A program made the translations under genes and the position numbers. Positions 1 through 64,000 of a DNA stretch of 64,000 nt are shown piece by piece (within the stretch, counting starts at the first letter, position 1; each line of letters begins with the position of its first letter). The stretch spans positions 689,601 to 753,600 of the forward strand of contig CM119267.1 in the NCBI GenBank assembly GCA_051294375.1, given 5' to 3'. The notes below the pieces were generated by a model that was not told the DNA's origin, did not search any database, and saw only the letters and a program-made list of their open reading frames with translations. Origin of the DNA: Paraspadella gotoi. Taxonomy: Eukaryota > Animalia > Chaetognatha.

Positions 1-3000
1 ATTTTTCGATTTTTTTAATATAATATTAACTCCGTCGAGAGCGCGAGCCTGTCTTGGCTCTTTTTCGTGTATTTATTCTTCTTAAATAACGCCCGCATCT
101 CTCTCTTAAGTCCTTAACCCACGAAATATCAAAGTGTATTTTTGGTTTTTTTTTAGGAGTTGAGAAAAAGGTGAAATTGAGTCAAGGTCNNNNNNNNNNN
201 NNNNNNNNNNNNNNNNNNNNNNNNNNNNNNNNNNNNNNNNNNNNNNNNNNNNNNNNNNNNNNNNNNNNNNNNNNNNNNNNNNNNNNNNNNNNNNNNNNNN
301 NNNNNNNNNNNNNNNNNNNNNNNNNNNNNNNNNNNNNNNNNNNNNNNNNNNNNNNNNNNNNNNNNNNNNNNNNNNNNNNNNNNNNNNNNNNNNNNNNNNN
401 NNNNNNNNNNNNNNNNNNNNNNNNNNNNNNNNNNNNNNNNNNNNNNNNNNNNNNNNNNNNNNNNNNNNNNNNNNNNNNNNNNNNNNNNNNNNNNNNNNNN
501 NNNNNNNNNNNNNNNNNNNNNNNNNNNNNNNNNNNNNNNNNNNNNNNNNNNNNNNNNNNNNNNNNNNNNNNNNNNNNNNNNNNNNNNNNNNNNNNNNNNC
601 TTTCGAAAGTCTCTAGACGGACGGAGCTTCGTGAGTCGACGCGAATATATAACAACTTTAGGCATTTGGAGCGACGGTCAAATCTGTTCAAGACTGTCTC
701 CCTGCGCGCCGCAAGGCGGGCGGTTTCTCTTGTACACACGGCCGGTTCCAGTAAGAATTGGTTGAGAGAAATCGTCGGGAACTCCAAATTTTTTCGGCAT
801 TCGGTAACGAAGGTTTACTTGTTTGACCACCGTCTTCCTCTTTAGGCGGGCAAGGACCTTACCGAAACCCCTTTAAGTACATACCTGACCTTATGGTTGC
901 GTCCCAATTTTCTTTGGCAGGAGAATTGGTTTGTGATCATTTGGTAATTGTACGTCTCATTTTTGTATTTTCTCCCTTTAAAATAAGAAAGCAGGAGCTG
1001 GAATAAGGGAGCCAGCGCAACGAGGGGATTACCATGTTATTGCTGGTTTTATTTTTTGGCAGGGTTTGAGGGTCTCGCCCCATCCGTTGTCTCTTAGTTT
1101 TACCTTGCCGTAGTTATTCTCGTTGCAACGGCAGACGGATGCTTAAAATAAAATTACCAATAAAGTAAGTTCCTATTATTGCATCCAGGTTCAGAACTGA
1201 TTTTGTTTTTTAGTGTATCGATTTTTTGGTCTATGTATTTTTCGGGTTTAGTATTTTGATAGGAATTGATTTCGTTTTTAGGTTTAGTTTAATATTTTTT
1301 ACTTTGCCAACCTACTACGACATTAGGTAGATAAGGTATTTTAATTCTTTTTGATTTTCAGTGTATATTTCAAGAAGATTTCGTTTACAAGATTTCGACG
1401 GCAAAGATTTAGTGCAGATTGATCCAAGATTTAGTATTTTTTTATATACGCTCTCAATTTACTATTTTTTCCCGTAGGCTCAGTCTAAGGTTTTTCGTGT
1501 CGTAGTATGGTTGTGCGTCTCTAATATTTTTTTGGTAAGGAGACGGACATGCGAGATCTTCAGAGATTCGTCTTTCGCATCGGAGGCTTCATCAAGGATC
1601 GTTGAAGGATGACTGGGGAGTATGCCTTGATGTGCCTGAAGTATGTGTCGATCCTTTATGGCCACCTGCGGTGAGAAAAATTTGAATTTTTTGAGATTTG
1701 TGTCGTCTCTGGTTGTCGTGGATTATGAAAGGCACCTTTGGGCCTCGCCAGCTCGTTGAAGATCGAAGGGTTGATATCGTGTCTAGCCAGTTCGATATTA
1801 ACTTCGAGATCCGATTTCGTTCCTGCGGGGGGCAGAAAGTTGCGATTTCGGTTAAACGTGGTATATCGTTTACCAAATCCGACAACCATAGAATTATTCT
1901 TTTACCTTTTCGGTTCCATCTTTGATTCGAATTGGTCGGCGGTGCCGTATCGTCCTCACGATTCGGGCTTCCATTAAAATTCACGCTTCTTTCCTTTAGT
2001 TGGCTACTTTCGGAAGTCGCGGTGTAATATATGTCGAAACCGGAGATCGGCCACCGGGGTCAGTTACAACCGGTCTTCGCGCTTCGACCTAAGTTAAATT
2101 AATCGGTTTAAAGTCGGCCACCGGGGCAGTCAGTAAACCGGCTTTAACTCGATAAAGATTATTAAACTTGTTATTAGTTATTTTGTAGTTATATGCCCGA
2201 AGTTAGCTTGCCAAAAATCATATATTGTTAGTCAGTCAGTTAGTCAGAAATATTTTAGCTCCCTTTCGTCTTCATTCCCCCTGCCTTGTGTCAATTTTTT
2301 TTATAGGGCCATTTGATTGTATCGTTTTTCAGTTAGCGGGCAAACGTTTTTAAAGTCAGAAACCAGGATTGACCAGTTTTTTAGTGTTTTTCTTTTTTGG
2401 ATTACGGTTGAAAACGGGTGTACTAATACACGCCGTACAGGGTTTATTTTTGTTTTCCTATTCGTAGTCAGAGACGTTCGTTTCGGCAATCGTCACACGG
2501 CGCTTCGCAATTCAGCAGAGTTGGTGAGCGGCACCTCCGGCCGTTTCGTGAACCGAGCGAACATACTTGTCTTCGTTTTCTGTTTTTGGGTGAAAAAATT
2601 AGTATTTAGATGTACGACAACCGTAGTTTATTATTACATCATGCTCGGTTTTTCTAAATCATTATTGTGTAACCCTACTGTTCTTTCTTTCAAACATGAT
2701 AACTTGAAGTACAATCAGCGTGTGGAAGAGGGTTGTCGCCGGTCAGTTTGTCGTCTGCCGTCGTCACCCGTCTGTCCGTTCAACCGTTCGTCAGTTTTTT
2801 GGAATATTTTGAGGTATTTGACAAGTAAGTCCTGGCGCATTTTGCATACTCAGCATTTTAAATTCTTCCTTTCCTCTTTCCATCCCCCTGCGACCGGATA
2901 TTTTGGATAGTTTTCTTTCTGGACATGCCCATGGTATTTGGTATGCTTGACATACCCAAATAGCGGGGGTGTTACGAAATAACTATCTCTAATATTCGAG

Positions 3001-4410
3001 GAAATCCAGCTTCTCTACCTTTCCCCGTTGCTCTTTTGCTCTTTATTATGACATCGAAAATGCCACCGTTCTAGCGATCGATACGACATCTTTAGGCTCT
3101 TCTTTTGTTTCTACTTAAGTACAGAATTCCGAAGGCAGTGTACAGCTGATTCTGATTGGTGCCCGTGATTTCGATAGATTTCGATTAAGATTTTAATCGA
3201 ATTCTGGCCACGTGGCATCTTCAGATCTCAAAGTTGTCACTGGGTTTTTAAGTTCTTTTCAGAGCATTAGAAACTCTTATTCAGATATCTCGGAATCTTA
3301 TTTTTTGTGATCGCTGGTTTGGTGGACTTTTCTATGAAGAGAAGCATCTCTTTTTATATTTATTGGCTTCAGAAACAAGTAAGAAAGACACTTTAAATTT
3401 ATATATATTTGCTGAGTTTGTGATAAATGTTTTGTTATTCTTTGCCCAGGACTCTAACTACAATCAAGCAACTACAACTACTTTACAGATTTACATCTAC
3501 ATTCGTCAAGTCCTGGGCTTCGTAGATCGTCGTCCTTTCGGCCTTAGCCGACGTCATCTACCGAGACTTTGTCGTCATCATCTCCAGGCGTTCTGACCGG
3601 CGCCATCGTTCTTCTGCGCCATTTTATACCCGATTTCATCTGTCTTCAATGCGCAGAATTAGTCCAGTCAGTTAGAATGTCAAAGACGCCACTTCTCCGA
3701 ACTTAGTTCAATACAGATAACTTGAAACTAAAAACTTGTCTCTTCTCTGTCGTCAGAGGTAGATTCCGACTCTTCCTCGCTCCTTCAAATTCGATCTTTC
3801 AACTTTTTTAAATATTTAGATCAAAGATTATTCCACATGTTGAATAAAGTAGAAATAAGAAAGTTGTTTTGGTAAAAGGGGTATAGAAAATTGGTTATCA
3901 GTTGATTGTACATACATTTGCGCTATATTCAAAACTCAAAGTATAAATTTTTATTGAAAAGCAGAATATTCATTATTTTGTTTGAGCCTTAGGTTTTAAA
4001 AAAGGATAAAAAAATATTAACTTGAAAACAAATGAAAGAAAAAACGTGTTTCTTTTTCGCTCAGGTCAACCCGCAGTTCAGAGTGAAAAAAAAAGGAGAT
4101 AGAGAGAGAGAAAACATTTTCCTCCATAAAAACAGGTTTCAAAACTGATCGCGTAGAAAAGGACCTGGACCAATCACCGTCGTTGAGTATCTTTTCAACC
4201 AATCAGGAGTCGCGATCCTGAAACCGGGAGGGTCGACAAGTCGGCGAGAATGTCGAGAGTGTCTGGAGATTTTTAATCTGACTTCAATCAATCAAGTCAT
4301 TGTGATTCGTGAAGAGTAAGAATGAGGTTCAACATCACAGAATTAGGGAGACATGTGGAATTGTGGATAAGGCGCTAAGTGGGCTGAAGATGACTATCCG
4401 TAACTTTTAT

Positions 4411-4494
4411 AACCCCCTCCAACTGCTATGGAACGGGTCCTGGGCTTGGAACCAGGCTTGAGCGCTCGCCACGCCCTACAGGCGGCTTACGGCC
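4411..4494 (-). ncRNA. Twister-ribozyme-like motif (type P1 layout, degenerate P2) within a ~250-nt GC-rich structured segment (4411-4669)
   Basis: Minus strand reads GGCC-G-UAA-GCC-GCC-UGUAGGGCG..CGCUCAA-GCCUGGUUCCAAGCCCAGG-...-GUUGGAGGG-GGUU. This follows the twister order P1-UAA-P2-GCC-P3-P4(GGUYCCAAGCCC)-GAGGG-P1. P2 pairing is poor. Confidence 0.5.
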
Positions 4495-4671
4495 GTCCTC
4501 AGGCTTCCGGCAGGGTAGGTACCGCGTTAGGATTGAACCATGTACCTAGTGGTCATGAGCTGATGGGTTTACTCAATGAGCCACCGGGTCACAACTGAAA
4601 GTGGCATGCTTATAGGCGGGGTGAACCTAAGCAATGCAATGCCCGACTACAGACATGATCCGTTCCGTCTC

Positions 4672-5425
4672 AAAACTCAGAAACAGTCACGTTTTTTTAA
4701 AAATAATTGACGAAAGGAATTCAATCCCTTTTTACAGAATCTTCTGTTTGAAAAATCAAACGGGATTTCTTTCTCACCTCTGAGGCAACCAAGGATCTTT
4801 TAGAAAGCAAATAGAAAGCTAATACTATTAATAGAATTAAATCACATTAAAGGCTGAAAACTGAAAACTCAGAAACAGTCACGTTTTTTTAAACATAATT
4901 GACGAAAGAATTCAATCCCTTTTTACAGAATCTTCTGTTTGAAAAATCAAACGGGATTTCTTTCTCACCTCTGAGGCAACCAAGGATCTTTTAGAAAGCA
5001 AATAGAAAGCTAATACTATTAATAGAATTAAATCACATTAATGGCTGAAAACTGAAAACTCAGAAACAGTCACGTTTTTTTAAACATAATTGACGAAAGG
5101 AATTCAATCCCTTTTTACAGAATCTTCTGTTTGAAAAATCAAACGGGTTTTCTTTCTCACCTCTGAGGCAACCAAGGATCTTTTAGAAAGCAAATAGAAA
5201 GCTAATACTATTAATAGAATTAAATCACATTAAAGGCTGAAAACTGAAAACTCAGAAACAGTCACGTTTTTTAAACATAATTGACGAAAGGAATTCAATC
5301 CCTTTTTACAGAATCTTCTGTTTGAAAAATCAAACGGGATTTCTTTCTCACCTCTGAGGCAACCAAGGATCTTTTAGAAAGCAAATAGAAAGCTAATACT
5401 ATTCAAAGAATTAAATCACATTAAA
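4672..5425. repeat. Tandem repeat, ~192-bp unit x ~4
   Basis: The unit starting aaaactcagaaacagtcacgtttttt recurs near 4672, 4865, 5056 and 5248 with near-identical sequence. Confidence 0.95.
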
Positions 5426-5859
5426 TGCAAGACAAAAATCCCTCACTTGATCGATTCTTATTCGATTTGAAAGCGACTGCCTTATAAGGAGATGGCGGCG
5501 ACACATTCGTCAATTAGAAAAAAGACAGAGCTATTTATCTGATGAGTTTGTTATGAGGTTTGACAAGTGACTAATTGCTACCAGCATCAAAAGTGTAGTC
5601 AACGTCGCCACCGACGAAGAGAAAGTCACGCCTACTGGTAATGGGTATTAGATAATACAAAAAATAAATATAACTATAAATATTTACCAAAAAAATCAAA
5701 TATTTTATAATTATAAAATATATTCTAAAATAGTAGAACAAGTTTTTCATTTTAATTTGTATCGATTTCTATTTGTGAACTTTCATGGAAATGACTCATG
5801 AGGGCCCAAAAAAAATGTATTTAGTATCACTTTCTTCTTTTTCTTTTTTCCTTAACTAT

Positions 5860-6250
5860 CGTTGACGTTTAGTCAGATAACGAGGGTAAATAATAAGTGG
5901 CAAAGTATTTGGTTGAGAATAGTTTATTAATGACGGACAGTGATTAAGGTGATGACATAGGTAACGATGACACGATGACAAAGGTTAAGACAAAGGTGAT
6001 GACAATATTAAACGGTTCAATAATTATTTGAAGAAGAGTTCTTTCTTGAGTTTGGGTGTAAAGGTGAATGCCTAGAGTTCTCTTCGCAATTTTGACCATC
6101 AATCCCTCCGTCGGTTCCTCTGTCGATCATTGGTAAATCTAAGGTTGAAGTAAGGTCTGTGATTCGTCAGCATTCTGATGATTCGTGAAGGAGACGAGCA
6201 ATCACATCACTAGGGCAACCAAGTCCGTTTATAGGTCCATTCCGTTGATG
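5860..6250 (-). repeat. 3' LTR (391 bp)
   Basis: Matches 8620-8859 plus 9528-9678. On the minus strand it is preceded by the PPT and TGA. Confidence 0.85.
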
Positions 6251-7039
6251 TCACCCCCTCTCCAGTCGACGAGGGCGGTGGGTCTTAGAACACCAGACGA
6301 GTCTTTGCTGGTGTCCATCTACACATCTCCAGGTGTGTGGGTGCGAGTAGTCTAACAGTTCTTTGTCCTGAAATGGCATGGGTCTGACAGGATAATGATG
6401 GTATATGTTTTCTGGTCTTGAGAAGAGCAGCAGTGGTCTTTGATGAGGTGGCTCAATTTTCAGTTCAATTAGTTTGGGAATATTCCTTTGGCTTGTCAAA
6501 TGTTGATTTGCTTGTAAGTGGTGCTCAAATGGGTTTTTCCAATCACGGGAAGGCGGTTTACACTGTAGGTTAAATGAGTATGGTCTGGGGCGTGGCTTGA
6601 AATGCATTGGTTGGATAAAAAGCTTTTTATCAAATTGGGCAAAATCTGAAGCAAGGGAATTAATCTTTTCTTCTAAAGCTTTTATTTGGGCATTTTGAGT
6701 GGGGCAAACTTGATGAGTCCCTGAATTATGTTGAGAGGGGTAAAATTTAGGTTTATTATTGTTGATACAGCTCTCTTTACTTTGATTTTTGCTGTTATCT
6801 GAGCTATTTTCTTTTGTTTCTTTGGCCTCATTTTTGTAAGTTGTGATTTTATTGTAAAATTTTGGAATTTCCTGTTCATTGTGATCTCTTTTCTCTTGGG
6901 CATTAGCACTGAAACTTTGGTGAAAAGAAACAAGTGCATCCAATGTATCATTAAGAGCCTTAACCAGCGTTGTGAAGTCTGGAATGTTGGTGCCATTTTC
7001 TACTGTGGGTTCCTCTGTTTGTGATGCTGAATTGGACAT
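6251..7039 (-). CDS. ORF2 of the LTR element (262 aa, coiled-coil and Pro-rich; in frame with ORF1)
   Basis: ORF track. Same reading frame as ORF1, separated by one TAA and 5 codons. Its stop TGA lies between the PPT and the LTR. No recognisable RT, IN or protease motifs. Confidence 0.6.
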   Translation of the reverse strand: MSNSASQTEEPTVENGTNIPDFTTLVKALNDTLDALVSFHQSFSANAQEKRDHNEQEIPKFYNKITTYKNEAKETKENSSDNSKNQSKESCINNNKPKFYPSQHNSGTHQVCPTQNAQIKALEEKINSLASDFAQFDKKLFIQPMHFKPRPRPYSFNLQCKPPSRDWKNPFEHHLQANQHLTSQRNIPKLIELKIEPPHQRPLLLFSRPENIYHHYPVRPMPFQDKELLDYSHPHTWRCVDGHQQRLVWCSKTHRPRRLERG

Positions 7040-7054
7040 TGTGGGTGCTAGTTT

Positions 7055-7966
7055 TTAAGCTTCTGTCTGTGATGCAGAATTAGACTTTATGGGAGTTAAT
7101 CCTTCCGGAAGTTTGTAGTCAGAAGTTTGCGTTTCTGCATCTTTCTTAGTACTGGTAGGTCCTAGAGAGTCAATACCGATATCCTTTACGGAATTTACTG
7201 AAATTTTTATGAGAGAGTCTTTTTTTTCAGGCAGGTTTTTAGTTTCATCTTCTTTTTCTCCATCTTCTTTGCTTTCTTTATTTTTACTTTCTACTTTATC
7301 TGGATTTTTTACTTTTTCTGGATATTTGATCCTACAAGCAGCAAGAAATGCTCTCAGATCCTTCTTCTGACATATTTCTTTTGCCTCTTCTGTTTCCATC
7401 TGTATCCTTTTTTGTTCAGCTTCTTTTTCTTTTCTTTCACTTTCTTTTTCTTTTCTTTCTCTTTCTTTTCTTTCTCTTTCTTTTCTTTCTCTTTCTTTTC
7501 TTTCAATTTCTTCTATTTTGTTGAATTCCTGTTTCTTTTCTTTTAATAAGCGATGGAACTCAGCATTAAAACAACGAGCATCAACAGTTGAGTCAAACTT
7601 GAGGCAGAGCAAAAAATCTTCTTCTTGCCTTTCAAAAATGTTATCTCTTGACATGTAAGTCCATGGCTTAGTAAAGGGTTCAATTGAAATGTCATGAGAT
7701 GCTTTTGGACCTCTAAATGACAAGCGGGCCTGCTTTGTTTTTCTATTTTGAAAAAGCTTGACAATTCCTTTGTAGGGGCCATCAATGGTGCTCATGAATG
7801 AACGTGTACAAGGGGTTGAGTTTTGAAAATATGTGAGAAAAGCCTCTTTTACAATTATTTTATTTTCATCGGCTGATGGTGAGGGGAGAGAGAAGGGTGG
7901 AGGGCGGGAAATGAGCTTTAAGGCGACTTTTTCAAATTGTACTTGAATTCTTTCAGTTGACGCCAT
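7055..7966 (-). CDS. ORF1 of the LTR element (303 aa): divergent RanBP1/Ran-binding (PH-like) domain, charged coiled coil, TQT motifs
   Basis: KGIVKLFQNRKTKQARLSFR...KPWTY...LLCLKFDSTVDARCFNAEFHRLLKE resembles the RanBD pattern GxVKxL..K.T.K.RL.MR...AWVW...LAIRF..xE.A..F...F. ERKER repeats; DAETQT and SASQT motifs. Confidence 0.65.
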   Translation of the reverse strand: MASTERIQVQFEKVALKLISRPPPFSLPSPSADENKIIVKEAFLTYFQNSTPCTRSFMSTIDGPYKGIVKLFQNRKTKQARLSFRGPKASHDISIEPFTKPWTYMSRDNIFERQEEDFLLCLKFDSTVDARCFNAEFHRLLKEKKQEFNKIEEIERKERERKERERKERERKEKESERKEKEAEQKRIQMETEEAKEICQKKDLRAFLAACRIKYPEKVKNPDKVESKNKESKEDGEKEDETKNLPEKKDSLIKISVNSVKDIGIDSLGPTSTKKDAETQTSDYKLPEGLTPIKSNSASQTEA

Positions 7967-8553
7967 TTTTTTGTTGTTGTTTCTATTTCTTACTCACGTG
8001 ATGATTCAATCTGGCGAGAGAGGAGAGAGAGAGAGAGAGAGAGGATCGATGATCTTTTTCGATTTTCTCTCGGATTCGGTCAACTGGGCAGCAAGGATTT
8101 TCGAGAGGAGAGGGAGAACGATCGATTCGATTTTCTTTGTTTGGGAGGGATGCTGGGTCACGTGACGACGTAGTCCAAAGCACGAGGAAGGGAGAGCGTG
8201 GGAGATATAGAATTGGTTTTTTTTGTTTTGTTTTGTTTTTTTTTTGGCTTGAATTTGAACGGAGGGGGAACAGTTTGAAATTTAGGGAAATAGTACGTTT
8301 TTTGGGGTGGGGGCCGAGAGGGATTTTTAGTTTGATTTCGTTTTTGTTTTTTTTTTTTTGCACTCAGGCTACGTTAGTACGCACTCCTGATTTCGCAAAA
8401 AGTTATTTCAAATATCAAAAGGGCTATTGAAGGAGAAAACTTTGTATTAATTTCTTTCTTTTTTTTTTTTTGTTTATATTTTTTTTTGTTTATAAGTTTA
8501 TTTGGGATTGAAGGAATTTTCTGGAACGGGAGTTAACGTAATTTTTCGAATAG

Positions 8554-8619
8554 GGTAGCGTAGTTTTTCAATTAAGTCTCTTCGGAGGAGTGGGGAGTCG
8601 AATCACGACGATGCCACCA
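8554..8619 (-). promoter_or_regulatory. Extended primer-binding site complementary to tRNA-Leu(AAG/TAG)
   Basis: Plus strand ggtagcgtag...attaagtctcttcggaggagtggggagtcgaatcacgacgatgccacca resembles tRNA-Leu (GGTAGCGTGG...ATTAAG...GTCTCTTCGGAGGCGTGGGTTCGAATCCCACCGCTGCCA) plus CCA. It abuts the LTR at 8620. Confidence 0.8.
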
Positions 8620-9678
8620 CGTTGACGTTTAGTCAAATAACGAGGGTAAATAATAAGTGGCAAAGTATTTGGTTGAGAATAGTTTATTAATGACGGACAA
8701 TGATTAGGGTGATGACATAGGTAACGATGACACGATGACAAAGGTTAAGACAAAGGTGATGACAATATTAAACGGTTCAATAATTATTTGAAGAAGAGTT
8801 CTTTCTTGAGTTTGGGTGTAGAGGTGAATGCCTTGAGTTCTCTTAGCAATTTTGACTATCCTCTATCTGGGATGGGGGTAATCTGGGTCTAACTAACGAA
8901 AAGAAAGAAAGTTGTTGGGGAAAAAGAAAGAAATTGAAAGTCCAGTTTCGGCGAGGGAAAGAGAGAAAAAATTTCGGCGAAGTAGGTAGAGCGGAAAAAA
9001 ATTGGCGGGAGTGGAGTTCAGAAAGAAAGCGGTCAGATAAAGGTTAAATAAGGATGTCAGAGAGCGGGTCAGAGAGGAAAGAGGGAAATGGGTGAGGTTT
9101 GTTATTGTGATGGTCAGAGAGAAAGAGGGAAATAGGTGAGATCTGTTTTGGTTAAGTCCCGGTTAGCAGCTCAGGGGTGAGAGGAATTGTTTGGGGATTT
9201 CTTTAGTGGTTAAGTAAGAGTAACACATTGGGCGCCACTCTATCTGGGATGGGGGTAATCTGGGTCTAACTAACGAAGGCGAAAAGAAGAAGGCAAAAAT
9301 GTAGGAAAACGTGTATCTACTACTAAAAAAAGGCAAAAAAGGTGTACAAAAAAATGGAGGGAAAATCGGAAGGAGCTGAGAGGAGAAAGTAAGAGAGAGA
9401 AGGTAAAAACGAGAAGTGAAAAACTGGGTGAGCCTCGAGCCCTGGGTGCTAGGAGGAGGAAGAGGAGGGTGAATGCGTGGCTGACGAGGCACGAGGCTCG
9501 CGCTCGGGCTGGTTTGGTCGTTGCCATCAATCCCTCCGTCGGTTCCTCTGTCGGTCATTTGTCAATCTAAGGTTGAAGTAAGGTCTGTGATTCGTCAGCA
9601 TTCTGATGATTCGTGAAGGAGACGAGCAATCACATCACTAGGGCAACCAAGTCCGTTTATAGGTCCATTCCGTTGATG
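8620..9678 (-). repeat. 5' LTR, interrupted by a nested 664-bp insertion
   Basis: Colinear with 5860-6250 except for extra sequence at 8860-9523 flanked by ctat/ccat. Confidence 0.85.
8860..9523 (-). mobile_element. Nested small LTR-type element with tRNA-Lys PBS
   Basis: 40-bp direct repeat at 8861-8900 and 9238-9277. Minus strand TGGCGCCCAATGTG (9237-9224) matches the tRNA-Lys(CTT) PBS TGGCGCCCAACGTG. Flanks are ctat (8856-8859) and ccat (9524-9527); the empty site in the other LTR is ccat. Confidence 0.65.
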
Positions 9679-10053
9679 CTATATTTAAGAGAAGATACAA
9701 ATTTTAATTATTTCACTTTCGACGCGGTAATCGTATTTTGACAACCGCGATGTTCTTTTCCGTTTCTCAGATTTTCCGCTTTGTTTTCCGAGTTTGTCGC
9801 AGGAGGCGCTTCGGCCCGAGTCAAGTTCAAACTTGGACTTTCGGACAAAATGCTATCGTCGAAGGTGATACGCCTGTGAGACGTCTCTCTTTTGGAATGA
9901 AAGAAAAAAGTACTTTATTTAATTAAATATTACGTAATTTTATTACAATGATTCGCGAGATGAAACTTCATCGACCAAAGAACGCAGACCAAAATCCCGG
10001 TGGCGCCAGCGATCCCGGTCGCGACGAAGCTGAGCACGTCTCGAAAAAAGAGC

Positions 10054-12727
10054 CTGGGATCTCCGGGTGAAGGAGGCTATGAAGGTTGGAGATGTTGAAT
10101 CGCGACGATCTCGGCGCCGCCAGTGAATTTGTCCACTTGCTCCCTCTTCCCCACCCCAACCCACTCCCCCCCTCTATCTCTCTAATGCGCACCTCACCTT
10201 TTCACGGACTCCCAAAACATTAAAATAAAAACTAAAAATTACCTCTTCCGACTTTAATCCCTCTCGGCGACTCTCCGGCCAAATCTCCGTCTCCCGGTCA
10301 ACGTCATCATTTTTAGTCGGATCTGCTTATATAAATATATAAATATATAAATATCAGCAGATCCCGACTCTATAATTCACTTTGTCGGTCCGTCGGTCCG
10401 CCCCACCAATCATTCACTTAGATCATCTCAGAACCTCAAATTATGATAATTTATGCAAAAAAAATGGTGTCCGTCCGTCTGCCCGTCCGTCTGTCCGTTT
10501 GTCCATCCCCCCTTAGCATTATACTCCAATTACTCGTCATTGGATAGATGGATTGGAATGAAATTTTGTGTGTGGGTAGGAAAGTGTATGATTGAGTGGC
10601 CAGTCGACCAAATTATGCCAGTTGACCAAATTATGCCAGTTGATAAAATTATGCCAGTTGAGCAGATTATGCCTGTTGAGCAAATTATGTCAGTTTACCA
10701 AATTATGTCAGTTTACCAAATTATGTCACTTGACCAATTTAAGCAAGTTATCCAAATTATGCCAGTTGTCCAAATTACGCCAGTTAACAAAATTATGTCA
10801 ATTGAGCAAATTATGTCAGTTGACCAAATCATGTCAATTAACCAAATTATGCCAGTCTACCAAATTATACCAGTTGACGAAATTATGCCAGTTGACAAAA
10901 TTACGTCAATTGAGCAAATTATGCCAGTTGACTAATTATGCCAGTTGTGAAGGTGTCTCTCCTTGACGCCCACAGAGTCGCACGTTCTAGATGTTGCCCG
11001 TTCCTTGAAGAGTGACAAAGGATCTTTTCTACATGAATACTTTAATCTTTGCTGAATATTGAGTCAAATTCTGATGAATATTAAGACCCGAAAAGGTTTC
11101 CAAATATTTATTAATCAAGTATAAAAAAGTCCCGTAAAACTGTAATAAGAATGGGTGAAACGTTTTAATTGAGTCCAAAGTAAAACTAAAAACGTAGTTT
11201 CTCTCTTTTTAAATTTTGAGGTGACTAAACAAAGATATCTGACCGACAGATCAAATACGACTCAGATAGAACCAAAAATGTAAATGAGAGAGAGAGAAAA
11301 AGAGGTTAAAATGTAGGATGCGAGGCATAATATTTTACTCCAGTTGACAAATTATGCCAGTTGACCAAATTATGCCAGTTGATCAAANNNNNNNNNNNNN
11401 NNNNNNNNNNNNGAGTCTGGGATCTCCGGGTGAAGGAGGCTATGAAGTTGGAGATGTTGAATCGCGACGATCTCGGCGCCGCCAGTGAATTTGTCCACTT
11501 GCTCCCTCTTCCCCACCCAACCCACTCCCCCCTCTATCTCTCTAATGCGCACCTCACCTTTTCACGGACTCCCAAAACATTAAAATAAAAACTAAAAATT
11601 ACCTCTTCCGACTTTAATCCCTCTCGGCGACTCTCCGGCCAAATCTCCGTCTCCCGGTCAACGTCATCATTTTTAGTCGGATCTGCTTATATAAATATAT
11701 AAATATATAAATATCAGCAGATCCCGACTCTATAATTCACTTTGTCGGTCCGTCGGTCCGCCCACCAATCATTCACTTAGATCATCTCAGAACCTCAAAT
11801 TATGATAATTTATGCAAAAAAAATGGTGTCCGTCCGTCTGCCCGTCCGTCTGTCCGTTTGTCCATCCCCCTTAGCATTATACTCCAATTACTCGTCATTG
11901 GATAGATGGATTGGAATGAAATTTTGTGTGTGGTAGGAAAGTGTATGATTGAGTGGCCAGTCGACCAAATTATGCCAGTTGACCAAATTATGCCAGTTGA
12001 TAAAATTATGCCAGTTGAGCAGATTATGCCAGTTGAGCAAATTATGTCAGTTTACCAAATTATGTCAGTTTTACCAATTATGTCACTTGACCAATTTTAA
12101 GCAAGTTATCCAAATTATGCCAGTTGTCCAAATTACGCCAGTTAACAAAATTATGTCAATTGAGCAAATTATGTCAGTTGACAAATCATGTCAATTAACC
12201 AAATTATGCCAGTCTACCAAATTATACCAGTTGACGAAATATGCCAGTTGACAAAATTACGTCAATTGAGCAAATTATGCCATTGACTAATTATGCCAGT
12301 TGTGAAGGTGTCTCTCCTTGACGCCCACAGAGTCGCACGTTCTAGATGTTGCCCGTTCCTTGAAGAGTGACAAAGGATCTTTTCACATGAATACTTTAAT
12401 CTTTGCTGAATATTGAGTCAAATTCTGATGATATTAAGACCCGAAAAGTTTCCAAATATTTATTAATCAAGTATATAAAAAAGTCCCGTAAAACTGTAAT
12501 AAGAATGGGTGAAACGTTTTAATTGAGTCCAAAGTAAAACTAAAAACGTAGTTTCTCTCTTTTTAAATTTTGAGGTGACTAAACAAAGATATCTTGACCG
12601 ACAGATCAAATACGACTCAGATAGAACCAAAAATGTAAATGAGAGAGAGAGAAAAAGAGGTTAAAATGTAGGAGGCGAGGCATAATATTTCACACCAGTT
12701 GACAAATTATGCCAGTTGACCAAATTA
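10054..12727. repeat. ~1.35-kb tandem segmental duplication across an N gap (probable assembly or haplotype redundancy)
   Basis: 10054-11387 and 11417-12727 are colinear, differ mostly by 1-2 nt indels and are separated by Ns. Confidence 0.8.
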
Positions 12728-13157
12728 TACCACTTGACCAAATTACGTCAATTGACCAAATTATTCCAGTCTATCAAATTTTGCAAGTTAATCAAATTAC
12801 GCCAGTTGAAAAAATTATGTCAGCTGACCAAATTATGCCAGTTGACCAAATTATGCCAGTTGACCAAATAATGCAAGTTGATTAAATTATGCCAGTTGAC
12901 CAAATAATGCAAAATTACCAATTATGCAAAATTACCAAAATTATGCAAGTAGGTATTGGCGAGGCCACTGGTAATGATTGATAGATCATTTAATTTATAG
13001 ATTTATTAAGAAGTCTGTTATGATTTGTTATGTTACGATGTATTGTGATTTGATAAGATCACAAATTAAAAGTCAGAAAAAAATACCGTGATTTATCATC
13101 AGTTTATTACCGCTTAATTATCGTAGGCAGATCCGACATTGTTTGCTCAAACTTGTT
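10310..13157 (+). mobile_element. Helentron-associated non-autonomous element (HINE/DINE-1-like) with internal 18-bp minisatellite
   Basis: 5' ttttAGTCGGATCTGC with nearby inverted copy GCAGATCCCGAC; (GTCC/GTCT)n microsatellite; gttgaccaaattatgcca arrays; 3' GCAGATCCGAC followed by hairpin gtttg-ctc-aaac and a T-run. This is the DINE-1/HINE architecture. Confidence 0.7.
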
Positions 13158-13815
13158 TACCTGAAAGTAACTTAAAGACTAAAGTTTTGAACCCTCGCCC
13201 CTTTTGAATTTAACTTAATAGTAGATCTCTACCTATGGAAAAGTCGTACATCCATCCACTGCCGCCGGGGAGAAGTAATGTGCAAGGATAAACGACATTT
13301 GATTTTATACAGCAACTAAGAAACCACTAATTGTCAGTTATTTTAAAATTATTGTAGTTTCATCAGCGGTAAGCAGCTGATCATATAATTAATTAATTCA
13401 TTAATGTAGTTTGTTTATTGTTTATTGTTTGTTTATTGTTCACTGAAGGTATGTTGTTCATAATTGACTATTAGAATTTTCGTACGTAACTTTCACTACG
13501 CTTTATTATTCATCTCTTCATTCTTTTCTGTATTATTAATACTATTAATCTTATTATTCAATATTTATTCTTGTCTGATTCAGAGTCTGAATTCGATAAG
13601 AAAATTTAACATCGCGGTCCCTGATTTGTCAGATTTTCGTGACGAGAGAGAGAGCCAATCAAAACTCATTTGATCTTGGATGAGACATCGCCAACTGGTT
13701 TAATGTTGTTTAATCCTTTCCAAGATTTACGCCTCGTTAAAACTTTTATCTACAGACAGAAGAATAATTACTTAGACGGAAATCGTTTTAAGAATTAAAT
13801 TTTGGCAATTCTCTC

Positions 13816-13862
<47 letters not shown>

Positions 13863-13921
13863 GCACATAATTAATCATTTTGCTCTTTTTATTTTAAAGA
13901 AAATCATTGATTGACCCAAAA

Positions 13922-16900
13922 ATGTCTGTTATCAAACGACCACTCCAGCGACTGGTTCACTTCTCTTTAACTCCCCTCTCTTCACTCATGGCCTGCTCCT
14001 CTTCTACTGTACGTCGCTCCACCACGGCCGCGACCCTTAACTCCGCTCCACCAGAGCCCGAACCGGCTTATGGATTCGACGTTTCAGAATTAGCGACAGC
14101 AAAGCCTTTGTCCTCTATGCCGGGGCCGCGGACCGTGCCCTTTATGGGCTCTGCACTCGCCTTTCGCCCCATCGGAGAACTAGATCCTTTTGAGGCAATC
14201 TCAAGGTTCTCTGATGTTAACTTACTGAGTAGCCTTACCTAAAATTTTAAAATACAGATAACGTCTATGCAATATAATGAAAATAAATTAGATATTTATT
14301 TAATTTGAAAAAAAATGTATTTGTTTTAAAAAATTTACTGAGTAATAATATATGTAGCTTATTCTTATAGGGCCGTGTTATCATTACAAAATGCCCACTG
14401 GTAACAAAAGCGCCACTGTCGTCAGAAAAGTCGCGGGTACGAATCCCATGATTATTTTTTTGATTTACTACATATATGACACAATGAAAAATGGCGTAGC
14501 GTAACGGTTGCAGGCGTAAAATAAAATTCACTGTTCGATATTATGATATTCGATTGAATTTTGTAAAACGTTATATTTTCATATAATTATGAAAGTTGGA
14601 AAATGACTCGTTTCACTCTCTTTATTTTTTTAGATATTTAAATACAATATTATTTATCAATGTTTGGGATGGGGAGAGTAGTGTTGTCTTCTGGAAATAG
14701 AGGCCGAACATAAATTGGGAATGAAAAATTTGGGGGGGGGATTAAGGTTATATTGTATGATTTTATCATAAGGATAAGACCACATTGTAGAATTTTATGT
14801 TCTGATAGGGATACATACTGGGAAAAGTTGTATAGGGGCACCTATTATATTTCAAATGTAATATTAAAGTATATGTTAAAATATTTTTGAGATTTTAATG
14901 TTTTTTTAAGTTTCCTTTTAGTCCGATCTGCTTATCAGCAGATCCCGACTCTATAATTCATTTGTCGGTCCGTCGGTCTGTAAATGCAAGATATATTAAT
15001 TAATCAAAAAATTAATCAGTTAATTAATCAATTAATAAATTAATTAATAAATAATTAATTAATCGGTCAATTAATCAATCAATTAATTATTTAATCAATT
15101 AATTTTTTTAGTTATCTATTAATTAAATATTCAATCAATCAATTTATTTATAAATTAATTAATTTTTTAATCAATTAATCAATCAAACAAGTCAATCATT
15201 ATCGGCATTATTGTCGTCGTCGCCATCATCGTCGTAGTTGCTTTTTTCGTGGTGAGTGACGAAAAGACCTAAAAACAAACATTTCGGATCAAATTAATTA
15301 AATTGTTAAAGAAATTATTATTTTAGTTTATATAGTTTGTATTAATTGATTAAATAATTACCGCTCATGATCGTTGGCAGATCCGACATTGTTTGCTCAA
15401 ACTTGTTTTTTCATAATTTATCATAATTCGATATTCTGACATGATATATGTGAATGCCCGACAAGATTGAGGGGGCGGACCGACGGACCTACAAAGTGAA
15501 TTATAGAGTCGGGATCTGCTTATAAGCAGATCCGACTAAAAAAACAACAAAGTTAATTAAGAATCTAATGTCTACAAATAATTTGATCACATTTTAAATT
15601 ATTGGTTTTCAGAGGAACTTTAATGGAAAAAAGATACGGAAAAATAATTCGAACTCATTTTCCTCTTCTGGGAATGAAAAATGTGGTGACATTACTTGAC
15701 CCAGCAGATTGTGAAATTGTCTACAGAAACGAAGGTGGTTCATTTTTAGAATTTATTGTTAACTGTAATAGATTGATAATGTTTTTTAATAATCAATGAT
15801 TGAAAATTAATGATAGATAACGCCTTTATGACTAAATTGCTAATGATGATTTTCCAGGCAAATACCCGCGCCGGCCGCCTTCTCCTGTTCTTCAAATCTA
15901 CAGAGATGAGAACAAGCAAAGTCGCGGTCTTTTTCTTTCTAATGATTCCGAGTGGTGGCGTTTTCGTCAGCCTCTAAACAAGACAATGATGAGAGCTAAT
16001 GCCGCTTATCCCTATTTGGATATTCAGTCTCCGGTTGGAGACGAGTTGGTCCAGACAATTGGAATGGAAGTGGACAAGAGAAATGGGAAATATCCTGAAG
16101 TCATGGAGGTAAAAATTATAGTTAAATTATTATTAATTGAAAAAAATGATTTTAAGGCCTAATAAGTAGAACTGCATTATGAGAACATATTTGTATCTTT
16201 ATTTTTAAGAAATAATCCGTTCGAAAGTACTAATTGATTAATCTTTTTTTTTTAATTATAATTTTTACTTATAATTCAATAAAGAAAAATCGTAGAAAGT
16301 TGGGAGAGGTCTCTAACTAAAGCTTATGGTTTGTAGATAATGAAAGACATATAGACATTAAAATTGTAAGCATATTCACTAAAACTACTAAATCATTTTT
16401 ATACCAAATTTTTAAAAACTTTAATTAGCATTTAAAAAAAATTCTGCTCATGGGACTATTGAGTAGATTTTAAGATTTTATAGGTTTCAGAGATGCCACT
16501 TTTTTGTTTCTTTCATATCCTTTCTGCCTTACCGTAAATATGGACTCCAGTGCTTTTGTGTCAAAATGCAAAAATACTGATACTAATACTGATACTAATA
16601 CTAATACTGATACTGATACACTGAAAGACGATTTATGAAATTGGTACAACCAATATAAAAAAAATATATAAAATAAACAATGTATATACAGTGAGTGAAT
16701 ATAACAATGGAAATAATAAGAGTTAAAAATCAACATCATAACAAGTTTGAGTAAACAATGTCGGATCTGCCTACGATAATTAAGCGGTAATAAGCTAATC
16801 CGATGATAAATCACGATAATTCTTTCTAACTTTCAATTTGTGATCTTAACAGATCATAACTAATCATAACATAACTGACTTCTTTATAAATCCATGAAAA

Positions 16901-19900
16901 AAAACTACGTATAATTCAATTGATCTATCAACCATTACCAGTAGCTGCGCCAATACCAACTTGCATAATTTGGTAATTTTGCATAATTTGGTCAACTTGC
17001 ATAATTTATTCAATTTCCTTTATTTGGTCAACAGGCATAATTTGGTCATCTGAGATAATATGGTTAACAGGCATAATTTGGTCAACTGGCACAATTTGGT
17101 AAACTTGCAGAATTAGGTCACTTGAATAATCAATCATTCAGAGAGCGATAGAGAGAGAGAAACTTTTAAAAATTCAAAAAATGTGTCTTTGGGTTTTCTA
17201 ATTTAAACTCGTTTCCTCTTGGATGATTCTATCAAAACTAAAGCACACACTTTCCTACCCACATACAAAATTTAATTTCAATTTATCTATCCAATTTTTA
17301 ATCAATTTAATAATTATTAGTAAAAATAGTTCAAGTAAATATGAATTTTGTTTTTTCCATTCAAACTCATTTCCACTTGCACGATTCCATTGAAATTTTA
17401 TAATTGGTTGAATGGCATAATTTGGTCAATTGACGTAATTTGGTCAATGGCATAATTTGGTCAACTGGCATAATTTGGAGAACTTGCTTAAATTGTTCAA
17501 ATGACATAATTTGTTCAACTGATGTAATTTGGTCATCTGACATAATTTGCTCAACCGGCATAATTTGCTCAACCGCCATAATTTGGTTAACCAGCCTAAT
17601 TTGGTCAACTGGCATAATTTTATCAACTAGCATAATTTGGTCAACTTGCAGAATTTGGTCACTTGAATAACTTGGTCAACTGGCATAATTTAGTCAACTT
17701 GCAACCAATCCATCAATCAATCAATCAGAGAGAGAAGAGAGAATTTTTTTAAAAATTCAAATAAATGTGGGTAGGGTATTGCACAAAAATTTAAAAATAC
17801 AGATTTTTTTCATTTCGATGGTTTTAAACCTTATATTAGGCCTAAGTTAATATCGTTAATTCAAAGTTTGACTTTTAAATATTTGATTTACGCCAACTAT
17901 TTACGTCAATTTGGAGTAACGTTTCTGCCTCCTTACTACTGTCAAGGATATTCAACCAAAATTTGAAAAACGCTTTTTTCTAATTAAGAATACATTGTAG
18001 TATTGGATTCAGATTTTGATTTCTTTTTTTTTTACGTGTTGTTGGCGCTGGTGGCGTAAAAACAACGCCAACTTTTTTTCATTTTCCAAATAAAGCTACT
18101 AAGTTAAGATGCTTTGGCGTAGAATGGCGTAAATTGACGTAAAACTGCGCCACTTTATCCCCTCATCTCTTTCCTTTCCTCCTTTTCTTTTCTCTTTTAT
18201 TTTTATACCAATCTCCGATCTAAAGTCGATTACTTTTCGGTTTTGATTCTTTTAAGGGGACCAAGTGAACAGGGGGTAGGTAAAGCTGAAACATAACGTT
18301 TGACCCTTTAACTTAAGCTGGTTCTGATCATATAAATTTTTTCTTCTATAATCATTTGGGAAAGTAGTTAAAAAATTCGATAAAATCAGCGAGCTTAATT
18401 TTCTTTAAAAAATCGTAAGAAGAAAATCTTTTTCAAGTTTAAAATTTTTTTTTTCCAAAAAAGGGTAAGATCTAATTTTAAAAAGATTTTCAGCTTTTAT
18501 CATAAAAATTTATAAGAAAAAAAAACTAGGAATGAATCAAAATTTAAGGTATCGACTGATTTTTATTTAAACTTTCTTTTCAAATGATTCTGTTAATTGG
18601 ATGAAAATAAAACTCTTTGAAGTAATATAAATATATAAAGAAGAGAAAGATTCTGTACTTTGCTAAATTTTTAATTGTTATAATTAGGAATCAATATAGT
18701 TTAATTATACATTTAAGGGATGAATATGAATATTAATTAATAATTATTACAGTTTTGTTTCTGTAAGAATAGAATTTAGGTTTGATTTGTCTGCTTTTAA
18801 GTAAAATAAAAATAAAAAAATATTAGTCTTGTAAAGCCTTTGTTCAATGAGGCTTAAACCTAAAATTATAGCTTTGTACAGTAAAAAATAAAAAATTGGA
18901 ATTTAGTAAAAAATACTTTCTAATGCAAAATAAAATAATGGATTATATAAATATTTAGGTAGGGTTCAACTAAATTTTTTTTTCATAATTATTAAATTTT
19001 TGTTTCTGCTAGAATAAGAGATAGGAATTTTTTTGCCACTTTCCCATGCAAAGAAAAATTAATGACTATCACCATTCAAATTCCCTTTGATGATAGACCC
19101 TTAAGCTTATGATATCATTTTTATCACTGGGTCCCCTTAAAATCAAAGAAAAACGAAACCGAAAATAAAACTCAAATCATAGATAAAAAGAAACAAAGAT
19201 ATACCACGTAAAAGTCAGTGGACCAATTTTATTAAAAGTATCAGAAATTGTGGACAACAATGGTCCTTGAGGTTTATATTTGAACTTAGTTAAAAAAAAG
19301 ACTATGAATAAAGATATTACCCATTATAATAATTATAGGTATCATGTATATTTAGCAAAGGAGGAATTGTTGTAGGCAGAAAAAGGCATGATAAATCTTA
19401 AGATCATAATAAATATATTATATCAGTTTCATACATATTGATGATTCATAGGCCTTAATATACAATAGGAAAGATGATATAAAATTACTATCGCCAGAAC
19501 TGCTGCTGGCGCATTTTTGCGCATCATTTTTGGGAATCAATAATGATCAATATGTTGAGAGAAAACCCATTTGCATCTCCTGTAACCAGAGGTTTTGCGA
19601 GGAAAGCCTAGTTTTTGCGCAACAATAAAAATAAATATTGCTTTCTGTACTATTCCAATATTTTCTTATTTGAAAGATTCTTTTTCGGTTTTTAGTTAGA
19701 CTTACCCTTACAGTACAGTAACTTTTTTCTTTACTCGATAAAACTGAGGGAGTTGGATATCTCTCAAACTTGGAGTTGGAATCAGCTCAGCTATGAGTAA
19801 TAGATGCAGGAAGGTGAGCTTGTGTCCCCATCGGAGGGATTTTTAAAAATTCAAAAAAATTGCGCTCAGCACCCTAAAAATTTTTTTTACAATATTTGCT

Positions 19901-22900
19901 CTAGCGCAGTTATTAATGAAGCTTGCTCCTATCATTTTTTGCTCATAAATACTCCGAGACGAGACCTACATAATGATGTTATTAAATTTTTAAATTAATT
20001 TTTATTTTTTGGTTTTAATAATTAATTTAGTCAAAAATAAATATTCAAAAGTATTCTGAAAATATCCAAGGTAATTGATTCCTTTTTTATACAAAATGAT
20101 ACATTGAACAAGAGCAGTTTTAATAAATAAAAAATAAAATTTTAAAAAATTATTTTAAATACCAAAATATTTTTCCAATATTTATAAAAATATATTATAG
20201 TCTTAAACTAATTAAAATATTTAAAAACTATAAAGGGTTTTGAAAGCGGACATCATGCTGATTCCAAATCTATTTTTGTTTTTAAAATTTGATTTTCTTG
20301 TTCTTGTTTTACAGACTCATACATTTGTAAAAATTAAGAAAATCATCCCTTTTTCAAAACCTTATAAAAATGATAGGGTCCATGTATTGAAAAAAAATTA
20401 AAATTAACTTTGAAAATGTAATATCTACTTGCTATCAAAATTTTAAAATGAGAGAATAAGTATTTGCCAAGATATCAAGGGAAGAAGTGTCATTATTTAT
20501 ATTTTTTTATTGAAAAAAAGAATAAGATTTTTTTTTAATAGACAATTGAAGCGTTCTCTCATGGCCGAAGCAGCTGAGGCAGAGGTTCTTCGAAGACTAG
20601 GATTTAGTAAGGACTTAAATTTTTTTGCAATATTGAGGACAACCTCACAACATTTTGAGTTTCACTATCTTTTTTTTACTAACATTGTACAATCAAAGTC
20701 AGAGTTCTAATGCAGACATAAGAGTAGACCTTTCCATGCATGAAAGTTTTTAAATCAAAAAACGAGTATTGTAAGGTGCCCATACATCATATGAATTTTT
20801 GAATATTTTTTTCAAATAGATTTTTACAGTAAATGCTGCTAACTCTGAAAAAAAAAAATATGCTAAAAATTGACTTTTTATTAAATATCTTTTAAAGCTT
20901 TATTACTACAGGTAGAACCCAATCTATCTTGTAGTAGGGGTAGTCCCACTCAATGGAATGCACTTTTCTTAAAATCTAAAAAGCATAAGGATCGTCGCAA
21001 TTGCAGAGAGAGAGAGAGAGAGAGGAGAAGAAATCGTTTTCGGACGAATCACGAAGAGAGCGCATTCTAACTATTTTGGGCAGTTAGGGATTTTTACATT
21101 TTTCCTCAAATTAATCTTTAGTTTCAAAAAATCGGTGACGTCGAATCTCTTACGGCGCCTCAAGAACGGTAGTGAAGGTTTCAGTAACTAACAACTCAAA
21201 TAAACAAATATTGACGACGCCGTAAGCAGCGCTAGTACGACTATGCAGTGCAATACAGCTATTCAGTAAACGTACGACTATTCTTTACAGAGAGAGAGAA
21301 GGAACATAAAAAATATTTGTTTGTTTTTTTTGTTTTTAGTCGGATCTGCTTATCAGCAGATCCGATCTATAATTCACTAATGGAAAAAACAAAAAAATAT
21401 GATTCACTATTTGAACACCATTGCTCATGAGTGGATGGGGCGATTGACCTGGAATTTTGTATGTGAGTAGAAAGTGTGTGATTGAACCGGAAACCAAGTT
21501 TCGATGGAATTTTTGAGTGAAATAAGTTTAAATGGAAAAAAAACAAAAACCTGTTTCACTAATTGAATATGATTCTTTTTCCTTTATATTAAATGTTATA
21601 TGCAGGATGTATTAATAAATCAAATAATTAATCAGTTAATTAATCAATTAGTCAATTAATTAATCAATAATTAATTAATCAGTCAATCAATCCGTCCATC
21701 CATCCCACCTTAGCAAAAAGCTCCAATAACTCATGATTGGTTGGTTGGATTGGAATGAGTTTTTGTGTGTGGGTAGGAAAGTGTGTGATAAAGCTGGATA
21801 TAAAGTTTCGACGGAATCGTATGAGTGGAAATGAGTTTAGTGGAAATAACATAAGTCGCATTTACTAAAATATTTTACTTATTTTAACCATAAGTACTCT
21901 AATTAATCATAATTGGATGGATAGATTGAGTTCAAATTTTTGTGTGGGTAGAAAATGTGTAACGATGCTTGATATAAAGTTTCGGTGGAAACGTACCAGT
22001 GGAAATGGAGTTTAAATGAAAAAAAATATGAGTCACATTTACTTGAATCTTTTTACTTATTTTAACCCATAATAGATTGAGATGAATTTTGTGAGTGGTA
22101 GGAAAGTGTGTGAAAAAGCTAGATATAAAGTTTTGACGGATTTGTGCCAGTGGAAATGAGTTTAAATGGAAAAAACATAAGTCACATTTACTTGAATCTA
22201 TATTATTTATGATTACTAATTTATGATTACTAATAAATGTTTGAATTAATTAATTAATTAATTAATGTGAAAAAATGATGCAATTTAAAAAATTATGCAA
22301 GTTGAAAAATGATGCAAGCAGAAAAATAATGCAAGTTAAAAAAAAATCCTAAAGCATAAGATCGTCGCAATTGCAAAGAAGAGAGAGGGAGAGAGAGAGA
22401 GACCGCGAATTCCCCAAGAGAGCAGAAAAATGGAGCATAAGGATCGTCGCAATTGCAAAGAGAGAGAGAGAAGAGGAGAGAGAGTCCGAGATAAAAATTA
22501 GCAAATAAAAAGTTGTTATTTTACTCACTGAATAAAAATACTTAAAATACTTACAAAATACATAAAATTGATAAAATTATTATTCCGATAACATGCATTT
22601 ATCTCACGGTAGGGAAGAGGGGATGTGAAAGAAACAAAAAAAGTGCCATCTCTGAAACCTATAAAATCTTAAAGTATACCCATGAGACACTTAATGTGGT
22701 AGGTCAGTAAAATTCGATAAAGGCAGGTTTTTTTTAAATGCTCATTAAAGTTTTTTTTAATTTTTTATAAAAAATTTTAAGTAGTTTATGGATATGCTTA
22801 CAATTTGAATGTCTATATGTCTGTCATTATCTTACAAAGCTCTCTCTCTCTCTCACTCATACATGTATTTGTTGGTTTTTATTTACGATGAATGACTCAT

Positions 22901-25900
22901 CACGTTAATGAATAACTATCATTGTATCAATGAATGACGATCATCGCCTCAATGAATGACTATCATCGCATCCAACATTTGGTTGTCATCGCATCAATCA
23001 TTTGGTTTGTTGGACATAAACTCTCGTCGTGGTCCGTCGACCTTATTTACCTTTTGTAAAAGTCTTTAAAAATATAAACAATCGATATTTATTTATAAAC
23101 AATACAGTTCATTGTTATTTCAATGCTTTGATTAATCATGATTCTATTTCATACAGATCGCATTAATGTTAGTTGGCATCGTCGGGTTTTTTATATATAT
23201 ATATGGTTATTGGTTTATGCGTTTCATGTTATTTGAATAGTGGCTAGGCCGAGCTTACCTGAGAGATCATTGCTGTTTCTATCGTTAACCGATGCTTACC
23301 TTTTGCTTACCTCCAGTTCTTGATTTCTAAAGACTCATTAAATCCTACGATATAGATACTCTCAGAAGGGTGAGCGACCGACGGAAAACCCCGCTCATCA
23401 GGTTATCATCGCATCAATATTTGGTTATCATCGCGTCAATAATTGGTTATCATCGCATCAATAATCAATTCCTACTACATCAATAAATTTTTTTGAAAAC
23501 AAATGTTCAAAAAATTCATATGATATATGGGCACCTTTTATACAAACGTTTTTTGATTGAAAACTTTTCATATATGGAAAGGTCTACTCTTTATGTCTGC
23601 ATTAAAACTCTGACTTTGGTTGTGCAATGTTAGTAAGAAAAAGATATGTGAACTCAAAATGTTGTGAGGTTGTCCTCAATATTGCAAAAAATTTAAGTCC
23701 TTACTAAATCCTAGTCTTTGAAGAACCTCTGCCCTTGCCGCTTCGGCCATGAGAGAATGCTTCAATTGCCTATTAAAAAAAATCTTATTCTTTTTTCATA
23801 AAAAATATAAATAATGACACTTCTTCCCTTGATATCTTTGGCAAATCTTATTCTTCTCATTTAAAATTTTGATAGCAAATAGATATTACATTTTCAAAGT
23901 TAATTTAAAAATTTTTTTTCCAAAACACGGACCCAATCATTTTTTATAGGTTTTGAAAAAGGGACAATTTTCTTAATTTTTACAAATGTATGAGACTGTA
24001 AAACAAGAACAAGAAATCAAAATTTTAAAAACAAAAATAGATTTGGACATCAGCATGATGTCTGCTTTCAAACCCATTATAGTTTTTAAATATTTTAATT
24101 AGTTTTAAGACTATAATGTATTTTTATAATATTGGAAAAATATTTTTGGTATTTAAAATAATTTTTTAAAATTTTATTTTTTACTTATTAAAACTGCTCT
24201 TGTTCAATGTATCATTTTGTATAAAAAAGGAATCAATTACCTTGGATATTTTCAGAATACATTTGAATATTATTTTGACTAAATTAATTATTAAAACCAA
24301 AAAAATTAATTAATTCAAAAAATTTATTACATCATTATGTAGGTCTCGTCTAGGAGTATTTCAAAAAGCCTTGTTTTTTGGAATGAAATTCCCTATTATT
24401 TATTATTTTTCGGCCGATAGAAAAATAAAAATTTCGTCGATTACTGCTAATCCCTACCTACGATTCTATCAAAATTTTATTTCCAGCTTAATTGCGTACT
24501 TTCCTACCCACGCAAAATTTGAATTCAATTTATCTATCCAATTTTTAATAAATATAATAATTATAAGTAAATATAAATAAAAATACTTCAAGTAAATATG
24601 AATTTTCCTTTTTCGATTTCCATTTCCACCCGCACGACTTTTTACCTGATGAGAGACTAGTTAGTACCTACCTTTAGCTAGATACCCATCTTCCCAGGAA
24701 ACTTTATATCCAACCATCCAATCACGAGTAATTGGGGTTTAATGCTAAGGGGGGACGGACGGACGGACATGGTGTTTTTTTTTTCTTTTTCTTTTTTTGC
24801 TTAATTTATCATAATTCGAAGTTCTGATATGTTAATAATGATTTACCGACAAGATTTTGGGTGGGACCGACGGACCGACAAAGTGAATTATGGAGTCGGA
24901 ATCTGCTGATAAGCAGATCCGACTAAAAACTGATGAAGAGCAAAACTTGCTTTTGCAAATTGTAGTCAGGCATTGTAATATGTTCAGGACGATGTCACTC
25001 AGATCCTCGGGCGAAACTTGTGGACTGAAATCCACCAACCGTCAGACTTTTAATAAACAAACATAATAATTATTCTTTATTATTTAAATTTGTGACAGGT
25101 GATGTTTCGTTGGGCCCTTGAGTCAGTTTGCGCTGTAGTTTTCGATCGGCGTCTCGGTTGCATGGACCCAAATTTGCCAAAAGATGCCTGGCAGCAACAG
25201 TTCATCGATGCGGTCCACGGAGCCTTCGAGACAATCTTCAGTCTGACCTTAAATCCGAGACATAGAATGGCCAAGAGATTTGGGTATAAGACCGAGAAAT
25301 GGAGGCTCATGGACAAACATATGGGGTTAGTTTCATCGTTATTAAAAATTACTTTAAATCTATCCCACCGCTGCCACCACAATTTAGTAAGTGAACCAGT
25401 CTCTTCGGAGGCGTGGATTCGAATCCCACCGCTGCCACCACAATTTAGTAAGTGAACAAGGTGATTCGAGACGAAATCAAGTAGATTTTATTTCTTCAGA
25501 ATACAGACCATAAAACAAGACGGTGTCAATATTTTGGGCAGAGTAAATTAATACAGGTTTGGGTTTCTTTTATACAGGTTCATCGGATCGGAGGTAAGGG
25601 TAAAATTCACCGGCCCTTTGTTCATTGGCTGGCGCCATTTGTTCATTGGCCAATGAGAATGTTCCATTCTACTTCCGGCGGATTTTATTCGAGTCGCCGA
25701 TCCGATTTCGATTCTGGAGTCTTGATTCCTCTCCGATGCTATAATGATATTTATTTTTAAACAAAAATCTTTAAAAGTCTTCAGCGTTATCTTTAAAAAA
25801 TATTGATACATAAATAAATATTCAAATTTTGACTTGATATAAATAAAATATTTAAAAATTTTTTTCTAGTTACATCGATTCTGCGACCATAAATCTGATG

Positions 25901-28900
25901 CAAGAAACCAAGACTCGTCTTGAAGCAGATCCCGACGTAGAAGCCAATAGCAAACGGTTTCTCCCACAACTTTTTTCTGTAGAAGGATTGAGTTTACAGG
26001 TTGAATATTGTTTTTATTTAACAAATTATAAAACATTTAACATTTATATCTTAAATCCGTTTCAGGACAAGGCTTCTATAATTTATCTTATCGGTTAAAT
26101 CCGTTTCAGGACAAGGCTTCTATAATTTTCGACATGATGTTAGCTGCAATTGACACAACCACATATTCCATGTTCAGATTGCTTTTTTTGCTTGCGAAAC
26201 ATCCCGACAAGCAGGTTAGAGAAAGTCTTTTGGGCTCAGAATATTAACAGATAAAATTAATAAAATCGTGGATATAGAAAAAATATAAGTTAATATACTA
26301 ATGAAAACTTTAGGAAAAACTTGTCGCTGAACTCAATGCAGAAGTCGGATCTCCTGGTTCACTTATTACCCCAACTACTCTTTCAAAACTTCACTATATG
26401 AAAGTAATGTAGTTATTTTCTTTTCATACTTTGGCTGAAAAAATTATAATCTTATTCGACTGAAAGATGATCTAAAGATTGATTCACTAAATAAGCTATC
26501 TTGCCCCAGACTTAGGACTTGCTATTTTGTGTGTAAGCCTCTAACTGCAAGCTTTCAATCAAGACTGTCTGGCTTCAATGAAGTACAGTATGATTTTTCT
26601 CGTTTGTAACATTTCATAACAGTATATCTATAGATCTAGATCTAACTATCTATGCAACCGTAAACTCTGGAGAGTTTAGTAATAGTCGGTTTTGAAAGTC
26701 TCGGTTTGGCATATCGTATTATGTATAAAAAAAAATATTTTTAATAAGACTTCTTCAATAAGTGACTGATTATTAAGAGGAAGACAAATTTGATGATCAA
26801 AAAGTAGCTAAAATTTAAGAAATAAAAATAAGGTAAGGAAAGAATAGCTTTTTTCTCTTGTTTAAAATGAAATAAAATTAAAATAAAAGTTATTTAGATT
26901 TAAAATTTGACGCTTTTTCCTGTCATAACAAATTAGAAACCAAGTATAGGCGAGTTATATTTTGCATACTATACTTTTTTAAGATTAACTAAGTTTTATT
27001 AAAATTAATATATTCAGAAATGCCACACTGTGGGCTACGAAATGTGCCACAATTTAAGTTAACGAGAAAAATCATACATATAATATTTTCAAAAAATGTT
27101 TTCTCTGAGGGTATGTATCTAGGTTCTATCTTTGCTCTCGGCAGGTAAAAGATGTTAGTCGGGTGAGAATATATATTGGTATCAGGGAAACTAATATAAC
27201 AAGGTGATATNNNNNNNNNNNNNNNNNNNNNNNNNNNNNNNNNNNNNNNNNNNNNNNNNNNNNNNNNNNNNNNNNNNNNNNNNNNNNNNNNNNNNNNNNN
27301 NNNNNNNNNNNNNNNNNNNNNNNNNNNNNNNNNNNNNNNNNNNNNNNNNNNNNNNNNNNNNNNNNNNNNNNNNNNNNNNNNNNNNNNNNNNNNNNNNNNN
27401 NNNNNNNNNNNNNNNNNNNNNNNNNNNNNNNNNNNNNNNNNNNNNNNNNNNNNNNNNNNNNNNNNNNNNNNNNNNNNNNNNNNNNNNNNNNNNNNNNNNN
27501 NNNNNNNNNNNNNNNNNNNNNNNNNNNNNNNNNNNNNNNNNNNNNNNNNNNNNNNNNNNNNNNNNNNNNNNNNNNNNNNNNNNNNNNNNNNNNNNNNNNN
27601 NNNNNNNNNNNNNNNNNNNNNNNNNNNNNNNNNNNNNNNNNNNNNNNNNNNNNNNNNNNNNNNNNNNNNNNNNNNNNNNNGAAATTGATACAACCAATAT
27701 GATTCCAACTTACTAGAATAAGTCATAGGCCTTATAATATACCAAGACAATTCATATAAATAATTATTAAACTTACAATTCAGGCTTGCATCAGAGAATC
27801 ACAACGCATGAAGCCAATCGCTCCTCAGAATGGACGCGCTCTTCCAATCGATGTTGTCATTAAGGATATCACATCCCAAAGGGAACTCAGATCTGGTGGA
27901 ACACGAGTATAATTGTCCAGATTCATCCCTGAGTGATGGTTGAGAGAGAGAGAGAGAAAAAGATTGAGTGTTTTCTCTCTATTTCCAGATTCATCCCTNN
28001 NNNNNNNNNNNNNNNNNNNNNNNNNNNNNNNNNNNNNNNNNNNNNNNNNNNNNNNNNNNNNNNNNNNNNNNNNNNNNNNNNNNNNNNNNNNNNNNNNNNN
28101 NNNNNNNNNNNNNNNNNNNNNNNNNNNNNNNNNNNNNNNNNNNNNNNNNNNNNNNNNNNNNNNNNNNNNNNNNNNNNNNNNNNNNNNNNNNNNNNNNNNN
28201 NNNNNNNNNNNNNNNNNNNNNNNNNNNNNNNNNNNNNNNNNNNNNNNNNNNNNNNNNNNNNNNNNNNNNNNNNNNNNNNNNNNNNNNNNNNNNNNNNNNN
28301 NNNNNNNNNNNNNNNNNNNNNNNNNNNNNNNNNNNNNNNNNNNNNNNNNNNNNNNNNNNNNNNNNNNNNNNNNNNNNNNNNNNNNNNNCAGATTCATCCC
28401 TGAGCGATGATAGAGAGAGAGAGAAAAAAAGAGAGGGAGAGAGAGAAAGATTGAGTGTTTTCTCTCTATTTCCAGANNNNNNNNNNNNNNNNNNNNNNNN
28501 NNNNNNNNNNNNNNNNNNNNNNNNNNNNNNNNNNNNNNNNNNNNNNNNNNNNNNNNNNNNNNNNNNNNNNNNNNNNNNNNNNNNNNNNNNNNNNNNNNNN
28601 NNNNNNNNNNNNNNNNNNNNNNNNNNNNNNNNNNNNNNNNNNNNNNNNNNNNNNNNNNNNNNNNNNNNNNNNNNNNNNNNNNNNNNNNNNNNNNNNNNNN
28701 NNNNNNNNNNNNNNNNNNNNNNNNNNNNNNNNNNNNNNNNNNNNNNNNNNNNNNNNNNNNNNNNNNNNNNNNNNNNNNNNNNNNNNNNNNNNNNNNNNNN
28801 NNNNNNNNNNNACCAGATTCATCCCTGAGCGATGGTTGAGAGAGAGAGAGAAAAAAATAGAGAGAGAGAGAGAGAAATATTAAGTGTTTTCTCTCTATTT

Positions 28901-31900
28901 CCAGATTCATCCCTGAGCATTGGTTGAGAGAGAGAGAAAAAGTGAGAGATGGTTGAGAGAGAGAGAGAAAAAGAGAGAGAGGGAGAATGAGCGTTATCTC
29001 TCTATTTCCAGATTCATCCCTGAGCGATGATAGAGAGAGAGATAAAAAGAGAAAGAGAGTGATTGAGCGTTTTCTCTCTATTACCAGATTCATCCCTGAG
29101 CGATGGTTCAGAGAGAGAGAGAAAAAAATAGAGAGAGAGAGAGAAATATTAAGTGTTTTCTCTCTATTTCCAGATTCATCCCTGAGCATTGGTTGAGAGA
29201 GAGAGAAAAAGTGAGAGATGGTTGAGAGAGAGAGAGAAAAAGAGAGAGAGGGAGAATGAGCGTTATCTCTCTATTTCCAGATTCATCCCTGAGCGATGAT
29301 AGAGAGAGAGAGAAAAAGAGAAAGAGAGTGATTGAGCATTTTCTCTCTATTACCAGATTCATCCCTGGGCGATGGTTGAGAGAGAGAGAGAGAAAAAAAG
29401 AGAGAGAGAGAGAGAAAAATATTAAGTTTTTTCTCTCTATTTCCAGATTCATCCCTGAGTGATGGTTGAGAGAGAGAGAGAAAAAGATTGAGTTTTTTCT
29501 CTCTATTTCCAGATTCATCCCTGAGCGTTGGTTGTCTCTCTATTTTTCTCTCTCTCTCTCAACCATCGCTCAGGGATGCATCTGGTAATAGAGAGAAAAA
29601 CGCTCAATCCACTCTCTTTTCTTTCTCTCTCTCTATCATCGCTCAGGGATGAATCTGGAAATAGAGAGATAACGCTCACTTCTCCCTCTCTCTCTTTTCT
29701 CTCTCTCTCATCAACCATCTCTCACTTTTCTCCTCTTCTCGAACGCAAACGCTCAGGGAATGAATCTGGAAATAGAGAGATAAAAACTAAATCTTTCTCN
29801 NNNNNNNNNNNNNNNNNNNNNNNNNNNNNNNNNNNNNNNNNNNNNNNNNNNNNNNNNNNNNNNNNNNNNNNNNNNNNNNNNNNNNNNNNNNNNNNNNNNN
29901 NNNNNNNNNNNNNNNNNNNNNNNNNNNNNNNNNNNNNNNNNNNNNNNNNAACGCTCTCATTCTCCCCTCTCCTCTTTTTCTCTCTCTCTCTCAACATCTC
30001 TCACCTTTTCTCTCTCTCTGAGAGAGAGAGAAATATTAAGTGTTTTCTCTCTATTTCCATATTCATCCCTGAGCGTTGGTTGAGAGAGAGAGAAAAAGTG
30101 AGAGATGGTTGAGAGAGAGAGAGAAAAAGAGAGAGTGATTGAGCGTTTTCTCTCTATTTCCAGATTCATCCCTGAGCGTTGGTTGAGAGAACAAGGGAAG
30201 AGAGAGACGAGATTCAATCCATTTATGGTTTTACCTTTTGGGTTTGGACCTCGAATGTGCATCGGAAGAAGATTTGCAGAACAGGAACTTTACATTGGGA
30301 TCATTAAGGTTAGTAGAAGAGCAACGGAAACTGAAATCAAATCAATCATCATCGGATCAATCAATCAATCAGAGAGAGATAGAGAGAAACTTTTTTAACA
30401 AGTTTGAGCAAACAATGTCGGATCAATCAGTCAAACAATCAATCAACCAGAGAAATAGAGAGATCCTTTTAAAAATAAAATTAAATATATATGTCTTTTG
30501 GTTTTCTCATTTAATTCCATCAAAAATATATATTAAGCTGAATCACATACTATCCTATCCACACACAAAATTCCATTTCAATTTATCTACACAATTTTTA
30601 ATAAATATAATAATTATGAGTAAATAACGTAAAAAAATCTTAAAAGAATAGGATCGAGCCTCCCTTCAATGATAACCAAATATTGATGCGATGATAACCA
30701 AAGGATTGATGCGATGAATAACCAAATGATTGATGCGATGATAACTAAATATTAATGCGATTATAACCAATAATGATGCGGATGATACCAAATTATTGAT
30801 GCGATGATAGTCATTCATTGATTGTGATAATCATTCATTGATACGATGATAGTCATTCATTGATGCGACTGATAGTCATTCATGTGACGCAATGAATCAT
30901 TCCATCAAAATGAGAAATATCTAAATATTTAAATTTTTAACTTACTATGATCGCACAACTTTATCATAATTCATAATAATTTTTAATTTAAAAAAAAACG
31001 GTAAGTCCCAGCCAAACCTATAAAAGCGTAGTAGTTTTTTATATAAAAACAGCGTGACGCCGACGACAACGACGACGACGACGTTACAAAGAAGCTCACC
31101 CGAATCAATATCGAGCCTGAACCGGCTTGCGCGTAGGCTCGATAAAAAACATTCAGTAAAAGTGACTTGTTTTTTCCATTTAAACTCATTTCCACTCGCA
31201 CTCCAGTTCAATCACTTACTTTCCTACTCACACAGTATTTTATTACAATCTATGGTGGACTAAAATCCACCAACCGTTCATCAGCGGCCTTTTGTGCCGG
31301 AGGCAAGTCATTCGCCTCCCCTCCCAACCCAAAGGTCCGGGGTTCTTGCCCGGTGGCCGCCTAGCAGTTAAGAGGGACGGGGGACTGCTTATATTGAACG
31401 GTTCTGTCAGTAACACACAACAATAATTACTGTCTCTTCAAATCCATCTAATCACGAGCAGTTGGAGTTTAATTCTAAGGGTTGACGGACGGAGGGGCTG
31501 ACTGACAGACAGACAAATGGACGGATGGACATCATTTTTTTTGCTTAATTTATAATAATTCGATATCCTGATAAAAATGATTTACGGACAAGATTTTGGG
31601 GTTGGACCGACAGACCGACAGACCGTCAAAGAGTCGGAATCTGGGATAAGCTGATAAACTGAAATTTTCTATAGCAAAAAGAAAGGTAAAACGCAATGAT
31701 ACAAGTTTTTATTTAATTATATAAATAAAATCGTTGTTGTAACTCTTTTTTAAAACTTTGTTCTAAATCAAATCACAACGAAACAGAAAGGAAAAATACC
31801 ATAATATTTAATTTATTAAATATTGATTAGGCATTTTTAACGAATTCAGGTGTTTATTCATAATTTTTTTCATTAATTTACTGAATCACCCTGCACAAGA

Positions 31901-32483
31901 TATCTCTTATTTCTTTAAATATGCTCACTTTTCTTTAGGGATTACAAAATTCACGATGATCTTGCTTTTTAATTTAAACTTTTATTATAACCAATTATAT
32001 TATGATACTATAGTAAATAAAGTGTTTTGATGTCGGGGTCCTTGTTGAAAAAGTAACAAGAACGGTTATTCCTATGTCTGTCACGTCGCAGGGTTTGTCT
32101 TTCACTATATTTAGGGGTGATTATTTGACTTGTTTCTATGATTTATTTAAAAACAAAAGGTGGCGCTAGCAGTCCCTCAGATTCGAGGTTCAGCAAAATT
32201 AAAAAAATAGCAACGAATTTATTGAATTTGAATTTTAGTCATGTGATCGTATTTTCAGGTGACACGTGATTTCACAAGTACTCGCGGCGCATTTAAACAA
32301 TATATATTTATATTTAAACATTATATTTCATAATCATTTATTCATTTTTATTTCTTTTCCCAGATGGTTCACAGCTTTAAAATCGATTACGAAGGAGATA
32401 AACTTCCGCTAGTCGCCGCTGGCATCGACAAGCTGCCCATCATGTTGGATTTCATTTTTGAAAAAAGACAAATTAACAATTGA
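13922..32483 (+). CDS. Cytochrome P450, mitochondrial clan (CYP12/49/27/44-like); 10 recognisable exons
   Basis: Exons 13922-14205, 15613-15734, 15858-16108, 25099-25325, 25870-25999, 26110-26214, 26314-26403, 27784-~27915, 30164-30308 and 32364-32483, with GT-AG boundaries and consistent phases. Motifs: Arg/Ser-rich N-terminal transit-like peptide, MPGPRTVP, WWRFR (C helix), AAIDTT (I helix), ESQR (K helix), FIPERW, FGFGPRMCIG (heme). One apparent 1-nt frameshift near 27863, and ~15 aa are missing at the gap/satellite. Confidence 0.9.
14917..15545. mobile_element. Two short HINE-family copies (one +, one - 5' end) in CYP intron 1
   Basis: ttttagtccgatctgc at 14917, gcagatccgacattgtttgctcaaac at ~15377, and inverted gcagatccgactaaaa at ~15527-15545. 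Confidence 0.65.
18256..19136. mobile_element. Non-autonomous DNA transposon with TTAA TSD (Kolobok-like)
   Basis: ttaa|GGGGACCAAGTGA ... TCACTGGGTCCCC|ttaa (12/13 TIR, purine-purine termini). Confidence 0.75.
19945..24362. repeat. ~870-bp inverted repeat pair (19945-20810 and 23495-24362)
   Basis: aaatactccgagacgagacctacataatgatg ... ggtgcccatacatcatatgaatttttgaa recurs reverse-complemented ~2.7 kb downstream with high identity. Confidence 0.9.
25364..25738 (-). mobile_element. Solo-LTR-like element fused to a tRNA-Leu 3'-half copy, TSD CTAT
   Basis: Minus strand: CATC... CCAAT boxes, TATAAAA, AATAAA ...AAATTG, then TGGTGGCAGCGGTGGGATTCGAATCCACGCCTCCGAAGAGACTGG, then a second copy of the LTR end plus PBS. 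CTAT at 25360-25363 and 25739-25742. Confidence 0.7.
27916..30190 (+). repeat. Minisatellite built from the CYP splice acceptor plus the start of the PERW exon and (GA)n; includes an inverted block (~29533-30015)
   Basis: Unit ttttctctctatttccag|attcatccctgagcgatggttgagagagag. At least 14 forward and 3 inverted copies are visible; the last copy is the real exon (30164). Confidence 0.9.
30398..31655 (-). mobile_element. HINE-family copy with ~19-20-bp minisatellite (gatgcgatgataaccaaatatt)
   Basis: 3' end caagtttgagcaaacaatgtcggatc at 30398; (GACG/GACA)n at 31485-31530; 5' end gagtcggaatctgggataagc at ~31632-31652. Confidence 0.6.
31283..31361 (+). other. tRNA-derived (SINE-head-like) cloverleaf remnant
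   Basis: gcggcc...ggccgc acceptor-like stem, T-arm-like ccggg-gttcttg-cccgg, aacccaaaggtc variable-region-like motif. Not a canonical tRNA. Confidence 0.4.
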
Positions 32484-33342
32484 TTAAAGCTTTTTAAATA
32501 GTCGGGCAGATTAAAGATTAACATAGATATCTAGAGCACTACAGCACAAAAGCGGTTATGATTTTTACATGATTTTTACCTAAACAAATAATTAAAATTC
32601 AATGAATTGGGAAAATTATTTAATCTAATTCTAAATCATCTAATATTGTCATGCATTGTGAATTTTTAAACTGGTTGCCATTTAGATCAATCATGGAATT
32701 ATGAAACTAGATTTACATTCCAGTAAGATTATATTTTTTTTATTATTTCCTAACAACATCTTTTAATTTCATATGTAGAGTTTCCCATATGTTTAGTCAG
32801 ACCTATTAAACATTTCACCCTCCTACGAAATTCATAAATTCTCTAAATGTAGTGCACGCTCCTCCTGTCTCAAAAGATTCAAGTTTTTCGTCCTTTGAAA
32901 TAGTTGAAAAGGCTAAGTTATGTCGTCTAAGCCGTGCGTCCAGGGTTCAATTCCTTGCTTAAAAGTTACGTGTCCGTTATAAACTTGCCTATAACACTAT
33001 AACTATAACACATTAACAGGAGATTGATACAGAGGGTCGGCAGCCAATGAGCTAGTTGGTAAGATTCCTCACGGTCACTTTTTAAGGTAATCCTAATGTA
33101 CCCATTGGCCGATTTTTTTTTATAGATAACCTACTTATGTGTTTAAATTTTTTTTACTACATTGTGTGGCGGAGAGTTTAAAACAGGTAAAATGCTTTAT
33201 TTAACTTAAATAAATATTAGGCCGTGAGTGACGCTAGTGATTCCCACTATAGATATCTTATTTTTTATCTTCACTATTCACTAAGTCCGACTAAGCTAAG
33301 GCTAAGAAGAATCTTGGAGCCTCTACATTCTACAATCTCAAA

Positions 33343-33373
<31 letters not shown>

Positions 33374-34127
33374 AATCTCTCTCTCTCTTCCTTATCAAAA
33401 CCGGTTTTCCATCAGCTAAAAAGAACTTCAATAACAGTCACAGGCGTTTGGAATCGTTCTGTGTTTCAGATCTTTTTTGTTTAATTTCATTAAGTTTTTT
33501 CTTTATTAAACTTTAAAAATTCTATCTGAATCTGTTTTGAATACTACTTTAAGATGCAAATTATGATTGTTTAAGTCGCCTCACTCTCCTGTTTTAAAAT
33601 TGAAGTAAATGACCATCAAAAAATTATAGAGAATAAATTTTTCCGTCGGGATCGTAATGTTGATTCTTATAATTTGGTTACAATCAGGTAAAAAANNNNN
33701 NNNNNTATTATAATAAATTAAAATCACTAGCCGTTGGAATTGTAATAAGTTCTGTAATTAGTTCTCAGCTTTGAACCGTTTATGCAAAGGTACCGGAAGA
33801 AAGCCTAAAGGCGGATCCACAATTTCTGTCCCAGCTTGACATTAGTAGCTTCAGTACAACCAAATTGATTAGTTTTTAATCTCATTTAAAAGGTATTATC
33901 TTTGGATACTGCAAAAGTCTCTTTTCAGCCTTGCCATTTTCTTTTACTTTCAGATTTCAAGATCAAATCTAAAATAGTGATATTTATGGAGGCCTTAAAC
34001 CACCAAAGCCTGTCCAAAGTCCAGAAGGCAAAATAGCTTATTTATTGGATAATTTTTATATTTGTTGTACAATTTCATAGAAAGGAGAGTTTCCAATCAA
34101 CTTTTCCTCTTCCTCCTCTTCCTCCTG

Positions 34128-34580
34128 GCCAAATTATGCCAGTTGACAAAATAATGCCAGTTGACCAAATATGCCAGCTAATTAAATGTCAGTTGACCAA
34201 ATTATGCAAGTTGATCCAATTAGCATGTTGACCAAATTATGCAGTTGACCGAATTAAGCCAGTTGACCAAATTATGCCAGCTGACCAAATATGTCAGTTG
34301 ACCAAATTATGCCAGTTGAACAAATTATCGCAAGTTGATAAAATTATGCAAGTTGACCAAATTATGCAAATTTACCAAATTATGCAAAATGACCAAATTA
34401 TACAATTGGTTTTAGCGCAGCTACTGGTTCATTGATAGATCAATTGATTTATAGGTTTTTTTATAGATTTATTAAGATTTGTTATGATCTGTTCAGATCA
34501 CAAATTGAAAGTCAAAAAGAATTATTGTGATTTATAATCGGATTGGCTTATTATCGCTTAATTATTGTAGGCTGATCCGT
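34128..34580 (+). mobile_element. 3' part of a HINE-family element with 18-bp minisatellite
   Basis: gttgaccaaattatgcca array followed by the same 3' region as 12950-13140 (gcttaattattgtaggctgatccg). Confidence 0.65.
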
Positions 34581-34865
34581 TTATGTTGCATGAAATTATC
34601 TCTGCTTGCGTCTTTTATCATCGTTACCTTTATTTTTAATATTTAATTTTAAAATAGTCTTTGTTTTTGTTCAAAATAAAAACTTCCATGTACCAATTTA
34701 TCATAATTTCTGCAATATGAATGCATGGGCAAACAAAATTTTAATGAATATCAAAGATTCTTTGTAAACAAGGAAGGGTTATTCCAAGGTGTTGCGCCGC
34801 ATTACTTTCTTTTTTATTTATCATGTCATTTATTCCTTATAGTAGGGATCGGAGCACCACTCGAT

Positions 34866-37301
34866 TCCAGCGGGGACGTAAATTTTAGAAGTAACTAACA
34901 TTTTATTAAATAATTATCATAACAATTCGACGAAATATGCTCACAAATCTTTGCGCAAAATTTAAAACGATTAAATTAATATTATTTTTTCCTTCTCTTT
35001 ATTTCTTTGTTATTTCCCTAGCGGAACTATCTGAAAACAAAAGGCTCTTTAATTGTTTGATTGAAAAAAATAGAACTTAAACACTTAAGATTTTAGATAC
35101 TAAAATATTACAGTAGCGGCAGTTTAGCTGACATCTGGAAAAACCCCCATTATGTTCGTCAGGCAATATGCCTCTTAGAGATGTCAAATTTGGTACGACG
35201 TTGTTCTTCCATTCCTATCTGACATTATGATTATCTTCAGCTGTCCTCAAACTCCTCATCTCTAATATCTGTCATCTCTAAAATTCTTTACTTTACTTTT
35301 ATATCTTTCTCTTTCTTTTACTCTCTCTTTCTCTCTCACTCTCTCTTTCTCTTAAAAATTTTTTTTACAAACTACATATTTTACTCTGATAAAGTCTCGC
35401 AATTGAAAATAAAACTTGTCCATTTTAAATAAATCGTTTGAAAACAAAAAGAATTCGATTTTTCTGCCTTTACCATGAGAAATAAATATTAAGTAATTGA
35501 AAAATTTGGGGACCTAGTGTCTTTTTACTGTTCGAGTCACTTTCTCGTGACTTTCTTTCGGCCAAAAATCTCATCACTTGTTATTCGATCATAATCGTTT
35601 CTCAGTAAAAGATCGGCCTATCAAACTAGTTTTTACGGAATCCAATGATTTTTTAAACAGATTTATTGAAGACGACGACGACGAATACATTTATTTCGCC
35701 ATTCATTTATTCTTTATTAAAATAAACTTATTCATGATTTATTTGTCATTTATTTGACATTACGTTATTTGAGATTTGGAAATCCTTGCTCAATGTTCAT
35801 CTTATGGCCGACGTATCAAACGCGCGACCCTCGAAGCATCGAAAATAATAAACATTTTTTACAGAGAAAACTATGGTTCCTGACAGTCGATACGTTTCCT
35901 GAATTTGATTCTTCACGAATGATATATTTCACCTAATTTTGGTTAAAAGAAATCTCAAACTTGAAAAGCGGCTAGAATTGGCCACATAAGGTCACGTAAA
36001 AAGACTGACCAGAATGTGAGCCAATATTTATCACTCCCGTCGTTAATATACAAAAAATATTAAATATAAGAGGTATCACATGTACAGGAGATAATTATTT
36101 AGTATTAAGCAATTAGTGGTAGGATTTTCATTATTTTTTTGCCAATATTTCGATTCTAATCAACAAATCATTTTTCAGGGCAGTCCAGAGTGCCTTAAGA
36201 ATAAGAATCTAAATATTGTCAAAAAAATAATAAAAATGCACTTATAAATCCCACTACAAATTGCTTAATACAAAATTAAATCTTGTGCAAATTTTGTCAA
36301 CGATTTTCAAAGACATTTAAAACTTTTTTTTAAATCCCGGACTCGCGCAGCAATATGTAGTTTTTATTACAAAAAATTTGGTTGATTTTCTATGTAAGCG
36401 AGATCAGTGGTGAACAGAGCTCTCCAAATATTGGGAAAAGATAAAATCATGACTTAATCCACAAAATCTTATATTTTTGAAGTCACAAATCATGAATAAC
36501 GTGGGCAATGTGGTTTGGAGCCTATTAAAACATTCCAAGTGGGCGACATCGAATGCTTGTCTCTGAAGGTGTGAAACAAAAACCCCTTACAGAGAGAAAG
36601 TTAGTTTATATTATGTTATGTTAAGTTTGTTTATGTAGTTCATACTGTTTTTGAAGGTAAGAAAATTGAAAGACTGTATTTTAAAGTTCGATATGCACGT
36701 GATTCTTTCTTTTCCTTTCCCAAAAACTTTCAGATTTGTTTAAAGCAGAATTATAAAAAAAAATTACTTTGACAAAGATACAGATAGAAAACATTTTAAA
36801 TGATTGCCTTGGTTAATGTTCTTGATTGTATGACATTATGCTATAATTCTCTTGTTATCAATAACATTTGATAAAAATTTGTTGTGAGGTCAGGTCAAGT
36901 TGGTCCGGGTGTTGATAAAAGTGGATCAGGAGAGAGCTCCCCTTACTTCTTTTCTACTTCTATTACATCGTCACAATTCTTCACCTTCTTCCTATTTTTA
37001 TTCCTTCTATTTTCTTCTTATTCTTCTTTACTTGGAGTTAGGTAATTAGTATATTTAGATAATAATTATTTTATAAAAGTGGGTAATTTAAAGTATTGTT
37101 TGCTAATATAGATTACTTTGAACGAGTTTAGCATTAAATATTGCCATTATTTTTTTTCAATTTTAGTTTTTTCGACCTAATTTGCATATTACAGTATATT
37201 TATTCCGATGGCGCAAAGATTAGGAAAATTTCATTGGGCTAAATGGCGCTTAAAAATCTAGTAATTATACTACTACGTCATTTAAAAACGTCCCCGCTGG
37301 G
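34866..37301. mobile_element. Putative non-autonomous TIR element (EnSpm/CMC-like CCCAGC ends)
   Basis: at|TCCAGCGGGGACGT ... ACGTCCCCGCTGGG|at, i.e. a 13-bp perfect TIR core with 2-bp AT flanks. Confidence 0.45.
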
Positions 37302-38233
37302 ATAATAAATAAAATAGTAGTATTTTAAGTATTGCTCCTCCCCCTACTTATAGTTTATAAGATTTCTTTAAAAACAAAAGGCGGTGCCAGTAGTCGCTTA
37401 GATTTGATTTTTAACAAATGAGCAACAAACTATAGGCAAGTTATAAACGTTATAGGCAAGTTATAACTTATAATATAAACGTTTTTAACGTAAGTGGGAC
37501 AGACCAACGGACAGATATACCGACGGACCGACCGACCGAAAGGTGACTTTAGACTTCATACTTTTATTAACAACGCATGTGTTGAAAACACTTCGCCGGT
37601 CCAATAGCAAGTCATGTCATGTCTCTTTACATGTAACGATCAATCTACTTGACTTTCAAAAAATCGGAAAATATCGTGGAGTACGAATTTAACTCGATGC
37701 AACCCAAGAAAAATCTCCAGAATATTTTACTATTTTTAAAGCTCACGACGATGAAAACGAATGACCTCGCTGACCTTTCTCTCTTTAGCTTTTTTAAATT
37801 TATTAAAAAGACTTTTGTCAGAATCTGAGTGGTCAAAAATGGTCCTTTGAGATCGCTTAGTTGACTTATTTTATTCTTGCGGTCAATTTTTAAAAGGATT
37901 AATTTCTGATGCGACCAATGGTTCAAAACTTATATGATTTATTGAAGTTTTATATTTTATTATTAACTTAGTGTTGGTTTACGTTTTTTAATTAATATAT
38001 ATACTTAAAAAGTTTCATATTTTTCTAAGAAAATTGTCATCTACAGAAGGATATCTCTCTCTCTTTCTCTCTCCTCGTTCTATCGAGAAACCTCTTTTTT
38101 CATTACAAACATCTTTACTGTTTTTATTACATTTTGCTGATGTAAGTTCCGACTCAACTGTTAACATAAATAATATACTTATATCCTGAACTATTTATGT
38201 GCTCAAATATTTTCAAGAATTTTCAAGAAAGTA

Positions 38234-38930
38234 ATGCGTCTCAAAAAACAATTAAGAAACGTGTTTGGGATTTTTTGCTTTGGAATATTTTTACTGCTTT
38301 ACTTATATCTCAAAGAATCAGGTGAGAGAGAGAGAGATTAACGTTATGCGATACTTTTATTATCATTCTCAACAATCTTCGTTCTGTAGTTTTTCGATAT
38401 CGGATATAATAAGATTATTTGGCCTTATTTTGGCATAAGTATTTTCAAAAAAGAATCAAAATTATTAATTTTACTTTTATTTCATATTTCGAAATAAATT
38501 TAAAAAAATAAAAAACAAAAAGAATGAGAAATTAAGTTTCTTCCTTAAAAATATGATGATAAAATTGTATTTGTTATTTTCTCCTAATGAAATAGTTATT
38601 TTTTCCTTCTCAAGATCCTGACGTCATCTTCCGCCGAAAATCCTCATCATACGTTCGACCCCTGCCCATTTTCTTCCCTTCCTCCTCCTCTTCCTCCTCT
38701 CTTTCTCCCACGGAGTTGAACGACATTCTCTTCACCGTTAAGACTTCCGCTAAATTTCATTCAACTCGGGTTAAATCTCTTCTGGAAACTTGGGTCCCTT
38801 TTGCTCTTGACCAAACAATTCTGGTGACGGACGATGAAGACGAAGAGTTGAGATCGAAGCTCGAAGACGGTCTCGTGGTGGCGGAGAAATGCGGAACCAG
38901 TCACAACAATGCGGTGTGTGNNNNNNNNNN

Positions 38931-38964
<34 letters not shown>

Positions 38965-39632
38965 CATTTAAAAAGTAAAAACGACTTTAACTAAACCTTT
39001 CCACCCTGCGCCTGCCCTTCCAGGATCTCTGCTGCAAAATGGGCGTGGAGTTGGATGTTTTTCTCAGTTTCGTCTCGAAGCGTTGGTGGTGTCACGTGGA
39101 CGACGATACGTACGTCAACGTTCCTGCGATGCTCGATCTCCTGCGAGGCTACGATCACCGACAAGATTGGTATCTCGGAAAACCTTATTACAAAAACTGG
39201 TCCATCCAAGTCTACGACAGATATTCCCCTCGCTACGTAAACCCCGGAAAACAAGAGGCAGAAACAATTCGAGTCTTATTCGGAACGGGTGGCGCCGGAA
39301 TCTGCATCTCACGACCTCTCGCCGAGAAAATGATGGGGATTGCCGGACAAGGAAGGTTCGGTCTCGTTTGCGAAGTCTTGCGTCACGCGGATGATGTAAT
39401 TGTAGGCTACATCGCGGACCGATTACTTCTGACGCCGTTAACCATCGTCAAAAAACTCCACACGAACGAGATGTCGATGACGCATGTAGAGGCGGCGCAC
39501 ATGCGCGAACAGGCGACACTGGGATACCCAAACAGGACTATGAAGCAACTACATTGTTCCATCTTTCCAGAAACGACAGTTTGCGCAAAAAGCTTGATTG
39601 GGGTAACTTTTACTTTCGCCGACCGGGGTTAG
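38234..39632 (+). CDS. fng: Fringe-family beta-1,3-N-acetylglucosaminyltransferase (GT31), 3 exons
   Basis: Exons 38234-38321, 38615-38913 and 39024-39632. Type II TM anchor; DILFTVKTSAKFHSTRVKSLLETW; LCCKMGVE; WWCHVDDDTYVN (DxD); YLGKP; FGTGGAGICISRPLAEKM; DDVIVGYI; HCSIFP..C. Confidence 0.9.
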
Positions 39633-39768
39633 GGTTAAGGGTAGTTAGGGTTAAAAGGGTATAGGGTAATTGGGTAATATTCTTTTTCAATTTTTTTTTA
39701 AATAAATATTTTTAAATAGTTTTACAAAAGTCGCCAAAACCACGGTCGGCGAAAGAAAAATTTAGCCC
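39600..39768. mobile_element. MITE overlapping the fringe stop codon
   Basis: ~31-bp imperfect TIRs ggggtaacttttactttcgccgaccggggtt / aaccacggtcggcgaaagaaaaatttagccc; flanks ttgatt/ttgaat; internal ttaggg-like units. Confidence 0.75.
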
Positions 39769-40979
39769 TTGAATTTCTCAAAATTGTCACGCACTAATGA
39801 AATATCGCAATCAATGTAATTCACTTAATCATCCTTGGCTGCGCGATTTCAGGAATACAAAATAAAATTATCCCATCATCACAGATGAATAAAACGCGGA
39901 AACAGAGAAAAGGATTCAGGAAGAGGAAGAAGATTCTGGAATGATTTCGATCCATAATTATTAATATATTTTTTAATACCTCCAGCGATGGCTAAAACAA
40001 CTTTTTTAAGTTAGAGGGAGCCAATTTGAATGCCTCGCATAAAAATATAGCCTTTGGATTTTTCGCGTTGTCTTTCTAATTGTCTTTCTAATTAACGTTA
40101 ACGAATGTTTGCCAGTTCGTAAAGGTTACTGGCTCTTTGGAACTTTCAAGTTTTAAACTAGCTTTGACTTATGCTATACTAATTTTGTTACTGTAGGATC
40201 TTTTATTTATTAAATTAACGAGTCGTTTCGCCACGAAGCTTTTTTAATACCAGATAGCAATATAAAATACAGTAAGCTTTAAAAGGCAAAATAATATAAA
40301 ACAGAAAACAGGTCTCCAGAGAAAAAAGAATTTTAGTTTTGAGTACAAGAGTTCGAGTCACGAACACAACGAATACATATAATAATTATATTGCAACATC
40401 AAAATCTAGTATACTAGCGATTTTAGGCACTACAGGCTTAACAACGTAACTTAGTTTTACAAAGCTAATTGTAAGTTGGAAACTGATATTCACAAAATCA
40501 TCAAAAGGTATACATAACTATACATAGTCGCAGTATGTAACAAAGACTCTTAATATACAACAAATAAAATAAAACTTTGATATTTCAAGTTAAAGTAGAC
40601 AAGTTTAAAGGGAAAAAGTAGCGCAAAAGGGGGAGTATTAGTATTACGACGCCTAAAGGGGGAGTATTAGTATTACGTAGCCTAAATTGAACCAAAAGCA
40701 AAAATAAAATGTCTAACTAGTAATTTTATTATTACTAGTTTTATGTTAAGAATTTTCGTTTTGAAGTTTAGCTAAACAAAAGTATTAGTCAAAAGTGGGA
40801 ACAATTCTTAAAAAGAAATCTAAATTTAAAAATAGATCTTTATTCTCTTGTAAAAATCAAGTCATTCAAATGGTCATGGAAATTAGAAGAGCAATAAAAG
40901 AAAAAAATACATTGGTAATTAGCTAATTGTCTTTCATCTTTATCTTCGCATCGTGATTTAACTAAAAAGATAATACATA

Positions 40980-41621
40980 CAGAAGGCTTCATATTATAAA
41001 ATGTGGTACCCCTTTTTTGTGACCAGAACACGTTCCGGGAAAACTACTGAATAGAATCTAATGAAATTTTGCATGCGGAGTACCAGTAGTGATACAAATG
41101 GAACTATCGAGGCGAATTTTTACATTCCACCCTTAAGCTGAGATAAGGGGCCCTGAGGGGGTTTTAAACAGTTGCACAGACGTTTACTCTTCCACAAAAA
41201 CGTATTTATTACCTCAAAAATATTCATTTACCTTAATTTTTAGCTTCATGAACATCAGCAGTTAAAGTCAGATTTGGAATAATTTGGGAAAATTAGAAGT
41301 AAAGCGATGAACCATGCATCTTCAACCATGCTTAATTATTGCAAATTTATCAATTTTAGTTCTAAAATGTTTTTTCTTATGTTTAAAACGTCAATGCACC
41401 TGATGCTACTTTTTGGCATTTTTTGGCCCCCCAGGGGTCCACCCCCAGGGCCCTGTATCTCTTGTCAGGGGTTGAATATCAAAATTCGCCTCGATAGTTC
41501 CATTTATATAGTCATTAGCACTCTAAATGTAAAATTTCATTAAATTCGATTAGGTAGTTTGGTGGGAACAGATTCTGGTCACAAAAAACGGGTACTACAC
41601 TTTATAATATGAAGCCTTCTG
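40980..41621. mobile_element. MITE with TA TSD and ~50-bp TIRs (Tc1/mariner-like)
   Basis: ta|CAGAAGGCTTCATATTATAAA...GTGACCAGAA ... TTCTGGTCAC...TTTATAATATGAAGCCTTCTG|ta. Confidence 0.85.
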
Positions 41622-42179
41622 TAATTAATAGATAATAATAAAGAAAACAGTCAAGGGGCCCACGAAAAGATTAACTTTTAATCATTCAAAAAATAACCAC
41701 AAGAAAAAACATACCACAGTAGTCAAGTAGTCAGAACGAGCTCTAAGAAATTGTCATCAGTAATGCTCCCAATTATACAATTTATAATTTGACTTCTTTA
41801 ACTAAGGGAAACGGAATAAAAACTTTTAAAAAAAAGCTGTTTAATGTTAATATTTTCATAATGGAGTAATACAGTGCTGGAAACAAAACATTATAATTGC
41901 CAAATATTTCGACATGAGTCTATGTTTATATTTTATCTCCAGCACTATATTACTACATTATGAAAATATTAATATTAAACATTTTATAACGGCTTGCGAT
42001 GACGTTGAAACATTTTTAAAAAAAGTTTTTCATATAAAAATCTTAACGAAAAAACGAAAAAAAAAATGTTCGCAACATTTTTTAAAAGAGATTCGATGAA
42101 ACTAGAATTGTTTATCGCCTCCCTCGGGATCTCCACCCCTCCAGATTCCATTTACTGTCCCCCTGGACCACCATCTCTC

Positions 42180-42404
42180 TCATCCGCGATAATCCTCGCA
42201 ATTTGGCCAACAGGCGGAAAGAGCCAAAAACTTGACGACGAAGAAAATGATGCAGAAGATGATGGAGACGACGATGGCGGCGACGGCCACTTTCTTGGCA
42301 GACTCGCCCTTGCGACGGGCCTCTTCGATCTGAGAGAGAAATGGGAGGATTAGGCAAATGTCTCGCTCGCGCTCTCTCTCTCTATCTCGTCTCATCTCTC
42401 CTCG

Positions 42405-42438
<34 letters not shown>

Positions 42439-42550
42439 TGGCAGACTCGCCCTTGCGACGGGCCTCTTCGATCTGAGAGAGAAATGGGAGGATTAGGCAA
42501 ATGTCTCGCTCTCTTTCTTTCTCTCTCTCTCTCTCTCTCTCCCTCTCTCT

Positions 42551-42593
<43 letters not shown>

Positions 42594-44775
42594 TCTCCAT
42601 TGTTGTAGCTGCTGTCGGATGTGAGTGACAAGACGAGGGCAACGAGTCCAAGGCAGCAAGCATTGCAACAGATGCAGGCAAAGATGGAGAGGCCGAGATT
42701 GTTGGGCGGCTTGGGCGCACCGGGAGATAGGATGCCGGGTTGGGTCTGGATGACCACTTGGGTCTGCGCCACCGGGGCGTAGCCTGAGCGGAGGAGGGGA
42801 AAGTTAAAAATAATTTAGAATTTAATGTTTAAGAAACAGATTTAGATTTAGAACAGCAGAGAACGTAATGGAAGAACATTGTAGAACAGAATTGGAACAA
42901 CACGAAAAGTTCAATGTTATCCTATTTACAGCTAATTACAAAACAAAACAAAACAAAACAACACGAAAATTAACTTCAAAAATATAATATAGGGTAGTGC
43001 GGGGTAATTGGGAACTCTTTTGTAAGTAATCAAATTTTTGGCATAGTAAATATATTTGAAAAAAAAAAAATTCTTGTGATATATCTAGGAAAGTGTCCCC
43101 GACTCCCCGCTACAGATTGATGAAGTTATGGCAACAGCCGGGTTGCATGTGATGCCCATTGGGATGGGCATCTCACTGTTGGCTTTGGGGCTTCCGACCC
43201 TCAGAGACGCCTCCAGTCACTGGCGCGGTTATAAGGAAGGAACTTTTGATACAACCAAGAATGAGATTGAGTTCATCAATCTCATTTTCATATTGTCGTA
43301 TTGACATTGACTTGTCATAAATTCTGTTCCTGTCTCATTTCATGTTCTCATTTCACGAATTCACTTTTGTCATTAGTGTAGCTATTGATGATAATAATTG
43401 ATTAGAGAGTTTGGGACATTTATTAATAATAATTATCAATTAAACTAACTATAAATATTCTTATTGGAACCCACTCTTAGGTATTTCAATTATTGTTTAA
43501 ACTTCAGGATGAATTCTATGCTTTGACTTGGAACAGAGTTGGCTTCCAATATGGCAGTCCCATTGGGTTAGCGAATTATGTTAGAAGCATTATATATATT
43601 GTTTATTAAAAATACTCTTTCTTTCCTCCATAGGGTATCTATGCATTACTTTACTTCTCTTAAGCTAGCTATATGCTTCAAGCATGCAGTATTCTACCAC
43701 AGCAAGTTAGCATCTCTTATTCTACAAGTAAGTTAATGGTATGTTTATTGGGAATACTACTAGAGCTAAGTTTACTGTTATTTTAGGACCAAATAGCTCG
43801 CTTACATTGGTGCATATAGGCCGGTTTTTAAGGTAAACCCTTTTTAGAAATTTACCTGAGCTTCCTCTTATCTTGCTAGCTTATACCTTTAATACTTTAA
43901 CTTAAATTATTAGGATTAGTTTAGGCCTATACCTTACTCATTTATGCATCTGCAACTCAACTTTTAATATATTTAAACAATTTATTCTATTTTCCTAACC
44001 GTTCTCCCGGTCCTGGACAGCAGTATTCTTGGAGAAATGGTGGCAGCTTGATTACTGCAACTTCAATCCACAATTGAAGTGTCACAATTTTGGCCAATAT
44101 TTCAACTTTCTTGTCCTTCACTACTTTCAGGCCAAGCAGTGTTTGTGTGCCTTAGCCCCAATCAACTACAACTTCAACTACTTCGCTTCACTTCGTTTAA
44201 ATCGGATTTCTTCAACTACATTTACCTGACATAAGGCTTTGGGACAAGATCCGATTTACCCCGCACTACAAGTTTAAGACTTACTTTGTCACTTCAAATG
44301 ATGATATAAGCATTTTATGATACATACCCGTCTCATCTGCTAGACACAAACATATGGCATAAATTATCATTTAAAAATATAAATAAAAGAAACCGAGACT
44401 GACCGACGGACCGGAACGACGGACAGTAAATTAGATATGATAAAACTGCGAAAAGAATGATTATTGATTAGGAACGTTTCCTCTTAAAGCGATACTCAGC
44501 GATTACTCACCCTGTGGATAAACAGAAGGCTGCGCCGCGGTCGTCGGCGGGTAAGAAGGATACCCAGTCGCGGACATGTCCGCCCCGGGTGGGGGCGGGG
44601 GCGGATAACCCGCGGTAGGGTAAGGAGCTTGGGCATAGCTGGTCGGTGGGTAGGGCTGCGGCTGCGGCGGGAAGCCCTGCTGCGGATATCCCCCTGCTCC
44701 TTCGTAGGAAGGAGGGGCATAGGGCGGCGGGGCTACGGTCGGAGCTGATGGATCCATTTTATATTTTTCTTCCAT
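42180..44775 (-). CDS. CD225/dispanin family membrane protein (PRRT1/IFITM-like) with Pro/Tyr-rich N-terminus, 3 exons
   Basis: Exons 44775-44511, 42783-42593 and 42329-42180. PPNNLGLSIFACICCNACCLGLVALVLS...YNNGDIEEARRKGESAKKVAVAAIVVSIIF is the CD225 signature. PPPY/PPSY motifs at the N-terminus. Confidence 0.9.
42992..44270. mobile_element. Non-autonomous TIR element in CD225 intron 1
   Basis: GTAGTGCGGGGTAATT at 42994 and ATTTACCCCGCACTAC at 44254-44269. Confidence 0.55.
43129..43230. repeat. Dispersed structured ~100-bp repeat (second copy 60274-60377)
   Basis: tggcaacagccgggttgc..gtgatgcccattgggatgggcatctc...ccagtcactggcgcggtta is shared by both loci. Confidence 0.85.
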
Positions 44776-44989
44776 TTTTTTTTATTCTTTTGATTATTTT
44801 TTTTTATTTTATTTCAAAGTTCAAATAACCAAAAAATAGTTTAATAGAGATTCTAAAAAGTAACTTAAAAAAAAATCAATTTATAAAATAGATACGAGAC
44901 AATCCTTAAAATAGATACGAGACAATCATCAAAATAGATGCGGGACAATTATCAAGGATTCTTAGGGGAAAACGAATCCTTTTATTGTA

Positions 44990-45791
44990 GAGAAGACTTC
45001 ATATTAGAAAATTATACGCGGTTTTTTCGAGGCGAGACTCGGTAAAATTTGGCATAAGGATAGACGTTGCCTATACAAATGGAACTATCGAGGGGATTTT
45101 TGACCCCAAAGAGGAGATAGAGGGCCCCGCGGTTGAACCCCAGGGGGCGAAAAAAGCCTAATTTTTTTATTAATTCAGTTGCATTGATGTCGTAACCACA
45201 TGAAAAATGTAATTTTGTTAAATAGTCGTTGTTTGAAGATACATGGTTCATAATTTTACTTCAAATTAAATTTCTATATATTCCAAATCTGGCATAAACC
45301 GCTGAAGTTTATGAATATAAAAATTACGGTTATCTTATTTTTTGTTAGTAATAAATACTTAACTAAACTTAACTAAAAATTTTAAAAATTTCCAAAAAAA
45401 ACCCCCATGTGGGCCCAAATCTCGGCTTAGAGATCAAATATTGAAATTCTCCTCAATAGTTCTATTTGTATTAAGCATGATATGTACAAAATTTCAACAT
45501 ATCAACGAAGGAAGTAGGCGTGGTTTATGACGGAGAAAAAAAAACGATGGTTTAAAATAAAATGTAAATAGTTCATGAACTTGGGAATTTTGATGTTAGT
45601 TTCTTGAGGGTAAGTTGAAGACTGCCTCGTTTCTTCTCTCATCTCTCTCCTGTCGATTCTGTGAGGGAAGCCTCCTCTATGATTGGTCAAGAGAGAAGAA
45701 AGGGCAGAAAAGGCAAACGAGACAAACGAGACAAGCGAGACAAGCAACGGCTCAAAAAACGTCATATCATTTTCTAATATGAAGCCTTCTG
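44990..45791. mobile_element. MITE of the same family as 40980-41621
   Basis: agaagacttcatattagaaa ... tttctaatatgaagccttctg, with shared internal atggaactatcgagg motif. Confidence 0.7.
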
Positions 45792-47439
45792 AAACGTAAA
45801 ATCAAATAACCGAGACTTTTTGAGATTCCAAAAATTGAGCGTTTGGAGAAACAAAATTAAATAAAATCTAAAAAAAAAGATAATAATGACAAAAAAAATC
45901 AATCATGGATATAACAATGAAAAAATTTGACATCGATTAAATTAAATAAAATAAAATTAAAATTTTAAGTTCTTGATGATATCCTTTAAGAAAAAGGGTC
46001 ATTCAAATCAACTTGAAAATAGGCCAAAATGGATTTAAAAAAGCTGAGCTCCTGGCGATTCCGAAAATTTATTCACTTTAAACATTTTATGCATTCTTTG
46101 CCATTTTACATTTTATTTGGATATTTTAATATGATACAATCATATCATCATACAATCAAATTTTGGTAAAATTTTTATTTAAACTAAAAGTAGGAGCTGA
46201 CGTCGTTCTTAGAGATCGAAGAAGATTTTTTTAATGGAGTTCAAATCTGACTACCAAACAATATAAACGCTCATGAGAAAAATTCTGGTAAAAAATAGAT
46301 GTAAAAACACTCGATTCTGATCCTGTTGCATCTGAAGGGCTCGCATTTTTTTTCTCTTGTCAAATAACCATCATTTTGACATCAAATTATCAGATTCAAA
46401 TGGACTGGTTCGCTAGGGAAAATATTTTCGACGCAATTTTTATATATAAAATAAAGGGATTTCTCAACTTCAATACAATGTAAACGCATTTAACATATGT
46501 TGTGATTTTACAATAAACTTCGAATTCAGGAATCTGATAGCCATATGTCTGAAAGGCTCTTAAAATTTTTCTTTACATTTTATTTAGTTATTTTAATATG
46601 ATACGATCATGGTAAAGTAAATTAGTCCATTTTGGTAAAATTTTTATTTAAAGTAAAAGTGCTAACGATCGGAATACTAAGAGTTTTTAACCGGGAGTCA
46701 AATTCGGGAAAAATATTCTATGGCGAAAATCTTCCAAAGAATGGGTAGATTTTCCGAAGATTTTGGTTAATATTTTTTATATTTATGATCGGAATTTTTT
46801 AAAACTTAACAATAGCAATATTGCCATCATTCTACATTGGCCAGTAAAAAAATATATTAAAAAAACCTCTGGCTTTTTTCATCAGAGCTTAGTCCTACTA
46901 AAAGTAAAAGAGGAGCTAATGATTGGAATTCTAAGAGTTTTCTACCGGTAGATTTTGGTTATTATTTTCTATATTCATGGTCGGATTTATTTGAAACTTA
47001 ACAATAGCAATATTGCCATCATTCTACATTAGCCGATATAAAAATATATTAAAAAAACCTCTGGCTTTTTTCGTCAGAGTTTAGTCCTACCTAACCTTAA
47101 CCCTAACAACGCGTGAACTTTAATGTATAATTTAAACCCATATTAAATGGCGTACGATGCATCAAATGTTTACATTTTCGGAATCGACAGGAGGTCAGCT
47201 TTCTAAATTTGAACGTCATTTTTACCCATTTTAAAATTAATATGAATTACCCTTTAATCTTCACGAATGTTTTTTAAAATATAACGGTGTTTAAACAAAA
47301 CAAAAAAAAACAACCTATCAATGTCCAGGAAAATTATTTTTTAACATTTTCCAATTTGAAGATTGCGCGGAAAGGATGTCGACGATAACGCATGGCAATG
47401 ATAAGAATATTTTAAAATCCCCCCCCCCCAATTTTTCTT

Positions 47440-50400
47440 TTACGAGTAGTTTCTCACGTTGGTGTAGCTGGACTGGCTGGAGTGACTCGAGTGGCTGGAG
47501 TAACTGGAGCGATGATTTGACTCACTGGGATCGAAACGGGATAAATGGCGACCGCGATTGTGTCTCCCGAAACTGAAATGGGAGAAAAGAAAAGAGGAAA
47601 GAAATTAGAAAAAAAGGAAAATGAAAAGAACAGAAATAGAGAAAAGTTGATCTCCCTTTTCTTTCCTCACCCTCTCGTCTGCTTTCCCAGGTAAGCGCCC
47701 GGCGTTGGTGAGTGGGGTCTCGTTGTGATGGAGAATTGAGTCCTGACGGCGCGACCGTCCACATTCATCCCAGAGCAAGAGTCTTTGGCGATGACGGCAG
47801 AATCGAGATCATCGAAGTAGACGAAGGCGAAACCGCGCGAAGTCCCTTTCATTCTGGGGAGAAGGAGGATAAAGGTCATTGGGGTCACAGTGATGAGTTT
47901 ATGTCCTACAAAAGAATCTGTTAAGAGGATCATGAATGTCATCGGGTGTCATGGATGTGTCACGATTGTAGATAGGTATGTCTTTGGAGGATCGTAGATG
48001 AGATATCATGCGATCACATACTTTGGGTACACATATTGCATAATATAACATACATAATAGAGTTACCCAAATTTTTAATTATACCAGATGAAGGGTCACG
48101 ACTCATTTTATTAGGTTCTTTTTTGTCTGAAGAAGACGATGAGACTGATAAACCTGAAAAAACTTGACCGGAAAGGAACTCTCCAGAGTTTCCAAGTGAT
48201 CGAGTACTTTTGCGGTTTTTCTTTGATCGTAATCTTACGTTTGAAATTAATTTAAAGGATTTCTTTAATAAAATAATGATTAAATCAATAGTTTTGAAAT
48301 ATATTTTTGATGTAGACTTTATATTTTTTATTAAACCTTTTATTTTTAATAAATTTTATTAATAAAATAATATTATATAATAATAAAATATAAAGATGAT
48401 CATTAATTTTTTGATAAAATACTTACTAAAAGTTATTCCTAAATTTTGTGAAGAATAAGTATGAAAACTGAAAAGGATAATATTTAGATTTTATTTATAT
48501 TAAAACCAACAATATTTTTAGAATCTGCTGAGTCTTTGCTTTTAGTAAATATCAAAAGTGGCTGACTTAAGTTATTGGAAAATGGCCCAATTACTACTTT
48601 TGTGCTATGAGTAAATATTTTTTCAAGAAATTGTGACTTTATTGTTTTTAAAAACAGATTCAAATCTAAAACAGTATTTCATAAAAAAAATTCAAGTAAA
48701 AATTTGAATCTACTTGGTCTTGCTCTTTTATTAGATGGCGAGATTGCATATATATTGATCAAGTAATGAAGTAATTTTTGCTTTGTGAATATGTATCAAA
48801 CATAATAGACTAAGGGGAAAAATATTATATTTAATTAGTATAGCTTAGTATAGATTTATAAATGGCCAAGATAAGAAGTATATGTAAAAAATTTATGCTG
48901 GAAATAGTTAGGTAAACAAACATTTTCTTCCTTCTGTTTAGATATTTTTGACTCTTTGGTGAGAATTTAGTGATGGCCTGAATGAGAGTGGTGTTGTTCA
49001 TAAGAAAGTAAATTAAAATCGGTAGAAGGCTTGCTGCGTGGTCTAACTGATGCATCAATTTTATTTTACTGCAAGTCTAAAACTAGTGTTAAACTTATAA
49101 TAAACTTACTAACTACAGTACAGTTTACTATGCTATAGTTTAAACAGAATGATCGATTAGTTCAGAACAAATCAATCAAAAACCTTCTTTCTAATGTCAA
49201 CTACAAAAAAAAAAGAAAAAAATTGAGGTTTAAACTGTATGAACCTAGTTTGATTGAATCTTATTTGACAAAACTGTAATAATTTTGAGTAAAAAAAAAA
49301 TTTAAAACTGGCGGTTTAGTTTTGTTTCGTATTTGTGGAGAATTTCCAGGACAATAGAAACATATGAAACATTATGTCAAAATAAGCTAATTGGTGGTTT
49401 TCTTATTTATAGGTTTGAATATAAAGAAAATAAAAAGTTTTAATTGGCATTAACAACGATATTTATTAACAATAAATGTTTTCGACTCTTGCTTTTATGA
49501 GTCTTACTCAGTGGTTTCACAAAGAATGTGAGGAAAAGATAGTGGTCAAAGTGAGGACATAAGGTGAGAATAAGGAAAGGAAAGAGAGTGAATGAAATAA
49601 ATAAATTGAAACTGGTAAATGAGAAGAGAGAGAGAGAATGTGAGAGGGAAAAATCATTATATTTGGCAATATCAAAAAAAGATAATTTAAATTAAGCAAA
49701 ACTTAATTTTAAACTAAAGAAATAAAATAATAACATAAAGTTGAATAAGTTCGCTAATGAGATGTAAGTAAAAATTAAATAAAGAATAAATGGTTAGAGA
49801 TGGATAGATATGTAAAAATAAGTAAAGAAAGAGCTCCAAATTGCCGCAATGTAATAATTTTTTCCCCTCTTCTTCTCTCTCTTTTTTCTTTCACCTTGTT
49901 CAAATTTATTCACTCTCTCTCCTAACCCTGTCCTTACTTTACCTGTCCTCACTCCATCCTTTTTAAATTTTTGTTGGAAACTTTCTCTCTTCTCTCACTC
50001 AAATTCAATGTTTGTGAAACAAATCTGTTGAGTTCAAACCGCTGATGAAGACTCTCGAAAAAGCAAGAGTCGAAAATAATCCGACCTTTATTGTTAATAA
50101 AATTATTGTTACTGCTAATTAAAACTTTTTCAANNNNNNNNNNNNNNNNNNNNNNNNNNNNNNNNNNNNNNNNNNNNNNNNNNNNNNNNNNNNNNNNNNN
50201 NNNNNNNNNNNNNNNNNNNNNNNNNNNNNNNNNAGCAAGAGTCGAAAATAATCCGACCTTTATTGTTAAACCATCATTATGTACGCAATCTAAAACTTTT
50301 CAATTAAATAAACATATAAAAAAGAGATTTCAACACAAGTTTTGACCATATCCTAACCTAGGTATGCATTTAATGGTACTCACCCGCCTTTTAAAATAAT

Positions 50401-53400
50401 CGAATATTTATATTTTATTATTAAAAGTTGGTCATATGATTGAATTTTTATATAATCACCTGCTGGCACAATTATGAAACATTCTAACATCTTATAATAC
50501 ATATTATCCAACATTCCTACCAAATATTATTTAAAATTATGTTAGCATAAACCGAGTTATTAAACATTTCAAATTTAATCAGATAGACTGACAGACTGAC
50601 CAACCTTACCCACCACTTAGAGAGAAAAATGATTTGAATTGCTCCCCAAGACTTGCACCCAGCTAAAAGTTATTGATAACTTTATCTAAAAACTAATATC
50701 TAATAACTTTAAAAATAATATTTTAAATTCTATATTTCTCAAGCTTTGATTTTCGGTAAAAATAAGGAATTGACTCTATTACTTGGAAGCTTTGCAGAGT
50801 TTCCTTTCCGGTCAAGTTTCTTAGGGTTTAGACAGTTTTAATATCTTTTTAAAACCAAAAGAACCTATTAAAATGAGTCGTGAAATTTCATCTTGTAATA
50901 TGTAATGATTTTTAGTAAGTTAATATACATAACTTTGGGTTATCACTGGATCACCAACGAATTCAAGGAAAAAAGGCATACCGAAGGCTTCATATTAGAA
51001 GTGTTCAACCGCGGGGACCAGTATCCCTTTCAGGGGTGGAATATCAAAATTCAAAAGTTTACTTTCATGCCAAATTTTATCAAATTTGATCTCGTAGTTT
51101 ATGAGGAACCGATTCTCGGCTTGAAAAAACGGCGTATCCTTTTCTCCAATTCAATCACAACACTTCGTCATCAAAATGGGGGCCAACCTGTCGTAGACGA
51201 TCTGAACGTCTCTCACGTAACCGAATTGACTGAAAACATCGAAGAGTTTTTGTTCTGTCGTCGAAGTTTGAAGATTGAAAACTCCGATGCAGGTTGATTC
51301 CTTTGGATTCATGCGATCACCTGTTCAAGGGGCGGTTGGAAGGCGGGGGCGGTTGGGAGGCTCAAGCTTTTTTGTTGACGAACTTAATGAGCGGTCAAAC
51401 TTTTTACATCCTTTCGTTTGAATCCATTAAATTCCAATTTTTCTCTTAAATTTTATTTTCAACAAAAATTGATTTAAATATTTAACATAGAAAAAATATC
51501 ATAACAAATAAGCTGGGTTGGCAAAAACCTGTTTTTTTTTTAAAAAACCCAGCCCACTGGTTTTTTTTGGTTTTTTTTGGGTTTTATTGGGTTTTTTTAG
51601 GTTTTTTTAAATTATAGATAGCAGACTGTCATATTAATTCTTTTTAATATACAAATTTAAAATATTTATACTTCTTAAGTGATTACTGAAAAAAAATTTA
51701 AAAATATACTGATTATATTTAATAATAGTATTAATTAATTAATATTTTTTATGGTAAAGAGAAATGTAATAAATATAAATATTATATTTTCTGAATAAAA
51801 CCTGTTATGAAAAAAGTGTATAAACTTAATTTTATTAGAAAAATTGAAGTACATCTTTAGTACATGTTTTTTCCGAACCTGTCTTTTGGGCTAAAAATAA
51901 ATTTTGATGTTCGGATACAATATTTGAGTTAATAAATTATTAAGGTGTTTAATTTATGGTTCCAAATGGAACCGGGATTCTTCATGGTTCTTCCCCACCA
52001 ACAAAGTGAGCATCTGCTCTGCAAACGCGACATCTCCCGAGAGAAAAATCGAAGAGGAAACCTCCTCTTTCCCCGCCTTCTCTTCCCCCTCCCCGTACGC
52101 TACCTCAGTACGCCGACACGAGACAGAATCACTCGTAACCAAGCAAACCAGAGGGGGGAATCCCGCGAAGACTTCCGGTGAAGCGCCACGCCCACTTGAC
52201 CGGACGTCGTAGAAGGGGGGGATGAGAAACCGCAAAAAAACCAGTCCATGGACGAAAGCCGGGCCTGGGAAAACTGACGGCCGGACGAGGCAACACGGCC
52301 GAAAGAGCTGTCGGGCTTAGTCGGCGTCCTTAGACGTCCCTGGAGCCCCGCCCTACGCTTGGGAGGCGGCGAAGACTTGCGAGGCCGGTAGGGACGGCGA
52401 GACTCGACTGCCACGCCCACGCTTGCGGCTAGCAAAAGGGCGCAATTTGTGTTGGCGCCCGGAGCGGAGAAAGCGAAGAATGGAACGCTTGAGTGACGTC
52501 TGTGGAGGCGGTCTCTCGAAGGGCGAGAACTGGACAGAACTGACTTGAGATCCGAAGGGCCAGCGTCGACAACTAAGCGCCGAGACTCGCGAGAGGGCCA
52601 GAACCAAAAATCCGCCGCAACCCCGACGAGGCGTCTCCAAGGGGCTTGGCAAGATCGTCAAGGTGCCTGCGTCCACTGCACCGGCCCTCTCGGGAGCGAA
52701 GGGCCTCAACCATGAGGCAGAGAGCGTCAGCGACAGAAAGGACAGCCATGAGCGGACGCTCCGGCGTCCCTCATGCATGGCGCTCAAAAGCACTTGAAAG
52801 CGCGCGTCGTCTGGAGTCCTTCCGCAACGGCGGTCGAACTGAGCAGCAAGGCAACTCTCGAGCAGGGAGGACGAAAATCCGCCGGCGAAGAGAACATCCG
52901 ACCACGCCGCGAAACGCGTATTGGCGGAAACGCACGCGCGCACGAACGTCGCGGAAATAGAAGAACTGGTCGTCCTGGCCAACTCTGCGCAAATCCCTCC
53001 ACTGATGAACCCACTCCGAAGGCTGTACAGAAGCACGACGAGACAAGAAGTTTGTCAAACCCCGCAGCAGACTCTTCAGAGGAGGAACCCTCCTCTGATC
53101 CGGAAACGGAGGCGTCGTCGTCGACTTGCGCAGACGGGCTCGACGAGGAAGGCGTGACGCAGCATACCCGCTCGGAGCGTGAAGGCCGATCCGCCGCCAA
53201 AGAGGCCGCCAAAGAACGCGAAGACTCCAAGTCGCTGCCGAACAAAACGAAGCACTGACAGAGAACGGCGAAATGGCGAACAGAGGCGTCCAGAACCATG
53301 AAGAAAACGTACATGCGAAAAAAAAAAAAAGAAATCATTGAAAAATGACAGTCTCAAAAAAAAAACCCCCAAAAAACACCCCACCAAACAAGACAGCGAG

Positions 53401-55262
53401 CCTGAGCCGCCCTCCACCACCGGTGGTGGCCAGGGGTGGACGGTGGGTGGTGGTTGGTGGGAAAACATAAGAATCCCGGTTCATTTGGAACCATAAATTC
53501 TATCATGTGTTTCTTCCCCACCAACAAAGTGAGCCTGTAACAAGACCAGGCGAAGGCCCGACAAAAACAAACAAACAAACAAGTCGAGTTAGGTGGGGCA
53601 CAGGAGGAAAACCCCTCTGTACGCCGAATGTACGCCAAAAAAAGGCGAAAAACAAAAACGAAAAGAAAGAAGAACTCACCGCCGAAGACTCTCCAACTCG
53701 GAACGAGACGCAGGGCGAAACTCCTTAAATTCGCGACGGAACGCTAGAAAGAGCGTTGCTAATTTGGAGAAGAACTGCCTCCATCTGAAGGGGCATGACT
53801 TCGGCCTGACCAGAAAAAGCCCGGAATGGCTGATGGGGAGGCGTGGAGGCGGCGGTGGAGGCGGCGGCGAAGGCGGCGGCGGAAGAGACATGAGCGGTAT
53901 CTGAGTTGAAAACACGCGCCTCAGTCCAAAAAAACGGAGAGCACTGGACAAACAAGGGGCCGAAAACAAGGTTCTTCCCCCCTTGCAGCCGTACTAAGCG
54001 CCGTGGGCAAACGAGAGGGCCGAGTCGCGGCCTCTTCCCTCCGCAGCCGCGCAGGGTGCGTCGAGGGCAAGCGAAAGGGCCGATGTCAAGGCTCTTCCTC
54101 CGAAGGCCACGCACAACGAAGACGAAAAAGATGGCGGCGCGTGAAGAGAAAAACTTCAAAAAGCCACGTGTTGAACTGTATCTGAAACTCAAAAAAAGAA
54201 AACGAAAAATATGCAAAATTATTCAACAAAATAATCAAAAAATATTTTCGTAAAAACCGAGACTGTGAGCGCAAAAGCGCGAACAGAAGAAGTGATTTCT
54301 GTCTCGTTGGCGTACTGAGTGATCAGCTTACGGGAGGGAAGAGTAAGAGGCGGGGAAGAGAGGTTTCTCTTCGTTTTCTCTCTGGGAGATGTCGTCGCTG
54401 TTTGCTTAGAGCAGAGTGATCCTACCTTTGCTCTTGGGTGGGAAGAACAACATGATAGAATTAAGCTAAGATTTTTTCTTACGTCTAAATATTATTTTCC
54501 TGCATTCTCTTACTTTACTCCTGGTTAGGATACCTTTTCAGAAAACTCTTTAACGTGTGACAAATATTCAAATATATATTATATTGAAGTTAATTTTTTT
54601 CTGATAAATAGCTTTAAAAGAACCCTAACCTTGGTTAAATAATAACGAAGAATAGCAATCATTTTAATGTGTTGCTCTTAACATAATTTGCGATTCACGA
54701 TTAGATTACTTAATATAAGGAAAATGGAACAGAAGCCAGCAACGAATTGATACTGATAGTAAACATGTAAAACATAGGTTTAGGGTTATTTTTTATCATT
54801 AAAATATATATTAAGCTTTGTAAAAATTATAGATCTTATATGATTTAAATTTTTTCTTCAACAATTTAATGTTTCATATTAAAAAATTTAAGTAATTTTA
54901 AAAAACACAAAAAAACCCCAAAAAATCCACTTTTTAGTGGGTTTTTTGGTTTTTTTTAGCTGGGTTTTTTTTGGTTTTTTTTGGGTGGGTTTTTTAATGC
55001 CAACCCTGCAAATAAGTAAAATCATAAATATTTTAAAAAGTGAAACAAGTAATTTTGCAATATTCATACTGATTAAAATAAAGAATAAAGTGGTGGCTGA
55101 CCGTCGTGACGCCGTCGGTTGGACAAAGGAGATCGAGATGTTGTTCTCTCATGACGACGAGAAGAGGAGGAGGAGGAGAAACCGAGAGATCGAGGGGAAA
55201 CGCGATGAGGGCGAGTGGATCGAGAATTGGAGCGGGAATTGGAGCGGGAATTGGAGCCAGAC
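47440..55262 (-). CDS. tra2: Transformer-2 (Tra2) RRM splicing factor; 5' end unresolved
   Basis: Exons 55262-55102, 51320-51188, 47853-47671 and 47572-47440 join in phase: SRSPLSNRRRHDGDRMNPKESTCIGVFNL...IVYDRMKGTSRGFAFVYF...DGRAVRTQFSITTRPHSPTPGAYLG. This matches the Tra2-specific pre-RRM and post-RRM linker motifs. Confidence 0.93.
48060..50948. mobile_element. Degenerate DNA element with ~170-bp inverted ends in a tra2 intron
   Basis: 48080-48230 (cacgactcattttattaggttctt...cttgaccggaaaggaact) is reverse-complemented at 50770-50900. No clear TSD. Confidence 0.5.
51513..55008. mobile_element. Non-autonomous hAT element (3.5 kb) with GC-rich cargo, filling a tra2 intron
   Basis: Perfect 8-bp TSD CAAATAAG (51505-51512, 55009-55016); TIR CTGGGTTGGCA / TGCCAACCCTG; subterminal (G)nT-run repeats. 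Confidence 0.9.
51945..54370 (-). pseudogene. GC-rich degenerate retroelement-like cargo (possibly DIRS-like)
   Basis: Broken ORFs with LQGRLR...W..GFLIP, reminiscent of DIRS pre-RT sequence. Inverted repeat 51951-51999 / 53456-53499 plus direct repeat ttcttccccaccaacaaagtgagc (51988, 53511). No intact RT or YR motif seen. Confidence 0.3.
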
Positions 55263-55752
55263 CTGGAGTCAAAGAAAAATAGTAGTTTGATTATGAGGTG
55301 GACCTTACGTCGGATTCTTGGACTCCAATAGAGTAGTTCGAGTTTCGAGTTGAGATTAACAGAGGAGGATTTAGCCTGCCGTCCAATTCTCCTCTTCCTC
55401 TTCTTTCATCCTCCTCCTGCCCCTCAGTATATTTTGTCTAGCGATACATTCTCTCGTTTCTACTCTTCGCTAAATATACCATTATTTTCCCTCTATTTCT
55501 TCACGCCTTCAATACCCATCAAGATTAACAATTGATGCAAGACTAAAAACGGAAATTATTGGAGGATGTCCACCTTGATACAGCATCGATGCAGGCAAAC
55601 AGATTAAAGCATCCAAGTCGATGTGCAGTAAACGCACCGCTTGGGTTGCAACCCGACGGGAATTTGACGAACTGTCCCTTTTACTTACCTCACTTTCCGC
55701 TTGAGCTGCAGTCGGACGGCGAATTCAAAAATCTCCCTGTCCCTCTACTAAC

Positions 55753-56030
55753 CTGACTCGCCGCTTGGGTTGCAGCCGAGCGGCGAATTCTACGAGTAGC
55801 CTCTTCTGACCGATGGTGATACTCTTTTTGTCCGCGAGAGTCTCGATGTCTTTGTGAGAAAGAATTCGGAGACTCGCGTCGGTGGCGACGTCTTCGTCTT
55901 CGAGCGCGGCGATCGTCTTCGCCGTAAAGCCCGCTTCTTTCAGCTTCTCCACGAATTCTTCGCCGCTTAATTTTGGCTTCAAATCTTCCGTCGTCATTTT
56001 TAAAAGTTTTTCGTCTTTGTACTCTTGCAT
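55753..56030 (-). CDS. SAM-domain-like exon (possible first coding exon of tra2 or a separate small gene)
   Basis: EKLKEAGFTAKTIAALEDEDVATDASLRILSHKDIETL...ITIGQKRLLVEFAARL fits the SAM pattern (..F.EEEID...L..L...DL.EL.I.LG.RKKI). Donor AG|gttagt at 55753. Confidence 0.6.
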
Positions 56031-56242
56031 TATTAAGGGGACGGAAACGACATCTTGGTCGTTGGTCGGTCTTCAATCTCTCTGGAACTGACTCGGATTC
56101 AATCCCATTTAATTTTTTATAAATATCGTATTTAATTGTCAATATTTCTTAATTCAATTCAAATTAAAAACCTAGAAAAAAGAAAAAGCGAATAAATATC
56201 GTAACAACGAACTGTATTTATTACCGATAAACAAAGAAAATG

Positions 56243-56737
56243 TTAATAGAGCTTAAGATGACCAGTGACCCGGTCAATGATGACCGCTGGACCGGGTCCA
56301 ACGGCCAATACGGTCATTGACCCCGCGGCGATTTGAGTTCTTCCCGCATCAAATATGAGACTCGTGACGAGATGCTTGGCCTTCGCCTCCGCCTCCAGCG
56401 CTTCCATCTGCTCTTCCGTCTCCGCCTTGAGGGTGATCTTGGCCTGCCCTTCTCTCTCCCACTTTTTGAGAAGCTCGGGCTGCATTCGGGCTGCCCGCTT
56501 GTACGCCCCCACGGCTGCGTGGGCGCATTGAGCCGCCGCCTTTCCTTTCCCCATTTTGAGATCTTGTCGAACGACGAGAACCATTTTCGCTTCGCCGCCG
56601 GAAAAGTCGGCGGCGGAGTCGGCGGCGGAGTCAGCGGCGACGGCGGCGGCGGAGCGAGTCAAAGATCGAAGGTAAAAACCGATGGCGACGCCGGCCAAAC
56701 CGGAAAGGATCGACATCGCAAGGTTGTTCACCTCCAT
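56243..56737 (-). CDS. PTRH2: Peptidyl-tRNA hydrolase 2 (Pth2/Bit1), single exon
   Basis: N-terminal TM; [24 protein letters not shown]; [21 protein letters not shown]; [14 protein letters not shown] ~20 nt after the stop. Confidence 0.97.
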
Positions 56738-56971
56738 TTATAACATTTATTATCACTGATAATGAAAAAATAAGAAAAAACGGCGGGTAAAATCCGCAAA
56801 AACATTTGTTAACGCGAACAATAGTTTTTAAACAATAACTTTAAACAAAACGGACGAGGAAATCAAAAGAATTTCTCGCCCTAAAAAACTTTTTTTTTTT
56901 CAAAAATAAAAATAAGAATTTCGAATTTATAAAACTCGAAAAGTCGTTCTGTCCGACGGACGTTTTAAAAT

Positions 56972-58909
56972 TCAAAAATCCGGCGACGAAAGCCCCGCCT
57001 GCTCAATCTCGTCTCTTAATTGGTCGACGCTCTCCTCCAATCGCGGCGTCGATCGACGCAAATTGGAAATATTTCGCTTCTTTTCGTTTTCGTCGGAAGC
57101 GAAGAGAGAGACGAGGACGAAGGCGCCGGCGGGGAATCCCGAGCGGACGCATCGACGGGAAAGATCTTCGATGTTTATCTCGAAGGCTTGGAGGGGGGGA
57201 GGGAGTGGGGGAGGAAGGGGAGGGAGGGGGGAAGAACGAGGGGAAAATAAAGAAGAGGAGAAATAAATTAAAGAAAAAAGGAATCCGAGTCGAGCATCAT
57301 TCAAATCAGTCGACGGACGAATGGAGAAAAGGGTGAAGGCGGCCAATACTAACCCAAAGGATAAGAGTGGATGACGTTGAGCGCCTCGACGAACCGTTGG
57401 GCGCCGTCGGGTCCGAGAGGCGGCGCCAGTTCCGTCAGAGGTCGATGGATGAGAATTTGGAAGACGGAATCACGGATGGACTTAAGGTCGCGGGAGATGA
57501 AGACCTGGAGGGGGAGGAGGAAGAGGGAAGAGGGGAAGGGAGGAGGAAGAGGGAAGAGGGGAAGGGAGGAGGAAGAGAGGGGAGAGAAAGGGAGAAGGAG
57601 GAAGAGGTGAAAGGAGAGAAAGAGGAAAAAAGAAAATAAAAGAGGAATAAAAAGGAAACCATATATATTAGTTTCAAAGGCCTCTCTCTCCTCAAAGGGA
57701 CCAACCTGGACGAGCTTATCGCTCCTCACAATGGCGGCGAAGGTGGCGGCGAGGAGGTCACGGTCTCCGCCGCCGCCGCCGACCAACGACTTGAAGACAT
57801 CCTTGAGGAGGGCGGGGCTAGGGATCTCGTACTCGAGGCAAAGGTCACGGGCGAGGCGGACGGCGCGCTCGTCGTGGCGGAACTGAAAGAAGGGGGGGGA
57901 GGATTGTGGTCTTGGGCGATGGTGACTCGACACACGAAAGTAATCAATACTGAGTCACTGACCTTTTGCAAAATAAGTTGCGCCATCAAATGTTTGTCTT
58001 TGGCGTCGAATCTCTCGACTGTCGATCGGAAGTTGAGTTGATCCAAGACCGACAGATGTCGGTGACTGCGAAGACGATTTTCGACCGACGAACGAGAAAA
58101 TCCAAAATGCGTCTGAAAGAGAAAATTTTGATAAAGAACAAATCTGGACGAGTGGAGATCCTGATTATTATTATTAATATTATTATTATTATCATCGATA
58201 AGAAAAATAGAAATTATTTTGCTCCCTGACTTTATTTTGAAGATATTATAAAATTTGAATAAAATGTTAAAAAGAGGCGCAACTGTTTCCATCTCTCCTC
58301 CAGCATCTCCTCGTCTTCTACCATCTCACCTCCAGCATCTCCACGTCTTCTACCATCTCACCTCCAGCATCTCCTCGTCTTTCTACCATCTCACCTCCAG
58401 CATCTCCACGTCTTCTACTATCTCACCTCCAGCATCTCCTAGTCTTCTACCATCTCACCTCTAGCATCTCCTCGTCTTCTACCAACTCACCTCCAGTATC
58501 TCCTCGTCTTCTACCATCTCACCTCCAGCATCTCCACGTCTTCTACCATCTCACCTCCAGCATCTCCTCGTCTTCTACCATCTCACCTCCAGCATCTCCT
58601 CGTTTCTACCATCTCACCTCCAGCATCTCCTCGTCTTCTACCAGCGCCAAAACGCATCTCAAGATCCTCGACGATCCTTTGTGGGTCACGTCGGCGACTT
58701 CGTACATCCTCTTGAGCCGAACGCAGATAGAGACAGAGTCGCGCGCCGAAAGGAGGAAGATGGCGCGGCGGAGGTTATCCTCATCCTCTTCCTCTTCGTT
58801 GATTCGACGTTGATGAACGAGAATCGAAGTAGAGACGGTTTGATCGAGATCTCCAGCGGAAAGAGAGACGGAGGGAATCCATTCCTAGAGGGATTTCAGG
58901 GATGTGTCA

Positions 58910-58962
<53 letters not shown>

Positions 58963-59482
58963 TCCAACAAGGAATCCTTCCAGGCCTCCACCTCCTCTCT
59001 CTCAATCGCCCAAATCTCTGCCACTCTCTCCACAGCCTCGTCCACTTCCTCCACAGCCCTGACACCCTTTGCCCCTTGGACCGCGTAGAGGGCGCGAAAG
59101 AGGTGCTGAGGCTGATCGGCGAAGTCGTTGGTTTCGGTGGAAGCGAATCCGGAGACGTGAAGGATGCGAAGAGTAGCGAGACGACGATATTGTTCCATCC
59201 AGGATTCCTCTCTGAATGTCATAAAGTAATTTTAATAAATTACTATTAAGTTATTGTTAAGTAACTGATAACGCAATGAGAGAGCATTATTAAAACTTAA
59301 GAAATGTTAAATAAAAAATTTAGAGGTTAAGAATAACCCTAGCTTGAGCCCTGGTGCTGTTTCTCTATGAGTGTTGGAGACGGCATCGTGTTCGTAAAAT
59401 TGTGTTAAGTATCAGACAAGGGGAAACAATTGTTATCGCAGAAAGGGAGGAAACTGCCATAGAGTGGCAAGAGACAAGAGGG

Positions 59483-59524
<42 letters not shown>

Positions 59525-60771
59525 CTAACCTAACGACGGAGCGACGTTCCCTTCCGATCTTCGTCGTCTTAGCAACGTCGGCCTCAACGGATGCGACGAC
59601 CTCCTTGAGCAACTCCGCCTTCAACGACCCTTCAGCGATTTTGGCCAACAACTCTTGCATCATCTGCAACGCGGAGCCGTCCCCACCCGCCCGCGCCAGC
59701 AGCCCCTTCAGCCGCAGCAGGAACTCAGTCTCCGCCGGCGTCAAAGTCTCCGTCCAACGGGCGGCGCCGCGGCCGGAAACGGTGAGGAAGCGTCGCGTTT
59801 CGTTGGCGACGGCGACGCGGGTGACGTCTCCGGGCGCCACGCCGAAGACGCCGCACAAGGTCGTCCAGAAGGCGTGGGTGTCGGCGTTCAATTCTTGATC
59901 AAGGATGAGGGCGCGAGACTCGTCGTCGAAAAGAGAATGGAATGGAAGGCGGGAGGAAGCGAAGGAAGAGGAGGAGCAAGAATCGGTCGTCAGAGCAAGC
60001 TCGTCGGGGGAGGGCTCACCGATTCGAACGTATTCCTGACGAATGTGGATCGGGAGGATGACATAAGAATGATGTCATGATATAAGTTGAGATAATGTGA
60101 TTTTATACAATGACTACAGTTTACAGTAACTACAGTTTATAGTAACATTATAGCACTTATCAATAGTGAAGCCAAGGACTGACAGCTTTGTTTAAAAGCT
60201 TGAAGTGTCAAGTTAGGAAATCTTGCAAAGGAATAGCCTGTCCCAAGTCAAAAAGCAAGAAAGTATGGCAAATTGGCAACAGCCGGGTTGCCTGTGATGC
60301 CCATTGGGATGGGGCATCTCAGTTGGCTTTGGGGGCTTCCGACCCTCAGTGACGCATCCAGTCACTGGCGCGGTTACCCTAGGACGGTCTCGCTTTGTCA
60401 ACGCAGAGGAAAGTCGTTAGGACTGGATGAAACACTACGCCTGGGATGGATTTGGCTGATGGATGGTGGACGTGAGGCGGTGTGAATATACCGCCACAAT
60501 AGCTTATTTTAAATTATGAAAAGATTATTTTCAAATTGTTTGTATCAATTTTATGAGATGAGTAGATGAGAGTGGATTCCATTCAACTTTCACCACTCAC
60601 AAGCCCTCAGCTGCCCTCACCTTCAAAAGATCCAAAACGAGGCTCCTCTTCTCCAACTTGCGTCTCTCCTTCTCGAGTCCCGACGCCAGCGCCGCTTCTG
60701 ATGCCGCGTGGAGAAGAAAGAAGAGAAGAGAGTAATCATAGGGGGAGACACGAGTGAGTTGATCCTGAGGA

Positions 60772-60824
<53 letters not shown>

Positions 60825-62407
60825 TAAAAAGAATTGAGAGGAAGAGAGAATATCGATTCGAAGGAAAGAATGACCAGAATAGAAAGAAACGGGTCCGCCC
60901 CCCCCACCTGTGCCCAATTAAAGACGCTCCTCTGATCAGTGACGAAGGACAGGGCCTCTTCCGCGCGGCCGGCGAAACGCGAGAACCCTTTATTGTTGTT
61001 GTTGTTGTTCTCATTTTTGTTGTTGTTGTTAGCTTCGAGATAAGATTCGACGATTTTTCCAAGAAATTTCAAGATATAAAAATCCGGTTTTTCTTGAGGC
61101 GAAAAATCTGAGCAAAAATCGAGAATGAGTTTGACGTCGACGCCGTCGTCGTTGTTATCGATGAGGTCTTCGAGCAGACGAATCTTCTTGTAGTTTTCTT
61201 TGTTGACGCAATCCTTGAAGTCTTTGACGCCGATCTTGGACAAACGATATCCCCAACGGGCGTCGACTCTCAGCCTCTCCGCTCTCTTCACTTTGACTGG
61301 GTTGGACTCCAAGCGGCCGAGGTCTCCGCAGATTTCAGCGATTTCTCCGAGACGCTTGAAGCTTTGCGACTTGACGGCGGATTGGGCCAACTCTACTAAG
61401 AGCTTCTCCGCGTCCTCGGCCGACATCTTGGTGAGGACGGAGACTACGTCGAGACGGTCCACGCAGCCGGACATGACGAGGCGCTTGACCGAGTCACGAC
61501 AGACGCGGGCGAAGTAGGAGCGGAGGATGTGGCGGCGCTTGAGCGAGCACGAGGATTCTGTTTCGACGGACGAAGAGTTTGATTCGATCAAAGACTCGAG
61601 ATCGGCGAGAAGGAAAAGCGCTAAATTGGAAAGGGATGAGGAGCAGAGACAGTCGAGGATCTCCTTTGCGGCGTCAAAGAGACCTTCGTGGGTGGCATCG
61701 AGATCAGAGCCGGAAAAGACGCCGAGTTGCGACGCCCTGTCGAGGTAATGAAGGAGCGCCGGCGCCAATTCTTGTTCTAATTCGAATCCAACCGATTTGC
61801 CCAAATCTTTGGCGATTTCGGGGAAGAGAATCGTCGCCATAGATTCTGCGTCGTCGTCGTCGTTTTCGTCATCGTCGTCGAGACCCATTCGATCGAAACA
61901 ATCCAATACGAGGTGCAAGCGACGCTGAATCTCTTGAAAAGCAACGAGCCATCGACCCTCGGCGCGGAGAAGAACGGCCGATGCCATCCGACGCAGTCCG
62001 GACAATCGGAGGCGAATCTCGAATGGGACAGTGGACGACGACGACGAAGACGACAAGGCGCGGATGAACCCAACGACGAAATCTTGGAGCGATCGAAAGA
62101 ATTTGTCCGCGCGAATCAAAGATGATGAAGAATCGACTAAGGATCGAGCCAATCTGTCGACAAGACTCATCGTCGTCGTCCAATCAGGAGACGATGAGAG
62201 ACTCCTCTCGGCCAATGAGAGAAGAGCTCGCGTCAATGAGAGGCCGAGACCGAAACTCAACTCGATCGCTCGTTCAACATCAAGAGTCGGGAAGAGGAAG
62301 AGAAAAAGTTCATCGGAAGAAACAGAACATTGAGAGAGACGGACATCGATGCCCGTCCGTAGGGCAACCTGAGGAATCGTGGGGAGGGAACACAAAATAT
62401 GAATCTT

Positions 62408-62493
<86 letters not shown>

Positions 62494-63775
62494 AAACCTT
62501 TAGCCTGGCCATCTCCGTCACAAGGCCGGCGTAATATTCCCTTTCCCAAGGATCGTCGTCTGCCTCTTTCAAAAACTCGGCGGCGCGCGATGCCGCCTCC
62601 AGATGACGCCGCTTCCAGTCGCGGGCGGCGTCGTTGGACGCGCCGGCGTCGAGGATGGAGATGAAGAGGAGGCGTCTAGCGATGGAGACGGCGAAGGCGG
62701 CGCCGCGAGATCGGCGAAGAAAGAAGAGCAGGGACCCGATTCTGATTAAAGTTTGATTAGTAAGAATTCAACAATCCTTTACAGAGGGCTTCATATGATA
62801 ATAATGTAATCATTGTGTGAAATCCTATCTTTTCGTCGCGTTATTGTAATTAGAAAAAAGTATGAATTGTTCTCAGCAATAATTTTTTTTTTAACTACAT
62901 GATATTGTACTAATTCAACAATCCTTTAATATCAAATCGATGGCAATTATCACAACAACAACAACAACAACAACCTCTTTTCCAACCTGTCGTATTCTTC
63001 CTCGAGGATCCAAAGGTTCATCTTCCAAACGAAGACTCGATCAGCTCCGAAATCTCCGCCCACGACTTCAACGAAGAAGAGGGCGTCGTCGAGGGCCTCG
63101 TCGACGCCGCTGGAAAGGATTCGCTTGACGGCTTTTTCCGGATTCTTCGTCGCCGCCTCCAACAGCCCGTCGAGGCCGTAGGGACGCAGCCGGGCGCGGA
63201 GCTTCGTCACGGAGATCATCCGCTTGAGGGACTCAACGAGTGGATCGTCGTCCAAGAGGAGACATTCATCCACCGTCGCGGACAACGAGGAATTCCAAGG
63301 AAGAGACACGATTTGAAGGCCGTGGATCAGGGCAGAGATTTTTAAGGCTTAAGGAGAGAAAACTTCTTTTATCTTATTTGCATATTGCAGTATATAAAGA
63401 GTTTTGAAATAATTTCACTTTGTAATTGCATTTTCTAATTTTAATGTTTGGGGAAATCATAGCCTTTTAAAATCACCCTTCAATAGGAACACCACGACAT
63501 AACTGTCTCACCTTTATTCTGAATGAAACCCAAAACGACGCAGACTGTTTCCTCGACGGTTTCGTCCATAGACCCAACGCACCCTTCAGCCGACAACTCC
63601 TTCAAGAACTCTGTTAGGACGGCGTCGCGACTAAGGCTAGCGTCGGCGAGGAACTTGGAGAGGACGCCCCGCTGCAGCTCGGAGGAGATGTAGCGGGCGC
63701 AGCCGACGCGGCGGAGCATCGAGGAGGCGATGGAGAGGTTGCTGAGGAGAATGTTCATAGACGGACTTAGTCGGC
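56972..63775 (-). CDS. KNTC1: Kinetochore-associated protein 1 / Rough deal (RZZ complex), 3' part; 5' exons lie outside the window
   Basis: Exons ~63775-63512, 63347-62987, 62741-62498, 62368-60908, 60764-60621, 60035-59530, 59211-58962, 58884-58618, 58112-57963, 57882-57706, 57504-57354 and 57186-56972 join in phase. Motifs LPWN...LRPYG, VDARWGYRLSKIG, SPYDY, RLPFH, NLRRAIFLL and AVRLARDLCLEYEI match Rod/KNTC1. Confidence 0.88.
58289..58643 (-). repeat. 32-bp tandem repeat x ~11 made of a KNTC1 exon end plus 5' splice site
   Basis: Minus-strand unit GTAGAAGACGAGGAGATGCTGGAG|gtgagatg. The first copy is the coding end (VEDEEMLE) of exon 58884-58618. Confidence 0.92.
60274..60480. repeat. Longer copy of the structured dispersed repeat, in a KNTC1 intron
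   Basis: Shares 60274-60377 with 43129-43230 and continues with GC-rich sequence containing gactggatg, complementary to catccagtc. Confidence 0.7.
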
Positions 63776-63835
63776 CTCGTGATGTCATTTACAAATTATC
63801 AGACAGCCAACGAATCACAGACCTTATAACAACCT

Positions 63836-64000
63836 CAGTTCTTAGGAGGCGTGGGTTCGAATCTTACCGCTGCTACCACATTTTAGTAGACAGGGATTTC
63901 TCGGCAAAACCAAAGTGAAAATAGACAGAGAAGGACGGTGTCAATTTTTTGACAGTTATATATATATATATATACAGTTCAAACGGATCAAAGACACGGG
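63836..64000 (-). mobile_element. Second LTR-end/tRNA-Leu 3'-half chimera (same family as 25364-25738), truncated by the window edge
   Basis: cagttcttaggaggcgtgggttcgaatcttaccgctgctacca followed by cattttagta...gacggtgtcaattttt...atacagttcaaacggatc, homologous to 25441-25590. Confidence 0.65.

Follow-up and report, generated by a model that had tools for sequence, protein, structure and literature searches.

The window, a 64,000-nucleotide stretch of the Paraspadella gotoi genome, contains a copy of a multi-copy, recently mobile family of LTR elements, and this copy is broken by a stop codon and an insertion. Its only ORF begins with what is probably a PH-like domain (residues ~33-150), which, judging from sequence comparisons, likely goes back to a host Ran-binding domain (RanBD) and has been heavily remodelled since. 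Other genes of the window agree with an animal source: the exons of Fringe and KNTC1 fit an animal, and PTH2 groups, without marked branch support, with aquatic sequences at 82-85% identity (31 of at least 120 matches used). Our tentative explanation, which we rate somewhat short of an even chance, is that the family lacks pol, relies on a Gypsy-type helper and encodes an accessory adaptor whose head derives from an ancient RanBD.

The element, approximately 3.8 kb long, occupies 9678-5860 of the minus strand. Its boundaries and those of the target site duplication (TSD) were set by LTR homology together with the primer site. In the element sense, the 5' LTR (9678-8620, identified by LTR homology) is followed by an extended primer-binding site of 45 nt (8619-8575), an A-rich leader of 608 nt without ATG (8574-7967), a single 571-codon ORF (7966-6251), which is interrupted once by a stop (7057-7055), and the 391-bp 3' LTR (6250-5860), which starts with CATC and finishes with CAACG. 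The final codons of the ORF overlap the polypurine tract GGAGAGGGGG (6263-6254), and its stop codon sits between this tract and the LTR, the ORF ending at the LTR edge. Copies of the TSD CTAT, which accounts for 0.3% of the 4-mers within the window, flank the element on the left (5856-5859) and on the right (9679-9682). Across the two LTRs 9 of 391 aligned sites differ, which corresponds to 97.7% identity. The sequence-only reading had reported LTRs of ~97-98% identity, a CTAT TSD, a primer-binding site, a polypurine tract and only one reading frame, and all of these are found.

That reading missed a 668-bp insert, which divides the 5' (right-hand) LTR. A nested repeat within this LTR (9523-8861, also minus strand) has a 286-bp LTR-like part, a primer site TGGCGCCCAA at 9237, a 40-bp terminal repeat and a 5-bp flanking repeat with one mismatch, and it is independently repetitive in sequencing runs. 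The primer site of the element itself begins with TGG at 8619, flush with the LTR. It is found in two other places, and its alignment with the primer site at 25440 agrees in 37 of 45 columns. We take it to be of the tRNA-Leu type; Rfam and ARAGORN searches of the region were blank. The LTR shows neither a twister ribozyme nor a tRNA-like promoter (one chance-level match in Rfam, no box-B pattern). An acceptor-like splice site at 8011 carries little weight, as 9 of 82 pyrimidine runs finish likewise, and no upstream splice donor was found for it. Split repeats of the DIRS/Ngaro type were considered and rejected, because an LTR pair, a primer site, a polypurine tract and a TSD are present.

Two further properties had gone unnoticed. 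The LTR ends read CA...CG and not the usual TG...CA, and the element likely has a preference for ATAG targets. A second LTR family in the window shares such ends, the LTRs starting with CA and finishing in CG or TG. In run X3, seven contigs branch to different flanks precisely at the end of the 3' LTR. An inner TGAC/GTCA pair, located 3 nt off, misfits both the TSD and the loose ends in run X3. The CA...YG ends are of interest by themselves, as finders built on TG...CA would overlook such families.

None of the patterns CCHC, D[ST]G and YxDD occurs in the six frames, and retroelement Pfam families match neither the two ORF pieces nor any of 28 other frames scanned out of 50 listed. The absence of gag CCHC, protease, reverse transcriptase and integrase motifs noted earlier is thus reproduced, the result for reverse transcriptase and integrase covering the copy in the window. 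Since it has no copying enzymes of its own, the element likely depends on another retrotransposon as helper. PMC10886601 assigns Gypsy helpers to non-autonomous elements of animals that have 4-bp TSDs and are primed by tRNA 3' ends and, by analogy, a Gypsy-type helper likely copies and inserts the RNA of our element. We found no helper element, which counts against our explanation.

The probable PH-like, RanBD-like domain of the head is encoded at 7870-7517 (minus strand), every method scoring it below significance. Among the PDB sequence matches at E<=10, seven of nine are constructs of a single protein, yeast Yrb1 (yeast RanBP1), and these are the only PH-like ones. Their best E values are 0.075-0.14, the match at 0.075 having 29 identities in 83 query residues. 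The likeness to the RanBDs of RanBP1/Yrb1 and Nup358 (PF00638) is weak and leaves out roughly the N-terminal third of the domain; it takes in the basic loop, the positions A-x-H, KP and W-x-Y, and the helix at the end. In Pfam the top match of the head is a PH family (E 0.036). The best Atlas match scores 0.88, with 172 shared features, where a score below 0.9 is a lead only; the clusters are EVH1/WH1/RanBD, and all 10 of the 10 best family-bearing matches agree in family or clan. Two single-sequence structure models were poor (pLDDT 39.5 and 45.5). With these, neither Foldseek against the PDB and BFVD nor VIA-align reached E<=0.001 or Z>=5 for any fold, an outcome still compatible with a PH-like fold; judged by titles and chains, the 47 Foldseek rows include 9 RanBD chains and no entry with EVH1 in its title. 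The Yrb1 match in the PDB and the RanBD chains in Foldseek share one sequence and hence are not independent signals. RanBD is the most frequent named match of the head.

The motif WKERG is the signature of RanBDs. It is absent in all six frames, the alignment to Yrb1 beginning only at the glycine that follows it, and a literature search on WKERG had no match. Ran binding by the head is therefore doubtful, as far as its sequence tells. The head thus differs from PF00638 in the lack of a Pfam match and of WKERG and in a similarity below significance. Of the N-terminal RanBD pattern claimed by the sequence-only reading, a probable PH-like domain with Yrb1 matches is retained, whereas WKERG and PF00638 are missing. 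The Pfam check proposed with it failed to recover Ran_BP1 (PF00638) at E<=10, and the proposed Foldseek check yielded RanBD chains, none of them significant.

These results bear on two other readings of the head. It might be a different PH-like module, of the EVH1/WH1 or PP4R3 type, or resemble a RanBD by chance, in which case Ran would be irrelevant. The top three Atlas clusters, which are EVH1_PP4R3 and WH1, point in this direction, as do the missing Ran_BP1 match and WKERG; we nevertheless consider it quite unlikely, since the sole PH-like PDB sequence matches are to Yrb1 and RanBD chains recur, non-independently, in Foldseek. It is highly improbable, in our view, that the protein selfishly disturbs the Ran gradient and biases inheritance in the manner of Segregation Distorter. 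Only the probable RanBD origin, a net charge of +5 for the domain and a retained basic stretch aligned to the KNKKT...RRDK region of Yrb1 speak for such a role. Against it stand the missing WKERG signature and our expectation that a dispersed multi-copy element would offer no single linked locus to drive. A basic patch for the DEDDDL tail of Ran is required for tight binding (10.1101/2021.10.26.465790).

Downstream of the head, an E/K/R-rich repeat with a 15-bp unit (7516-7367, minus strand) probably forms a charged helix. The C-terminal half (7054-6254, minus strand) comprises two probable helical or coiled stretches and a basic tail (residues 453-571), which is rich in Pro, His and Gln and carries a net charge of +10. 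It has no family match and no usable Atlas match. The ORF also contains the motifs that had been read as LC8-binding sites, DAETQT and SASQT. KDAETQTS (residues 275-282; 7144-7121, minus strand) is a candidate with a TQT anchor and favourable flanks: by the published LC8 rules K at -5 and D at -4 are favoured, whereas the small A at -3 is disfavoured. D..TQT occurs in 0.6% of shuffles, the pattern having been picked after the motif was seen, and bare TQT in 9%. This sole good motif falls within the low-copy middle of the ORF (7090-7420). SNSASQTE, present in two copies around the stop (residues 295-302 and 311-318; 7084-7013, minus strand), provides weaker, LC8-like anchors in a region common to other family members. 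According to the accessible part of PMC6607443, an LC8 anchor by itself does not ensure binding, and LC8 is also found in settings unrelated to dynein.

Base-shuffled versions of the ORF contain 37 stops on average, none of 2000 shuffles had one or fewer, and the five other frames across it contain 24-54. Its GC3 is 0.19-0.36, compared to 0.60-0.68 in three host genes. Among 1.84 billion representatives, no protein relative of the head was found at E<=0.001. The C-terminal half is likewise without protein relatives, the ORF has no exact record, viral and metagenome contigs contain no relative, and NCBIfam returned chance matches only. Between the copy in the window and others, 11 of 43 substitutions are synonymous (20-27% expected without selection, p 0.86), and in the domain 2 of 11; by these counts substitutions among copies look neutral. 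Most of the scored differences split one decaying copy from the rest, and they consequently test decay and not selection at the family level. Among the 12 of 43 indel rows listed, each of the three high-depth indels within the ORF has a length divisible by three, compared to none of seven outside (p 0.008); adding two low-depth 1-nt frameshifts in the ORF gives 3 of 5 in frame (p 0.045, same rows). The copy comparison suggested earlier as a check for neutrality thus gives neutral-looking substitutions together with frame-keeping high-depth indels. We count the open frame, which persists despite twilight-zone divergence, the GC3 and the frame-keeping indels in favour of a long life as a protein.

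The same data can be read as those of a passenger, a captured host sequence in an LTR shell that is of no benefit to the element. Such an origin would fit the substitution counts, the stop and insertion in this copy and the statement, in the accessible text of PMC13317346, that captured genes most often become pseudogenes. We regard it as unlikely: a single stop interrupts the 571 codons of the frame, though no host-like relative was found among the 1.84 billion representatives, the high-depth indels keep the frame, and the scored differences mostly reflect one decaying copy.

In five of five sequencing runs the PH-like head is found on contigs whose depth is ~3 to 39 times that of low-copy contigs in the run concerned, contig depth not being equal to copy number, and in four of the five it forms one unbranched contig. 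The internal stop (7057-7055) is missing from most related copies. Related runs therefore show the further copies that the sequence-only reading had proposed to look for, and its recently mobile non-autonomous retroelement is supported as a multi-copy, pol-less element. A contig in run X1 that joins 5843 to 9704 was considered as an empty site and rejected; it has 28 different letters between these positions, and its flank differs at 12 of 160 nt. The junction contigs extend 26-27 letters into the LTR, below the bar of 31 letters. Run X9, which we guessed to be RNA, covers the flanks as the DNA runs do and hence is uninformative on expression.

In run X9 the depth of C-terminal-type sequence is ~250 compared to 52 for the domain type, for which reason many relatives may be without the head. 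The same run contains a 2146-nt contig with 1310 nt upstream of 7089 that have no match here at 80%. Its depth is 52.6, that of the domain contig 51.8; the corresponding values are 148.5 and 177.1 in run X3 and 2409 and 3757-4024 in run X1. The two contigs are linked by depth alone, and 30 letters of the 1310-nt stretch are visible. Relatives carry at least 1.3 kb of further sequence, which could hide a Gag core. The ORF of the family might, accordingly, be a chimeric Gag in which a RanBD-like head and a coil are followed by a capsid core and a basic tail that binds RNA, the core having been lost or exchanged in the copy in the window. This would agree with the ORF coming first after the primer site, with the 1310 unmatched nucleotides at a depth like that of the domain contig and with the low-copy middle of the copy in the window; some Gypsy Gags also lack a CCHC knuckle. 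However, Pfam, a motif scan and Atlas detected neither a capsid domain nor a CCHC knuckle for the ORF in the window, which matches no capsid or Gag family and whose C-terminal half is without a usable Atlas match, and the depths by which the two contigs are linked differ in run X1. We judge a chimeric Gag to be improbable.

For the accessory adaptor with a RanBD-derived head, which we tentatively prefer, the following mechanism can be proposed. The RNA of the element would be primed by a tRNA, presumably tRNA-Leu, through the 45-nt site, and a helper integrase accepting CA...YG ends would insert the copies at ATAG/ATAT-like targets. The adaptor, whose head would have been derived long ago from a host RanBD, may oligomerise by its charged helix and coiled stretches, possibly with LC8 as a clamp, while its basic tail would bind RNA or the helper particle. 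The remodelled head would serve as a docking module that gives preference to RNA of the element itself, with canonical Ran-GTP binding probably weakened or lost. Since the ORF is placed like third ORFs, ending at the polypurine tract, the family may, by analogy, be what remained after a gag-pol deletion. A bolder version, to which we give little credence, is that a CA...YG-ended lineage with 45-nt primer sites and ATAG preference includes a parasite that keeps only a captured RanBD protein, which docks on Ran-GTP/export complexes and LC8 and so steers RNA or helper particles through the nuclear pore.

LTR elements whose termini differ from TG...CA have been described in plants (10.1101/137141; PMC9804982). 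In the accessible parts of these surveys, which cover plants only, LTRs start with T without exception and the elements are mostly Copia with 5-bp TSDs, whereas our LTRs begin with CA, finish with CG or TG and have a 4-bp TSD; a 3' CA is thought to be necessary for integrases (10.1101/137141). A literature search on CA...TG ends had no match, and among the matches listed neither such ends nor a 45-nt tRNA-Leu primer site is described for an animal. Gypsy groups of insects or other invertebrates with such ends may already be described in subscription papers and Repbase, which were mostly outside the search. Helenus/TRIMp3 elements, as far as the accessible text of PMC10886601 goes, are also non-autonomous, found in animals and characterised by a 4-bp TSD, a tRNA 3'-end primer and an inferred Gypsy helper. 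Helenus, however, is at most 1263 bp long, non-coding and has tRNA-like boxes inside the LTR, whereas our element is 3.8 kb long and coding, and its tRNA-like stretch is the antisense primer site outside the LTR.

We found no LTR element carrying a RanBD in the literature, and the accessible part of a review on viral interference with nuclear transport mentions no viral RanBD. Maize Bs1 and other gene-capturing LTR elements (PMC13317346, accessible part) contain host-derived coding sequence, as we propose here, but the cargo of Bs1 is recognisably host, whereas our domain is at twilight-zone divergence and in an animal element. Parallels in layout come from bdelloid LTR retrotransposons with extra ORF3s (PMC5408684, accessible part), invertebrate elements whose 3'-positioned ORFs are, as here, neither Gag nor Pol and related to cellular proteins. 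Their cargoes are env, a GDSL esterase, a DEDDy exonuclease and transmembrane or coiled-coil ORFs, with no RanBD or PH-like domain among those described there. The non-autonomous TelKA2n keeps env and has lost most of pol, whereas in our element gag and pol remnants are undetectable. Extra ORFs in LTR elements are already known; the case of a Ran-binding domain is new with respect to the literature we found. If the head still contacts Ran and its partners, a retroelement would have drawn one of its tools from the very machinery of nuclear transport.

The studied element lies on the minus strand (9678 to 5860), and the sequence-only reading described its parts correctly: the LTRs (5860-6250 and 8620-9678) mismatch at 9 of 391 aligned sites, CTAT stands on both flanks as the target site duplication (TSD), a purine tract is found at 6263-6254, and the primer site, which begins with TGG, starts at 8619, flush with the LTR. 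That reading left unmentioned, however, that 668 extra bases split the 5' LTR. Inside this LTR is a nested repeat (8861-9523) that starts with CAACG, ends with GATAGAG, carries the primer site TGGCGCCCAA, which we take to be of the tRNA-Lys type, and retains no more than 40 bp of a second LTR; it is probably a deleted element from another family. The sole long open reading frame (ORF; 7966-6251) spans 571 codons, interrupted by a single stop; shuffled, its sequence contains 37 stops on average and at most one stop in 0 of 2000 trials. The claimed absence of Gag, protease, RT and integrase was borne out by a motif scan and by Pfam, one Pfam scan of further frames covering 28 of 50 listed frames. 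Its ends excepted, the element is by definition a non-autonomous LTR retrotransposon. It is flanked by a 191-bp tandem repeat (3.9 copies, 98%, 4672-5425) on one side and by several arrays of an 18-bp satellite (10599-17699) on the other.

The LTR starts with CATC and ends with CAACG instead of showing TG...CA. A canonical TGAC/GTCA pair 3 nt off was rejected as the true ends, because it would break the TSD and because in sequencing run X3 the CG end is the exact point at which seven contigs pass into differing flanks; the majority line of these contigs finishes with TAT, as in the TSD. A second, 298-bp LTR-like unit (25738-25441, minus strand) begins with CATC directly behind TATAG and ends with ACTAAATTG (TG). 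It is unrelated to the first LTR, against which 133 of 300 shuffles score equally well, and TATAGCATC occurs in the window only at the starts of these two LTRs. Behind the unit (site 25738-25362) come a primer site of 45 nt, a short stretch that repeats the unit's end, and 18 further primer-site letters, which overlap ATAG. A third LTR end (63879, minus strand) ends in TG with the letters ACTAAAATG and is followed at 63878 by a primer site of this type, beside which lies an inverted piece of the studied LTR (69% identical; 63757-63900). All three ends are followed by primer sites of 42-45 nt; aligned with the one at 25440, that of the studied element agrees in 37 of 45 columns. The 45-nt sequence is presumably complementary to the 3' half of tRNA-Leu; neither ARAGORN nor Rfam called a tRNA in it. 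Just behind it, a 10-nt stretch (8563-8554) is, we assume, complementary to the 5' end of the same tRNA, which suggests that pairing with the tRNA may be multipart.

Parts of the ORF were found in nine of the 11 runs listed, which derive from one organism and three studies; one of them may be where the window itself came from. Contig depth was compared in five ORF-bearing runs: depths over the head (residues ~33-150, 7517-7870) are 3757-4024, 413, 177, 193 and 52, and those of low-copy contigs, in the same order, 102-197, 15-22, 18-38, 10-31 and 4-18, bearing in mind that depth is not copy number and that contigs drop rare variants. The head is one unbranched contig in four of the five runs, and its depths fit several near-identical young copies. 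The family is real and young, in line with the claim of a recently mobile element. At the stop codon nearly all depth in these runs carries another reading, so the stop is specific to the lineage of the window copy. The middle of the ORF (7090-7420) is low-copy. In runs X3 and X9, depth of the C-terminal type is ~4-5 times that of the head type, and many relatives may therefore be without the RanBD-like head. At 7085-7089 other members part from the window sequence; upstream of this point, one contig carries 1310 bases that match nothing in the window at 80%. The ORF could be a chimeric Gag whose core is situated in that stretch of longer relatives; as the window copy shows no Gag signal, we consider this unlikely.

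Substitutions in the ORF look as they would without selection: 11 of 43 scored differences are synonymous (20-27% expected; p 0.86), and 2 of 11 in the head. These 43 comprise 18 from 40 of 289 rows, stop site excluded, and all 25 rows of a second set, and most of them set one decaying copy against the rest, which makes this a weak test. Among 12 of 43 indel rows, events are multiples of three in 3 of 3 cases inside the ORF and in 0 of 7 outside (p 0.008); adding two low-depth frameshifts makes it 3 of 5 (p 0.045). A neutral passenger, to which the substitutions would be suited and the in-frame indels less so, has roughly the same low probability as a chimeric Gag. GC3 is 0.19-0.36 in the ORF compared with 0.60-0.68 in three host genes, a Fringe-like exon (38991-39629), PTH2 (56246-56737) and KNTC1 (60629-62767), which stand in an AT-rich background; this argues against recent capture. 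A donor-like GTGAGT lies at 7997, and visual inspection shows a pyrimidine tract, with its terminal CAG at 7873, directly before the head; the pair (7997-7872) is possibly the vestigial edge of a captured intron, or merely Pro/Ser codons.

The proposed RanBD-like N-terminus was upheld in part. No relatives of the head were found among 1.84 billion representatives or in other collections. In a PDB sequence search, seven of nine matches are constructs of Yrb1, the yeast RanBP1, but the best E is 0.075; the alignment (29 identities over 83 residues) spans the basic loop, A-x-H, KP, W-x-Y and the last helix. As a lead only, Atlas clusters include EVH1_PP4R3, WH1 and Ran_BP1 (best 0.88, 172 shared features). 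Pfam did not return Ran_BP1 for the ORF, its best match being a PH family (E 0.036), and the motif scan did not find WKERG, which we take to be the RanBD signature. Both single-sequence structure models are poor; searched with them, Foldseek gave nine RanBD chains among 47 rows (E ~1-2, none significant), and VIA-align gave helical matches only (Z <4). The head is not assignable as a PF00638 member. We consider a PH-like fold very probable and RanBD origin somewhat favoured; that the head is no RanBD at all, as the Pfam result might be read and the Yrb1 matches speak against, seems to us less probable still than a neutral passenger. Basic residues are needed for Ran's acidic tail, according to the available text of 10.1101/2021.10.26.465790. 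Residues of this kind are partly retained, and judged from sequence, canonical Ran binding is doubtful. A driver acting on the Ran gradient, which the retained basic residues might serve, is very improbable.

The LC8 claim also stood in part. KDAETQTS agrees with what has been published for positions -5 and -4 and for the anchor, although position -3 is taken by a small residue; the motif is located in the ORF's low-copy middle. Both SQT copies, which look like a local duplication, have anchors weaker than TQT. A bare TQT occurs in 9% of shuffles, and anchors by themselves do not guarantee binding (PMC6607443, available part). Dynein transport is no consequence of LC8 binding itself, and the Ran and dynein roles stay proposals of the sequence-only reading.

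In the part of PMC10886601 available, non-autonomous elements of animals that have a 4-bp TSD and a primer from a tRNA 3' end are assigned to Gypsy helpers. By analogy, we infer such a helper here. It would package, prime and integrate the element's RNA in trans, preferring ATAG/ATAT-like sites. The protein made by intact members would be an adaptor that forms oligomers and acts in the service of this RNA, its head being a remodelled RanBD and its tail basic. The position of the ORF, which runs up to the purine tract, is that of third ORFs, and a bdelloid precedent retains such an ORF although most of pol is gone (PMC5408684, in part). We put this model forward tentatively as the likeliest one, at somewhat below even chances.

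A literature search with Repbase and most subscription papers outside its reach found neither LTR ends of the CA...CG/TG type nor RanBD-like cargo in LTR elements. The available text of two plant surveys (10.1101/137141, PMC9804982) gives T as the first LTR base in every case, whereas the studied LTR starts with C, and the element is not a member of the Helenus TRIM family. The capture of domains by LTR elements is already documented in the accessible parts of PMC13317346 and PMC5408684; compared with these, the studied element has unusual ends and encodes an orphan protein that is probably RanBD-derived.
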